From Bradyrhizobium mercantei (lineage in GTDB: Bacteria > Pseudomonadota > Alphaproteobacteria > Rhizobiales > Xanthobacteraceae): DNA of 40,000 nt. Within the stretch, counting starts at the first letter, position 1. Every line of letters begins with the position of its first letter. The DNA lies in assembly GCF_001982635.1 (NCBI RefSeq), contig NZ_MKFI01000003.1, positions 921,277 to 961,276 of the forward strand. The letters run 5' to 3'. The translations under genes were made by a program, and so were the position numbers. The notes under the pieces are model-generated. The model saw only the letters and a list, made by a program, of their open reading frames with translations, was not told where the DNA came from and made no database searches. Positions 1 through 40,000 of the stretch are shown one piece after another.

Positions 1-677
1 ATGGCAACCAAATCAATCAGAAGATCGAATGCCAACAAGAGGCGGTGAACGTCCTGCGGTCGGTAAAAATTACCGGCATCCATTCCGTGTAAGACGTAGT
101 GCCGGTTCAAAACTGATAGCGTGAAATCGGCATTGTCCATGTTGGAGTAGAGCCAGCGCTGGACGAAGCTGGATAGCGCTTCCCGGAATGCTTCTTGAAT
201 AGCGTTCATCTCAGGATTCACGTTTACGAGCGGAAGATTAGTGATCGTGTCCGTGAGCTGTTTGAAGTTTGGCTTGTTTGGTTGCCCCACGCGCCAGCCA
301 TTGAGAGAAAGTAGCACTCCCTCGAGGGTTACAAGCAGCAAGCACACCGAAGCCGCGTATTCCCGCTTGTAGTAGGCGAAAATCGCGCTCTCATAGAGAT
401 GAGAATATTCGTTGAGGTGGGGCGTTCTTAGAGTCAGCCAGACGTAGCGAGCGCGGGCACGAGTGCTAAAGGCTACATCGAGCAGCTCTTTGTGGATCTT
501 GTCCTCGATTGCGCGCCGCCCATTGTCGTCGGAAGGAGGATTTGCCGTAATGTGCGCTCCCAAGCTCTTGATGCGCTCGTGCTCTTCGCCTGTCGCAAAT
601 GGACCAATGAACCAGCCATAGTCCATCAGTTGCGAGCTTAGAGCACGATAGTCGGCAATTCGTTGCTGTTGGGTCAT
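1..677 (-). CDS. hypothetical protein, partial (C-terminus lies beyond the window start); possible HEPN-type Rx4H motif
   Basis: My own translation; the ORF is absent from the supplied track because it runs off the edge. The ATG at 677-675 is preceded by GGGAGA 7-8 nt upstream. About 225 codons stay open to position 1 (MTQQQRIADYRALSSQLMDYGWFIGPF...LSVLNRHYVLHGMDAGNFYRPQDV...). NRHYVLHG fits R-x4-H. It lies 16 nt downstream of the 694-969 ORF on the same strand. Confidence 0.5.
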   Translation of the reverse strand, partial: MTQQQRIADYRALSSQLMDYGWFIGPFATGEEHERIKSLGAHITANPPSDDNGRRAIEDKIHKELLDVAFSTRARARYVWLTLRTPHLNEYSHLYESAIFAYYKREYAASVCLLLVTLEGVLLSLNGWRVGQPNKPNFKQLTDTITNLPLVNVNPEMNAIQEAFREALSSFVQRWLYSNMDNADFTLSVLNRHYVLHGMDAGNFYRPQDVHRLLLAFDLLIDLVA

Positions 678-693
678 GCCAAATCTCCCAAGA

Positions 694-969
694 TCATCTG
701 TGCCTATCACAATGAAGTGGCCAGGCACTAGTGGCCCCACCCAGCCGCATCATGCGGGCTGGGTTGAAGGAGTCCCGTAGGCAAAGCTCGGTTATGACGG
801 AAAGCAGCTCAATGCCGCTCTTGCGTAGCTCAAGGCTTTCAAAAGCGAGAGGAAAGTTGGAGTCGCTTTCAAAAGACAGGATGATGTCAGGTGAATCGTA
901 GAATCCGTTTCCCACCTGAACGGGAAATTGACCTCGTTGCGCGCGTGCAGCGTCCAGAGCGCCACGCAA
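694..969 (-). CDS. small hypothetical protein (91 aa, TTG start)
   Basis: This ORF sits between the AAA+ ATPase and the downstream ORF on the same strand. Its sequence looks plausibly globular (FPVQVGNGFYDSPDIILSFESDSNFPLAFESLELRK). I recognised no motif, and competing overlapping ORFs exist. Confidence 0.3.
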   Translation of the reverse strand: MRGALDAARAQRGQFPVQVGNGFYDSPDIILSFESDSNFPLAFESLELRKSGIELLSVITELCLRDSFNPARMMRLGGATSAWPLHCDRHR

Positions 970-1101
970 ATGCGCCGCATGCGTCGGCCGATCGCGGTCG
1001 GGCAGGCTGAATTTGGGAGAGTGTCCCCGGGGCGCGGGCGGTTTCCGCAGGAGTGTCCACTAATAGGTGCGGATAGCGCGGCATTCAAAAATGGATGTGA
1101 G

Positions 1102-2115
1102 TTATTTGGCTGGCTTCCTGTGCGCCAGAACACCTTTGCGCTCCAAAATCGCGGCAGTTAGATCCTTGCTGGTCAACTCCCGACGTTCAATCAGCGCATG
1201 CTTGATGGCGTCGCTAGCGGCGCGTGTAACGTCCGCGTAGCTCAGGCCCTTGGCCCTCTTGGCCAAAACGTCCCATTTCACAACATCTGCAATCCTTTTT
1301 GAGGTAAATTTGAAATTAAGAGCTTCAATGATCTCTTTTTCAGTAGGAAGCGAATACTCGACGATATCGTCGAACCGTCTGAAAAGAGCCCTGTCCAGAA
1401 TAGTTGGATGATTGGTCGCGGCAATGATGAGGCTGTCTGACTCATCCTGCTCGACCATTTGCAGAAAGCTGTTCACGACGCGGCGGATTTCGCCAACGTC
1501 ATTGCTGAGGCCACGCTCGGAACCAATGCTATCGAATTCGTCAAACAAGTAGACGGCGCGGGTTTGCGCGATAGCATCGAAAATCAATCGCAACTTAGCG
1601 CCGGTCTCGCCCATATAACGTGTGATAAGCCGATCAAGACGAACCACGAAGAGAGGCAGCGACAATTCACCTGCGACAGCTGACGCGGTTAAGGTCTTTC
1701 CAGTACCTGGGGGACCGACTAGCAAAAGCTTCTTACGAGGAGCTAGGCCATGCGCGCGGATGTCGCGAATTGTCTTATGTTCGCGAATGACTCTTTCCAG
1801 AATGGCTTTGGTTTTGGGACTTAGTACAAGGTCGTGCGAACGCGTGTGCGGATAAGTGACCGTTAGGAGGTCGGCTATCTCGCCACGGGGACGTCCAAGA
1901 GGAATGGGCGAAGGGCCTGGAGAGGGCACTCTTGCGCGGGATTTGTCGATAAGATCGCGCAGCTCTTCCGCGAGCTTGCCGTGTCCGCTTCGCGCCTCTC
2001 CAGCAGCGATCTGCATGGCGATCGAATGAAACTGACCGGCATCGGCCTCGGCGTATGCCTTCAAAAGCGCCCTCAGTTGGTCTGCGCTGGCCATTGGACG
2101 TGCTTTGCTGCTCAC
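1102..2115 (-). CDS. AAA+ ATPase (classic AAA family, single module)
   Basis: Walker A is LLLVGPPGTGKT and Walker B is VYLFDEFD. The second region of homology / Arg finger is IIAATNHPTILDRALFRRFD. The N-terminal domain of about 130 aa is unrecognised. Confidence 0.9.
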   Translation of the reverse strand: MSSKARPMASADQLRALLKAYAEADAGQFHSIAMQIAAGEARSGHGKLAEELRDLIDKSRARVPSPGPSPIPLGRPRGEIADLLTVTYPHTRSHDLVLSPKTKAILERVIREHKTIRDIRAHGLAPRKKLLLVGPPGTGKTLTASAVAGELSLPLFVVRLDRLITRYMGETGAKLRLIFDAIAQTRAVYLFDEFDSIGSERGLSNDVGEIRRVVNSFLQMVEQDESDSLIIAATNHPTILDRALFRRFDDIVEYSLPTEKEIIEALNFKFTSKRIADVVKWDVLAKRAKGLSYADVTRAASDAIKHALIERRELTSKDLTAAILERKGVLAHRKPAK

Positions 2116-2191
2116 TCCGCGAGTCTACCTTCAGGTTGCAGATTCTGGCGACCGCTACGAATTCGCGCACCGATAGTTTGGTGAACGAGTG

Positions 2192-2485
2192 TGGTGCGGG
2201 CGGCCGGATTCGAACCGGCACAGGCCTTGCGGCCTCACGGATTTTCGTACCACTTCGGCTTCCGCCGCCGCCCATCCGGCGTTCGTGGTCTGGACTATCC
2301 CTTCACCTTGGCGATGTCCGCTGTAGGTGCTGCCCGTCTAGTCTCTACACCTTCCCCCCGGCGGGGGCTTGGCTCGGGATTGCCAGTGAAGGTTTCCCCG
2401 ACTTTGAGCAGTTCTGCACCCAGGGTTTCCCCTAGGGCACTCAATGGCTTAAGTCCGATGCGTCTACCAGTTCCGCCACGCCCGC
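2192..2485 (-). tRNA. tRNA-Leu(UAA), class II, interrupted by a group I intron (exon 1 = 2485..2451, exon 2 = 2245..2192, CCA encoded)
   Basis: - The joined exons read GCGGGCG-TG-GCGGAACTGGTAGACGC-A-TCGGA-CTTAAAA-TCCGT-GAGGCCGCAAGGCCTGT-GCCGG-TTCGAAT-CCGGC-CGCCCGC-A-CCA.
- The acceptor stem has 7/7 base pairs.
- There is a long variable arm (GGCC-GCAA-GGCC).
- The T-loop is TTCGAAT.
- The anticodon loop is CU-UAA-AA. Confidence 0.85.
2246..2450 (-). ncRNA. group I intron (205 nt, no ORF) inserted between U34 and A35 of the tRNA-Leu anticodon
   Basis: - The intron starts AAGCCATTGAGTGCC. Its GAGU can pair with the exon end ACUU, giving the U.G wobble at the 5' splice site.
- It ends in G (GTACG|AAAA).
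- Its core strings are CTCAAAGTCGGGGAAACC, GGCAATCCCGAGCCAAGCC and GGAAGGTGTAGAGACTAGACGGG.
- From memory, these match the conserved cores of the Anabaena tRNA-Leu and Azoarcus tRNA-Ile introns. Confidence 0.8.
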
Positions 2486-2800
2486 ATCGGTGCATCTATA
2501 CGGCGCAAATGGTGTTCCGGCAAAGGGAATACACTCCGTTCCGCTCACGGAATGAGCAGCCAAGCGCAGGGTGGCGAGTTCGCCCTTGCGAATGTCGGCC
2601 ACTTCCTTCTTCGGCGCCTTCTGCTTCCGGACGTTGATGGCGCTGGCGTCCAGTACGTCCTTGAGGTGTGCGGCATAGTATTTCTCAATCATCTCGACGC
2701 TGGTCCGGCAGTTCTTGGCCAGCATGTAGATGTCGGCGCCCTCCATGAGGCGGAAACAGATGTAGGTGTGCCTCAAGCTGTAAAGGGTGCGAGGACGTCC
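2441..2800 (-). pseudogene. tyrosine recombinase / phage integrase, C-terminal fragment only
   Basis: The in-frame stretch GRPRTLYSLRHTYICFRLMEGADIYMLAKNCRTSVEMIEKYYAAHL carries the HxxR box and the catalytic Tyr region. A TGA at 2801-2803 closes the frame upstream, and no matching N-terminal or core domain follows in any frame. The 3' end of the frame runs into tRNA exon 1. Confidence 0.7.
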
Positions 2801-3243
2801 TCAGTCCCAATGCGCTGCATCGCCGAGATTGTAGGTGAGTGACTCATCCAGCCAGCGTCCGTTCCGTACCGAATAAATTCGAGCTGAGGCGATATCGGAC
2901 CCGCAATGCCTCTCCAAAAATCCGCTTAGGTGTGCTACAACTTAAAGGTATATCTTGAAGGATTGCTAGCGTCTTCGGGTTACCAACATCGTTGCGTTCA
3001 AGAGTTCTTTTTACCCTATCAGCGCGCGCACTCATCGAAGCCGTCGCGTCGCGACAAATCGCCCGTGTCGAAATGTTCCGGCCACGTGGAGAGTGTCCTT
3101 TAGCTTGGTATTTGAGACTAGGTCCGTACAGAGACTGAGCAATGCTGCCTGCTGAGCTTGTTGGTTGGAATTCGCTCAGATAGGAGGCGGTCCCGTTGGC
3201 TCACTAGCATAAGTGGAAATTTGATAGGTCTGCCACCAGTCGA

Positions 3244-5040
3244 GTGGAGGGCAAGAATTTGAGCATTTCAACTCGTCTGCGTGAATTCTCGGCGCTGTTC
3301 GTTCTTCCGGTGATCCTGATCCCCGCCTGGCTTGCGTTTGTCGCGGGTTTTTCTTTCGTCGGGCTGTTGCCGTTGGGGGTGTTGATCGTCTCGGCTATCT
3401 CCGTGTTTGCGATCCGGGCAGTCTGCCGAAGGCACAGCGGCAACGCTGTCCTCGCCGAGGTCGGATCGAAACTTACCACCTACTGCATGGTGACCGGCGC
3501 CGTTTCGGCATGTTTCCTGTTTCTGCAGATCGGCTTCTATCTTTTCTTGACGGAGTTCTCACCGCGACTGAGCACCGTGACTGCTTGGTACGATAGCCTC
3601 GAGACTGGACACATAATTGAGCGCGTGAAGTCCTTCGCTCTGAAGGCGCGCCTTGCGATCATACTCGTGCTTGGTTTCAACCTGATCTTCTTTCCGCTTA
3701 TCTCATCGAGGGTCGCTCGACTTTCGAAGATGGCATCGAAGGGTATAGACGTCGTCGGTGCCTTCTTCGTTGCGGTCCTGCTGTTCTCCTTCTACGGTTC
3801 TGCGCCTAGCGGTTTGAACGCCCTGCGGGTCGAACTTCGGTCCGCGCACGATGCTATAGACAATTCATACAGGCGAGCCGTTGCCCGCGCGTCCATCCAC
3901 TTCGCGAAGGTCATGCTGGATAGGGCGACCCTGCAGGATGACCACCTTTTCCGGACTACGCCGCCCCCGGGGGATTGGGGTGGTCCGCGACCCGCGGGCG
4001 CGCCTCCGGGACCACGACCGATGCCCCCGCCCGCCGGCTCGGGTGTTTGGGACACTGAACTCAGGGCCAGGGTCCTGAATTCCGACGAGCGGCTGAACGA
4101 GCGCATCGCGAGCAGAACGACGGCGAACGCAGCCAAGTTCGACGTACGCGGTCGGTCGGACGCGCTGAACACGCCGCCTGCGGCAAGTACGTCCAAACTG
4201 GCCGAACTCGAATCTACTCTGGAGGGACCTCGGGGAGGGGCAGCGCGGGGAGGGAGCCCTCCCGGGGACGACCTCAAACGACCAGGCGGCAGCTCATCTC
4301 AGCAGCGTGCGTTCCGAGAGATGCTCTCGACTGCGCTCGACGTTGCGAAGGTCCCCGAGGTCATCGAACCGGCAATATCCGAGCTAGTGAAGGAAACCGT
4401 CTCCGGGAACGTGATCAAAGAAATATTGACGGCGATGAGCGACGATTTGCTGGCTGACGGCATAAGAGCGGCCGCGGTCGAATTCGTCGACGACTACCTC
4501 AAGGGAGCGGTGTCGTCGGCGGACGCGAAATCTGAGCTCCGAAGAAGAGCATCCGCTTTGCTCGACACGAAATTGGGTGCGTCTTTGAAAAGTGCCTTGA
4601 GTGGGATCCGGGGATACGGATCGATGCTCTTCGACCGTATCCAAAGTCTACGCGGGGGAAACCGCGATCCGGTGATTTCCCCGCAAGAGGATGAGATGAT
4701 CGCGGAGGCCAATTCGAAGGCGTCCGGCCTTTCCGATAGCGGTGGAAGGAGCAGGATCGGCTCCGATCTAATCCAAAGATCGAGGATCGAAACCTCGAAG
4801 ATCATCGATATTCTTTCGGTGCAAGCGAAGACCGACGATTTGGCAGCGCGGTCGCTGCTGGATGTCGGATCGAACCTTTCGGACATGGAATCCAAGGCCA
4901 CGCAGTTGGGTGGGCTCGTGAGGCTGGCCCAAGAGCATGGTTACAGGGGGGAGGTCGGAGTTTGCATCGTGACACTCGAGGGCGTGGTCGTTGCGACGTT
5001 CATCTCAACTCGACAGGAATGCAAGGGCGCGAGACGATGA
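3244..5040 (+). CDS. multi-pass membrane protein with a Pro/Gly-rich linker and a soluble C-terminal region of about 300 aa; function unknown
   Basis: This is a 598-codon ORF. The N-terminal 190 aa or so contain several hydrophobic segments (FVLPVILIPAWLAFVAGFSFVGLLPLGVLIVSAISVFAI, ILVLGFNLIFFPLI, VVGAFFVAVLLFSFY). A low-complexity stretch follows (PPPGDWGGPRPAGAPPGPRPMPPPAGSG). The track start is GTG 3244; an alternative TTG at 3259 has GGAGG 8 nt upstream. Confidence 0.6.
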   Translation: MEGKNLSISTRLREFSALFVLPVILIPAWLAFVAGFSFVGLLPLGVLIVSAISVFAIRAVCRRHSGNAVLAEVGSKLTTYCMVTGAVSACFLFLQIGFYLFLTEFSPRLSTVTAWYDSLETGHIIERVKSFALKARLAIILVLGFNLIFFPLISSRVARLSKMASKGIDVVGAFFVAVLLFSFYGSAPSGLNALRVELRSAHDAIDNSYRRAVARASIHFAKVMLDRATLQDDHLFRTTPPPGDWGGPRPAGAPPGPRPMPPPAGSGVWDTELRARVLNSDERLNERIASRTTANAAKFDVRGRSDALNTPPAASTSKLAELESTLEGPRGGAARGGSPPGDDLKRPGGSSSQQRAFREMLSTALDVAKVPEVIEPAISELVKETVSGNVIKEILTAMSDDLLADGIRAAAVEFVDDYLKGAVSSADAKSELRRRASALLDTKLGASLKSALSGIRGYGSMLFDRIQSLRGGNRDPVISPQEDEMIAEANSKASGLSDSGGRSRIGSDLIQRSRIETSKIIDILSVQAKTDDLAARSLLDVGSNLSDMESKATQLGGLVRLAQEHGYRGEVGVCIVTLEGVVVATFISTRQECKGARR

Positions 5041-5334
5041 ACTCCAGCAAGACGTCCGTTCCTCCGGCGGCGTAGCTTCGACCCACACTGCAGGTGGCCC
5101 TCGCCATCCAACTCGACGTGCGCATCTGTAAGAACAGTACGCGATCACCTGCCTTTCGGCGGCAGACCACGAGGAACGGCGAGTTTTTTACTGGCAGCCG
5201 AGACGTTACGACATTACGATCGTCAGCAAGAAGCGACGCGTTCGGTCTGATATCGCCTGCCATGGCGGATAGGCATGTCTGAAACCGTGTGGGACTTTCG
5301 GCTTGATGAGACCGATTTATTCGCGGCGTCAGGC

Positions 5335-6096
5335 CTATTTCAGAGGCGGGAATGGCCGACGCGTCTCTGCAAGGATGTCCGGAACTATCGCATCGTACCG
5401 GTCGATCCTCTTTGCTTCACCCATGTCGAGGTCCGCGTTCCAGTACGGCGCAAAGCCGCCCGGAAAGTAGAACGTCGAGAAGCCGGCCGCCGCCGCAGCC
5501 AGGATGTCCCGGTCGACCTGGTCACCTACCATGAAACACCGAGCCGAGCCGACGCCCCGCTTGAGGTCGAGATATGCTTGCGAAGTCTTGCGCACCGAGA
5601 CGACCTCGCCAATCAGGTGTTCGAGGCCGTGTCCGGAAACGAACCTGCGGCACCTTTCGGTCTTCTCTTCGGTCACGATCGTGACCGGTACTCCGGCTTT
5701 CGAGATGGCGATGAGTCCTTCGCGAACGCCCGTCCGCAGCGCCGGAAGGCGCTGGATGGCTTCCAGGAAGCGGGATTGAGCCGACTCGAAGAGGTCGTCC
5801 GGCCGGACCTCCGGTCCGGAGATTAGTGCGACCGTTTCTTCTACGTCGCGCCCCTGAAGCACCATCGAGAGTCCTTGCGCGAGCAACGCCGCCGGATAGC
5901 GCAGATGATCCGGATGCGTCGCCGCGATCTTCTGGTCCAAGTCCCGCAAAAACGCCAATCCTTGATCCTCGTCCTGCGGTGCGTTACGACCGGTGAGCCG
6001 CTCGATCTGCCGCAGCATGTCCAATTGCGCGGCCGCGAATACCCGGTCCGTATCCCAGAGTGTATTGTCGGCGTCCGTGAAGAGATGCGCCTTCAA
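5335..6096 (-). CDS. HAD-superfamily hydrolase
   Basis: Motif I is FTDADNTLWD (DxDxT) and motif IV is MVGDQVDRD. The start lies 4 nt after the stop of the upstream 3-TM gene, so it is the last gene of the long minus-strand cluster. Confidence 0.8.
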   Translation of the reverse strand: MKAHLFTDADNTLWDTDRVFAAAQLDMLRQIERLTGRNAPQDEDQGLAFLRDLDQKIAATHPDHLRYPAALLAQGLSMVLQGRDVEETVALISGPEVRPDDLFESAQSRFLEAIQRLPALRTGVREGLIAISKAGVPVTIVTEEKTERCRRFVSGHGLEHLIGEVVSVRKTSQAYLDLKRGVGSARCFMVGDQVDRDILAAAAAGFSTFYFPGGFAPYWNADLDMGEAKRIDRYDAIVPDILAETRRPFPPLK

Positions 6097-6100
6097 CGGG

Positions 6101-6883
6101 TCATCCCCCTTTCTTGCCCGGGGCCGGAACGGGCGCCGGCGGAGTCGCGGTCGGCGTGGTGGGAGACGACAACTTGGCTGCTACGCCGGCGTTCGAAGAT
6201 TTCACCAGAATCACGTTGGCGCCGGATAGGGAAAAGAAGATCAACAGCACCCACATCGCGGCCTGCAGCATACCGACGCCCGGAGTTAGCAGCCGGAGCT
6301 TGTCCGCCACTTTTTCGGCGACGAGATAGGATTCCGCGATGTAACACTTGGCGTAGTATGCCTTAAGATCTGCTCCTTCTTTGGTGCCGAGAGCGATGAA
6401 AGCTTCGCCCCAGGTGGGAGCAGTCACGTCCAGGATGCCTTTATAGAAGAGCATGGACGTTGGTCGGTGGGGCTTAGATCCGGCTTTCCAGGTCTTGGGT
6501 ATTCTAAATCGCGGCTTGACCGCCCTGAGGATAATCAATACGGAGCCCGTCACCAACAGGACGTAGGCGAAGAAAGCGGCGTATGTCGCTATGGTCAGCG
6601 CCGAAAACGGATCGGTGCCGAACGCGCCGAAACCGGGCCAGGGATAGTCTGTCGCGAACCTGGTGAAGACGGCGGCGACAACGGCGCTCAAGAACGCCAC
6701 GATCGTCAGCAGACGCGAGGCTTTACCGTCCTCGTATTCGGTCAGCGCCTTCACTTCCGCGAGACTGGCCTTTGCACCGTCGTGAACGTGATTGAGCGCG
6801 TCCGTCGGAATTGACCACCCGTCGAGCTTGACCAATAGTTCCGCGAAGCCCGTATCGCTGGGAGGCCTGCTGATGCCAAACAT
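6101..6883 (-). CDS. three-TM membrane protein with a Pro/Thr-rich C-terminal tail; function unknown (topology resembles small TM effector proteins)
   Basis: The hydrophobic segments are LLTIVAFLSAVVAAVFTRF, LTIATYAAFFAYVLLVTGSVLIIL and MLQAAMWVLLIFFSLSGANVILV. An N-terminal amphipathic helix ends in YEDGKASRLL. The tail reads SSPTTPTATPPAPVPAPGKKGG. The start is 6 nt downstream of queC. Confidence 0.7.
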   Translation of the reverse strand: MFGISRPPSDTGFAELLVKLDGWSIPTDALNHVHDGAKASLAEVKALTEYEDGKASRLLTIVAFLSAVVAAVFTRFATDYPWPGFGAFGTDPFSALTIATYAAFFAYVLLVTGSVLIILRAVKPRFRIPKTWKAGSKPHRPTSMLFYKGILDVTAPTWGEAFIALGTKEGADLKAYYAKCYIAESYLVAEKVADKLRLLTPGVGMLQAAMWVLLIFFSLSGANVILVKSSNAGVAAKLSSPTTPTATPPAPVPAPGKKGG

Positions 6884-6889
6884 ACCGAA

Positions 6890-7606
6890 TCACCCGCTTT
6901 GCAGATCAACTGCTTCCCCCATATATCGCCGCCATCCTTCGCGCCGCAACCCGCAGGCATCGCATTTGCCGCAGCCGAAGCCCCAATCGTGACGGACGCT
7001 CCGGTCGCCCAGGTAGCAGGTATGAGTCTTGTCGAGGATCAATTCGACGAATGAGCGCCCTCCTAACTTCTCGGCAAGCCTCCATGTCGCGGCTTTGTCG
7101 ATCCACATCAGCGGCGTCTGCAGTACAAGACGTGCCTCCATGCCGAGATTGATAGCGACTTGAAGCGCCTTCACAGTATCGTCCCTGCAATCGGGGTAAC
7201 CCGAGAAATCCGTCTCGCAGACGCCTGTGACGACGTGTTTGAGGCCGCGCTGATGGGCGACGATCGCCGCGAAGGTTAGGAACACCAGATTGCGGCCGGG
7301 AACGAAAGTGGAGGGAAGACCGTCCGGCCGTTTCGAAAGCGGCAGATCTGCAGTCAGAGCGCTGGTACTCACCTGTCCGAGAACGGCCAGGTCGATGACG
7401 TGATCACGCCCGAGCCTGGCTTCCCAGCGCCGGTCGATGCCGGCAATGCCGGATCTCACCGCGTCGCGACAATCCATTTCGATCGCGTGACGCTGACCGT
7501 ATCCGAATCCGATCGTCTCTACATGATCGTAGCGGGACAGCGCCCACGCGAGGCACGTCGTCGAGTCTTGGCCGCCCGAGAAGAGAACGATTGCGGATTG
7601 CGTCAT
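6890..7606 (-). CDS. queC: 7-cyano-7-deazaguanine (preQ0) synthase
   Basis: The PP-loop is [10 protein letters not shown]. The C-terminal Zn-cysteine cluster is CYLG...[11 protein letters not shown]. At 238 aa the length is typical. Confidence 0.95.
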
Positions 7607-7633
7607 TGCGATCTCCAGGAATGAATGCCGAAT

Positions 7634-7996
7634 TCAGCGAGGGGGTCCGTCGTATTCCGCCCAGCAATCGGTGGTCTCGTAGACCCTTACGCTGAAGAGT
7701 TGCGCCAGTTGCGGCTTGATCCTGTCCCAGATCCAGATCGCGATGTTTTCCGCGGTGGGATTTTCCAGTCCCGGAACGTCGTTCAGGCAGTGGTGGTCGA
7801 GCGCCTTGAGAAGGGGGCCGAACGCCGCCTCCATGTCGAAAAAATCCACCACGAAGCCGGTATGCGGATCGACCGGCCCGTCCAATACGACCTCGATGCG
7901 ATAGGAATGACCGTGCATCCGATGGCAACGGTGTGTCTGCGGGACGCTGGGAAGCCGGTGCGCGGCTTCGAACTTGAATGCCTGGGATATCTTCAT
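7634..7996 (-). CDS. queD: 6-carboxy-5,6,7,8-tetrahydropterin synthase
   Basis: The N-terminus MKISQAFKFEAAHRLP and the CHRMHGHSY metal/catalytic motif are both present. I trimmed the start to ATG 7996, which forms an ATGA overlap with the queE stop; this gives 120 aa, typical for QueD. The track ORF begins 42 nt further upstream. Confidence 0.9.
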   Translation of the reverse strand: MKISQAFKFEAAHRLPSVPQTHRCHRMHGHSYRIEVVLDGPVDPHTGFVVDFFDMEAAFGPLLKALDHHCLNDVPGLENPTAENIAIWIWDRIKPQLAQLFSVRVYETTDCWAEYDGPPR

Positions 7997-8628
7997 CGGA
8001 TGCCAAGATGCTTGTGGGTTTGAACGCTGAGACGCCACTTCGGATTGTTCAGGCAGTACGCGACAGCCTGCCGCGTGTGGTCGACCACGTCGGGGCCGTC
8101 CATCGGTTGAAGCAGAAAATTATCGAAGCCCATCCTCTCGAACCGTTCAGGCGGGGCTAGCGTCTGCGGGTACACGAGTTTGAGTTCGTGTCCTCGGGTG
8201 ATCGCGAGTTCGGCATTCGATTTTGGGCTGACGCAGATCCAATCGATGCCGGCAGGGGCCGGCAGCGTTCCATTCGTCTCGATCGCGATACGGAAGCCGA
8301 AGCCGTGCAGCGCCCGCACGACTTCGTCGTCAACCTGCAGCAGGGGCTCTCCCCCGGTGAGGACGCAGAGACGATGAGCTTCGCCGGCGGTCCATTCGGA
8401 GACGATCGCCTCGGCGAGGCTTTGTGCGTCGCGATACCGGCCTCCCTTCGTGCCGTCGGTTCCGACGAAATCCGTATCGCAGAAACGACAGACCGCCTCG
8501 TGCCGATCCTGTTCGCGTCCCGACCACAGATTGCAGCCGGCGAACCGGCAGAACACCGCGGGGCGCCCGGCCTGTATTCCCTCGCCCTGCAGCGTCAGAA
8601 AAATCTCCTTGACCGCGTAGGAGCCCAT
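7993..8628 (-). CDS. queE: 7-carboxy-7-deazaguanine synthase (radical SAM)
   Basis: The N-terminus is EIFLTLQGEGIQAGRPAVFCRFAGC. A CX14CX2C cluster motif (C-NLWSGREQDRHEAV-C-RF-C-DTDF) is present, as in Burkholderia-type QueE. Confidence 0.9.
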   Translation of the reverse strand: MGSYAVKEIFLTLQGEGIQAGRPAVFCRFAGCNLWSGREQDRHEAVCRFCDTDFVGTDGTKGGRYRDAQSLAEAIVSEWTAGEAHRLCVLTGGEPLLQVDDEVVRALHGFGFRIAIETNGTLPAPAGIDWICVSPKSNAELAITRGHELKLVYPQTLAPPERFERMGFDNFLLQPMDGPDVVDHTRQAVAYCLNNPKWRLSVQTHKHLGIR

Positions 8629-8641
8629 ATCCCTACCGCCC

Positions 8642-9679
8642 TCAATTGGCGCGCCGGATGAGGCGCACGAGATAGTGCGACACCAGCCGATAGTCGGCCT
8701 TCGTGTTCTGAAGGGCGTGCCACAAACGCTTTTCGGTGCCGAAATTCCACTCGCCGCTGGACCAATGGGTCTTGCCGACCAGACACTTCAGGCCGTTCTC
8801 GAATTGTCGTTGCGATTTCGCCTTGTTCCTGATGGCAAGTTCGTCCATCGCGTAGCCCAGGGAGATCAGACCGACGCCGTGCACAAGACGCGACGTCTTC
8901 GGCGTATGATCTTTCCAATCCTTAGCGAAGATGTGCTGCACCGCGCCGAAGAAATTGCTGACGAGTTCGACGCCCTCGGACATCAGTTCTCCGTTGCTTT
9001 CGAAGCCGCGAAGCGCGCCCTGCTGCAGCGAATTCATCAAAAGCCGCTGCAGAAGGGTGTCCTTGATGATGCCCTCAGGATGGGTCTGTTGGTTGATCTG
9101 GCCGCGAAGCGACGAATCCGGATCGTAGTTGAGGCGTTCCGTCAACAATGCGGCGCCGGCGCGATCGGACAAACGGTGCGGCAGTCCGTCCAGCCCCGGC
9201 AGCAGTTCGTAGATAAGAGGCTTGGCGATCGGCCGCGTATTGTTGACCAGAATGAATTGACGGTTGAGTTCTGCCATGTCGTCGCAGAGGAACGAAGAGA
9301 CGAGAAATTCGAATTTCCGCTCCGGCAAGCTCAGCGCCGCGCAGAGACGTTGCTGGCCGTCGACCACCCACCCCGGAGGCCCGCCGGAAGTGTCGACCAC
9401 AAAACCGCCGTCGCGTGTGGCCGAGGCTCCCTTGGCGAACGCGAGCACGATCGCGTTGGGCAGCATCGCATCGTCCTGCCCCAAATAATCGCTTATCTCC
9501 CTGATATGGGACGCGATCTGCGGCCGCTGAAATCCGTTCAGACGACCTTTCGCATCGCGGCCGATCCGCTCGATGCGAGCGATCTTCGTGATCTCCTGCG
9601 GGGTCGCGGAGAAGCAGATGACCCGAGGGCCCTTGCCCTGGCGCGGTGAAATCGTCGGCTCGAAACGTACTTTAGTCAT
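8642..9679 (-). CDS. DGQHR-domain (DndB/DpdB-like, ParB-nuclease-fold) protein, paralog 1
   Basis: The motifs are GFQRPQIASHIREISDYL, LPNAIVLAF, WVVDGQQR and RQFILVNNTRP. The start ATG 9679 overlaps the stop of the upstream TGT-like gene (ATGA). Confidence 0.85.
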   Translation of the reverse strand: MTKVRFEPTISPRQGKGPRVICFSATPQEITKIARIERIGRDAKGRLNGFQRPQIASHIREISDYLGQDDAMLPNAIVLAFAKGASATRDGGFVVDTSGGPPGWVVDGQQRLCAALSLPERKFEFLVSSFLCDDMAELNRQFILVNNTRPIAKPLIYELLPGLDGLPHRLSDRAGAALLTERLNYDPDSSLRGQINQQTHPEGIIKDTLLQRLLMNSLQQGALRGFESNGELMSEGVELVSNFFGAVQHIFAKDWKDHTPKTSRLVHGVGLISLGYAMDELAIRNKAKSQRQFENGLKCLVGKTHWSSGEWNFGTEKRLWHALQNTKADYRLVSHYLVRLIRRAN

Positions 9680-10962
9680 CGTTCTCTTTTCCGGACTTGT
9701 TTGCCGTCCGCCGTCAGGTGCGCGTAGAAGACGTGCAGGTTGTGGATGCCGCGTCTCTTGTTGCGATTGGACGAACGGAAGATTAATGCCTCCACGCCGG
9801 CGTCGCGACAGACGCGGCAGCGACAGCGCTCCCAGGGCCGATCGCCCAGCGTTTTCAGATAGGCCGTTCGCAATTCGGCGAGCCTCGCCTCGTTGCGTGC
9901 GTCGCTCGCGCGCTCGTCCCAGAGGGCGTATCGGCCGTACTCGATGACAGCATCCACCGCGGATTCGACCTTCATCCTTCGGGAGGCGAACTTGCGAACG
10001 CCTTCCAGCGCGCGCGTCTCAAGCCGGAGCAGATTTTCTTGGTCGAGACGCCCCCTGCGGGCACTTCTCAGCAGCCTGTCGTTGTCGATCGCCTGGGGGA
10101 TCCGGACCGCCGTGTAATAGGCGAGTTCGCCGCTCTTCCCCAAGGCATAGTAATTGCGCTTGCCGTCCTTGAAGGCGCGCAGCAACGGCGACGTGGTGTC
10201 GAAGCTTGCAACGCCGTATTTCCTCACAGCTGCGAGGTGCTCGGTCTTGCCGAAGCCGAGAAGGTGCAGCTTGATGCTTCTTGGCAGAGACTCGCGGATC
10301 GTCGCCAACGCCTTCTCGATCTGCTCGATGCGCAACGGTACCATGCCGCCGACGGCGAGATAGCCGTAACCCATCTTGGCGAGCGCGGTCGCACAGTCGG
10401 CCATGCTGCGCGCAGACCAGCCCTGAATGACGCCGACTGGAGTGAACTTCCTGCCCAAAGCCTTCGATGCCGGCAGAAATCGGCGCGCGTTCTCGATCGT
10501 GATGTCCACGCGCCGCTTCGCCTCGGCTGAAGGCTTCATCCCGTCCTCAAGGAAATCGAAAACCAGATGGTCGATCGAGCAGCCGTGCGTGAAGCCGCCG
10601 TCCTCGTAGAATTCGAGTGTGTCATGGATTTTATAGGGCGGATCCTTCCGGTCTCGATACGTGAAGGCGCCGTTGTCCCCCATCACCATGCTGCCGGGAT
10701 ATTTGGAAAGCGGGTAGCGGAGAAATTCGCGCGCTCCTTCCCTGCGGAAGCGCATCGCCTGCGCCTCCGAATACTTGCCGGTCACGGTAGCGTCCCCGAC
10801 GATCGCTCGGGAGACCAGCAGACCATCGTAGGGTGGGGTGTCCAGGTGCTCGTGCGGGAAGTCGTCGTCGGCATGCGCGCGCCGCCGCTTCGCCGCGCGG
10901 TCCGCGACGAAGTCGAACTCCGGGTCAACGAAATCAAGGCTATCGGAATACAAGAACTTCAT
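9676..10962 (-). CDS. DpdA-like TGT-fold transglycosylase (candidate DNA-guanine:preQ0 transglycosylase)
   Basis: - I trimmed the ORF to MKFLYSDSLDF (ATG 10962, an ATGA overlap with the upstream stop).
- The TGT-like elements are MGDNGAF (catalytic Asp region), YLAVGGMVP and LHLLGFG.
- The Zn site is CRCRVC (CxCxxC) followed by IHNLH.
- The 604-aa track version has an Arg-rich N-terminus lying inside the neighbouring gene; I judge it spurious. Confidence 0.85.
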   Translation of the reverse strand: MKFLYSDSLDFVDPEFDFVADRAAKRRRAHADDDFPHEHLDTPPYDGLLVSRAIVGDATVTGKYSEAQAMRFRREGAREFLRYPLSKYPGSMVMGDNGAFTYRDRKDPPYKIHDTLEFYEDGGFTHGCSIDHLVFDFLEDGMKPSAEAKRRVDITIENARRFLPASKALGRKFTPVGVIQGWSARSMADCATALAKMGYGYLAVGGMVPLRIEQIEKALATIRESLPRSIKLHLLGFGKTEHLAAVRKYGVASFDTTSPLLRAFKDGKRNYYALGKSGELAYYTAVRIPQAIDNDRLLRSARRGRLDQENLLRLETRALEGVRKFASRRMKVESAVDAVIEYGRYALWDERASDARNEARLAELRTAYLKTLGDRPWERCRCRVCRDAGVEALIFRSSNRNKRRGIHNLHVFYAHLTADGKQVRKRER

Positions 10963-12074
10963 GCCGCCGAAGCCCTTGAGACGTCTCGCTCGAGTTGGAT
11001 CAGGTAGTTGGAGAGCAGACGTTGGTCCTTGGGTGTCGATTGGAGGTCGTTCCAATCGCGGTTCAGCGCCTCCCATCTTCCTTCGGTCCAGCGGCAATAG
11101 GGAGCGAGGCGCGTGAGCACCGACCTCACCGCCGAAGGGTCGCCGCCGAAATTGCCGTAACGCGTCATGATCTGATCCATGAGGACGCCCATCGCAGTGA
11201 TGCCGGCGGCATGCATGAGCCTGCTTCGGTCTGGCGGAAGACCCCAAGCGCCGGGGAACGCGTCCCGAACCGCCGACCAGAAGGAGACGAGGAGCCGATA
11301 CATCGCGTCGGTATCGGCGGTCCCGTCGGTGTCGACGTGCGCGGCAAGCGCGCCGCGTGGATCCTGCAAGCTGCGGCGCATGAGATTGGTCAGGGTCGAA
11401 TCGGTAACGACGGCCAAAGGGGACGAATGGGATGGTCTCTTGACGAGTTGATAGAAGGGAGAGTTCGGCGTATCGGCAAGTGCGGCGCACAGTATGCTCG
11501 GGACCCGGCGCGCGGAGAGATCGCGCGGAAGGACGGTCCCCACCGTCGGCAACAGTTCGTCGATGAGGCGCTTGTCGAGGGGGCGCGCCTTGTTCACGAG
11601 AATGAATTGCTCGCGGTGAACCGCTATGTCACTTGAGACGAACGCGATGACCGGCACCGGAAGATTTGACCCGCCAGATTCGGCGAGTGCCAGCGCGCGC
11701 TGCTGTCCGTCCACGATCCAGGCAGACTTCCTTCCCGGTCTCACCGGAATCGAGAGCACGCCGGCGTCGCCGGCGCCATCGACGGTCTCGTTCTTCGTGC
11801 CCCTCTTTTGATTGAACTTGGCGCCGGCGATCGCGAGAATCACGGCATTCGGAAACAGGACGTCGCCGCCGGCCAGATATTCGGCTATCGCCTTGACATG
11901 GGCGCGGATCTCGGGCCGCTGGAAACCCTCGATCTGACTGTCCGTGGACTGCTTGATCCGGGCGATCTCGGCGATTTCGAGTATCCGCGATCCGGGAACG
12001 AAGAACGCGAAGACCTCGGTGCCGCCTTGGCGGGTCCTGATGGCGTGCACGTTCACGCATGGGATAGCCTTCAT
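10959..12074 (-). CDS. DGQHR-domain (DndB/DpdB-like) protein, paralog 2
   Basis: I trimmed the ORF to MKAIPCVNVH (ATG 12074, an ATGA overlap with the upstream stop). The motifs are GFQRPEIRAHVKAIAEYL, FPNAVILAI, WIVDGQQR and EQFILVNKARP. The protein is collinear with paralog 1 along its whole length. Confidence 0.85.
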   Translation of the reverse strand: MKAIPCVNVHAIRTRQGGTEVFAFFVPGSRILEIAEIARIKQSTDSQIEGFQRPEIRAHVKAIAEYLAGGDVLFPNAVILAIAGAKFNQKRGTKNETVDGAGDAGVLSIPVRPGRKSAWIVDGQQRALALAESGGSNLPVPVIAFVSSDIAVHREQFILVNKARPLDKRLIDELLPTVGTVLPRDLSARRVPSILCAALADTPNSPFYQLVKRPSHSSPLAVVTDSTLTNLMRRSLQDPRGALAAHVDTDGTADTDAMYRLLVSFWSAVRDAFPGAWGLPPDRSRLMHAAGITAMGVLMDQIMTRYGNFGGDPSAVRSVLTRLAPYCRWTEGRWEALNRDWNDLQSTPKDQRLLSNYLIQLERDVSRASAA

Positions 12075-13036
12075 GAGAGCCCTCGCCGCACGTCGTTGTA
12101 GATCCGAGAGAACCGACCCTGTTCGCAGGACACCCCTTCGACATTCCTTAGATGTCTGAGGACCATGTTCGACGTGGGTCCGACCTTCGGCATCAGGCGG
12201 GTGACCATCCTTCTGATCTCGTCGTCGGAAACCCTCTTCTGGACCCGCGGTCGGCGAAAGGCGACAGGGGCGAGGCGCGCCGCGACGGCCTTCCTGTCGG
12301 TCTCGAGCGTCCCGTCGGATCGCGGCGAAATGTTCGTCACAAAATCGAGAAGCGCGCGCTGGGGAAAGTCGACCCGCGTTCCTGGGCGCCCGAGCCTGTC
12401 CAACCGTTCGTCGTACGGCATCACGTATGGCTTGAGGGCGTGGCACAGATGATTGCTGATGGACAGCCCGAACAATCTGAGCTGAACACCCTCCATTCGG
12501 GAAACGGCTATCAACTCCTTCTCGATCATCGCGGCGTAGGCGCGCGAAAGGCACACCAGAACTTGCGAGCAGCCCTTCGCGTCTTTCGCCAGAGTTGAGG
12601 AGAAAGGTCCCTTCGAGACGTGGGTCCACCATCGCGCGGCGCTCACTTCGCCCTTGATCTTGCGGAGGACGGAGGCCGGCCCGACCGGCCGGATCGTCAG
12701 ATCGTAGCCCGGAATCGGGGTTTCGCTCTTCACGTAACCCAGTCCCGCGGAAAGAACGGCAAATCTTCCCGAAACGTGCTCCGCGGCCTTGCGGGCCATC
12801 TGGAACGCCCGCCCCTTATAGAGATCGGCCGCCGGCTGGAGTTGGGTCTCCCTCTTCAGCCGTCCGATCCAGGCATCTGCGGTCTGCTCGAGCGTCCCGC
12901 GCGGCAACGATCTGACGGAAAGCGCGCGCGTGCATCGCTTTCCTGCCGAACAGGTCGTCACGACCAGCGTCGGTTTTCGGAGGCGGTTGATCGTTTTCGT
13001 ACGAGAAACTGCCATTCTTTCTGCGACCGTAGCCAC
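12071..13036 (-). CDS. hypothetical protein (321 aa) with a conserved-looking N-terminal module and a basic, HTH-like C-terminal region
   Basis: The codon pattern is good. The stop is translationally coupled (ATGA) to DGQHR paralog 2. The motifs are LVVTTCSAGKR, AADLYKGRAFQ and FAVLSAGLGYV..IPGYDLTI. These resemble the YaaA/DUF6884-type pattern (CSxxK ... LY.G..F ... ILSA.yGl ... PYD) as I recall it; this has not been verified. Confidence 0.65.
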   Translation of the reverse strand: MATVAERMAVSRTKTINRLRKPTLVVTTCSAGKRCTRALSVRSLPRGTLEQTADAWIGRLKRETQLQPAADLYKGRAFQMARKAAEHVSGRFAVLSAGLGYVKSETPIPGYDLTIRPVGPASVLRKIKGEVSAARWWTHVSKGPFSSTLAKDAKGCSQVLVCLSRAYAAMIEKELIAVSRMEGVQLRLFGLSISNHLCHALKPYVMPYDERLDRLGRPGTRVDFPQRALLDFVTNISPRSDGTLETDRKAVAARLAPVAFRRPRVQKRVSDDEIRRMVTRLMPKVGPTSNMVLRHLRNVEGVSCEQGRFSRIYNDVRRGLS

Positions 13037-13099
13037 TCTTTACTGCAAGGACGGGGAAAGCCAAAAAGCACGGATGGAGTTGGCGAATTCCCCAACGCC

Positions 13100-13137
13100 C
13101 CCTTAGCTAATCCGACAAGCAACGCGCGCTGTCAAGC
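13100..13137 (-). promoter_or_regulatory. candidate internal promoter ahead of the modification genes
   Basis: This lies in the 170-nt gap between the nuclease stop (13207) and the next start (13036). The minus strand reads CTTGACA-gcgcgcgttgcttgtcgg-ATTAGCTAAG. The -35 hexamer is perfect; the -10 is only weak. Confidence 0.25.
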
Positions 13138-13206
13138 TCCGGTTGTGCAGTTTCTTGAGCCTTCCCGAAGAAATGCTCTGCAGTTATCACCACGCTTTCG
13201 CGGGGA

Positions 13207-14400
13207 TCACGGGACTTGGGGCAGTCGGTTGCGGCCCGTCGCGTCTGGACAATGATATTTGAAGTCGCAAGCCGTGCAGGTCCGTTGTTCCGGCTGTGTG
13301 GGCCAGGGCGCACGGGTCGATCCCTGCGTGATCTCGGCCTGGACCGCCACTTCGATGTCTCCGACGACCCTGTCGAACCGACCGGTTGCCTCGTCGAGGG
13401 AGGCGGGCGTGACCTCGACAAGCCGAAAGCTCCGATCCTCGAGAAAGAGCTTACTGAGGCCGCGCGTCTGGCCGGTCTCGAGTTCTTCGCCTTCCTGCTC
13501 CGGGCTTTCGCGTTCGCCCAGGAGGAATGCGCGATCGGCCTGGGCCGGCATGACATCGGTCGTGCGCCCTCTCACATCGCTCCGCAGATCGCGAAGGTCG
13601 GTCTGCGAGGGATAGAGTTCGTTCAGGTATAGAAGTACGCCCGCGATCACCCTCGCGTCGGGATTTTGCCGATGCCGTAGCCACGCATAAGTCTGTATCT
13701 GCCACGCCTGGTGGAGCCACGTGTCGCTCCCCACGCTTGGAGGGCGCCTCATGCCCTTGTAGTCCACTATGATCTCGAAGGGGGCATCGCTCCGTTCCAT
13801 CTCGGCGCGTACCACCGGGCTTTGGCGAAGACGGTGAAGAATGGCGTTGCTCGGAGGTGCGCGATGGAGTTGAACCGAACTCAAGACATCGACTATTCCC
13901 GTGACAGAGTAGCGTACGGCCCGCATCTGCGCATTGGGCGGCAACTCCCTGGATCCCATCAGGCGCAGTTCCGCTTCGGCGACGAGCGGAAAGAGATGGA
14001 CGCCCCACGTGTTCAAGGCCGCTTCCGCCCGGCGACTTGCGATGCCTCGGCCGTTCTCTGTCGGATTATCATAGTCGAGATACAGAAGGCGCGGCGGAGG
14101 ACGCAGCCCCCGCGACAGCAGCCTGCGATAGACCGTCTCCTCGATCGGGCGGATGTGCGTCGCCCACGTCCAAGGCCAACCGCCGTTCCAGGGGGCTCCG
14201 CCGGCCCGCCACCGCGCAAACGCCTCCTCCATCAGGCCGTGAATGAATTCGCCGAACCACTGTTGAACCGGGACGGAAGGAGGCAAGCCCGCCTTGTTGT
14301 ATAGACGATACTGGCGTCCACATTTTAAGAACGCCAGCAAGTCGCCCGTGAGGCTGTACTCGGGGATGATGCGCTCGACGCCGTGCGGACGGATGCTCAT
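13207..14400 (-). CDS. PD-(D/E)XK nuclease of the RecB/AddB/Cas4 type with a predicted 4-Cys Fe-S cluster
   Basis: One N-terminal Cys (AFLKCGRQY) plus the C-terminal CTACDFKYHC gives the C...CxxCx5C arrangement. The nuclease motifs are TGIVDVL, EIIVDYKG (D/ExK) and QIQTYAWL (QxxxY). The start is 6 nt after the helicase stop. Confidence 0.8.
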   Translation of the reverse strand: MSIRPHGVERIIPEYSLTGDLLAFLKCGRQYRLYNKAGLPPSVPVQQWFGEFIHGLMEEAFARWRAGGAPWNGGWPWTWATHIRPIEETVYRRLLSRGLRPPPRLLYLDYDNPTENGRGIASRRAEAALNTWGVHLFPLVAEAELRLMGSRELPPNAQMRAVRYSVTGIVDVLSSVQLHRAPPSNAILHRLRQSPVVRAEMERSDAPFEIIVDYKGMRRPPSVGSDTWLHQAWQIQTYAWLRHRQNPDARVIAGVLLYLNELYPSQTDLRDLRSDVRGRTTDVMPAQADRAFLLGERESPEQEGEELETGQTRGLSKLFLEDRSFRLVEVTPASLDEATGRFDRVVGDIEVAVQAEITQGSTRAPWPTQPEQRTCTACDFKYHCPDATGRNRLPQVP

Positions 14401-14406
14401 CGATGA

Positions 14407-16812
14407 TCATAACCTCCTGAGGAACGAGAGGCCTCGCCAGGGCCAGAGTTCGGCAGGTGCGCACGAGGGGCGGCGCCAACCGGTGGCCACGCTCTGCATC
14501 GTCCTTTTGCTACGGCTGATACCCGTCGTAGCGACGGAATGGCCGACCAGGATCAGCAGGTCCTGGGCGCGACTGAAGGCGACAAAATATTTCCTGGTCA
14601 GGTCGTCGAAAGCGCGATCCTGTCCGGTCCGATTTCCCAGATCGATCTGCGAATATGGACGGAAGAAATCTTCCATCCGATGGACCCGATCGGGATCGGT
14701 AGGATAGCGCTTGAACGGCTTGGAGACCCTTCCGTCGCCGAGTTCCGAACCGACGTCGACGATTGTGACCGGAAACTCCAATCCCTTGGCCTGATGGATC
14801 GTCATGAAGTTGACCCGGTTGCGGGGCAATGTCTCGAGCAAGTCCTCCTCGACCTCGATCACATCGTCGGCGATCGGGGCGAACACGCGCCAGATCGCGT
14901 CGGCCACGCTGCGCGTCGCCAATTCGTCAGTGAGCGAACCCGGCGCGAAAATGAGTTCGCCCCGAAATCCGCGCAGGAGACTGGCCGCCGATACGGCGCG
15001 CATGATGGCTTCCAACCAAGCCAGATGCTCGACATCGTCCTGGAAAGCGGGAATCCAGGTGACCAGCTTGTAGAGCAGGTCACTCAAAGAGACATTTGTG
15101 TTGCCTCGCAGTGGCCGGGTCGCTCGGCGTCGCTGCCAGCTGTCGACGAATCTTCTCAGATTTGCCGGCCCGGAAACGAGAAAGGCGTCGGCGTCGTCGC
15201 GCCATCCGCGCAGTTCGCGCAACACCGGATCTCCTATTCTCTGCGAGCCCAATATCGAACCGTTGGGATCGAGACAAAGCAGCGCCAGGCCAAGGAGCCT
15301 GCGTACGGCCGCCTGCTTCTTTAGCGGCTGGCCTCGGGGATTGAAGACACCGATCGGCGGATCGAGCGCTTCGAGTTCGTCGCGTAAGAGGCGCGGGAAT
15401 CGTTCGGTGCCGCTTGCGCGGTATTCAGATGTCGAGTCGAATAGGATCGCGATATCTCCGGCCGATCCGCGTTCCGCGTCGAGAGCGATCGCGTGTCTTT
15501 GCCCTTCAGCGTCGGCAATCCGAATTCGGCCCCCGTTGACCAATCGGCCAATCAGTCCTGCAACTTCCTGGGCGAGCAATTGCTCGCCATCCTCGAACAT
15601 GCCGACGAGAGGTAGCTCGCCTTCATTGGCGGCGCCGTGCAGAAGCGCCGGCTTGCCGATCACGCGCGCCTGCTGAAAAATCACATCGGAGCGCACGAAG
15701 CTGTCCACGAGGCTCACAATATTTCTCGTCGATCGATAATTGAGATTCAGCGCTATTTCGGTTGCTTCGATTCTCACCCGATCCCGTGCGCGCCCGCGAA
15801 AGCCGGCGAAAAGCTCCACGGTGGCGCCGCGGAAGCGATACAGCGACTGGTCGTCGTCGCCGACGACACAGATCGATCCGCCGTTGTCGCGCGCCGCGGC
15901 GGCCAACGCGAAATAGATGCTCTCCTGCAGATAGTTCGTGTCTTGATATTCGTCGACCAAGACGAACCGGACGGTCGCAAGGAAGTCGTTCATCCGGCCG
16001 GAGCCGAGCGCCTCGAGAAAGTACTCGTTGAGACCTGCGAAATCGAAGATCTCCCGCTCGCGCATGACAGCCTCGAACGTCTCGATCGCTTCCAGCGCCC
16101 GCGACAGACCCACGCTGACGTCGTCGGCGCCGCGGCCGGCGCCGGCCAAAAGCGCGGCGCGGTCGACGCGATCGTTTATGAGGCGTTCGCGGATTTCGAC
16201 GAGGGCGGCGGCACGACCGCCGAAGCCGAGCAGGCCGCCGTAGGTATTAAATCCCAGCGATTCGAGAAACGCGCATAGCCTCCTCGACCTTGCCGCGGCC
16301 GTTGGGCGGACGCCTTCAGCCATCATCAGAGCGGCGAAGACGTGCGTATCCACCGGTGTCGGTCGAGGCGCTCCGGCAGCCCTGAATTCATTGAGGAGGT
16401 CCTGAGCGATGCTGTCGATCGTCCCGACCCGCAACTGGTTGAAATCCAGCCTCTCGAAGCGAAGGGGTGCAGGGCGCCGGGAGCGCAGGACGCGCGCGCG
16501 TATGTTCTCGCCCCACTCGATAATTCTGCTCCGCAGGACCGCGGCGGCTCGACGTGTGAAGGTCGTGGCGACGATTTCGAGCGGATCGAGGCCGTCTACG
16601 TAGATGAGCTTCAGGATCCGAAGAGCCGATGCGGTCGTCTTTCCGCTGCCTGGGCCGGCGATGACGAAAAGGGACCTGTCGACCGTTGCGGAGACGATGC
16701 CAACCTGTCCATCGTTCAGGCCGCCTTCGCGTCCCACATTCCTCGCGCTAAGAGGAACTCTTGCCACCGCCATCGCATGGTCGCAAAAGTCCTCCCATGT
16801 CAACGTAGTCAC
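14407..16812 (-). CDS. UvrD/Rep/PcrA-type SF1 DNA helicase
   Basis: - Motif I: FVIAGPGSGKTT.
- Motif II: FVLVDEYQDTN.
- Motif III region: VVGDDDQSLYRFRGA.
- Motif V: MTIHQAKGLEFP.
- Motif VI: YVAFSRAQDLLILVG.
- The GTG start at 16812 has GAGGGGGA 6-7 nt upstream. Confidence 0.9.
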   Translation of the reverse strand: MTTLTWEDFCDHAMAVARVPLSARNVGREGGLNDGQVGIVSATVDRSLFVIAGPGSGKTTASALRILKLIYVDGLDPLEIVATTFTRRAAAVLRSRIIEWGENIRARVLRSRRPAPLRFERLDFNQLRVGTIDSIAQDLLNEFRAAGAPRPTPVDTHVFAALMMAEGVRPTAAARSRRLCAFLESLGFNTYGGLLGFGGRAAALVEIRERLINDRVDRAALLAGAGRGADDVSVGLSRALEAIETFEAVMREREIFDFAGLNEYFLEALGSGRMNDFLATVRFVLVDEYQDTNYLQESIYFALAAAARDNGGSICVVGDDDQSLYRFRGATVELFAGFRGRARDRVRIEATEIALNLNYRSTRNIVSLVDSFVRSDVIFQQARVIGKPALLHGAANEGELPLVGMFEDGEQLLAQEVAGLIGRLVNGGRIRIADAEGQRHAIALDAERGSAGDIAILFDSTSEYRASGTERFPRLLRDELEALDPPIGVFNPRGQPLKKQAAVRRLLGLALLCLDPNGSILGSQRIGDPVLRELRGWRDDADAFLVSGPANLRRFVDSWQRRRATRPLRGNTNVSLSDLLYKLVTWIPAFQDDVEHLAWLEAIMRAVSAASLLRGFRGELIFAPGSLTDELATRSVADAIWRVFAPIADDVIEVEEDLLETLPRNRVNFMTIHQAKGLEFPVTIVDVGSELGDGRVSKPFKRYPTDPDRVHRMEDFFRPYSQIDLGNRTGQDRAFDDLTRKYFVAFSRAQDLLILVGHSVATTGISRSKRTMQSVATGWRRPSCAPAELWPWRGLSFLRRL

Positions 16813-17090
16813 CTGCGATCCCCCTCAGCCCCCGCCGTGCTGGCGATCCTCTCTGCGCCGCAACTTATGTTAGAGCAGCTATAGCGGGACCCTTCGATTT
16901 CGTCGATGCTGGAAGCGCGCGAACGGGAGTAGCGTTGAATCATACTTAAGTTCGTACGGAACGGACCGAGTATCGCGGCGGCCAGCGAATCGCCAATGTA
17001 GGACCGCGATCGGGTTCGGCTCGCTTCGCCGGGCCGTCCGGCTATCTCCTCCGCGCCGGAATTTTCGCCTCCCTCAGCGATATCGCCCGG

Positions 17091-17130
17091 TTCGGACCGT
17101 GTTGAAGCAATTCGGACCGTGTCGAAGCAA
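17091..17130. repeat. tandem direct repeat, 2 x 20 bp (TTCGGACCGTGTTGAAGCAA / TTCGGACCGTGTCGAAGCAA)
   Basis: I read this directly from the sequence; the two copies differ at one position. It sits about 280-320 nt upstream of the helicase start, in a 920-nt stretch without convincing genes. Confidence 0.9.
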
Positions 17131-17734
17131 TAAAGCCTGCGATTACAGACGACCCGAGTCTGCCCTGCGCATGATCGCGTTCGGCGATCCCGCGAGGAGA
17201 AGTGCGCGCTGAAGACCAAGATCCGGCACGCCCTCAAGGCCGCCGAGGTGCGGGAGGGAGGGCGTCTTACAGCCTGCGAGGTTCCGATAGTTTGGTGATA
17301 TGCGAATACAATAATCATGTGCTGCGCATCACGTTAGGGCGACAGGCGGACGCGCCAGGTCGAGCGAAATGTCCGAGAAGCGTGCGTCCTGGATCGTCCA
17401 CCACTCGATCAGCAATCGGATGCGGACCGTGTTCGGCACATTGCTTTCGCATGACCGTAGGCTCGCGCACACTCTGATCGGACACGTCGCAGAGCGATGG
17501 ACCAGATAGTGGCGGAGTGACAGCCCGGTCTTCACGAGATCGATGATGTCGTTCGTGCTTGCCTTGCCGCCTTATTCGTCGTGTCCGTCGCGATGGCGTT
17601 GGGCACGAGTGATGACGAATTCGTCAAAATCGGACCCACTCTTAACCCACCCGAACTGGTAGTGTCCCGTAAATCGCTAGTGCCGTAGCAGTGCTAAGGG
17701 ACCTGACGCATCACAATAGGACCAAGACGCGGCA

Positions 17735-18424
17735 ATGACGAGCGTAGTCGACCTGCTGCACATATCGCGCTTCATTAACAGCTATGACGCTGCCGCCGCC
17801 CAAAAAGGCATCAAGCTTTCGTTGGGAGTCGATTTTCACGAGTATATCTCGATTACGCGGGCGACTGCAACGAAGGGGCCTACATATCCGAATTTCCGGC
17901 CGGACCGCTCGCCAATTGGATCAGGCGAGGGATTTTGGATGGTCGGCGTCGACAAGAACAATGACGTTGCGGTCCTGCAGGCCGTTCGACTGTACGATCT
18001 TTCGCGCAGCAACTTTGCAGAGCATCTTCAATCCCTGAAAGCGTTCTACGCCGATCCGGACAAACATGCCCATCCAGAGGATGAGTGCACTTGTGCGGCA
18101 CCAATTGCGAGGAAGATGTCTGGCAAAGTAGCGTATCACGGCGATGGTTGGGTGCGCAGAGACTTCAGAGGTTCGGGCATACCCGAGATTATGGGAGGAA
18201 TGGCATTCGGCGTGTCCTTCGCCATGTGGGCTCCTGATTTCGTCTGTGGATTGGTAGCGCGCTGGCTAATCGATAAGGGCGTTGTTTCACAGTACGGATA
18301 TGCTCACCATGAGAGAGCCGGCTCGATCTTGCGGCTGGTGGAAGAGGAAATTGTCGACGATGATTGGCTGATATGGCTGACCGGGGAAGAGTTGAGGAGC
18401 CGTGTTGTTCCGCCAGGAGAATGA
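17735..18424 (+). CDS. hypothetical protein (229 aa)
   Basis: The ORF is clean with a coding-like codon pattern. Local GC is lower than in the flanks. I recognised no motif. Confidence 0.6.
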   Translation: MTSVVDLLHISRFINSYDAAAAQKGIKLSLGVDFHEYISITRATATKGPTYPNFRPDRSPIGSGEGFWMVGVDKNNDVAVLQAVRLYDLSRSNFAEHLQSLKAFYADPDKHAHPEDECTCAAPIARKMSGKVAYHGDGWVRRDFRGSGIPEIMGGMAFGVSFAMWAPDFVCGLVARWLIDKGVVSQYGYAHHERAGSILRLVEEEIVDDDWLIWLTGEELRSRVVPPGE

Positions 18425-18713
18425 CGGGCTGATGTTGGCGACGTAACCGTTGCCGGCGCAGCGAATAAACTCGACACGAGGTTGAATTTGGCCGATCCTC
18501 GCCACAAAGATGATTGTCTGGGACGTCGCATTTAGGTCTCTTATCTTAGAGCTTGCAGTCTGACTAAACATGCCTGGATGCGCTGAGGGGGCGGAGAGCG
18601 CCGGTTGCCGCGCCCGCTACTTTGAATCGTAAATCATTTGATCGATGATCCCGAGGGACGCCCAGATTGCGACCTTGAACTGCTATGGGCCGATCGATGC
18701 GCGAGAGGAAAAC

Positions 18714-19394
18714 ATGTCAACGACTGAACTTCCGACGCGCGAGGTGCCGCTCAATCCGGGGCAGTCCGCATTAATGTTCATCGACGTGCAGAACTTTTGC
18801 ATCCGACGCGATGGCGGCGAGTTCAAGGATGTGTCGGACGACGACATCGCCGGCAAGCACGGCTATTATTTCGATCGCTTGAACAGCATTGCCATACCCA
18901 ACATGCTGAGGCTGCAGGCTGCCTTTCGTGCGGCAAGAATAGAAGTACTTTACACGACGATTGAGAGCCTCACACGGGATGGTCGCGATCGCGGCCAGAA
19001 CTACAAGATCGTGGGCTTCAACGTCCCAAGAGGTTCATGGGACGGCAAGGTCATTGACGAGCTTGCGCCGGGCGATGACGAAATTGTGCTGCCGAAATCG
19101 TCCTCGAGCGTCTTTATATCCACCAATATCGATTACCTGCTGCGCAATCTCGGCGCAAAACAGCTGGTATTGGCTGGGGTGGTTACCGACGAGTGCGTGG
19201 AATCCGCTGTGCGTGACGCTTGCGACCTCGGTTACCTGGTGACGCTCGTGCCAGATGCTTGCGCGACCTACAGCCAGGAGCGCCAGGACAATAGTTTGCG
19301 GGTGATCGAGGGGTATTGCCGCCGAGTGTACACAAACGACCTGATTGAGGAGGTCGGTGCTGCTTGCCAAGTTGTCTTGAGCAAAAAATCTTAG
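18714..19394 (+). CDS. isochorismatase-family (cysteine) hydrolase
   Basis: The family motifs are ALMFIDVQNFC, LPKSSSSVF and LVLAGVVTDECVESAVRDACDLGY, giving the Asp/Lys/Cys triad context. I trimmed the start to ATG 18714, which is preceded by GAGAGGAA. Confidence 0.85.
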   Translation: MSTTELPTREVPLNPGQSALMFIDVQNFCIRRDGGEFKDVSDDDIAGKHGYYFDRLNSIAIPNMLRLQAAFRAARIEVLYTTIESLTRDGRDRGQNYKIVGFNVPRGSWDGKVIDELAPGDDEIVLPKSSSSVFISTNIDYLLRNLGAKQLVLAGVVTDECVESAVRDACDLGYLVTLVPDACATYSQERQDNSLRVIEGYCRRVYTNDLIEEVGAACQVVLSKKS

Positions 19395-19523
19395 CTGCTC
19401 ATCTCTACTCATGCCGACCGTAAGTCACTGACCCTTCTTGAATTTCCGGAAAATCTGTACTTCATAGCTGCTCGTCTTTTCTCGGCACTACACCACGCAT
19501 TCCCGAGCAAAAAGCGAGCAAAA

Positions 19524-19703
19524 ATGTTCATCATCCATTTCACTGACATCACCATTCGCTCTCTCAAAGAGGGCAACTTCTATGACGACAAGACACCAGG
19601 CTTCGGCATCCGCATCGGCAAGCAGCGTAAGACATGGCATGTCGTCAAGCAGCCGTCGCGCACGAAGGTGACGATTGCCGCCCCAGTTGCCGGATCGCTG
19701 TAA
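19524..19703 (+). pseudogene. tyrosine integrase, N-terminal (arm-binding) fragment
   Basis: My own translation: MFIIHFTDITIRSLKEGNFYDDKTPGFGIRIGKQRKTWHVVKQPSRTKVTI. This has the typical LTD..IRSLK....Y.D...PGFG.R.G...KTW start of integrases. The frame then terminates after about 59 codons. Confidence 0.6.
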
Positions 19704-19831
19704 GCGACGCTTTTGGCGGAGAGTAGCGCGTTCTTGAAAGCTGCCGGGGTCGAGATGTCTGGCTTGGCAGCCCCGTGCTTCACTGCGACCGCGATACCCG
19801 AACTTGCGAAGACAGCATCTGTATACGCCAT
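19580..19831 (-). pseudogene. periplasmic solute-binding protein fragment (ModA/PBP-like)
   Basis: The segment YTDAVFASSGIAVAVKHGAAKPDISTPAAFKNALLSAKSVAYSDPATGA reads like the middle of an ABC substrate-binding protein. Homology appears to end near 19683, exactly where the plus-strand integrase fragment ends. Confidence 0.4.
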
Positions 19832-20167
19832 GAAGCGGTTGCCAAGCTACTCTCCGTTCGCTCGGTGAGGATCCTGTGCTGTCGCGCAGCTGCTCAAATA
19901 TTTCACTTGCAAAATTTGCAGCATCGGGCTCGAGAATGCTGCTCAGGTCGGAGCGTAACTTCATCCGGACGAAATACTCAGAGGTCACCTTGAGCCGTTT
20001 TGCTGGTTGCAAACTGACTCCTCTTTTGATGTGTCCGTCTATGACGCTTTCTGAGACGCTCTCTGTTGCGACCTTTGGGAGCAAGTGGTCGGTCGCGTCG
20101 GCGTTGTCTGCCCTGTCCGTCGCCTGACTCCTTGCTTGCGCGGTCTTCCGTCTGGCCCGAAGTTACG

Positions 20168-20198
20168 TTCCATATGCATTCACTATGCTTCCATATGC
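20168..20198 (+). promoter_or_regulatory. candidate operator: two TTCCATATGC copies spaced 21 bp start to start, with nested palindromes
   Basis: TTCCATATGC occurs at 20168-20177 and again at 20189-20198. CATATG, ATGCAT and GCAT-N5-ATGC dyads lie in between. The site is in an AT-richer stretch about 230 nt upstream of the first T3SS gene. Confidence 0.25.
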
Positions 20199-20426
20199 GA
20201 ACGGTATTTCCACTCGATCGTGCCGCGGACTAGAACCGTTGAAGCAGCTAATCCTGAGCGGCGGCCTGCTGGAAGGCAGAGCTTTATCCGAATGCTGATG
20301 ACGCGCTCAGCGGCATCAGAAGTGGTGGCCAAAACACCCCGCAGCAGGTGCAACTCTTCGGTGAAAGCCTTATTGCATTCTGGCGGATGAGGCGGGCTTA
20401 AAGCGGTGTAAGGACTATTCGTCGTT

Positions 20427-20849
20427 ATGTCTGATTTGGTCCCGTTTGCCGCGCCGGAAAGCCGACGCCGCCTTCTGCGGTGCCTGACCGAGATTGCGTT
20501 TCTGGCCTGTCTTAAAAGCGACGTGGAGCGAGCGAGGCGGATTGCCAAGGGAATTGGTGTGGTTGCTCCAGGCGGTCGGGAGGCCGTCATCGCTTGCGTG
20601 CTCGTCGATCTATTGGCAGGTGACGTTGAAGCAGCGCTGGAGCGCCTCGATCCTCTTGCCCGCGCGAATGATCCCTATGGAATGGCATTTCAGGCGCTGG
20701 TGCTTGAGATTGTTGGCCGCTTAAGCGAGCGGGATGCTGTGCTTCGGCGTCTTCCTCGCGGCGATCTGGCGCTCGACGGGCTTTTTGCGGCACTAGGTGG
20801 TGCAGCGAAGGTACATACAGGAGGTTCAGTCAATGAGCGGTGTGAATGA
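20427..20849 (+). CDS. T3SS-associated helical-repeat protein, YscG/PscG-like needle co-chaperone candidate
   Basis: This 140-aa protein is the first gene of the T3SS operon. Its all-helical, TPR-like pattern (LLRCLTEIAFLACL...EAVIACVLVDLLAGDVEAALERLDPLA...PYGMAFQALVLEIVG) resembles YscG as I recall it. Confidence 0.4.
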   Translation: MSDLVPFAAPESRRRLLRCLTEIAFLACLKSDVERARRIAKGIGVVAPGGREAVIACVLVDLLAGDVEAALERLDPLARANDPYGMAFQALVLEIVGRLSERDAVLRRLPRGDLALDGLFAALGGAAKVHTGGSVNERCE

Positions 20850-21264
20850 GGTCGTGGCGCTACTTGAGGCCGTGTCGCCGGCGAGCGGGAGGCCGGCGGC
20901 ATCAAGGGCGCCGAGTGACTCGGTCGAGGCCTTTCGTGCGGCCCTCGAGCGGCCGGTGCCATCATCACCGAATGATGATCCCGCAGCGGTCACTGGTCTT
21001 GGCTCCAGCGAGGAGGGGCTTATTGGTCGCGTCCGGGTGGCTGACGATATCCTTGGTGGAATGGATAAACTAAGCGCATCTTTCGGCGATGCCGCGAAAG
21101 TCGCGGCCGGGGTCGCGGAAAGCCATACTTCCGGCGAGTTCAGCTCGACTGAGTGGCTGAACGCGCAGTCCGCCCTGTCAGCCCTGACTCTGCAATACGA
21201 TATCGCGTCGAAAGTGGTTGGGAAGGCCGTGCAAAGCCTAGATACTCTCCTGAAGAGCCAGTGA
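20833..21264 (+). CDS. sctI: T3SS inner rod protein (YscI/HrpB-type)
   Basis: I trimmed the start to ATG 20833, which has AGGAGG upstream. The C-terminus LTLQYDIASKVVGKAVQSLDTLLKSQ is typical of SctI. The gene lies immediately before sctJ. Confidence 0.6.
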   Translation: MSGVNEVVALLEAVSPASGRPAASRAPSDSVEAFRAALERPVPSSPNDDPAAVTGLGSSEEGLIGRVRVADDILGGMDKLSASFGDAAKVAAGVAESHTSGEFSSTEWLNAQSALSALTLQYDIASKVVGKAVQSLDTLLKSQ

Positions 21265-21284
21265 ACAACCGTGATGCGAGCGTG

Positions 21285-22046
21285 ATGTTGGTGTTGAAGC
21301 GCGCATTGATTCTTTTGGCGACACTCGCGTTGACGGGCTGCGGAGCAAAGATCGAGCTTTATCGCAATCTTCCGGCGCATGACGCCAACGACATGCTCGC
21401 GTTGCTGATGCGGCACGGCATCGATGCCGAGCGGGTGCCCGAGCACAACGGAGCGGCCTCCCTGATTGTTTCGACGAAAGACGTGCCGCGTGCCATGGGT
21501 GTACTGGATGGCGCCGGATTGCCTCGCGATCGGCTTGCCGACTTGGGCACCCTCTTCAAGAAAGAGGGTATGTTGTCATCGCCAACGGAGGAGCGTGTGC
21601 GATTCATCCATGGCACGACGCAGGAATTATCGGAGACGCTCTCCAGGATCGATGGCGTGTTCAGTGCCCGCGTCCATGCCGTCCTGCCCGAAAATACGAT
21701 CGACGATCGCGTCCCACCTGCTCCCTCAACTGCTGCTGTATTGGTCCGCTATAAGGCTGGTACTGCCGTTGATCAGATCGTACCGAAGATCAAGGAGTTG
21801 GTCGCAAATAGCTTGAAGGGCGTATCGTACGACGGCGTCTCGGTTACGCTCGTCGAGGCAAGTCAAAGCGATAGCGGCTTGCCGCCACTTGATGCGCCTC
21901 CCGTCGCCGCCGAGGCCAGCGCTCGGCTCTATCTCCTGGTCGGACTCGTGGCTGGGCTGGTGATATCGCTAATCTGCAATGCAGCTCTTGCCTTTCTCGT
22001 GTGGCGGAAGCGAGTGAGCCACACAACAAATCCTGCGGCGCCATAG
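21285..22046 (+). CDS. sctJ: T3SS inner-membrane ring lipoprotein
   Basis: The lipobox is LLATLALTGCG. The family sequence IELYRNLPAHDANDMLALLMRHGIDAER follows, and there is a C-terminal TM helix. An alternative GTG start at 21261 would overlap the sctI stop. Confidence 0.85.
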   Translation: MLVLKRALILLATLALTGCGAKIELYRNLPAHDANDMLALLMRHGIDAERVPEHNGAASLIVSTKDVPRAMGVLDGAGLPRDRLADLGTLFKKEGMLSSPTEERVRFIHGTTQELSETLSRIDGVFSARVHAVLPENTIDDRVPPAPSTAAVLVRYKAGTAVDQIVPKIKELVANSLKGVSYDGVSVTLVEASQSDSGLPPLDAPPVAAEASARLYLLVGLVAGLVISLICNAALAFLVWRKRVSHTTNPAAP

Positions 22047-22050
22047 ATCG

Positions 22051-22767
22051 ATGCAAGCGAGCAATCCCGCGATGATCGCGACAGAATCGGCGGCAATTTC
22101 GGACAGCTGGCTTCACAGGCCGTGGGCCGGAGCGATGATGCGCTGCATCGCCGATCCCGCGGCCGACTTCGATGATGCTATAGCCAAGGATTGGCCGGAA
22201 TGGTTGCCGCGGGATCCTGCACGGGCAGATTCGTTCATCCGAATGAGACTTGGAAGTCGGCTGCTTCGCGATCAAGATAGGGGGGCGTCGGCCATCATCT
22301 CCGCTGGCCATGCGCCGCGGACGCGGCTCGCATTTTTGCCGGTATCGGACGCCGTGCGCCTCATGTGCCTTGCCGCGGCGTGGACCGGGGTGCCGAGTCT
22401 TGTCGGGCAACTTCGCAACGCCGATGTCGTTGCAGCGCGTTCCGTCCTCGGAGAAGACGCCTTCGCGTTCGCTTTCGATGCCGCGCTGCTGCCACGACCG
22501 ACCGCCGGACTGATGTCGGCTATCGGTGCTTCCAAGCTGCCGACCGGGCCTGCTGAACTGCTCCACTGCGCAGCTGCGATGTTCGGCCTCGCAATGGGCT
22601 GCATCCCGCATGCACTGCAGGTACGACTGAGATTACGCAGCCCTGCGTCGATCTGGACGGTGTCGGCTAACGCCTGTCGCAACGACAGTGCTGGAGAGGA
22701 CGCCTTTCATGCGATGCGGCGGTTGGTCCGCAAAAGGATGGCCCCATGGTCGCACTGGTTCGATTGA
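22051..22767 (+). CDS. sctK: T3SS sorting-platform protein candidate (SctK/NolU position)
   Basis: The call rests on the 238-aa size and on synteny between sctJ and sctL. I recognised no diagnostic motif. Confidence 0.45.
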   Translation: MQASNPAMIATESAAISDSWLHRPWAGAMMRCIADPAADFDDAIAKDWPEWLPRDPARADSFIRMRLGSRLLRDQDRGASAIISAGHAPRTRLAFLPVSDAVRLMCLAAAWTGVPSLVGQLRNADVVAARSVLGEDAFAFAFDAALLPRPTAGLMSAIGASKLPTGPAELLHCAAAMFGLAMGCIPHALQVRLRLRSPASIWTVSANACRNDSAGEDAFHAMRRLVRKRMAPWSHWFD

Positions 22768-23369
22768 CGTCCGAGACGATCAGTGTTCTCGGACCAGGGC
22801 AAATCTTGCCGGCGGCAAGCGCGCAGGCACTCCTGCACGCCGAGCAACTGCTGACCCAGGCGCAGCGCGATGCAGAGGCGCTTGTTGAGGAAGCGCGCAT
22901 GTCCGCGAGCAGGATTGAAGCGGCCGCCAGAGAAGCCGGGCTCAAGGAAGCGCAAGTGACAATTCAACAGCGCTTGGCCGCAATCGCCGTAGAGTCGCTG
23001 CGGGTCATGGAGCAAAACAAGGAAAGGATCGTGGACCTCGGCCTGCAGATCGCCCGCCGGATCATCGACACGACGGCACCAGACGAGACCGCGGTGCAGA
23101 TCGCACTGCGAAGCCTGCGAGTCGTGGGCCATAGCCCTGTCGTTCGGCTGCGAGTGGCACCGTCGCTGGTCGAGACGGTTCGCGGGCGGGTCGACGAGAT
23201 AGTCCCGGCGGTCACGTCACGCGCAGTCGTCGAAGTGATTTCTGATCCGCGGATCAATGATGCCGGGTGTATTCTTGAGACCGATGCCGGACTGGTCGAC
23301 GCGACGATCGAAAGCCAGCTGACATTGATCGAAAGCGGCCTTCGCAAAAGCCTGGAGGCGTCGAAGTGA
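22746..23369 (+). CDS. sctL: T3SS stator protein (HrpE/YscL/FliH family)
   Basis: A coiled-coil N-terminal half ([32 protein letters not shown]) is followed by the family core [11 protein letters not shown]...[14 protein letters not shown]. The stop overlaps the sctN GTG start (GTGA). Confidence 0.8.
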
Positions 23370-24742
23370 TCTCGGAGACAGCCGAGCCGTCAACGGCGGT
23401 AGCTCCCGTAGGTTGTTCGTATGAAAGCATCGATCGGTTCTTCCGGCTCGCTAACAGGGCGGTTGAGCAAACGCCGACGATGAATGTCCGTGGTCGCGTC
23501 CTTCAAGTCGTTGGAACAATCATCCGTGCGACGGCTCCTGGCGTGCGTATCGGGGATTTGTGCGAACTCCACGATCCCAAAAATGACCGTGGACTGACCG
23601 CTGAGGTCGTCGGTGTTCAGCGCGATGTTGCCGTTCTGACGCCGCTCGGGGAAATGCGGGGACTTTCTACCCTCACAGAGGTGATTCCGACGAGCAAGGC
23701 CCTGCTGGTGCCGGCGGGCTGGAACTTGCTAGGTCGGGTGCTTGACGGCCTTGGCCGCCCGCTCGATGCAACCACTCATGGGCCCATGATCGCAGAGGCC
23801 CACGTGCCGGTTCATGGCAGCGCACCGGATCCGCTAAGCCGGCGTAGCATAGATCAGGTTCTTCCGGTCGGTGTACGGGCGATCGATGCCCTGCTGACGT
23901 GCGGGGAAGGGCAACGCGTCGGTATCTTTGCCGCTGCAGGAGCCGGCAAAAGCACACTGCTGTCGATGCTCATACGGGGCGCTGACGTTGACGTCGCGGT
24001 GATAGCACTTATCGGCGAGCGCGGACGGGAGGTGCAAGAGTTCATCACGCAACTCGGTTCGCAATCACGAACCAAAGCGGTTTTTGTTGTCGCGACGTCC
24101 GACCGGCCCGCCATGGAGCGCGCCAAGGCGGCCTATGTAGCCACTGCAATCGCTGAATGGTTTCGCGATCAAGGCAAACGTGTGCTGCTTCTCATGGATT
24201 CGCTAACGCGTTTTGCGCGGGCGCACAGGGAGATCGGCCTTGCAGCGGGTGAGCCACCGACCCGGCATGGTTTCCCGCCATCCGTGTTCGCAACACTGCC
24301 GCAACTTTTGGAACGCGCGGGCAACAATGCGCGTGGGTCGATCACGGCCTTCTATACCGTGCTTGTCGAGGGAGATGACATGACTGAACCCGTCGCCGAC
24401 GAAACGCGCTCGATCCTTGATGGGCACATTGTGCTCTCGCGTGCCCTGGCTACGTCGAACCACTATCCTGCCATCGACATTCTTGCGAGCGTCAGCCGCG
24501 TCATGAGCATGATCGTGGCTCCCCAGCATGAAAGCATGGCGCGGAGACTGCGTGAGCTGATGGCGAAATACCAGGAGGTCGAACTGTTGATTCGTGTGGG
24601 AGAATACAAGAACGGAACCGACGAACTCGCGGATGAGGCGATCGCCAGAAGGGACGAAATACAGAACTTCCTGCGCCAATCGACAAGTGAGCAAATGGAC
24701 TTCGAAGCCACGCTCCAGGAGCTTGAAGCATGCGTGGGATGA
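23366..24742 (+). CDS. sctN: T3SS ATPase
   Basis: Walker A is [14 protein letters not shown] and Walker B is [13 protein letters not shown]. The protein shows F1/FliI-like architecture throughout. Confidence 0.95.
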
Positions 24743-25248
24743 TCTCGGACGCCGTCCACCGTCTCCTGGAGCTACGGAAATTGCGACATCATCGTCAGCA
24801 AGATATTCTCCGGGCGCGACAGCTGGCCCTTGAGAACGCTGCCGCTGCCGTGGAGACCGCCGCCAAAAATCACCGCACCTGGCGGCAAAAGCGTCTTCGG
24901 CTTGAAGCTTCCCTGTACGATTCCGTGATCGGAGAAACCGTCGCTCTCGGCGCTCTTGTCGGTCTGAAGGTAAGGATGACCTCGCTGCACGATCACGATC
25001 AGCTGCTCGAAAAGGACATTGAAAAGGCAATCGCGGAAGCCGATCGGGCCCGGCAGGCACGCGACGAAATGTGCAACATCGTACGTCAAACAGGCAAGCA
25101 GTTCGATAAGTGCGAACATCTGGCGCGCGCTTTGCGCGATGCCTCGGTGAGGAGGCCGGAGCAGGTTTGCGAGAACAGGACTGCTGTGAACACGTCGCAA
25201 GCCGGATCGGCCTTGGATCTCGAAGAATGTCGGGGATGCGAAGGCTAG
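24730..25248 (+). CDS. sctO: T3SS stalk protein (YscO/FliJ-like coiled coil)
   Basis: The protein is coiled-coil rich ([45 protein letters not shown]) and directly follows sctN. An alternative ATG at 24739 would give an ATGA overlap with the sctN stop. Confidence 0.65.
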
Positions 25249-25590
25249 GGGAGGGGATCAGGCGAGCGTCGATACGACGTTGGATATGGCGGGTCTAGTA
25301 GGTCGATCTCATCCATGGTGCATCGGATCCTGCGGTTTACGTCGATGCAGATCGTGCGGTTAGGCTGACGGCGATACGCTCGACCGACCGTCCCGCTGGC
25401 ACGATCGCGTGTGCCTGTCGTCTAGGTCAAAGACTGCGGGCTTACGGCAGACGATCGAAGAAACATCAGAGTCACTGTTGCGATCCGGGCGAGTTGGCTT
25501 TGAACGCAGCTAATCGGCGCGGAGGGTTCAAATTTGCTGCTCTGGGTTTGAAGGCGGGCCGGCAGTCTGCCTCAGGGCCGGAGCGAGCCA

Positions 25591-25622
25591 TCGTCAGCTG
25601 CGTGTCGCACCTCTGGCTATGG
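25591..25622 (+). promoter_or_regulatory. weak tts-box-like element upstream of sctV
   Basis: TCGTCAGCTGCGTGTCGCACCTCTGGCTATGG shares the TCGTCAGCT head of the rhizobial TtsI-dependent tts box as I recall it. The remainder matches poorly. It lies 40-70 nt before the sctV start. Confidence 0.2.
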
Positions 25623-25661
25623 ACTGGCATTTCACGGGGCAAGTCGCGCTAGGCTGATCAT

Positions 25662-27764
25662 ATGAAGTCACTCGACAAACTGCTGACCATCGCGACCGGC
25701 CGTAACGACATTGTTCTGGTGACGTTGCTGATCACGATCGTTTTCATGATGATTATTCCGCTTCCATCAGTGCTTATGGATGTGCTGCAAGCGGTCAATC
25801 TGGGAATTGCAGCCCTCCTGCTGATGGTGGCGGTCTACATCAAATCGCCACTCGCATTCGTCTCATTTCCATCGGTGCTGTTGCTGGCAACGCTGTTTCG
25901 TCTGGCGCTCGGTATTGCGGCAACTCGCACCATCCTGCTTCGTGCGGAAGCTGGCCAGATCATCAAGACCTTCGGTAACTTTGTCGTAGCTGGTAATCTC
26001 GTCGTAGGCGCCGTTACCTTCTTGATCATGACAATTGTACAATTTGTCGTCATCACCAAAGGATCAGAGCGCGTTGCCGAAGTCGCTGCACGTTTTTCTC
26101 TGGATTCCATGCCGGGAAAGCAGATGAGCGTCGATGGCGACTTGCGGGCCGGCAGCATCGATATGCGAGAGGCACGCAGGCGCCGTGTTGCCATCGAGCG
26201 CGAAAGTCAGTTGTACGGTGCCATGGACGGCGCCATGAAGTTCCTCAAAGGGGACGCGATCGCAGGCGTGATCAGCATTATCGTGAACATCATTGGCGGG
26301 ATCGCAATTGGTTCACTCCAAAAGGGAATGGGATTCTCGGAGGCGCTTGAAGTCTATACGACCTTGACCATTGGCGATGGTCTCGTCGGTCAGATTCCGG
26401 CGTTGTTCACCTCGATCACGGCAGGATTCATCGTCACGCGAGTAAGCTCCGAAGACAACAGCGCAGACCTCGGCAATGCAATCGGCAATGAACTGAGTGC
26501 GCAACCACGTGCACTCATGGTTGGCGCATTCATGCTCATCCTGTTCTCCCTTGTGCCCGGCTTTCCGACATTGATTTTTATGGTTTTGGCAGCAGCGGTG
26601 GGTGGGACTGGCTGGCTGCTGCAGCGTCGTGGCCAGCTATTGCGCACTGACTCGCATGGCCAGCCACTCAGCGGGGGAGCGCTGTCGATGAATCCGACTG
26701 AGGCCTCTGAGGCAAAGAAGGTAGGCGTAGGCGGCAATGGCATCATGCTTACTGTGCCCCTGATGATCGACGTTGACCGGGATATCCAGACGATGATCCA
26801 GCCGGACGTGCTTGATAAAGCGTTGGTGGCCACGCAGCAGGCGCTGATGCTCGATCTTGGCGTGCCGGTTCCAGCGATCAATGTCCGAATAAACGAGGAT
26901 TGTCACAACGGCGAATATATTATCAGGCTAAATGAAGTTCCATACGGATCGGGACGATTGCGGCCTCAACACATCCTGGCGCGTGATACTCCCGAGCGCC
27001 TCGAAATGGTGGACATTCCATGTGTCGTGGAAGAGCCCTCCTTCTTGCCTCAGATCGAGACCGTCTGGGTTGATGTCGCACATCTCGAGTCGCTGCGAGC
27101 GGCGGGCATCCCGTATCTGGAATCAGCCCAGATTCTCTCCTGCCATGTTGGTCTAATCGTGCGTCGGCACGCCGATGAGTTCATCGGTATTCAGGAAACG
27201 AAAGCGCTTTTGAAGCAGGCGGAAGGATCCTTTCCAGAACTCGTGAAGGAGGCGTTGCGCCTAGTCCCGCTGCAAAAGATTGCCGAGGTGCTCAAACGGC
27301 TCGTTTCGGAGCAGGTTTCGCTGCGAAATATGAGTGCTATCCTCAACACATTGGTCCAGTGGGGACAAAATGAGAAGGATACAGTGCTGCTGACCGAGTA
27401 TGTGCGCGGCGCGCTCAAGAGGCAGATCTGCTTTCAGCATTGTGCCGGTACGAATCTGTTGCCGGCCTACATTTTGACGCCGGAGGTGGAAGATACTGTG
27501 CGCAAGTCAATTCGACAGACGTCTGCGGGGAGCTATCTCGCTCTCGATCCGCAGACCACGCGACAGATCGTTGGCAGGATAAAAGATGCCGCCGGCATCC
27601 TTGAATCGCTGCCATACAAGCCCGTGCTACTCACCTCGATCGATGTCCGTCGATACGTCCGCAAGCTTGTCGAGGCCGATTTGTACGAGCTCCCGGTGCT
27701 CTCCTATCAGGAGCTTACTCCCGACATCTCTGTCCAGCCCTTGGCGCGAATTGCGCTGCAGTGA
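25662..27764 (+). CDS. sctV: T3SS export gate (FHIPEP family)
   Basis: This 700-aa protein has a polytopic N-terminus and the signature RFSLDSMPGKQMSVDGDLRAG, followed by a large cytoplasmic C-terminal domain. Confidence 0.95.
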   Translation: MKSLDKLLTIATGRNDIVLVTLLITIVFMMIIPLPSVLMDVLQAVNLGIAALLLMVAVYIKSPLAFVSFPSVLLLATLFRLALGIAATRTILLRAEAGQIIKTFGNFVVAGNLVVGAVTFLIMTIVQFVVITKGSERVAEVAARFSLDSMPGKQMSVDGDLRAGSIDMREARRRRVAIERESQLYGAMDGAMKFLKGDAIAGVISIIVNIIGGIAIGSLQKGMGFSEALEVYTTLTIGDGLVGQIPALFTSITAGFIVTRVSSEDNSADLGNAIGNELSAQPRALMVGAFMLILFSLVPGFPTLIFMVLAAAVGGTGWLLQRRGQLLRTDSHGQPLSGGALSMNPTEASEAKKVGVGGNGIMLTVPLMIDVDRDIQTMIQPDVLDKALVATQQALMLDLGVPVPAINVRINEDCHNGEYIIRLNEVPYGSGRLRPQHILARDTPERLEMVDIPCVVEEPSFLPQIETVWVDVAHLESLRAAGIPYLESAQILSCHVGLIVRRHADEFIGIQETKALLKQAEGSFPELVKEALRLVPLQKIAEVLKRLVSEQVSLRNMSAILNTLVQWGQNEKDTVLLTEYVRGALKRQICFQHCAGTNLLPAYILTPEVEDTVRKSIRQTSAGSYLALDPQTTRQIVGRIKDAAGILESLPYKPVLLTSIDVRRYVRKLVEADLYELPVLSYQELTPDISVQPLARIALQ

Positions 27765-29140
27765 CGTGCATGCCAATGGAAAAGAATGTTCTGACCGATG
27801 AGCAGGCCAAGCTCACTTTGCGCGTGCTGTCCGGGCCAAACCTGGGCGCGGAGACATGGCTGGACGAGGGAACGTCGCTCATCGGTAGCCATGATACGGA
27901 TGACCTCACCTTCGGCGATCCGGAACTCGTCGGTTCGCATATTCGCATTGTTAACGAGTCAGGGAAAATCCAGATCACTGCGTCCGCACCGGGCGTGCTG
28001 ATCAACGGTAGAGAGTGCACTCCCAACAATCCGACTATCCTTGATCCGTTCACCCCGGTCCGTGTTGGCCGCACAATCTTTAGCCTCGGTCCCGTCGGGC
28101 TCGACTTTCCCAAGGAGTATACCGTAGCCGAGCGCCAGGGGGTGGATGCAAGCAGGGCCGCTTCGGATGCGACAGAGTCATCGAGTTTGGGCAGCTGGCG
28201 AACACGTCTCGCGGTGGGCTGGATACCGTGGCGATTGCGGTTGGCGGCGGTGGTTTGTGGCCTCCTGATGATAATATGTGGCGCTTGGGCAGGGATGGAG
28301 CGGCTTCACTCCCGGTCTTTTTTTAACCCTCCGGGCACCCAGCCGATCGAGCCGCAGACGGCCGATCCTCATGGGGCGGACATTGCACCCGACGTCAATA
28401 TCCAATCGACTGCCGGCAGGCTGACGATCGAACTGGGGCCTGGAGAGAATACCAACAAGAGCCAGTCTGACTGGCAGGACCCCAGGCTTGCGGCTGACCT
28501 CACAGCAAAGCGACCGGCTACTGCCAAATTATCTGACGCAAGGCTGATCGACCTCGCAGCTACGATCTTACACGCTTTTGATATCGACGGTCGCGTTCGC
28601 GTAGAAGCTGCAGGCGAACTCACAGTAATAGGTTACGGTCGGAGCGATGCTAAAGTAGAAGCGGCCCTTCGTCGTCTCCAGCAGGACATCCCGGGCATCT
28701 ACAAGACCAATGATGAAGTGGCAACACCAGATCGCGCACGCGCTTTTTTGCTGCGGGCGGCGTCCGCCGAACTCCGTCGGTCCATCCGCATCACCGTAAG
28801 GCCCGATGTCGTATCCGTGTCCGGAGCGCTGGCCTCGGCGACATACGATGAGTGGAAGGACGTTGCCGCTCGGTTCGAGGAAAGATTCAGGCCCTATATC
28901 CGACTCGAGTCGCGGTGTGAGCTGATGGTATTGCCCGCGGTGCGAGGGGTGCACCTGGGCCGCACACCTTTCGTCGTGGTTGAAAACGGAGCTCAGTTGA
29001 AAGTGGGCGACAGCATCGATCACATCGGCAAGATTGCGGCCGTTGACCGCGACGGGCTTATCGTGCGCGTCGGAGAATCGAACCTTCGCATGCTCTATCG
29101 AGAGAACCCAGAGTGGTTAACCGAGGATGATCAACGGTGA
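27761..29140 (+). CDS. sctD: T3SS inner-membrane ring protein with an N-terminal FHA domain
   Basis: The FHA-like N-terminus is LRVLSGPNLGAETWLDEGTSLIGSHDTDDLTFGDPELVGSHIRI. There is a single TM helix (LAAVVCGLLMIICGAWAGM) and a periplasmic C-terminus. The GTG start overlaps the sctV stop (GTGA); an ATG at 27770 is an alternative. Confidence 0.75.
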   Translation: MTCMPMEKNVLTDEQAKLTLRVLSGPNLGAETWLDEGTSLIGSHDTDDLTFGDPELVGSHIRIVNESGKIQITASAPGVLINGRECTPNNPTILDPFTPVRVGRTIFSLGPVGLDFPKEYTVAERQGVDASRAASDATESSSLGSWRTRLAVGWIPWRLRLAAVVCGLLMIICGAWAGMERLHSRSFFNPPGTQPIEPQTADPHGADIAPDVNIQSTAGRLTIELGPGENTNKSQSDWQDPRLAADLTAKRPATAKLSDARLIDLAATILHAFDIDGRVRVEAAGELTVIGYGRSDAKVEAALRRLQQDIPGIYKTNDEVATPDRARAFLLRAASAELRRSIRITVRPDVVSVSGALASATYDEWKDVAARFEERFRPYIRLESRCELMVLPAVRGVHLGRTPFVVVENGAQLKVGDSIDHIGKIAAVDRDGLIVRVGESNLRMLYRENPEWLTEDDQR

Positions 29141-29378
29141 AGAGGAATCCATCGTGCTTGAGCTGGAGAAGCAGCTGCTAAATGATGTCGATGGCTCCAG
29201 CAGAGCCGTCATCAATGAAGACCTCCAGAACTGGAGGCAGTCTCTGAAACGTCACATTGATAGCGGCGTCACGACGCGGCAGTTCGAAGCACTGCAGGCG
29301 CTGCTCGAGGCAATAGATTGCGCGACCGAAGTCGTTGATGCTACATGGGTACAGCAACACCGCGAAATAGTCCGCTGA
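29127..29378 (+). CDS. small helical protein, YscE/PscE-like needle co-chaperone candidate
   Basis: This 83-aa protein has two predicted helices (LELEKQLLNDVDG...RQFEALQALLEAIDCATEVV). It lies immediately upstream of the needle gene, as yscE does for yscF. Confidence 0.4.
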   Translation: MINGEEESIVLELEKQLLNDVDGSSRAVINEDLQNWRQSLKRHIDSGVTTRQFEALQALLEAIDCATEVVDATWVQQHREIVR

Positions 29379-29393
29379 GTAATGAGAGGTGAA

Positions 29394-29612
29394 ATGCATT
29401 TCGGCAGTATAACCAGCTCGATTGGGCAATCCGTCGTCCAATCGGAACGCAATGTGAGAGAACGTATGGCAACCATGAACCCGGACGACACCATGGATCT
29501 GATTCGCTTTCAGCTCTCAATGACCAAGCACACGACACTGTTGAACTTGAACTCCACCATCATCAAGGCGGTTCACGACGCACTCAATGGTATCATCCGG
29601 AATATTGCCTGA
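29394..29612 (+). CDS. sctF: T3SS needle subunit
   Basis: The protein is 72 aa from ATG 29394, which has GAGAGGTG upstream. The C-terminal half DLIRFQLSMTKHTTLLNLNSTIIKAVHDALNGIIRNIA parallels YscF/MxiH/PrgI (..L...inkws...N..StivrsmKD...gI..k). Confidence 0.75.
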   Translation: MHFGSITSSIGQSVVQSERNVRERMATMNPDDTMDLIRFQLSMTKHTTLLNLNSTIIKAVHDALNGIIRNIA

Positions 29613-29721
29613 TCTTCATCGGTAGGTGTGGTCGTTCGGTGCCGGCACGCTATCCGGGCTGATGGCGAGTCCGGATATTCTGATCATGCCTGAATCGACC
29701 GAGCGAAATCGAACGCGACTG

Positions 29722-30660
29722 ATGTCACCTAACTTCCTGCAACTTCGTCATCTCCGCTATTTCCTCGGCATCGTGGATGCTGGTAGCTTTACGGGGGCGG
29801 CAGGCATGCTGCACGTGGCGCAACCTGCCCTCAGCCAGCAAATGACTGCCCTTGAAGCTGAGCTTGGCGTCGAACTGCTCCAGCGCAGTCAACGCGGCAT
29901 TCGTCCAACTGCCGCGGGCGAAATCTTCTATCGTGAGGCGGCATCGATCATTGGGCAGGTGGAGCAGCTGGACCGCGTTGTTCGGTCGGCGGCAGGAGAA
30001 CCGGAAGGCTTGGTAAGGCTTGGCATGTCATCGGGATTTGCGGTGTGCTGGGCTTGCGACTTTATGGAAGCCTGCCGGATGATTCTGCCGAAAGTGCACC
30101 TCCGTCTGGTTGCAGGTGACATTCTGCGCATGAGATCGCTTATCGCATCGCGTGCGCTCGATCTCTGCTTCCTTCTGGAAGATGAGCCTATCCAGGGCTT
30201 ATCGCGGCAGCCGCTCTTTCATCAGCCGCTATCGCTGGTTGGACCTGTGTTTGCGGAAGACGTCACGCATACCATTTCGCTCGAGCGACTGGCTCACCTT
30301 CCTCTTGTGCTGCCGACAAGGCCCAACACAGTTCGCAGCGCGTTGGACCGGGCGTTTCAAGAGGTCGGCTTGATACCCAATTGCATCGCGGAAGTCGATA
30401 CGTTCGCCAGTGCGCTCTCCCTGGTCAATGCAGGCATCGGTAATGTGATCGTTCCGAAGATCGTCTTCTCTGACATGCCGGGACATGGCCATCTGAGGCT
30501 GATCTCGATAGATCCGCCGATCCATGTGACGGCATGCCTGATCTCTTCCGGCAATACTCCGCTGCCCTTCGCGGCACAGGCGGTAGGTGACCTCCTGACA
30601 ACCCACGTAAAACTGGCGCTTCGAAAAGACGGCAAAGAGAAGGAAGGCTCATTATCATAA
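29722..30660 (+). CDS. LysR-family transcriptional regulator
   Basis: The N-terminal wHTH is LRHLRYFLGIVDAGSFTGAAGMLHVAQPALSQQMTALEAELGVELLQRSQRG, followed by a co-inducer-binding-type C-terminal domain. I trimmed the start to ATG 29722. Confidence 0.9.
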   Translation: MSPNFLQLRHLRYFLGIVDAGSFTGAAGMLHVAQPALSQQMTALEAELGVELLQRSQRGIRPTAAGEIFYREAASIIGQVEQLDRVVRSAAGEPEGLVRLGMSSGFAVCWACDFMEACRMILPKVHLRLVAGDILRMRSLIASRALDLCFLLEDEPIQGLSRQPLFHQPLSLVGPVFAEDVTHTISLERLAHLPLVLPTRPNTVRSALDRAFQEVGLIPNCIAEVDTFASALSLVNAGIGNVIVPKIVFSDMPGHGHLRLISIDPPIHVTACLISSGNTPLPFAAQAVGDLLTTHVKLALRKDGKEKEGSLS

Positions 30661-31143
30661 CGGGAGCCTCGAGGGTACAACCAGTGTGAACCCCGGCCCG
30701 AAGTGGAATTCGTCCACCATCGACTGACTCTGAGACTTCAAACGCCAGCGTGTTGCCGAGCGGCCGTCGCCCCGCGATCCGGCCAGCAAATAGTCGAAGC
30801 CTAGCTGCAACCTGGGATCTTGCTGGTTGGACTGAGGTTTCACTGGCGGCAGATCGCCGAGGGAAGAAATGTTCGTCGATACAAGTTGCGATTGCGACGA
30901 CAGTGTAGCTCGCCTGCCGCGGCCCGCGTTCAAGGAAAAGCCCGACGAGCAGCCATCCGACCTGCTGCCCCGGGAGCCTGAGCGGCGAGTCATCGTCCGT
31001 GCCGGCAAGCGATGGGACTGTCTGACCGGCGACGTCGATGACGGTCTTGCGCCGATCGACAGCAACCTTCTAGTCGTCACTGGATACGTACTCTGATCAA
31101 GCACAGCGTTCCGATCGGGAGACTGCTTCGCGCCAACTATCAA
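30655..31143 (-). CDS. hypothetical protein downstream of the secretin (uncertain)
   Basis: The TTG start overlaps the secretin stop (TTGA). The C-terminal third has high GC3 and a beta-rich look (LQLGFDYLLAG...MVDEFHFGPGFTLVV). The N-terminal half is Arg/Ser-rich and may not be real. Confidence 0.3.
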   Translation of the reverse strand: MIVGAKQSPDRNAVLDQSTYPVTTRRLLSIGARPSSTSPVRQSHRLPARTMTRRSGSRGSRSDGCSSGFSLNAGRGRRATLSSQSQLVSTNISSLGDLPPVKPQSNQQDPRLQLGFDYLLAGSRGDGRSATRWRLKSQSQSMVDEFHFGPGFTLVVPSRLPL

Positions 31144-33359
31144 TCGAGTGCGCGTCGCATATTGCCATCGAGCAGGGGAGATACCGGGGGCTCAGGAAAG
31201 GTTCTGGGTACCGAAATTGAGCCGGTGACGGCCGGGATTGCCAGCTCTCGCCGAACCTTCGCAGCTTGTTCACGCTTTGGTGAGGCAGCCTCTTGTTGCG
31301 GTCCGGGCGTGAGCTGGCGGCCGAGCTCGGGCGCCAGCGATTCGAACTTCGCCCGCAACTCGTCGGTTAGGGCTCCTGCCTCTGCGTCACCTTGAAGCAC
31401 CAGAGGATTGAGTAACACCAGGAGCTCAGTTCGCTCTTTGGTTTGTTCAGTACGCCGGAATGCCGCTCCCAGAAGCGGAATGTTCATCAGCAAAGGCAGC
31501 CCAGAATCGGCCCGAGAGGTACTATCCTGCATCAACCCACCAATCGCTATCGTATCCCCGTTTCGTGTGGATACGGTGCTCTGCAGGCGGCGTAGCGAAA
31601 TCACAGGGGACTGGACGCTGGTGAGCTTGTTCTTGTTGGCGGTACTAACCTCCTGAAAAGTGTCGAGTGTGACACTACCGCCGGCGCCTATTCTCGGCGT
31701 AACAGCCAAAATTACTCCTGTGTCACGCAGTTCGACGTTGCTGATGATCGGCGAGTTCTCGCTTGCCGGGGATTGGGATGATCGGGACAAGATAGGGACC
31801 TGCTCGCCGACCTGGATCGTCGCCGGCTGATTGTCGACCGCGAGAATGCGTGGCGCGGATACAACCTTGACGTCCGCCACCTCGCTCAGCGCATGCAGCA
31901 CAACGTTGGCACTTGTCCCGGGAAACACATAGGACAAGCCACCTTTTGGAACGGCACCCAGGCCACGAGAGGACAAAAGATAGTCCACCCCGTACCCCAG
32001 GCCGTCGTTTAGCCGGACCTCCGCGACAATTGCCTGGATGAGAACCTGACGAGGCTTGACATCAAGACGACGGATCGCGGCATCGATGATCTTGGCATCG
32101 TGCGGTGCCGCCAGAATAACAAGCGCGTTCTGGCTGCGATCCGCCTGGATCCGCACCGGCGCCGATAACCCGAGACTGGCCGGGACCACTACCGCTTCGT
32201 GCTTTGCTTGCACCGTCTGCGTGTTCGAGTCGGAGTCTGCGTTCGGCGGGCTGGACGGGTTTGGAAGAAGGTCTGATCGACTGGCCAGGCTTGCCACCGG
32301 CACCTTGCCGGACTCTCCATCGGACTGTGCGGGCGCTGCTGCAACGCTCGGGTCAGCGCCGAAGATTTGCGCCAGCACCTGAGCCACTTCCGTCGCCCTT
32401 CGGTACTTCAGAGGCCGCACTTGAACGTTTGCTGCTGCCTTCGACGTTCTGTCCAGCTTCTCGATTGTCGTACGCGCGTGCTGGAGCGCCGCAGGATCGT
32501 CGGCAATTACAAGAATGCCGTTCAACCGCTCCAGTGATGCAAACCGGACTCGCGCCGGACCCTCAGCATTCTGATTGAATAGAAAATTGAGGTCTTTCTC
32601 GACTGCGGCGGGACTAGCCTGAGCCAGGGTATACAGAGCAAAGGACTTGTGGAGCATGCTATCGATGTCCAACAAGGCTATGAGTTCACGCGCGGAACTG
32701 ACGCCACCGGGCGGGCCGCTGATCGCAATGCCTCGTTGTCCGGGGGCGGGCGCCAAATGAACGTTTTCCTCGACGTTTGGTCGGATGACCTTGATGACCT
32801 CGACTGGGTCGACATAACGAACGGGAATTACCTTAACATCGCCGCGCCCTCCGTCGGCGAGATCAGCCAGGCGCGCCACCCTGACTCCCCGGTCACCTGC
32901 CGCCAGTCCGTAACCAGACTTTCCCAGCACTTCGTCCAGAAGCCGCGGAACATCATTCGCCGGAACCTTGCCGGAAGTCCGGAGCGTTATCTTTCCCTCC
33001 ACGCCTGGATCGATCACAACGGGCATGGCCAAGATATTGCCGACGACGTCATTCACGACCCGCCGAATATCAGCATTGACGTAGTCCAGACTGACGCGCG
33101 TGCTATTGGTGGTGACCGGTAGCCGACGCTCCGAGGTTTCGGCAGGTGGGGCGGATGGCTGGGTCAACACTTCAAAGCCCCCCGCGAGCGGTGCGCTCTC
33201 CGAGTATGTAGGTTCGGACACCTTCCGAATGCCGCTCGGCGGGTTCAGTAGAACGCTGCGCTCAGCCGTCGAGCCTGCGCATCCGGTGAGGAGTAGACAA
33301 AGAAACGTGAGTGCCGTGGGGTGGGAAGGGGGACACACTTGCGGAAGATGTGCATTCAT
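31140..33359 (-). CDS. sctC: T3SS outer-membrane secretin, one-piece, with a lipoprotein-type signal peptide
   Basis: The secretin C-domain reads NGDTIAIGGLMQDSTSRADSGLPLLMNIPLLGAAFRRTEQTKERTELLVLLNPLVL. N-domain repeats are present. The N-terminus LTFLCLLLTGCAGS fits a lipobox (L-T-G-C). Confidence 0.9.
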   Translation of the reverse strand: MNAHLPQVCPPSHPTALTFLCLLLTGCAGSTAERSVLLNPPSGIRKVSEPTYSESAPLAGGFEVLTQPSAPPAETSERRLPVTTNSTRVSLDYVNADIRRVVNDVVGNILAMPVVIDPGVEGKITLRTSGKVPANDVPRLLDEVLGKSGYGLAAGDRGVRVARLADLADGGRGDVKVIPVRYVDPVEVIKVIRPNVEENVHLAPAPGQRGIAISGPPGGVSSARELIALLDIDSMLHKSFALYTLAQASPAAVEKDLNFLFNQNAEGPARVRFASLERLNGILVIADDPAALQHARTTIEKLDRTSKAAANVQVRPLKYRRATEVAQVLAQIFGADPSVAAAPAQSDGESGKVPVASLASRSDLLPNPSSPPNADSDSNTQTVQAKHEAVVVPASLGLSAPVRIQADRSQNALVILAAPHDAKIIDAAIRRLDVKPRQVLIQAIVAEVRLNDGLGYGVDYLLSSRGLGAVPKGGLSYVFPGTSANVVLHALSEVADVKVVSAPRILAVDNQPATIQVGEQVPILSRSSQSPASENSPIISNVELRDTGVILAVTPRIGAGGSVTLDTFQEVSTANKNKLTSVQSPVISLRRLQSTVSTRNGDTIAIGGLMQDSTSRADSGLPLLMNIPLLGAAFRRTEQTKERTELLVLLNPLVLQGDAEAGALTDELRAKFESLAPELGRQLTPGPQQEAASPKREQAAKVRRELAIPAVTGSISVPRTFPEPPVSPLLDGNMRRALD

Positions 33360-33963
33360 TCAATGTTTCCATGTGCCAGCGCAAAGCCATCCTCTGGAGC
33401 TTTAGCAGCGCGAGCGATGTTGGGCCTGGCGCTCAGCGGCGAAACTTTCCCGAGGATAAGACAAATAGCAGCTTGATGATTCTTCCGAGTGTCAGTACCG
33501 GAGACCCGCCAAGCTGCAAATTAATTCATCGATATCGGGCCATAACGGGAAGTGATGGAGCTGCGAGCGCTCCGTGCTTTGACCACACATTGATGGTCGC
33601 CTGGATAAGCAGGAGCGGTATTCACCACGCGGCACGTTTCGATGAGTTGTTGCCAATCTCGGCAGTTACGGGTGAAGCGCGAGATCGCGGACGCAAACTG
33701 GACCAACCCTTGCCAGGTAGCCAAACTCCGCTGCCATTGGCTCCAAAACGGCGCGTTGTATGCCGTCGTCGGCTGAACGAGCGCGATGATCATCGATCTC
33801 GTCAAGCCATGACCACCCGAGTGCCGTCGGCCGTTCCCGCATGACTAGTACAAGCGGGCTGCTCTCGCGACACACTCCCTGATGCGCCGGAGTTTGACGC
33901 ACGTAAGATCATGCCGCGCTTCAGATGATGAGGCACTAAGTCAGAAATCATCGATCTTCTTAG

Positions 33964-34169
33964 CGGCGGCGTAGCTGTCCTCGCAGCATAGCTGACATGG
34001 CCCAGCAGCAGAACCGCTATGATTGTGGCGTCTTCGTGCTCGACGCGACGCGGACGCTGGTTAGACGTTGGCGGAAGGACAGCAGCCAGAGCAGCTGCGC
34101 CTTAACAACATCGGCGCAGATCGGCAGGCCTTGCGGGATCGACTAGGCGCTTTTCCCGGGTTGGGCTGA
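33964..34169 (+). pseudogene. C48 (Ulp1/SUMO-protease, NopD/XopD-like) peptidase, C-terminal remnant with a frameshift
   Basis: My own translation gives IADMAQQQNRYDCGVFVLDATRTLV, which matches the Q-Q-x-N-x-x-D-C-G-V-F catalytic Cys box. A frame change near 34066-34071 continues as AEGQQPEQLRLNNIGADRQALRDRLGAFPGLG-stop (34167-34169). An in-frame TAG lies at 33961 and no intact upstream domain is present. Confidence 0.55.
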
Positions 34170-34549
34170 CCAGGCTGACTGGAATATTAAGCGGTGCCAA
34201 GTCCTTGAGAATCCGCCCCCGTTCATGGAGGGGATCAGGCGGCCGTTCAACAACCATATGGATCGGGCCTGGCCCGATCGTTGGGCTGCGCCATAGCGCG
34301 ATCAGCTGGACCGATATCGAAAATGTATTTGCTTCTGAGCGGCCCTAAGCAGATCAAAGGGGTGGAAGGGAGTGCCTTGTGCTGAGCGGCGCTTACCTTC
34401 CTCTTGTCTCCGGGGTACAAGGTCGTGATTGGTGACTGGAGCGATGAGCCGCGGCGCTGCAATGCGCGAATTGAGCTGTCTGCATGGCATTTCAGCGTGC
34501 CTGTCGCTGCGGCGCGTTTGATGTCTGGTGAAGCTGCGATGGAGCTGCC

Positions 34550-35209
34550 TTGATGAAGGTCCGTGACAGCGCTTCGATGTCGGCAATCGCGCCATGTGAC
34601 CGCTCGCCCCCGCGCGTGCTCGCGGCCCAGAAGCCTGTGCCTGGTGCGGATTACGAGCGCTTTCGGCGACGACTCGAAGAGGCCGCTCTGGATGACTGCG
34701 AGTCGCCCGCGGATGGTTCCGGCTGCTCGAAGCTCGGCAACGATCAGCATGATCCGGTGGCGATGGGGGGCGTTGCGTCCTCCTGCGTGCCCGTCGTCTC
34801 GCACGAACCCGTCATGCCGGATTATGCACAGGATCCGGGAGTGGACGGAAAGCCTTCACGTTCCACAGAGCTCGCTGAGCTGGCGGAGGCGATCGTTGAG
34901 CGCTGTTTGATATGCCCGGACCGCAGGGGGGGCGCGACGGCGTATATCACGTTGAATCGCGTCGTGTTTGGAAGCGCATGTGTGTCCGTCAGGTGCCGCG
35001 ACGATGCGCTATCTCTCTCCATCGTCTCCGACCACCTTAGGTCCATCTTGCAATTGCGAGGCCAAGCGTTTGCGCGCCACTTGTCTGATCGGCTCGGCAT
35101 GCGCGTCATGATTGCAGTCGTTGGCCGAGGCTGGCGGGAAGAGGGCTGTCATTGGCACTCTTCCGGTTCGGAGACGACATTCCACTACAGCGCTGAGAAG
35201 CGCTCATGA
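34550..35209 (+). CDS. sctP: T3SS substrate-specificity switch / needle-length protein candidate (SctP/HpaP-like)
   Basis: The gene lies directly upstream of sctQ, with an ATGA overlap at 35206-35209. The C-terminal block ELAEAIVERCLI...GGATAYITLNRVVFGSACVSVRCRDDALSLSIVSDH resembles a T3S4 domain. Confidence 0.4.
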   Translation: MMKVRDSASMSAIAPCDRSPPRVLAAQKPVPGADYERFRRRLEEAALDDCESPADGSGCSKLGNDQHDPVAMGGVASSCVPVVSHEPVMPDYAQDPGVDGKPSRSTELAELAEAIVERCLICPDRRGGATAYITLNRVVFGSACVSVRCRDDALSLSIVSDHLRSILQLRGQAFARHLSDRLGMRVMIAVVGRGWREEGCHWHSSGSETTFHYSAEKRS

Positions 35210-36192
35210 TCGATCTTCCGCGCTACGATGGACGCGATGCTGTCGCAATATCGCGAATTGCGAGTCGTCTTCCGTTTGCTTTCAGTCTCGCCGGCATCGA
35301 AGTGCAGGCGGTCATGGCCGATTCAACGCATCGGCCCATCCCGGTGCCAAGTTACACCGTGTTAATGAATGTGCAAGGCCACAAAATCCGCCTCGCATTA
35401 GGGGCAATGCTCCTTCCACAGCTGGCCGTAGAACGATGGCCGGAGATCACCACATTGTCTCCTGGCCACGGCTTGGGTGAGATATTGTTTGATATCGTTC
35501 TGCAGGATCTGGCGATCGAGGTGGAGCGATGGTGCGGTCTGCGGCCGACCTGGTCCTGCTCCGACGTCGCGGCCCCGCGTCCCTACGCGTTCAAGATCGT
35601 TCGGCTGGAGCAACCGAGCGATCTGGTCGGTTTGGTGGAACTCGATGGTGAGGGGCTGCAGTGGGTCGCCGACTGTTCCTCCGACCTGCCGGTCGTAGCC
35701 GCAGTGCTCGATGAGCTTCCGCTTCTTCTGGATGTGCGCATTGCTCCCATCAGCCTTGCCGTGGCGGAACTACAGCGACTTGCGCAAGGTGACGTCATCA
35801 TGCTCGACAACCAATCGGTGGGCAAGGATGGCGTGATGAGCGTTGTCGCGCACCTCTCTAACAATCCCTGGTTTCGTGCCTCGATCCGGGATTGCCGCCT
35901 CTCTGTCCAATCAGTAGTGGATCGTTTGATGGGTAAGCCGGAGTTCCTCCCGTCTGAAAGCCTCGACAGCCTTAATCTGACCGTCGATGTTGATGTCGGA
36001 CGTTTGACCATGCCGCTCGGACAGCTTCGTGAACTCGCTGTGGGCCAGGTCATCGATCTTGGCTTTGATGCAACCACTAACGTTTCTCTGCGCGTCAATG
36101 GCCAAGTCGTCGCGACGGGTGAGCTGGTGCGCATTGCTGAGCGGACCGGGGTGCGCCTGCTGGATCTGCGCTTGCCCCGGGCTGAGCGATGA
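35206..36192 (+). CDS. sctQ: T3SS cytoplasmic ring / sorting platform protein
   Basis: The C-terminal SpoA (FliN/YscQ) domain reads LTVDVDVGRLTMPLGQLRELAVGQVIDLGFDATTNVSLRVNGQVVATGELVRIAERTGVRLLDL. Confidence 0.85.
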   Translation: MIDLPRYDGRDAVAISRIASRLPFAFSLAGIEVQAVMADSTHRPIPVPSYTVLMNVQGHKIRLALGAMLLPQLAVERWPEITTLSPGHGLGEILFDIVLQDLAIEVERWCGLRPTWSCSDVAAPRPYAFKIVRLEQPSDLVGLVELDGEGLQWVADCSSDLPVVAAVLDELPLLLDVRIAPISLAVAELQRLAQGDVIMLDNQSVGKDGVMSVVAHLSNNPWFRASIRDCRLSVQSVVDRLMGKPEFLPSESLDSLNLTVDVDVGRLTMPLGQLRELAVGQVIDLGFDATTNVSLRVNGQVVATGELVRIAERTGVRLLDLRLPRAER

Positions 36193-36851
36193 ATAAGTTG
36201 CCCGATCCGGCGACGCTTGTCGTCCTGATGGGAGCCATCGCGGTCCTCCCCTTCGTTGCGATTACGGTAACGTCCTTCGTAAAGCTTGTCGTTGTCTTTG
36301 GGCTGCTGCGCAACGCACTCGGCGTTCAGAATATCCCACCGAACATGGCCTTGAACGCGATCGCTATCTTACTTTCGGTCTACATCATGCAGCCAGTGGC
36401 GAAGGGCGCGTATCAGGCTCTGCGTGATAGGCCAATCGCGTACCAAACGTTCGGAGAATTGGTCGACACGATAGCCATAGGTGCCGAGCCAGTTCGTGAC
36501 TTCCTCATCAAAAACACGTCCACGACATCACGTCATTTCTTCGTCAATGCCACGCGCAAGTCGTGGAGCAAGGAAGACGCGGCTGACGTGGTCGACAACG
36601 CATTTTTGATCTTGATCCCGGCCTTCATCACGTCCGAACTGGAAGAGGCATTCAAGGTCGGATGCTTGCTGTTCCTCCCCTTCATCGTTATCGATCTCGT
36701 TATCTCCAACATCCTTCTGGCGATGGGCATGATGATGGTTTCACCCATGACGATATCCCTGCCATTCAAGCTGTTCTTGTTCGTTGCCGTGAACGGGTGG
36801 CAGCGCCTCATCCACGGCCTCGTCTTGTCCTACGCAGGACCGGCGTCTTGA
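36189..36851 (+). CDS. sctR: T3SS export apparatus protein (FliP family)
   Basis: The family sequence is FVKLVVVFGLLRNALGVQNIPPNMALNAIAILLSVYIMQPV. The 220-aa protein is polytopic. The start forms an ATGA overlap with sctQ. Confidence 0.95.
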   Translation: MNKLPDPATLVVLMGAIAVLPFVAITVTSFVKLVVVFGLLRNALGVQNIPPNMALNAIAILLSVYIMQPVAKGAYQALRDRPIAYQTFGELVDTIAIGAEPVRDFLIKNTSTTSRHFFVNATRKSWSKEDAADVVDNAFLILIPAFITSELEEAFKVGCLLFLPFIVIDLVISNILLAMGMMMVSPMTISLPFKLFLFVAVNGWQRLIHGLVLSYAGPAS

Positions 36852-37108
36852 ATTCCGCCACGCTCGTCAACGTCGCCGTCGAAGCGCTTACACTGTCGGT
36901 TGTGCTGTCCTTGCCGGCAGTCCTCGTCGCTACGATAGTGGGACTGACCATCAGTCTCATCCAGGCCATGACTCAGATTCAAGAGCAAACACTTTCCTTC
37001 GCTGTGAAGCTGATAAGCGTAAATCTTGTGCTGGTCGCCACCGCGAGCTGGTTTGAGGAGCTTGGCCGGTATACCATGCGAATCTTCGACAAGATCGGCG
37101 CAGTGTAG
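36848..37108 (+). CDS. sctS: T3SS export apparatus protein (FliQ family)
   Basis: The protein is 86 aa from TTG 36848, which overlaps the sctR stop. It forms a two-TM hairpin (LSLPAVLVATIVGLTISLIQAMTQIQEQTLSFAVKLISV). The longer track ORF (36662) lies inside sctR. Confidence 0.85.
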   Translation: MNSATLVNVAVEALTLSVVLSLPAVLVATIVGLTISLIQAMTQIQEQTLSFAVKLISVNLVLVATASWFEELGRYTMRIFDKIGAV

Positions 37109-37201
37109 GCGTTGGAGTTCGAGCGGGTCATCGATTGTCCATCGCGTGCGGCATCTGCAGAAAGGACCGCGGCCGCTCTTCATCATCCTGGTTGTCCTTT
37201 C

Positions 37202-37990
37202 ATGTTGTCACTTGATCCGGATGAGATGCGTACCGCCCTCGTTGTTCTTGTGCTCGCGGTTGCGCGCATATCGGGCATGATGCTGGTCGTCCCAGTCCTC
37301 GCGCGCAATATGATGACAGGAATGGCACGCAACAGCGTGATCATCGCATTGTCGTTCCCTGTAATGGGGCGCGCCTGGACAACAAGGCCTGAGGACCTCG
37401 ACTTGGCCAGCCTGACGCTGATCCTGGGCCTCGGACTGAAGGAACTTCTGCTCGGGCTTGTACTCGGCTTGCCAGTTGCCGCCGTCATGTGGGGCGTGGA
37501 GGCGTGCGGCACGTTCATTGACAACCAAAGGGGTGCAACGATGGCCAGTCTGCTTGATCCGGCAAGCGGCAATCAAACCTCGCCGCTTGGGACATTCCTG
37601 GGTGAGCTTTACCTCACATGGCTGTTCGTCACGGGAGGCTTCTCCAAGCTCCTGGAGGCACTCTATCGCTCGCATGAAATCTGGCCTGTGTGGACCTTTC
37701 GTCCGACAATTGGTCCAGCATTCGTCGGAGAGGTACTGAGCCTCGCGGACCTCGTCATGCTGTTGACATTGCTCCTCGCCGGTCCAGCCATCCTCGCCAT
37801 GTTCTTAAGTGAATTGGGTCTGGCGCTGATTGGTCGGTTCGTGCCACAATTGCAGGTCTTCTATGTCGCTATGCCGGTCAAAAGCGTGGTTGGTCTGCTG
37901 CTGCTGATCCTGTCGCTCGCGACAGTTTTGACTCATACCGGCGATCATGGGCTATCGCCTGTCGCATTTGTTCGCCGCATCGCCATGTGA
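37202..37990 (+). CDS. sctT: T3SS export apparatus protein (FliR family)
   Basis: The protein is 262 aa from ATG 37202 and is polytopic (LVVLVLAVARISGMMLVVPVL...). It holds the conserved position between sctS and sctU. The track start TTG 37112 adds a non-hydrophobic 30-aa leader. Confidence 0.85.
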   Translation: MLSLDPDEMRTALVVLVLAVARISGMMLVVPVLARNMMTGMARNSVIIALSFPVMGRAWTTRPEDLDLASLTLILGLGLKELLLGLVLGLPVAAVMWGVEACGTFIDNQRGATMASLLDPASGNQTSPLGTFLGELYLTWLFVTGGFSKLLEALYRSHEIWPVWTFRPTIGPAFVGEVLSLADLVMLLTLLLAGPAILAMFLSELGLALIGRFVPQLQVFYVAMPVKSVVGLLLLILSLATVLTHTGDHGLSPVAFVRRIAM

Positions 37991-37996
37991 GTATTC

Positions 37997-39061
37997 ATGC
38001 CAGCTGGTAAGAGCGAAAGACCGACCCGTCAGAGGCTGCGCGAGCTGCGCAAGAAAGGACAGGTTGCTCAGAGCAGGGAGGTTGTCTCGGCGGTGCTGAC
38101 CATTGGGTTCTTCGCCTTGTTCGTCACCTCTTTGTCTCGCCTGGTGGACCGACTTGAGGCAGCGCTCCTGTTACCCATCGCGCATCTGAAAAATGAGAAC
38201 TTTGTCGTTGTCGCGCTGCAACTCTTCGGATCGTACGGCCGTGAAATACAGAGCCTGACAACGCCGTTTCTCGGCGTCGTCCTGATCGGCGGTGTCGGCG
38301 GCCACATGTTGCAGACCGGAGTGCTCTTCTCGCCCTCAGCAGCGGCGCCATCGCTCATGAGGCTGAACCCAAGTGAGAACATCGGCAGGATATTCTCGTC
38401 GCAGAGCCTCTTCGAGCTGAGCCGATCAGTCGTGAAGGTGCTGTTGCTCGGTCTCGTTCTTGTATTTGTGGTTCGCGCAGCAGTAAGTTCGCTTGTATGG
38501 ATTCCGAGCTGCGGAATATCCTGCCTGGCTTTGCTGACGGGTAACCTCTTATTCTATGTCGCGGTCTGGGCGGGGTCGATCCATCTTGTCGTGGCAATTG
38601 CGGACTTCGCGTTCCAGCGGTGGCAGTTCGAGAAGAGGAATATGATGTCGCTGGAAGAAGTGAAGCGAGAATACAAGGAAAACGAAGGCGATCCCCTGAT
38701 CAAGAGGCGCCGCAAGCAACTTCGTTCGCAATTGATGGCCAAGAATCCTATCGCCCTGGCGCGTAGTGCGACCGCGTTGATCTCCAATCCCACGCATATT
38801 GCAGTGGCGCTTTACTACGATGGGCAACAGACTCCGCTACCCGTGATTGACGCTATTGGTACCGACCTGCTCGCACAGCAAATGATCGCGGCCGCCGCCG
38901 CCGCTGGCGTGCCGGTGATGCGAAATGTTCCGCTGGCGCGTGCGCTCCTGGAAGACGGTCTGGTCGATGAATATATCCCGTCACACTTGATTGAACCTAT
39001 CGCAGAGGTGTTGCGAGCGCTCGGGGACCTTGCGACCGAGACCGGTGGTGATCGGCTCTGA
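37997..39061 (+). CDS. sctU: T3SS autoprotease / substrate switch protein (FlhB family)
   Basis: The N-terminus is SERPTRQRLRELRKKGQVAQSRE, followed by four TM segments. The NPTH autocleavage site is present (LISNPTHIAVAL). Confidence 0.95.
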   Translation: MPAGKSERPTRQRLRELRKKGQVAQSREVVSAVLTIGFFALFVTSLSRLVDRLEAALLLPIAHLKNENFVVVALQLFGSYGREIQSLTTPFLGVVLIGGVGGHMLQTGVLFSPSAAAPSLMRLNPSENIGRIFSSQSLFELSRSVVKVLLLGLVLVFVVRAAVSSLVWIPSCGISCLALLTGNLLFYVAVWAGSIHLVVAIADFAFQRWQFEKRNMMSLEEVKREYKENEGDPLIKRRRKQLRSQLMAKNPIALARSATALISNPTHIAVALYYDGQQTPLPVIDAIGTDLLAQQMIAAAAAAGVPVMRNVPLARALLEDGLVDEYIPSHLIEPIAEVLRALGDLATETGGDRL

Positions 39062-39068
39062 ATTCGTG

Positions 39069-39125
39069 AGGTCAGTTGCGAGCTTCGGAATAGTCAGCAT
39101 GGCGCGAATGAAATAGACCCCTTGG
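39069..39125 (+). promoter_or_regulatory. tts-box-like GTCAG elements downstream of sctU
   Basis: The sequence is GGTCAGTTGCGAGCTTCGGAATAGTCAGCATGGCGCGAATGAAATAGACCCCTTGG. Two GTCAG cores start 22 nt apart (39071 and 39093). CGA/GCT and CCCCT blocks partly echo the tts-box pattern as I recall it. Confidence 0.2.
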
Positions 39126-40000
39126 GGCCACCTTCGACGCCATCCTCCTCAGAACCGAGTAATTTGTCGTGAATTGTTCGGCAACATTGTTCGGATCGCT
39201 ATTGGGTGCCCCCTAGGATGGATGTGGGCAATTTAAGGCCTGGGCAGGTAGTGGCGGGTGGAACGCTAGGCGTCCGGAGAATGCCACGCGCTTCACATCC
39301 ACGATAAGTCGCCGTTACGAACTCCGCCCTCATCAGGTTTCAGGGAAAGTTCAGAATAATCGTATTGTCCGACAACCTGAACGGTAGCCACGCTTGCGCC
39401 GGTACGAGCGGCCCTATCATTCGTGCCGATGCACCCATAATGACTCAATATTCTGCGCGCCGCGGACTATCGGGTACCGTAGGGCAGGAGCCGTCCAGTA
39501 CTCCTGGATGCCGAAGCTGTTCTCGGCGTCGTTCAGTCGGGATAACGGGCATCTTGTGCAAGACGCAGATTGTCCCAGCCCTGGCGTCGAGCCGCCGATC
39601 TGGCGGTCGACGTTCTCGAGTGGTTTGCACCTGCGAGCGGCATGGCGCCGTCGGGTGCAGGTCGGACCCGGGTTGCATCGCATGAAGTTGGTGAGGAAGC
39701 GAACGTGGATCTAGACGAAACGATACAAAGGTCCCGACAAACGATCGAGCAAATGGACCGCCTTCTAAGGAGGGCGGATGCTCAACTTGAGTGGCTGGCT
39801 CAACTATCGGACGCCGGGGCGGCCGGCCCGGAATCTCCTCCTGCGAGTAACGGCGATTGCGATGGGGGCTCTGACGCATCTTATTCATGCGAGCAGGCGG
39901 CCCCAGGCGATGTTTTGCCTTCACCCGAAACGACTTTGAATCTTTCATGGCTCGGACAAAGGGTGTGATTTGGCGAGCGGGGTCGAGCAAGGCCTATTGA

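Follow-up and report, generated by a model that had tools for sequence, protein, structure and literature searches.

An intact-looking tRNA-Leu(UAA) gene with a predicted group I intron in a probable relic of a Bradyrhizobium defence island

Can a tRNA-Leu(UAA) gene whose anticodon is interrupted by a 205-nt insert still give rise to a tRNA, and how did such a gene come to stand between an integrase remnant and a defence gene? Both questions are raised by a 294-nt stretch (minus strand, 2485-2192) of a Bradyrhizobium mercantei contig, of which 40,000 nt, here called the window, were analysed; all positions below are those of the window. The original prediction, which gave no strand, had placed a compact group I intron in a tRNA-Leu(UAA) gene at this locus. 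The stretch reads as a split tRNA-Leu(UAA) gene on the minus strand, with the following exons, insert and upstream elements.

2485..2451, minus strand: exon 1, 35 nt (GCGGGCGTGGCGGAACTGGTAGACGCATCGGACTT), with the acceptor 5′ strand, the D arm, the anticodon-stem 5′ strand and C32-U33-U34; its closing base is U2451, the -1 U
2450..2246, minus strand: intron, 205 nt, beginning with AAGCCATTGAGTG and ending with GTGGTACG
2245..2192, minus strand: exon 2, 54 nt including CCA (AAAATCCGTG...CGCCCGCACCA), with A35-A36, the anticodon-stem 3′ strand, the long variable arm, the T arm, the acceptor 3′ strand, A73 and CCA
2495..2523, minus strand: promoter-like motif, TTGCCG (2523-2518), a 17-nt spacer and TATAGA (2500-2495)
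2532..2554, minus strand: terminator-like hairpin, located after the integrase remnant and before the putative tRNA promoter

When the insert, which lies between nt 34 and 35 (U34/A35), was removed as had been suggested, ARAGORN called the joined exons as tRNA-Leu(taa), 89 nt in length, with seven Watson-Crick pairs in the acceptor, a long variable arm (stem of 4 bp), A73 and an encoded CCA. The cloverleaf, the long variable arm, the UAA anticodon, A73 and the intact acceptor are those of a class II tRNA-Leu. The anticodon stem has a U.U at its top pair, 27-43, the sole such mismatch reported, and the earlier description of a "perfect" class II tRNA-Leu is right about class and anticodon but goes slightly too far. 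The joined-exon call and the presence of all quoted strings, including the three core strings GGGAAACC, GCAATCCCGAGCCAAGCC and GGAAGGTGTAGAGACTAGACGGG, each located in the insert, confirmed the predicted coordinates, the exon lengths of 35 and 54 nt around a 205-nt insert and the anticodon. In its default mode ARAGORN found no tRNA in the raw window, and with the -i option it returned a tRNA-Ser(aga) at this locus with the intron misplaced by 1-2 nt, which was rejected. Since both modes failed on the split gene, all U/G splice combinations were enumerated, and those yielding a full-length tRNA were kept. No second copy of either tRNA half was found within the window.

The promoter-like motif ends 9 nt ahead of tRNA position 1 and agrees with the consensus at 8 of 12 positions, which is under the threshold of the scanner. 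Homologous loci carry CTTGGC-N17-CTATA at the equivalent position, and TTGCCG-17-TATAGA is a candidate promoter of the tRNA gene. A 15-nt repeat, TCACCAAACTATCGG, is present as well and may be due to chance.

In a permissive Rfam scan of positions 2000-2700, the model Intron_gpI (RF00028) matched the minus strand at 2460..2277 over its full length with 46.3 bits and an E-value of 1.4e-10. At the gathering threshold Rfam reported nothing in the window (cut-off 50 bits), so that the proposed covariance-model check succeeded in E-value and model coverage but fell short of the curated score. Three clear relatives (L001, L002 and the B. lablabi locus L017) drew no Intron_gpI call at the gathering threshold either, and the Rfam seed contains zero bacterial sequences (Williams 2020 preprint); both observations suggest that the sub-threshold score reflects the model. 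A P1-P9 structure with 62 pairs was drawn by hand and includes the following elements.

2454-2449/2444-2439, minus strand: P1, ACUU/AA (the slash marks the splice site) with UUGAGU, containing the U2451.G2442 wobble
2436-2419, minus strand: P2, with a GAAA loop
2411-2406/2335-2330, minus strand: P3, CUGCUC with GGGCAG
2401-2349, minus strand: P4-P6, with P4 UCGGGG/UCCCGA, a short P5, and P6 with P6a
2345-2339/2297-2292, minus strand: P7, G.GACUA with UAGUCC
2329-2304, minus strand: P8
2289-2249, minus strand: P9 three-way domain, ACCAC with GUGGU and a GGAA loop
2246, minus strand: omega G, the terminal base of the intron

Across 47 homologues filtered to less than about 86% identity, standard pairs occupied 95.6% of the P1-P9 cells, compared with 29-45% when the 3′ partners were slid by 1-3 columns. 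Compensatory changes were found in 36 of the 62 pairs (14-23 pairs when slid), and none of 500 shuffles reached any of the observed pairing or covariation measures. Covariation thus supports P1-P9 with the P3/P7 pseudoknot, and the P3-P9 core, whose foldability the original prediction had put up for checking, can indeed be folded. This support stems from P2, P3, P5, P6a, P8, P9a, P9b and the last pair of P7. P4, P6 and P7 vary little, which is partly an effect of the pattern used to retrieve the homologues; since it fixed parts of J6/7, P7 and P9, the invariance of those columns is uninformative. The -1 U, its partner G and the omega G are likewise invariant columns in the 47 sequences, and in the window the first two form the U2451.G2442 wobble of the ACUUAA/UUGAGU hairpin and the insert ends in G2246, as had been predicted. 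P7 and the joining segments (J3/4 AAA, J4/5 AAA and J8/7) were recognized at the level of sequence. An energy-only fold (z = -2.78) recovered P2, P3, P6a, P8 and the P9 domain in full, and the intron is without an ORF. Because of the Rfam E-value and the covariation among homologues, a chance origin of this signal is excluded, and the same two results together with the joined-exon call bear out a compact group I intron at U34/A35. By its pairing and core motifs, the insert is classified as a group I intron with an IC3-type core.

The window intron shares its host gene and insertion site (CUU/intron/AAAA) with the cyanobacterial/plastid tRNA-Leu(UAA) intron, the classical form of this class, as well as the -1 U wobble, the omega G and the core strings, and the parallel drawn in the original prediction holds for both site and core. 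The cyanobacterial seed Sel1 is 63-74% identical to the window intron, which differs from it in its short P5 and P6 and its G+C-rich sequence. The ACCAC/GUGGU three-way domain of P9 is also present in proteobacterial tRNA-Arg introns, unlike in Sel1, and the alphaproteobacterial tRNA-Arg seed Rur1.Arg.5Ug shows 72-83% identity to the window intron. The Azoarcus pre-tRNA-Ile(CAU) intron, with 205 nt, is equal in length to the window intron. It belongs to subgroup IC3 (Williams 2020 preprint), and the Azoarcus seed has the same P7/J6-7 string GUGUAGAGACUAGACGG and the same P7 3′ strand, UAGUCC. Both introns carry a GAAA loop on P2 and lack an ORF, and their J8/7 segments are one base apart (AAGGGA in the window, AAGGCA in Azoarcus). 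In contrast, the Azoarcus intron interrupts another tRNA, after nt 36 rather than nt 34; its P5-P5a is long, its P9 consists of one hairpin, and its seed is only about 70% identical to the window intron. Self-splicing of the Azoarcus intron has been proven experimentally, whereas that of the window intron is predicted.

In the splicing pathway that we propose, the primary transcript would fold into P1-P9, and an external guanosine would attack after U2451, held in the U.G wobble of P1. The terminal G2246 would next fill the guanosine site of P7, and exon 1, once free, would attack after G2246. In P10, the first two A of exon 2 would replace the first two A of the intron opposite U2443 and U2444, and the ligated product would be a pre-tRNA-Leu(UAA). 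From this analysis we infer that the tRNA-Leu(UAA) of this locus would be made by group I self-splicing.

The surroundings of the gene bear on the question of its origin. A block of the window is homologous to an intact island of a related genome (L124), and comprises in order the 3′ end of an integrase gene, the intron-bearing tRNA-Leu gene, ietA and the start of ietS.

788..2801, minus strand: whole relic, aligned over 2,025 bases with L124 positions 11008-13030 at 88% identity
2564..2800, minus strand: tyrosine-integrase remnant, the 3′-terminal 79 codons, in which the RHTY...Y catalytic region is retained
1102..2115, minus strand: ietA, encoding an IetA-type AAA+ ATPase of 337 aa, the first cargo gene after the tRNA
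788..1084, minus strand: truncated ietS pseudogene (S8 protease), 65 in-frame codons followed by a stop

The integrase remnant shares 94% identity with a B. lablabi integrase of 426 aa (L017), which upholds the predicted integrase remnant on one side of the tRNA gene. Pfam matches of the full-length integrase relative were weak and below the cut-offs (Phage_integrase, 21.2 vs 27.1; SAM-like domain, 20.6 vs 22.3). IetA was recognized by PADLOC (E-value 3.9e-73) and by a Pfam AAA match, and is 94.7% identical to IetA of the intact L124 island (tblastn); its match to the NCBIfam model IteA (195.5 bits) is far under the equivalog cut-off of 510. The "AAA+/HEPN-like cassette" of the original prediction is accordingly AAA+ but not HEPN: it consists of IetA and the truncated ietS, and Pfam and PADLOC searches detected no HEPN-like protein in it. 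DNA homology to L124 breaks off at both ends of the block, ceasing within ietS at 788. The 88% block homology, the IetA identity and these breaks identify positions 788-2801, as far as sequence comparison goes, as a 2.0-kb relic of the left end of a Bradyrhizobium defence island. The element is dead in the window because its integrase is truncated, ietS is broken, and neither a 5′ half of tRNA-Leu nor attR was present in the window. The tRNA gene is internal to this relic, rather than a chromosomal tRNA gene at an island edge, and does not lie "exactly at an island junction" as had been suggested.

The relic is embedded in other Bradyrhizobium accessory DNA. In a megablast of the window against plasmid records all matches were to Bradyrhizobium; a Dpd cluster at 5.4-12 kb matched at 81%, and at 20-40 kb a type III secretion cluster matched at 93%. 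The Dpd system, located upstream of the tRNA gene, comprises QueC, QueD, QueE, DpdA, two DpdB, DpdC, a PD-(D/E)XK nuclease and a UvrD-type helicase. These matches, and the pre-tRNA of B. lablabi, which is about 95% identical to that of the window, agree with the rhizobium-like genome that had been predicted.

Homologues of the integrase, whose family has at least 6,800 proteins at E ≤ 1e-20, are located 55-175 nt upstream of an intron-bearing tRNA-Leu gene and in the same orientation at at least 21 loci spanning several orders and Acidobacteria. In L124-126 and L130-135, the core genes are followed by a 5′ half of tRNA-Leu(UAA), the integrase, the intron-bearing tRNA and a defence cargo, which is variously IetAS, Abi, type III restriction-modification, Eco29kI with Vsr, or Gabija. 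Island contexts of 21 kb were taken from B. diazoefficiens-like and Afipia genomes, with flanks covered to 10 kb, and the cargo extended beyond this in every intact island locus. A displaced 5′ half was found in 24 of the 91 listed species-representative loci with at least 600 nt upstream. The spacing is of two kinds, either about 1.4-1.6 kb, an interval that holds the integrase, or about 30-190 nt, an interval free of genes. In each of the 17 displaced halves examined, the CTTAAAA loop is complete, as in an intronless gene; the halves continue for 0-3 bases past the loop and then diverge. The same Afipia element is joined to two left flanks that share only AAGGGACTTAAAATC, a 15-nt core made of the 5′ arm of the anticodon stem and the loop, which places the crossover in the anticodon stem-loop. 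This core contains the intron insertion site T34/A35.

In a metagenome scan for the core followed by CCCT, intact intronless tRNA-Leu(UAA) genes were present in 114 of the 120 loci listed. The empty site L242 is an intact intronless tRNA-Leu(UAA) gene whose left flank is 88.8% identical to B. lablabi (L017) as far as tRNA nt 42, and whose right flank matches the DNA past the islands of L054 and L046. A gene for an FAD-dependent oxidoreductase (FAD_binding_3) flanks the native tRNA-Leu in L124, L046 and L242. Both ends are visible in L046, a small decayed island, where the order is the FAD-dependent oxidoreductase gene, the native 5′ half, 2 kb of cargo, the tRNA-Leu with intron, a ParDE toxin-antitoxin pair, the last 26 nt of the native tRNA and the native right flank. 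The native gene is not rebuilt there. At the integrase-side junction (attL) the host tRNA was rebuilt in no case, and the far junction (attR) is visible only in decayed L046, where those last 26 nt of the native gene remain. Comparison of these loci shows that in related Bradyrhizobium and Afipia genomes the host's tRNA-Leu(UAA) gene, itself intronless, holds the island in its anticodon stem-loop; insertion at a short core into a host gene of the same isotype is thus seen in the relatives and not in the window itself. A hybrid gene, composed of exon 1 of the element and a native intron and exon 2, was considered and rejected on the Acidobacteria acceptors, where the displaced half has GCCCGGA and the gene's own exons pair GCGGGCG with CGCCCGC. 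This argument fails in Bradyrhizobium, where the native gene has a natural A5.C68 mismatch. The best supported origin, judged from the sequences compared, is that the intron-bearing gene was brought in as the island's own tRNA-Leu(UAA).

Very probably, then, the locus is a split tRNA-Leu(UAA) gene that looks intact, carries a group I intron and stands second in an integrative defence island, of which a relic survives here. This reading has to accommodate an Rfam score under the curated cut-off, a dead element in which the tRNA could be an unselected passenger, and a decayed copy on the B. elkanii plasmid pUSDA76. The gene could instead be a vertically inherited, intron-bearing housekeeping tRNA-Leu(UAA) of the host, next to which the integrase remnant and the defence genes would be separate neighbouring islands, as the original prediction pictured it. 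Islands classically target tRNA genes, secondary insertions have occurred at the 3′ end of the intron-bearing gene in L046 and in L127/L128, and about three quarters of the listed homologous loci have no displaced half within 2.5 kb, so that the native gene may be the one that carries the intron in many lineages. However, the integrase end, the tRNA gene, ietA and the ietS start form one 88%-identical block shared with L124, in L017 and L124 the integrase is preceded by a native 5′ half, the empty site is intronless, and the rest of the window is plasmid-like Bradyrhizobium DNA with its Dpd and type III secretion genes. A housekeeping origin is improbable on this evidence.

We consider it just as doubtful that the gene is a pseudogene, in which splicing of the 205-nt insert has been lost and the tRNA is simply carried along in a dead island fragment. 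Its surroundings are degraded, with an integrase down to 79 codons and a truncated ietS, and decayed relatives are known, namely the pUSDA76 copy (L003) and a 5′-truncated copy in Bradyrhizobium sp. LMTR 3 (L113). In L003 the omega G is changed to C, the T stem is broken and exon 1 is absent. Its interpretation as an att remnant of a crossover at the exon-intron junction was rejected, as integrase aa 16-176 are fused directly to the intron; since this N-terminal part of the integrase abuts intron nt 1, L003 is best read as a decayed deletion derivative. The window copy, in contrast, keeps the U.G wobble, the omega G, the GNRA loops, the intact acceptor, A73 and CCA, all its helices are paired apart from the third pair of P5, and the promoter-like motif is retained. 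Its differences from active-looking relatives are mostly compensated or in loops. Under the preferred reading of an intact-looking island gene, the island copy is presumably expressed and serves as a working tRNA-Leu(UAA).

A scan of species-representative genomes, one per species, listed 120 loci, of which 104 spliced to tRNA-Leu(taa), and the same intron type is thus present in tRNA-Leu(UAA) of at least 104 species. These loci are split between nt 34 and 35 by introns of 200-314 nt. The listed carriers are mostly Alphaproteobacteria, including Bradyrhizobium, Tardiphaga, Rhizobium, Mesorhizobium, Hoeflea, Caulobacter, Sphingomonas and Paracoccus, together with Acidobacteria, Bacteroidota, Bdellovibrionales, Planctomycetes and some Gammaproteobacteria. 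Vepritskiy and colleagues (Journal of Bacteriology, 2002) are reported to have described a tRNA-Leu(UAA) intron from a gamma-proteobacterium. In the survey of Williams (2020 preprint), group I introns were mapped in 5,292 tRNA genes, and Leu.3Ug, the same setting, counts among the four classical bacterial classes; the survey's seed Ncf2.Leu.3Ug is 80-86% identical to the window intron. Being widespread in the listed species and already among these classes, the intron is not the phylogenetic rarity for which it had been taken, and in itself adds little, as a further member of a large, already surveyed tRNA-Leu(UAA) class. A related copy, unannotated, occurs in 636 of 5,426 complete E. coli genomes (about 12%), where it travels with an aminoglycoside-resistance module.

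The closest described analogue of the island context is tRNA-dependent lysogeny, in which the host tRNA is disrupted and a replacement of the same isotype is carried by the phage (Guerrero-Bustamante and Hatfull 2024, PMC10865867). Both systems use a tyrosine integrase and a short core within a host tRNA gene, and in both the tRNA is not rebuilt at the visible junction. The phage elements are actinobacteriophages with intronless tRNAs and experimental proof (PMC10865867), whereas the islands described here are defence islands of Alphaproteobacteria and Acidobacteria, documented by sequence, with their own tRNA split by an intron and the right junction visible only in decayed L046. The classical tRNA-targeting islands of Islander (Hudson et al. 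2015, PMC4383910) share with ours the tyrosine integrase, the tRNA gene as target and the displaced piece of tRNA by which an island end is recognized. Classically, the 3′ part of the gene is restored, so that one end has the intact gene and the opposite end a 3′ fragment, whereas the present islands have a 5′ half beside the integrase and a separate complete tRNA gene after it.

It is possible, although we hold it only tentatively, that the intron protects the island's gene from the island's own integrase. It interrupts the 15-nt anticodon stem-loop core, so that the replacement tRNA-Leu(UAA) would not be an attB site, while its RNA would mature by self-splicing. The deduced core AAGGGACTTAAAATC includes T34/A35, the 17 displaced halves all derive from intronless genes, the association recurs in two architectures and several phyla, and host tRNA disruption with same-isotype replacement is established in phages. 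However, this support is positional and associative. The cyanobacterial/plastid intron uses the identical insertion site, which suggests a site inherited rather than evolved for shielding; a related integrase (65% identity) targets tRNA-Leu(CAA) without an adjoining tRNA gene, and a native gene restored at attR would make the replacement needless. With the same reserve, widespread integrase-borne islands may hit intronless tRNA-Leu(UAA) genes and bring their own, with the intron as a DNA-level shield, and this family of islands might range over Alphaproteobacteria, Acidobacteria and Bdellovibrionales. In the literature searched, no link between group I introns and protection from integrases was found, which is not proof of novelty.

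Standard tools overlook genes of this kind, as seen with ARAGORN in default mode and with the curated Rfam threshold, and where related copies have been deposited, their RefSeq and PLSDB annotations omit the split genes. Genomes may consequently seem short of tRNA-Leu(UAA) or have it under-counted. What deserves further study is the association with islands and the E. coli copies that annotation has missed, and the E. coli copy offers an easy experimental system for splicing and function. If the shielding proposal is true, the replacement gene would be invisible to the integrase and still a source of working tRNA, and hitch-hiking with such islands would explain the spread of the intron across phyla and on resistance plasmids without a homing endonuclease. 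The splitting of the native tRNA-Leu gene by related islands would in itself extend the strategy of disrupting a tRNA gene and bringing a replacement from actinobacteriophages to the defence islands of soil bacteria. The new element, if real, would be an island copy interrupted exactly inside the recombination core. It would suggest a testable role for an intron, that of guarding a gene from site-specific recombination.

The intron-split tRNA-Leu(UAA) of the window belongs to a family that also occurs on resistance plasmids, of which pCTX-M3 carries a complete copy.

4995-5311 of pCTX-M3 (L001, NC_004464.2): complete tRNA-Leu(UAA) gene, whose 213-nt group I intron belongs to the window-intron family

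More than 1,200 plasmid records from Escherichia, Klebsiella, Salmonella, Acinetobacter and other genera match the window's pre-tRNA at ~75% identity, and 636 of the 5,426 complete genomes of E. coli contain the pCTX-M3 sequence (≥99% identity). Among the matches listed, no annotated feature underlies the match, except for one Acinetobacter row (a hypothetical protein). On resistance plasmids, the intron-split gene adjoins tmrB and aac(3)-IId (pCTX-M3; E. coli matches H51-H58). The pCTX-M3 exons are near-identical to genes from a Bradyrhizobiaceae chromosome (L012), a Mesorhizobium (L111) and a Novosphingobium metagenome-assembled genome (L014).

Within Bradyrhizobium, two copies have decayed.

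4555-5261 of B. elkanii plasmid pUSDA76 (L003): decayed copy
5293-5539 of a Bradyrhizobium sp. LMTR 3 locus (L113): decayed copy, starting at about intron nucleotide 17

In the pUSDA76 copy, intron nucleotide 1 is joined directly to the integrase N-terminus, the 3'-terminal G of the intron (omega G) has become a C, and the T stem is disrupted.

In Afipia, the intron-bearing gene has itself been associated with a further insertion, recognizable from a direct repeat at two loci.

16237-16334 of L127: 99-nt direct repeat
6427-6524 of L128: 99-nt direct repeat

The repeat consists of the final 45 intron nucleotides plus exon 2, occurs 4.6 kb downstream of the intron-bearing tRNA and brackets a type III restriction-modification module. 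Therefore, a second insertion event made use of the 3' portion of the intron-bearing gene, and the repeat includes intron sequence.

Two further kinds of locus concern the integrase and its junctions.

Position 498, minus strand, of a 1,619-nt metagenome contig (L207): match
9841-9875 of acidobacterial loci L136-L140: displaced 5' half of tRNA-Leu(CAA), GGGACTCAAAATC

The metagenome contig contains GAAGACGCAAGGGACTTAAAATCCCT and an intact tRNA-Leu 3' half abutting non-tRNA sequence, and is the sole candidate, among the 120 matches listed, for a right-hand junction without a rebuilt tRNA. The acidobacterial integrase encoded behind the tRNA-Leu(CAA) 5' half shares 65% identity with the Bradyrhizobium integrase, and Rfam detected neither a tRNA nor an intron after it in L136-L140. 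It represents a sister lineage with another target and without a replacement gene adjoining the integrase.

Besides its own tRNA, the window carries two large gene clusters and a short exact repeat.

2170-2184 and 17284-17298: exact 15-nt direct repeat, TCACCAAACTATCGG
5335-16812, minus strand: Dpd (7-deazaguanine DNA modification) cluster
20000-40000: type III secretion cluster (SctV, SctN, SctJ, SctU and others)

One repeat copy lies 8 nt beyond the 3' end of the tRNA, and its partner is close to the distal end of the Dpd cluster; given a BLAST E value of ~0.01, the repeat may reflect chance or an old att-like scar. The Dpd cluster encodes a HAD hydrolase, a PycTM-like membrane protein, QueC, QueD, QueE, DpdB, DpdA, a second DpdB and DpdC, together with a PD-(D/E)XK nuclease and a UvrD-type helicase, and a plasmid of Bradyrhizobium sp. 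41S5 is 81% identical to window positions 5370-11972. The type III secretion cluster shares ~93% identity with B. japonicum and B. septentrionale plasmids, and the window DNA is accessory, plasmid-like Bradyrhizobium sequence.

What the first reader, a model, noticed from the sequence alone, without database searches (positions are those of the whole stretch)
5335..16812. Non-canonical 7-deazaguanine (Dpd-like) DNA modification/defence cluster with a different putative restriction arm
**What the sequence shows.** Eleven co-directional, tightly packed genes lie on the minus strand, in this order:
- a UvrD-type helicase
- a Fe-S PD-(D/E)XK nuclease
- a 170-nt gap holding a TTGACA-type promoter candidate
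- an unknown 321-aa protein
- DGQHR paralog 2
- a TGT-fold protein with GDNGAF and a CxCxxC...H Zn site
- DGQHR paralog 1
- queE, queD and queC
- a 3-TM protein
- a HAD hydrolase

Four junctions are ATGA start/stop overlaps (12071-12074, 10959-10962, 9676-9679 and 7993-7996). This points to stoichiometric co-translation.

**Established knowledge.** QueD, QueE and QueC make preQ0. In the Dpd system of Salmonella Montevideo, DpdA (TGT family) together with DpdB (DndB-like) inserts preQ0 into DNA, and dpdD-K provide restriction.

**Inference.**
- No queF or tRNA-type tgt context is present, so the product should be preQ0 destined for DNA rather than queuosine.
- Nothing resembling dpdD-K (SNF2/DEAD helicases, PLD nuclease) is recognisable.
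- The partners here are instead a UvrD/Cas4-like pair, a second DGQHR protein, a TM protein and a HAD enzyme.
- The cluster is therefore a candidate new architecture of a 7-deazaguanine-based modification-restriction or abortive-infection system.
Basis: partly seen in the sequence, partly recalled or inferred. Interest (0 to 1): 0.85.

Follow-up and report, generated by a model that had tools for sequence, protein, structure and literature searches.

The report
Dpd DNA-modification cluster with helicase-nuclease arm
This Bradyrhizobium gene cluster is a complete 7-deazaguanine (Dpd) DNA-marking system that lacks the usual restriction genes and instead carries a UvrD-like helicase and a Cas4-like nuclease, a pair that turns out to accompany Dpd genes in many bacteria and archaea and so may be a simpler restriction arm.

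Summary
Eleven co-directional minus-strand genes lie at 5335-16812. The four ATGA overlaps and the 170-nt gap are real.

Two corrections:
- The "unknown 321-aa protein" is DpdC, so dpdA, dpdB and dpdC are all present.
- Two DpdB genes flanking DpdA is the normal layout in alphaproteobacterial relatives, not a new partner.

No dpdD-K gene is in the profile-scanned part of the window (ORFs at 33.3-40 kb were not scanned). Close relatives with the same modification core carry DpdF/G/H instead.

The new result is comparative. Outside a Methanobacteriales clade, where the UvrD-like/Cas4-like pair sits next to Mre11-Rad50, the pair is almost always Dpd-linked:
- 14 of 15 informative genome loci;
- 10 of 10 sampled metagenome and genome contigs;
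- 3 of 3 plasmids.

Layouts include a minimal DUF6884-helicase-nuclease-DpdA(-YhhQ) cassette without DpdB, DpdA-helicase-nuclease-QueD-QueC-X-HAD, and helicase-nuclease-DpdE-F-G-H.

The pair and the modification genes have clearly incongruent similarities, which indicates module shuffling. The HAD enzyme is co-conserved. The TM protein is confined to the alphaproteobacterial relatives and a few others, and its PycTM link is weak.

Most likely the pair is the restriction or DNA-degrading arm of a Dpd variant. That function is inferred, not shown.

I found no description of this arm in PADLOC v2 or the searchable literature. Verdict: new variant of a known kind.

The parts
14407..16812 (-). UvrD-like SF1 helicase (801 aa, GTG start), first gene of the helicase-nuclease pair
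   Evidence: Pfam UvrD-helicase 2.8e-39, with AAA_19 and UvrD_C. Best PDB sequence matches are UvrD1, UvrD, PcrA and AddA. The translation shows the Walker A motif GPGSGKT, DEYQD, VGDDDQSLYRFRGA and TIHQAKGLEFP. Orthologs are always encoded just upstream of the nuclease.
13207..14400 (-). Cas4/AddB/RecB-type PD-(D/E)XK nuclease with a 4-Cys (Fe-S type) motif (397 aa)
   Evidence: Pfam PDDEXK_1 9.8e-11. Invariant across 43 homologs: C27, C375, C378, C384, D171, D213-Y-K215 and Q234...Y238. AF2 model pLDDT 84.9. Best folds are the Argonaute-associated Cas4 protein ACE1 and the AddA nuclease domain.
13037..13206 (-). 170-nt intergenic gap between the nuclease and dpdC; probable boundary of two transcription units
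   Evidence: Gap length and a TTGACA hexamer confirmed. No sigma-70 promoter was called. In Bradyrhizobium sp. 41S5 and in L097 the pair is inverted at this same junction.
12071..13036 (-). DpdC (321 aa): predicted to convert dPreQ0 in DNA to dADG
   Evidence: PADLOC DpdC PDLC02815 5.7e-82. Pfam DUF6884. The CxxxK motif (CSAGK) and the LSAxxG motif (LSAGLG) are present (motifs from PMC11701544).
10959..12074 (-). DpdB paralog 2 (371 aa, ParB/DndB-like, DGQQR motif)
   Evidence: NCBIfam DpdB NF041060, 420 bits against a cut-off of 300. PADLOC DpdB 2.2e-122.
9676..10962 (-). DpdA (428 aa), DNA-guanine transglycosylase
   Evidence: NF041059, 523 bits against a cut-off of 200. PDB 7ui4 at E=3.5e-91, with D96, D131, D255, F100, L235 and the Zn site CxCxxC...H conserved and His181 replaced by Gln180.
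8642..9679 (-). DpdB paralog 1 (345 aa)
   Evidence: NF041060, 338 bits against a cut-off of 300. About 30-33% identical to paralog 2.
7993..8628 (-). QueE (Cx14CxxC type)
   Evidence: TIGR04508, 348 bits against a cut-off of 240.
7634..7996 (-). QueD (start at the ATG overlapping the queE stop)
   Evidence: TIGR03367, 99.4 bits against a cut-off of 89.25; Pfam PTPS 1.1e-38.
6890..7606 (-). QueC
   Evidence: TIGR00364, 206.5 bits against a cut-off of 150.3; Pfam QueC 1.1e-67.
6101..6883 (-). Membrane protein of unknown function (260 aa, three hydrophobic segments)
   Evidence: Hydropathy profile. Weak PycTM similarity: PADLOC 4e-6, Pfam 17.7 bits against a cut-off of 27.2. Homologs lie next to the HAD gene in L001, L003, L004, L086 and L097, and one is fused to QueD.
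5335..6096 (-). HAD-family phosphatase (253 aa), co-conserved with Dpd clusters
   Evidence: Pfam HAD_2 and Hydrolase. Motif I DADNT and motif IV GDQVDRD are present. Homologs of 36-42% identity occur in L003, L086, L087, L091 and L097, and of 68% in L001, all beside Dpd genes.

Best explanation
The cluster is a Dpd-type 7-deazaguanine DNA modification system of a Bradyrhizobium macuxiense-like strain. Its usual dpdD-K restriction operon is replaced by a two-gene helicase-nuclease module.

**Steps supported by homology to characterised proteins**
- QueD, QueE and QueC, with a housekeeping GTP cyclohydrolase, make preQ0.
- DpdA exchanges guanine for preQ0 at specific sites in double-stranded DNA. 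It is helped by the ParB-like ATPase DpdB, present here as two translationally coupled paralogs.
- DpdC hydrolyses the nitrile to give dADG.

**Inferred step**
- The separately transcribed UvrD-like helicase and Cas4/AddB-like Fe-S nuclease form an ATP-driven translocating DNA-degrading machine that is functionally coupled to the mark.
- Most likely it destroys incoming DNA that lacks 7-deazaguanine and spares marked host DNA.
- The pair is a self-contained module. It reads the DNA state rather than docking on a particular DpdA, which is why it can be swapped between modification modules.

**Speculative step**
- The HAD phosphatase and its membrane partner are accessories of the modification side. 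One possibility is that they dispose of 7-deazapurine nucleotide by-products.
For: **The modification module is canonical**
- DpdA, both DpdB copies, DpdC, QueC, QueD and QueE all pass curated cut-offs or strong PADLOC models.
- DpdA keeps its catalytic residues and Zn site when compared with the solved, mutagenised S. Montevideo enzyme.
- DpdC keeps the DUF6884 motifs.

**The pair is coupled to Dpd**
- The same 11-gene order occurs at 35-75% identity in Rhizobium sp. WYJ-E13. B. macuxiense has it at 90-99% protein identity; the DNA is 96.5-98.7% identical.
- Bradyrhizobium sp. 41S5 and L097 have the pair inverted next to the same core.
- All 3 plasmids in PLSDB (72,556 records) that carry the nuclease have DpdA within 10 kb, although only 27 records carry a DpdA-like gene.
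- In the genome scan, outside the Methanobacteriales clade, 14 of 15 informative loci are Dpd-linked. The remaining one follows a Type III Mod-Res pair.
- 10 of 10 further contigs sampled from the protein database are Dpd-linked.
- The pair is interleaved with Dpd genes: DpdA-HEL-NUC-QueD-QueC-X-HAD and DUF6884-HEL-NUC-DpdA-YhhQ.

**The pair belongs on the restriction side**
- In L093 (nuclease 79% identical to the window's) and in L023, the pair heads dpdE-F-G-H.
- Relatives with the same core but no pair carry DpdF/G/H instead.
- In the minimal cassettes it is the only nuclease.
- It is a separate transcription unit here.

**Module shuffling** (identity to the window, DpdA% / nuclease%)

| Locus | DpdA | Nuclease |
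|---|---|---|
| L001 | 92 | 40 |
| L097 | 62 | 37 |
| L003 | 51 | 39 |
| L089 | 40 | 71 |
| L091 | 33 | 53 |

**The enzymes look active**
- All helicase motifs are intact.
- The nuclease catalytic residues and Fe-S cysteines are invariant in 43 homologs.
- The nuclease has a Cas4/AddA-like fold.

**Precedent**
- UvrD-Cas4 fusions are associated with Type III R-M and Dcm-Vsr loci (PMC5704561).
Against: - No experiment shows restriction, or even the presence of dADG or dPreQ0, in this organism.
- The same pair family sits beside Mre11-Rad50 in Methanobacterium and relatives, so its ancestral activity looks like end resection and repair. A repair or processing role in Dpd cannot be excluded.
- In L093 and L023 the pair coexists with dpdE-H, so it may be an auxiliary rather than a sufficient restriction arm.
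- Sinorhizobium americanum has the core with TM and HAD but no pair within 14 kb, so modification-only versions exist.
- No domain that could read a 7-deazaguanine mark was identified in either protein.
- Context sampling is limited: the best 80 of 267 genome hits, and 10 of 1358 protein hits.
Confidence: 0.5

Rival explanations
1. The helicase-nuclease pair belongs to the modification or maintenance side, not to restriction. It would unwind or process DNA so that DpdA can reach its target guanine, substituting for or assisting the DpdB ATPase. Alternatively it would repair nicks, abasic sites or stalled covalent DpdA-DNA intermediates created by base exchange.
For: - The minimal cassettes DUF6884-HEL-NUC-DpdA lack DpdB altogether. 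S. Montevideo DpdA needs DpdB's ATPase, and a helicase-like role for that ATPase has been suggested (PMC10164549).
- The Methanobacteriales members of the family lie next to Mre11-Rad50, which is a repair context.
- DUF6884/YaaA-like proteins have been linked to DNA-lesion binding (PMC11701544).
Against: - The window and its relatives have two DpdB genes as well as the pair, so the pair is not a DpdB substitute here.
- A processive nuclease is not needed for base exchange.
- The pair and DpdA have incongruent similarities (92/40 against 40/71), which argues against an intimate co-evolving enzyme complex.
- In L093 and L023 the pair sits in the dpdE-H restriction operon, not with dpdABC.
- Relatives with DpdF/G/H, and Sinorhizobium, carry the modification module without the pair.
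Confidence: 0.22
2. The cluster is a modification-only system with no restriction function, serving epigenetic marking or protection of DNA. The helicase-nuclease pair would be an independent defence or repair module that tends to land in the same defence islands.
For: - Dpd islands lacking the restriction operon are reported, including in Agrobacterium (10.1101/2025.02.24.639861).
- The window is a defence-island-like region: an IetA homolog lies 3 kb away.
- One member of the pair family follows a Type III R-M system rather than Dpd genes.
Against: Chance co-location cannot explain any of the following:
- 24 of 25 informative loci across Alphaproteobacteria, Chloroflexota, Bacillota, Cyanobacteria and several archaeal lineages.
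- Operonic interleaving (DpdA-HEL-NUC-QueD-QueC).
- 3 of 3 nuclease-bearing plasmids carrying DpdA when only 27 of 72,556 plasmids have a DpdA-like gene.
Confidence: 0.1
3. The system is an abortive-infection device. The membrane protein would be a PycTM/SLATT-like pore effector, triggered by a nucleotide signal that the HAD enzyme controls, with the Dpd mark or the helicase-nuclease acting as sensor.
For: - Weak PycTM similarity: PADLOC 4e-6, plus precomputed PF18967 labels on many homologs.
- The membrane protein always sits next to the HAD gene.
- In other lineages the HAD gene keeps a different, soluble partner X, which resembles a variable effector slot.
Against: - The window protein scores below Pfam's threshold: 17.7 bits against 27.2.
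- Only 1 of 34 homologs reaches E<=1e-3 on PycTM.
- No structural match was found in the PDB.
- No nucleotide cyclase was found among the ORFs scanned in the window.
- One homolog is fused to the biosynthetic enzyme QueD, which points to the preQ0 pathway rather than to a death effector.
- TM and HAD occur with the modification core even where the pair is absent.
Confidence: 0.06

Closest known systems
Canonical Dpd restriction-modification system (dpdA-K, Salmonella enterica serovar Montevideo; Thiaville 2016, Yuan 2023 PMC10164549)
   Same: - DpdA, DpdB and DpdC orthologs pass curated models.
- preQ0 genes are clustered with them.
- DpdA shares 3.5e-91 similarity and the catalytic residues with the solved enzyme.
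- The layout has two transcription units, modification versus DNA-processing.
   Different: - No dpdD, E, F, G, H, I, J or K: no SNF2, DEAD or YprA helicases, no BrxC-like ATPase and no PLD nuclease.
- A UvrD-like SF1 helicase and a Cas4/AddB-like Fe-S nuclease are present instead.
- There are two DpdB paralogs, plus an HAD phosphatase and a membrane protein.
BRIGADE (Dpd-like systems of haloarchaea; 10.1101/2025.09.15.676423)
   Same: - A 7-deazaguanine biosynthesis and insertion module is combined with a non-canonical helicase and nuclease set.
- PD-(D/E)XK nucleases sometimes replace the PLD nuclease.
   Different: - BRIGADE is defined by one or two YprA-family SF2 helicases together with DpdG and DpdHI/BrxC.
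- None of these is present here.
- The helicase here is SF1 UvrD-like.
UvrD-Cas4-like helicase-nuclease fusions associated with Type III R-M and Dcm-Vsr loci (Hudaiberdiev et al. 2017, PMC5704561)
   Same: - A UvrD-type helicase plus a pfam12705 Cas4-like nuclease accompanies a DNA-modification-based defence system.
- It was proposed to be an ancillary unwinding and cleavage module.
- One member of the present family (L071) follows a Type III Mod-Res pair.
   Different: - Here the two activities are separate proteins.
- The partner modification is 7-deazaguanine base exchange rather than methylation.
- That paper mentions no TGT, queuosine or Dpd link.
AddAB / AdnAB / RecBCD end-resection helicase-nucleases
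   Same: - An SF1 UvrD-like motor is paired with a RecB-family nuclease that carries a four-cysteine Fe-S motif, as in AddB.
- The fold search hits the AddA nuclease domain, Dna2 and RecB.
- The Methanobacteriales members lie next to Mre11-Rad50.
   Different: - The nuclease subunit is only 397 aa and has no (inactivated) helicase domain, so no Chi-scanning module is evident.
- The helicase has no fused nuclease.
- All AddA and RecB equivalog scores are far below their cut-offs.
Dnd / Ssp phosphorothioate modification-restriction systems
   Same: - A DndB-like (DGQHR/ParB-like) protein is used in a DNA-modification module.
- That module is coupled to interchangeable restriction modules.
   Different: - The chemistry differs (7-deazaguanine base exchange versus backbone sulfur).
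- No dndACDE, dndFGH or ssp genes are present.

Membership tests
Dpd system (7-deazapurine in DNA) | DpdA: a TGT-family DNA-guanine transglycosylase distinct from tRNA TGTs | tested here: met
   - NF041059 scores 522.8 bits against a cut-off of 200; TgtA scores 41.9 and Tgt 29.9.
- PDB 7ui4 matches at E=3.5e-91.
- D96, D131, D255, F100, L235 and the Zn ligands are conserved; His181 is replaced by Gln180.
Dpd system (7-deazapurine in DNA) | DpdB: a DndB/ParB-like DGQHR-domain ATPase | tested here: met
   Two paralogs score 420 and 338 bits on NF041060 against a cut-off of 300. Both carry a DGQQR motif. ATPase activity was not tested.
Dpd system (7-deazapurine in DNA) | DpdC: the DUF6884 protein that converts dPreQ0 to dADG | tested here: met
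   PADLOC DpdC 5.7e-82 over residues 22-318. Pfam DUF6884 scores 32.7 bits against a cut-off of 30. The CxxxK and LSAxxG motifs are present.
Dpd system (7-deazapurine in DNA) | Restriction operon dpdD-dpdK (SNF2, DEAD and YprA helicases, DpdG, the DpdH/I ATPase and a PLD nuclease) | tested here: not met
   No DpdD-K model hits any cluster or flanking ORF. The right flank is a T3SS cluster. Relatives L084 and L093 show what true DpdE, F, G and H hits look like. ORFs at 33.3-40 kb were not profile-scanned.
Dpd system (7-deazapurine in DNA) | dPreQ0 or dADG present in genomic DNA, and restriction of unmodified DNA | not testable with these tools
   This needs LC-MS/MS of digested DNA and transformation or phage assays.
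AddAB/RecBCD-type helicase-nuclease | An SF1 UvrD-like motor plus a RecB-family nuclease with catalytic D...D/ExK and QxxxY motifs | tested here: met
   Helicase motifs are intact. Nuclease residues D171, D213-Y-K215 and Q234...Y238 are invariant. The fold matches AddA, Dna2 and RecB nuclease domains.
AddAB/RecBCD-type helicase-nuclease | Subunit architecture: nuclease fused to an active or inactivated helicase domain that scans for Chi, with equivalog-level similarity | tested here: not met
   The nuclease is a stand-alone 397-aa protein. AddA scores 118 bits against cut-offs of 708-861 and RecB scores 61 against 696. A profile of the nuclease has no PDB sequence homolog.
Cas4 | A RecB-like nuclease with a four-Cys Fe-S cluster | tested here: met
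   C27, C375, C378 and C384 are invariant. The best fold match is the Cas4-family protein ACE1.
Cas4 | Membership of the Cas4 sequence models and a CRISPR-cas adaptation context | tested here: not met
   Only marginal PADLOC Cas4 hits (8.5e-4, no domain passing). No cas genes were found in the scanned part of the window. The protein is twice the length of Cas4.
Gabija | GajB UvrD-like helicase together with the GajA OLD-family ATPase-TOPRIM nuclease | tested here: not met
   The helicase hits GajB models only over the shared motor core, residues about 240-375. No GajA-like gene is present.
Pycsar effector PycTM (PF18967) | A match to the family model above threshold, plus an adjacent pyrimidine cyclase | tested here: not met
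   Pfam scores 17.7 bits against a cut-off of 27.2. Only 1 of 34 homologs reaches E<=1e-3. No cyclase was found among the window ORFs scanned.
BRIGADE | YprA-family helicase(s) with DpdG and DpdHI/BrxC next to the deazaguanine module | tested here: not met
   No DEAD/MZB (YprA) helicase, DpdG or DpdH hit in the window.

The most novel reading that the evidence does not exclude
The UvrD-like/Cas4-like pair is a previously unrecognised, self-sufficient restriction engine for 7-deazaguanine marks. It would be a processive AddAB-like degradation machine that enters foreign DNA and is halted or switched off when it meets dPreQ0 or dADG. The modified base would then act as a sequence-independent 'self' signal, analogous to Chi.

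This would make DUF6884-helicase-nuclease-DpdA the minimal Dpd restriction-modification system, with no DpdB and no dpdD-K. It would also explain why the pair can be swapped freely between unrelated DpdA modules.
Probability: 0.25. Interest if true: 0.85.

Novelty: new variant of a known kind. Interest (0 to 1): 0.65.

Why it matters
How the Dpd system restricts DNA is still unknown. The nuclease and the way the mark is read have been called open questions (PMC5699537, PMC10164549). The canonical system needs eight large restriction-operon proteins, which makes it hard to dissect.

A variant with a single helicase and a single nuclease on the DNA-processing side gives a much simpler experimental handle on how a 7-deazaguanine mark is sensed. 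The four- or five-gene cassette found in archaea and Chloroflexota is simpler still.

The result also has three wider consequences:
- It extends the known host range of Dpd-type systems into methanogen-related archaea, Dehalococcoidia and rhizobial symbiosis plasmids.
- It identifies a specific HAD phosphatase as a recurrent, unexplained Dpd accessory.
- It shows that defence-annotation tools would call these loci incomplete Dpd systems.

Tried and rejected
- **Promoter in the 170-nt gap.** A TTGACA hexamer is present, but the consensus scan made no call and the region has no excess of promoter-like sites. I kept it only as a candidate.
- **Nuclease against the PDB by sequence.** No hit. Only the fold search was informative.
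- **Protein X next to the HAD gene in L091 and L087.** I tested whether it is a homolog of the window's membrane protein. It is not, although X is conserved between those two loci.
- **Viral origin.** One hit in 2.9 million IMG/VR contigs, and it has no DpdA. The pair is cellular.
- **Gabija, AddAB and Cas4 membership.** Rejected (see the membership tests).
- **Literature.** The 2016 PNAS paper that defined the dpd cluster (PMC4801273) is not held. The GATOR-GC supplements are not held either. I therefore could not check whether a UvrD/RecB-type neighbour is listed in their supplementary tables. Searches combining DpdA with UvrD, Cas4, RecB or AddAB found no relevant paper.
- **Island boundaries.** Not resolvable. 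The window is collinear with B. macuxiense over the whole fetched locus.

Full report
**1. Check of the observation**

The ORF list shows the eleven minus-strand genes at the coordinates given. Profile searches identify them as follows:

| Coordinates | Protein |
|---|---|
| 14407-16812 | UvrD-like SF1 helicase |
| 13207-14400 | PD-(D/E)XK nuclease |
| 12071-13036 | DpdC |
| 10959-12074 | DpdB |
| 9676-10962 | DpdA |
| 8642-9679 | second DpdB |
| 7993-8628 | QueE |
| 7634-7996 | QueD |
| 6890-7606 | QueC |
| 6101-6883 | membrane protein |
| 5335-6096 | HAD hydrolase |

- All four reported junctions read ATGA on the coding strand.
- The nuclease-to-dpdC gap is 170 nt. All other junctions are between -4 and +27 nt.
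- The gap holds a TTGACA hexamer, but the consensus promoter scan did not call a site there.
- The membrane protein has three hydrophobic segments.
Its one gap is that the '321-aa unknown' protein is DpdC: PADLOC 5.7e-82, Pfam DUF6884, and intact CxxxK and LSAxxG motifs.

**2. What the modification half is**

- DpdA scores 523 bits on the NCBIfam DpdA equivalog (cut-off 200), against 42 for archaeal TgtA and 30 for bacterial Tgt.
- It matches the crystallised S. Montevideo DpdA at E=3.5e-91.
- The residues shown by mutagenesis or modelling to matter are conserved. Asp95, Asp130, Asp256, Phe99 and Leu236 correspond to D96, D131, D255, F100 and L235 here. The Zn ligands CxCxxC...H are kept. His181 is Gln here.
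- Both DGQHR-domain proteins pass the DpdB equivalog cut-off.
- QueC, QueD and QueE pass theirs.
- With DpdC present, the expected product is dADG made via dPreQ0, as in Salmonella (PMC10164549).
- The order DpdC-DpdB-DpdA-DpdB-QueE-QueD-QueC is not peculiar to this window. It is shared by plasmids of Methylobacterium, Caulobacter, Sinorhizobium, Rhizobium and Bradyrhizobium at 51-92% DpdA identity.
- Extra dpdB copies are reported as frequent (10.1101/2025.02.24.639861).

**3. Absence of the canonical restriction arm**

- No DpdD-K model matches any cluster gene or flanking ORF.
- The right flank is a rhizobial type III secretion cluster.
- The left flank holds an IetA-like ATPase.
- ORFs at 33.3-40 kb were not profile-scanned.
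- The nearest relatives that lack the helicase-nuclease pair, Methylobacterium XJLW and Caulobacter S6, carry DpdF (2.6e-209), DpdG and DpdH (E=0) directly downstream of the same core.
- The helicase-nuclease pair therefore occupies the place of the classical arm.

**4. The helicase-nuclease pair**

- The helicase has all SF1A motifs. It is most similar to UvrD, PcrA and AddA.
- The nuclease has no sequence relative in the PDB.
- Its AlphaFold model, built on 43 homologs, has pLDDT 84.9. The best fold matches are an Argonaute-associated Cas4-family nuclease, the AddA nuclease domain, Dna2 and RecB.
- Four cysteines (C27, C375, C378, C384) and the RecB motifs (D171, D213-Y-K215, Q234...Y238) are invariant.

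**5. Comparative genomics: the main result**

*Genome scan.* A scan of one genome per species with the nuclease profile found 267 relatives, and the best 80 were examined. The helicase gene is almost always immediately upstream. A neighbour-joining tree splits the family in two.

- The first part is one large clade of Methanobacterium, Methanobrevibacter and relatives.
  - There the pair has a conserved, apparently vertical context.
  - It lies directly after Mre11-Rad50 in Methanobacterium-type loci, or divergent from a YprA/MrfA-like helicase in Methanobrevibacter.
  - No DpdA is nearby.
- The second part is a scattered set from Alphaproteobacteria, Cyanobacteria, Dehalococcoidia, Anaerolineales, Bacillota, Methanotrichaceae, Methanoperedens, Theionarchaea, Altiarchaeota and Thermoplasmata.
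  - In this set, 13 loci have DpdA in the locus.
  - One (L023) has DpdE/F/H homologs right after the pair.
  - One (L071) follows a Type III Mod-Res pair.
  - One contig is too short to judge.

*Independent sampling.* Ten homologs drawn from the protein database were all Dpd-linked. An eleventh locus, reached through the membrane protein, was too.

*Plasmids.* In PLSDB all three records with the nuclease have DpdA within 10 kb, although only 27 of 72,556 records have a DpdA-like gene.

*Viruses.* Only one viral contig carries the pair.

**6. Architectures seen**

| Type | Gene order | Where |
|---|---|---|
| a | HEL-NUC, then DpdC-DpdB-DpdA-DpdB-Que genes-TM-HAD | window, B. macuxiense, Rhizobium WYJ-E13; pair inverted in Bradyrhizobium 41S5 and L097; convergent in L096 |
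| b | HIT-HNH-HEL-NUC-QueD-FolE2-DpdC-DpdB-DpdA-DpdB-QueE-QueC | L089 |
| c | DpdA-HEL-NUC-QueD-QueC-X-HAD, next to an integrase | L091; a related form in L087 |
| d | minimal cassette DUF6884-HEL-NUC-DpdA, often followed by a YhhQ/VUT preQ0 transporter, without DpdB | Chloroflexota and archaea; variants have DUF6884 fused to DpdA |
| e | HEL-NUC-DpdE-DpdF-DpdG-DpdH | L093 (nuclease 79% identical to the window's) and L023 |

The DpdA proteins of the compact cassettes pass the DpdA equivalog cut-off, at 332-419 bits.

**7. Modularity**

Identity to the window does not co-vary between the modification module and the pair.

| Locus | DpdA % | Nuclease % |
|---|---|---|
| L001 | 92 | 40 |
| L097 | 62 | 37 |
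| L003 | 51 | 39 |
| L089 | 40 | 71 |
| L091 | 33 | 53 |

- The pair has thus been exchanged between modification modules repeatedly.
- This fits a module that acts through the state of the DNA rather than through a co-evolving protein complex with DpdA.

**8. HAD and membrane protein**

- The HAD protein has intact motif I (DADNT) and motif IV (GDQVDRD).
- It has 36-42% identical homologs beside Dpd genes in Rhizobium, Sinorhizobium, L087, L091 and L097, and a 68% identical one in Bradyrhizobium 41S5. These include a locus without the pair and loci without DpdB.
- Its best family similarities are generic HAD models. The L091 homolog weakly resembles YjjG-type nucleotidases that act on non-canonical nucleotides.
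- The membrane protein family is small (127 homologs), mostly from Bradyrhizobium and other Alphaproteobacteria.
- It is always next to the HAD gene, and once is fused to QueD.
- Its PycTM similarity is marginal and its model has no PDB match.
- In L091 and L087 the HAD gene is instead paired with a conserved soluble protein X that matches no family.
- The role of this HAD sub-module is unexplained.
- From memory, and not checked here, HAD phosphatases act on 7-deazapurine nucleotides in toyocamycin biosynthesis. This suggests nucleotide dephosphorylation as a lead.

**9. Mechanism and rivals**

Shown by homology to characterised enzymes:
- preQ0 synthesis;
- DpdA/DpdB-dependent insertion into DNA;
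- DpdC conversion to dADG.

Inferred: the pair is functionally coupled to the mark, most likely as the DNA-degrading arm.

Reasons for that inference:
- It takes the slot of dpdF-H in close relatives.
- It heads dpdE-H in two loci.
- It is the only nuclease in the minimal cassettes.
- It is a separate transcription unit.
- It is freely swappable.
- Related UvrD-Cas4 fusions accompany methylation-based R-M systems (PMC5704561).

Main rival: a role in modification or repair. This is kept alive by the DpdB-less cassettes and by the Mre11-Rad50 context of the archaeal clade.

Chance co-location and abortive infection are poorly supported.

**10. Novelty**

- The modification module is a known kind.
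- Dpd islands without dpdD-K, and with extra dpdB copies, have been noted. A Dpd-like variant built on YprA helicases (BRIGADE) has been described.
- I found no description of a UvrD-like/Cas4-like pair as a Dpd partner.
  - PADLOC v2 has no model for either protein.
  - Literature searches found nothing.
  - The Cas4 phylogenomics paper does not mention it.
- The founding 2016 paper and its supplements could not be read, so prior mention in a table cannot be excluded.
- I rate this a new variant of a known kind. Interest is moderate to high, because it offers a much simpler system for the unsolved question of how Dpd restricts DNA.

Noticed in passing
window 1102-2115 (-), with ORFs at 792-1133 (-) and 3-740 (-): The 337-aa AAA ATPase is an IetA homolog (PADLOC 3.9e-73; Pfam AAA 4.4e-29). 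The two downstream ORFs have no hits, and the last one runs off the window. A possible IetAS defence system lies about 3 kb from the Dpd cluster, so the region looks like a defence island.
   Followed up: partly
window 3244-5040 (+): A 598-aa ORF lies between the IetA gene and the Dpd cluster. It has a hydrophobic N-terminal third and a Pro/Gly-rich middle. It has no Pfam, NCBIfam or PADLOC match.
   Followed up: partly
window about 21150-33360: A rhizobial type III secretion cluster: YscJ, FliH/SctL, the SctN ATPase, YscO, SctV (FHIPEP), a YscD-like protein with a faint Y4YQ_C hit, and a secretin at 31140-33359 (-). A LysR regulator sits at 29626-30660. This suggests a symbiosis-island or plasmid-type setting.
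   Followed up: partly
L005, L010, L018 and L021 (Methanobacterium and relatives); L032 and other Methanobrevibacter loci: In these methanogens the same helicase-nuclease pair directly follows Mre11 and Rad50 genes, or lies divergent from a YprA/MrfA-like DEAD+MZB helicase, and no DpdA is nearby. It may be their housekeeping end-resection machine. I did not look for literature on this.
   Followed up: partly
L091 12250-13260 (+); L087 12504-13433 (-): A conserved soluble protein of 309-336 aa (36% identical between the two loci) matches no Pfam, NCBIfam or PADLOC family. It sits next to the Dpd-type HAD gene, in the position the membrane protein holds in the window.
   Followed up: partly
L097 10001-11176 (protein P0224): A QueD (PTPS) domain is fused to the membrane-protein domain in a single called gene, inside a full HEL-NUC / DpdC-B-A-B-QueC cluster. 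I did not check whether this is a real fusion or a gene-calling or frameshift artefact.
   Followed up: no
L024 5338-7140; L006 5903-7600: A GmrSD_N (DUF262) protein, a type IV restriction-like family, lies immediately upstream of the helicase-nuclease genes. This is seen in an archaeal Dpd cassette (L024) and in a Methanobacteriota locus without DpdA (L006).
   Followed up: no
L100 14163-14540: A QueF gene lies beside a HEL-NUC / DpdB-containing locus that also has a DUF87 (HerA-like) ATPase and a small PLD nuclease. This hints at a dPreQ1-type variant.
   Followed up: no
L002 (Picosynechococcus sp. PCC 73109 plasmid NZ_CP014001.1) 1065-9403: A DUF6884::DpdA fusion protein, two YprA-like DEAD helicases and a second short TGT paralog sit on the same 38-kb plasmid as the helicase-nuclease pair. 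Next to them are AbiE-like, PIN and NurA/ATPase genes.
   Followed up: partly
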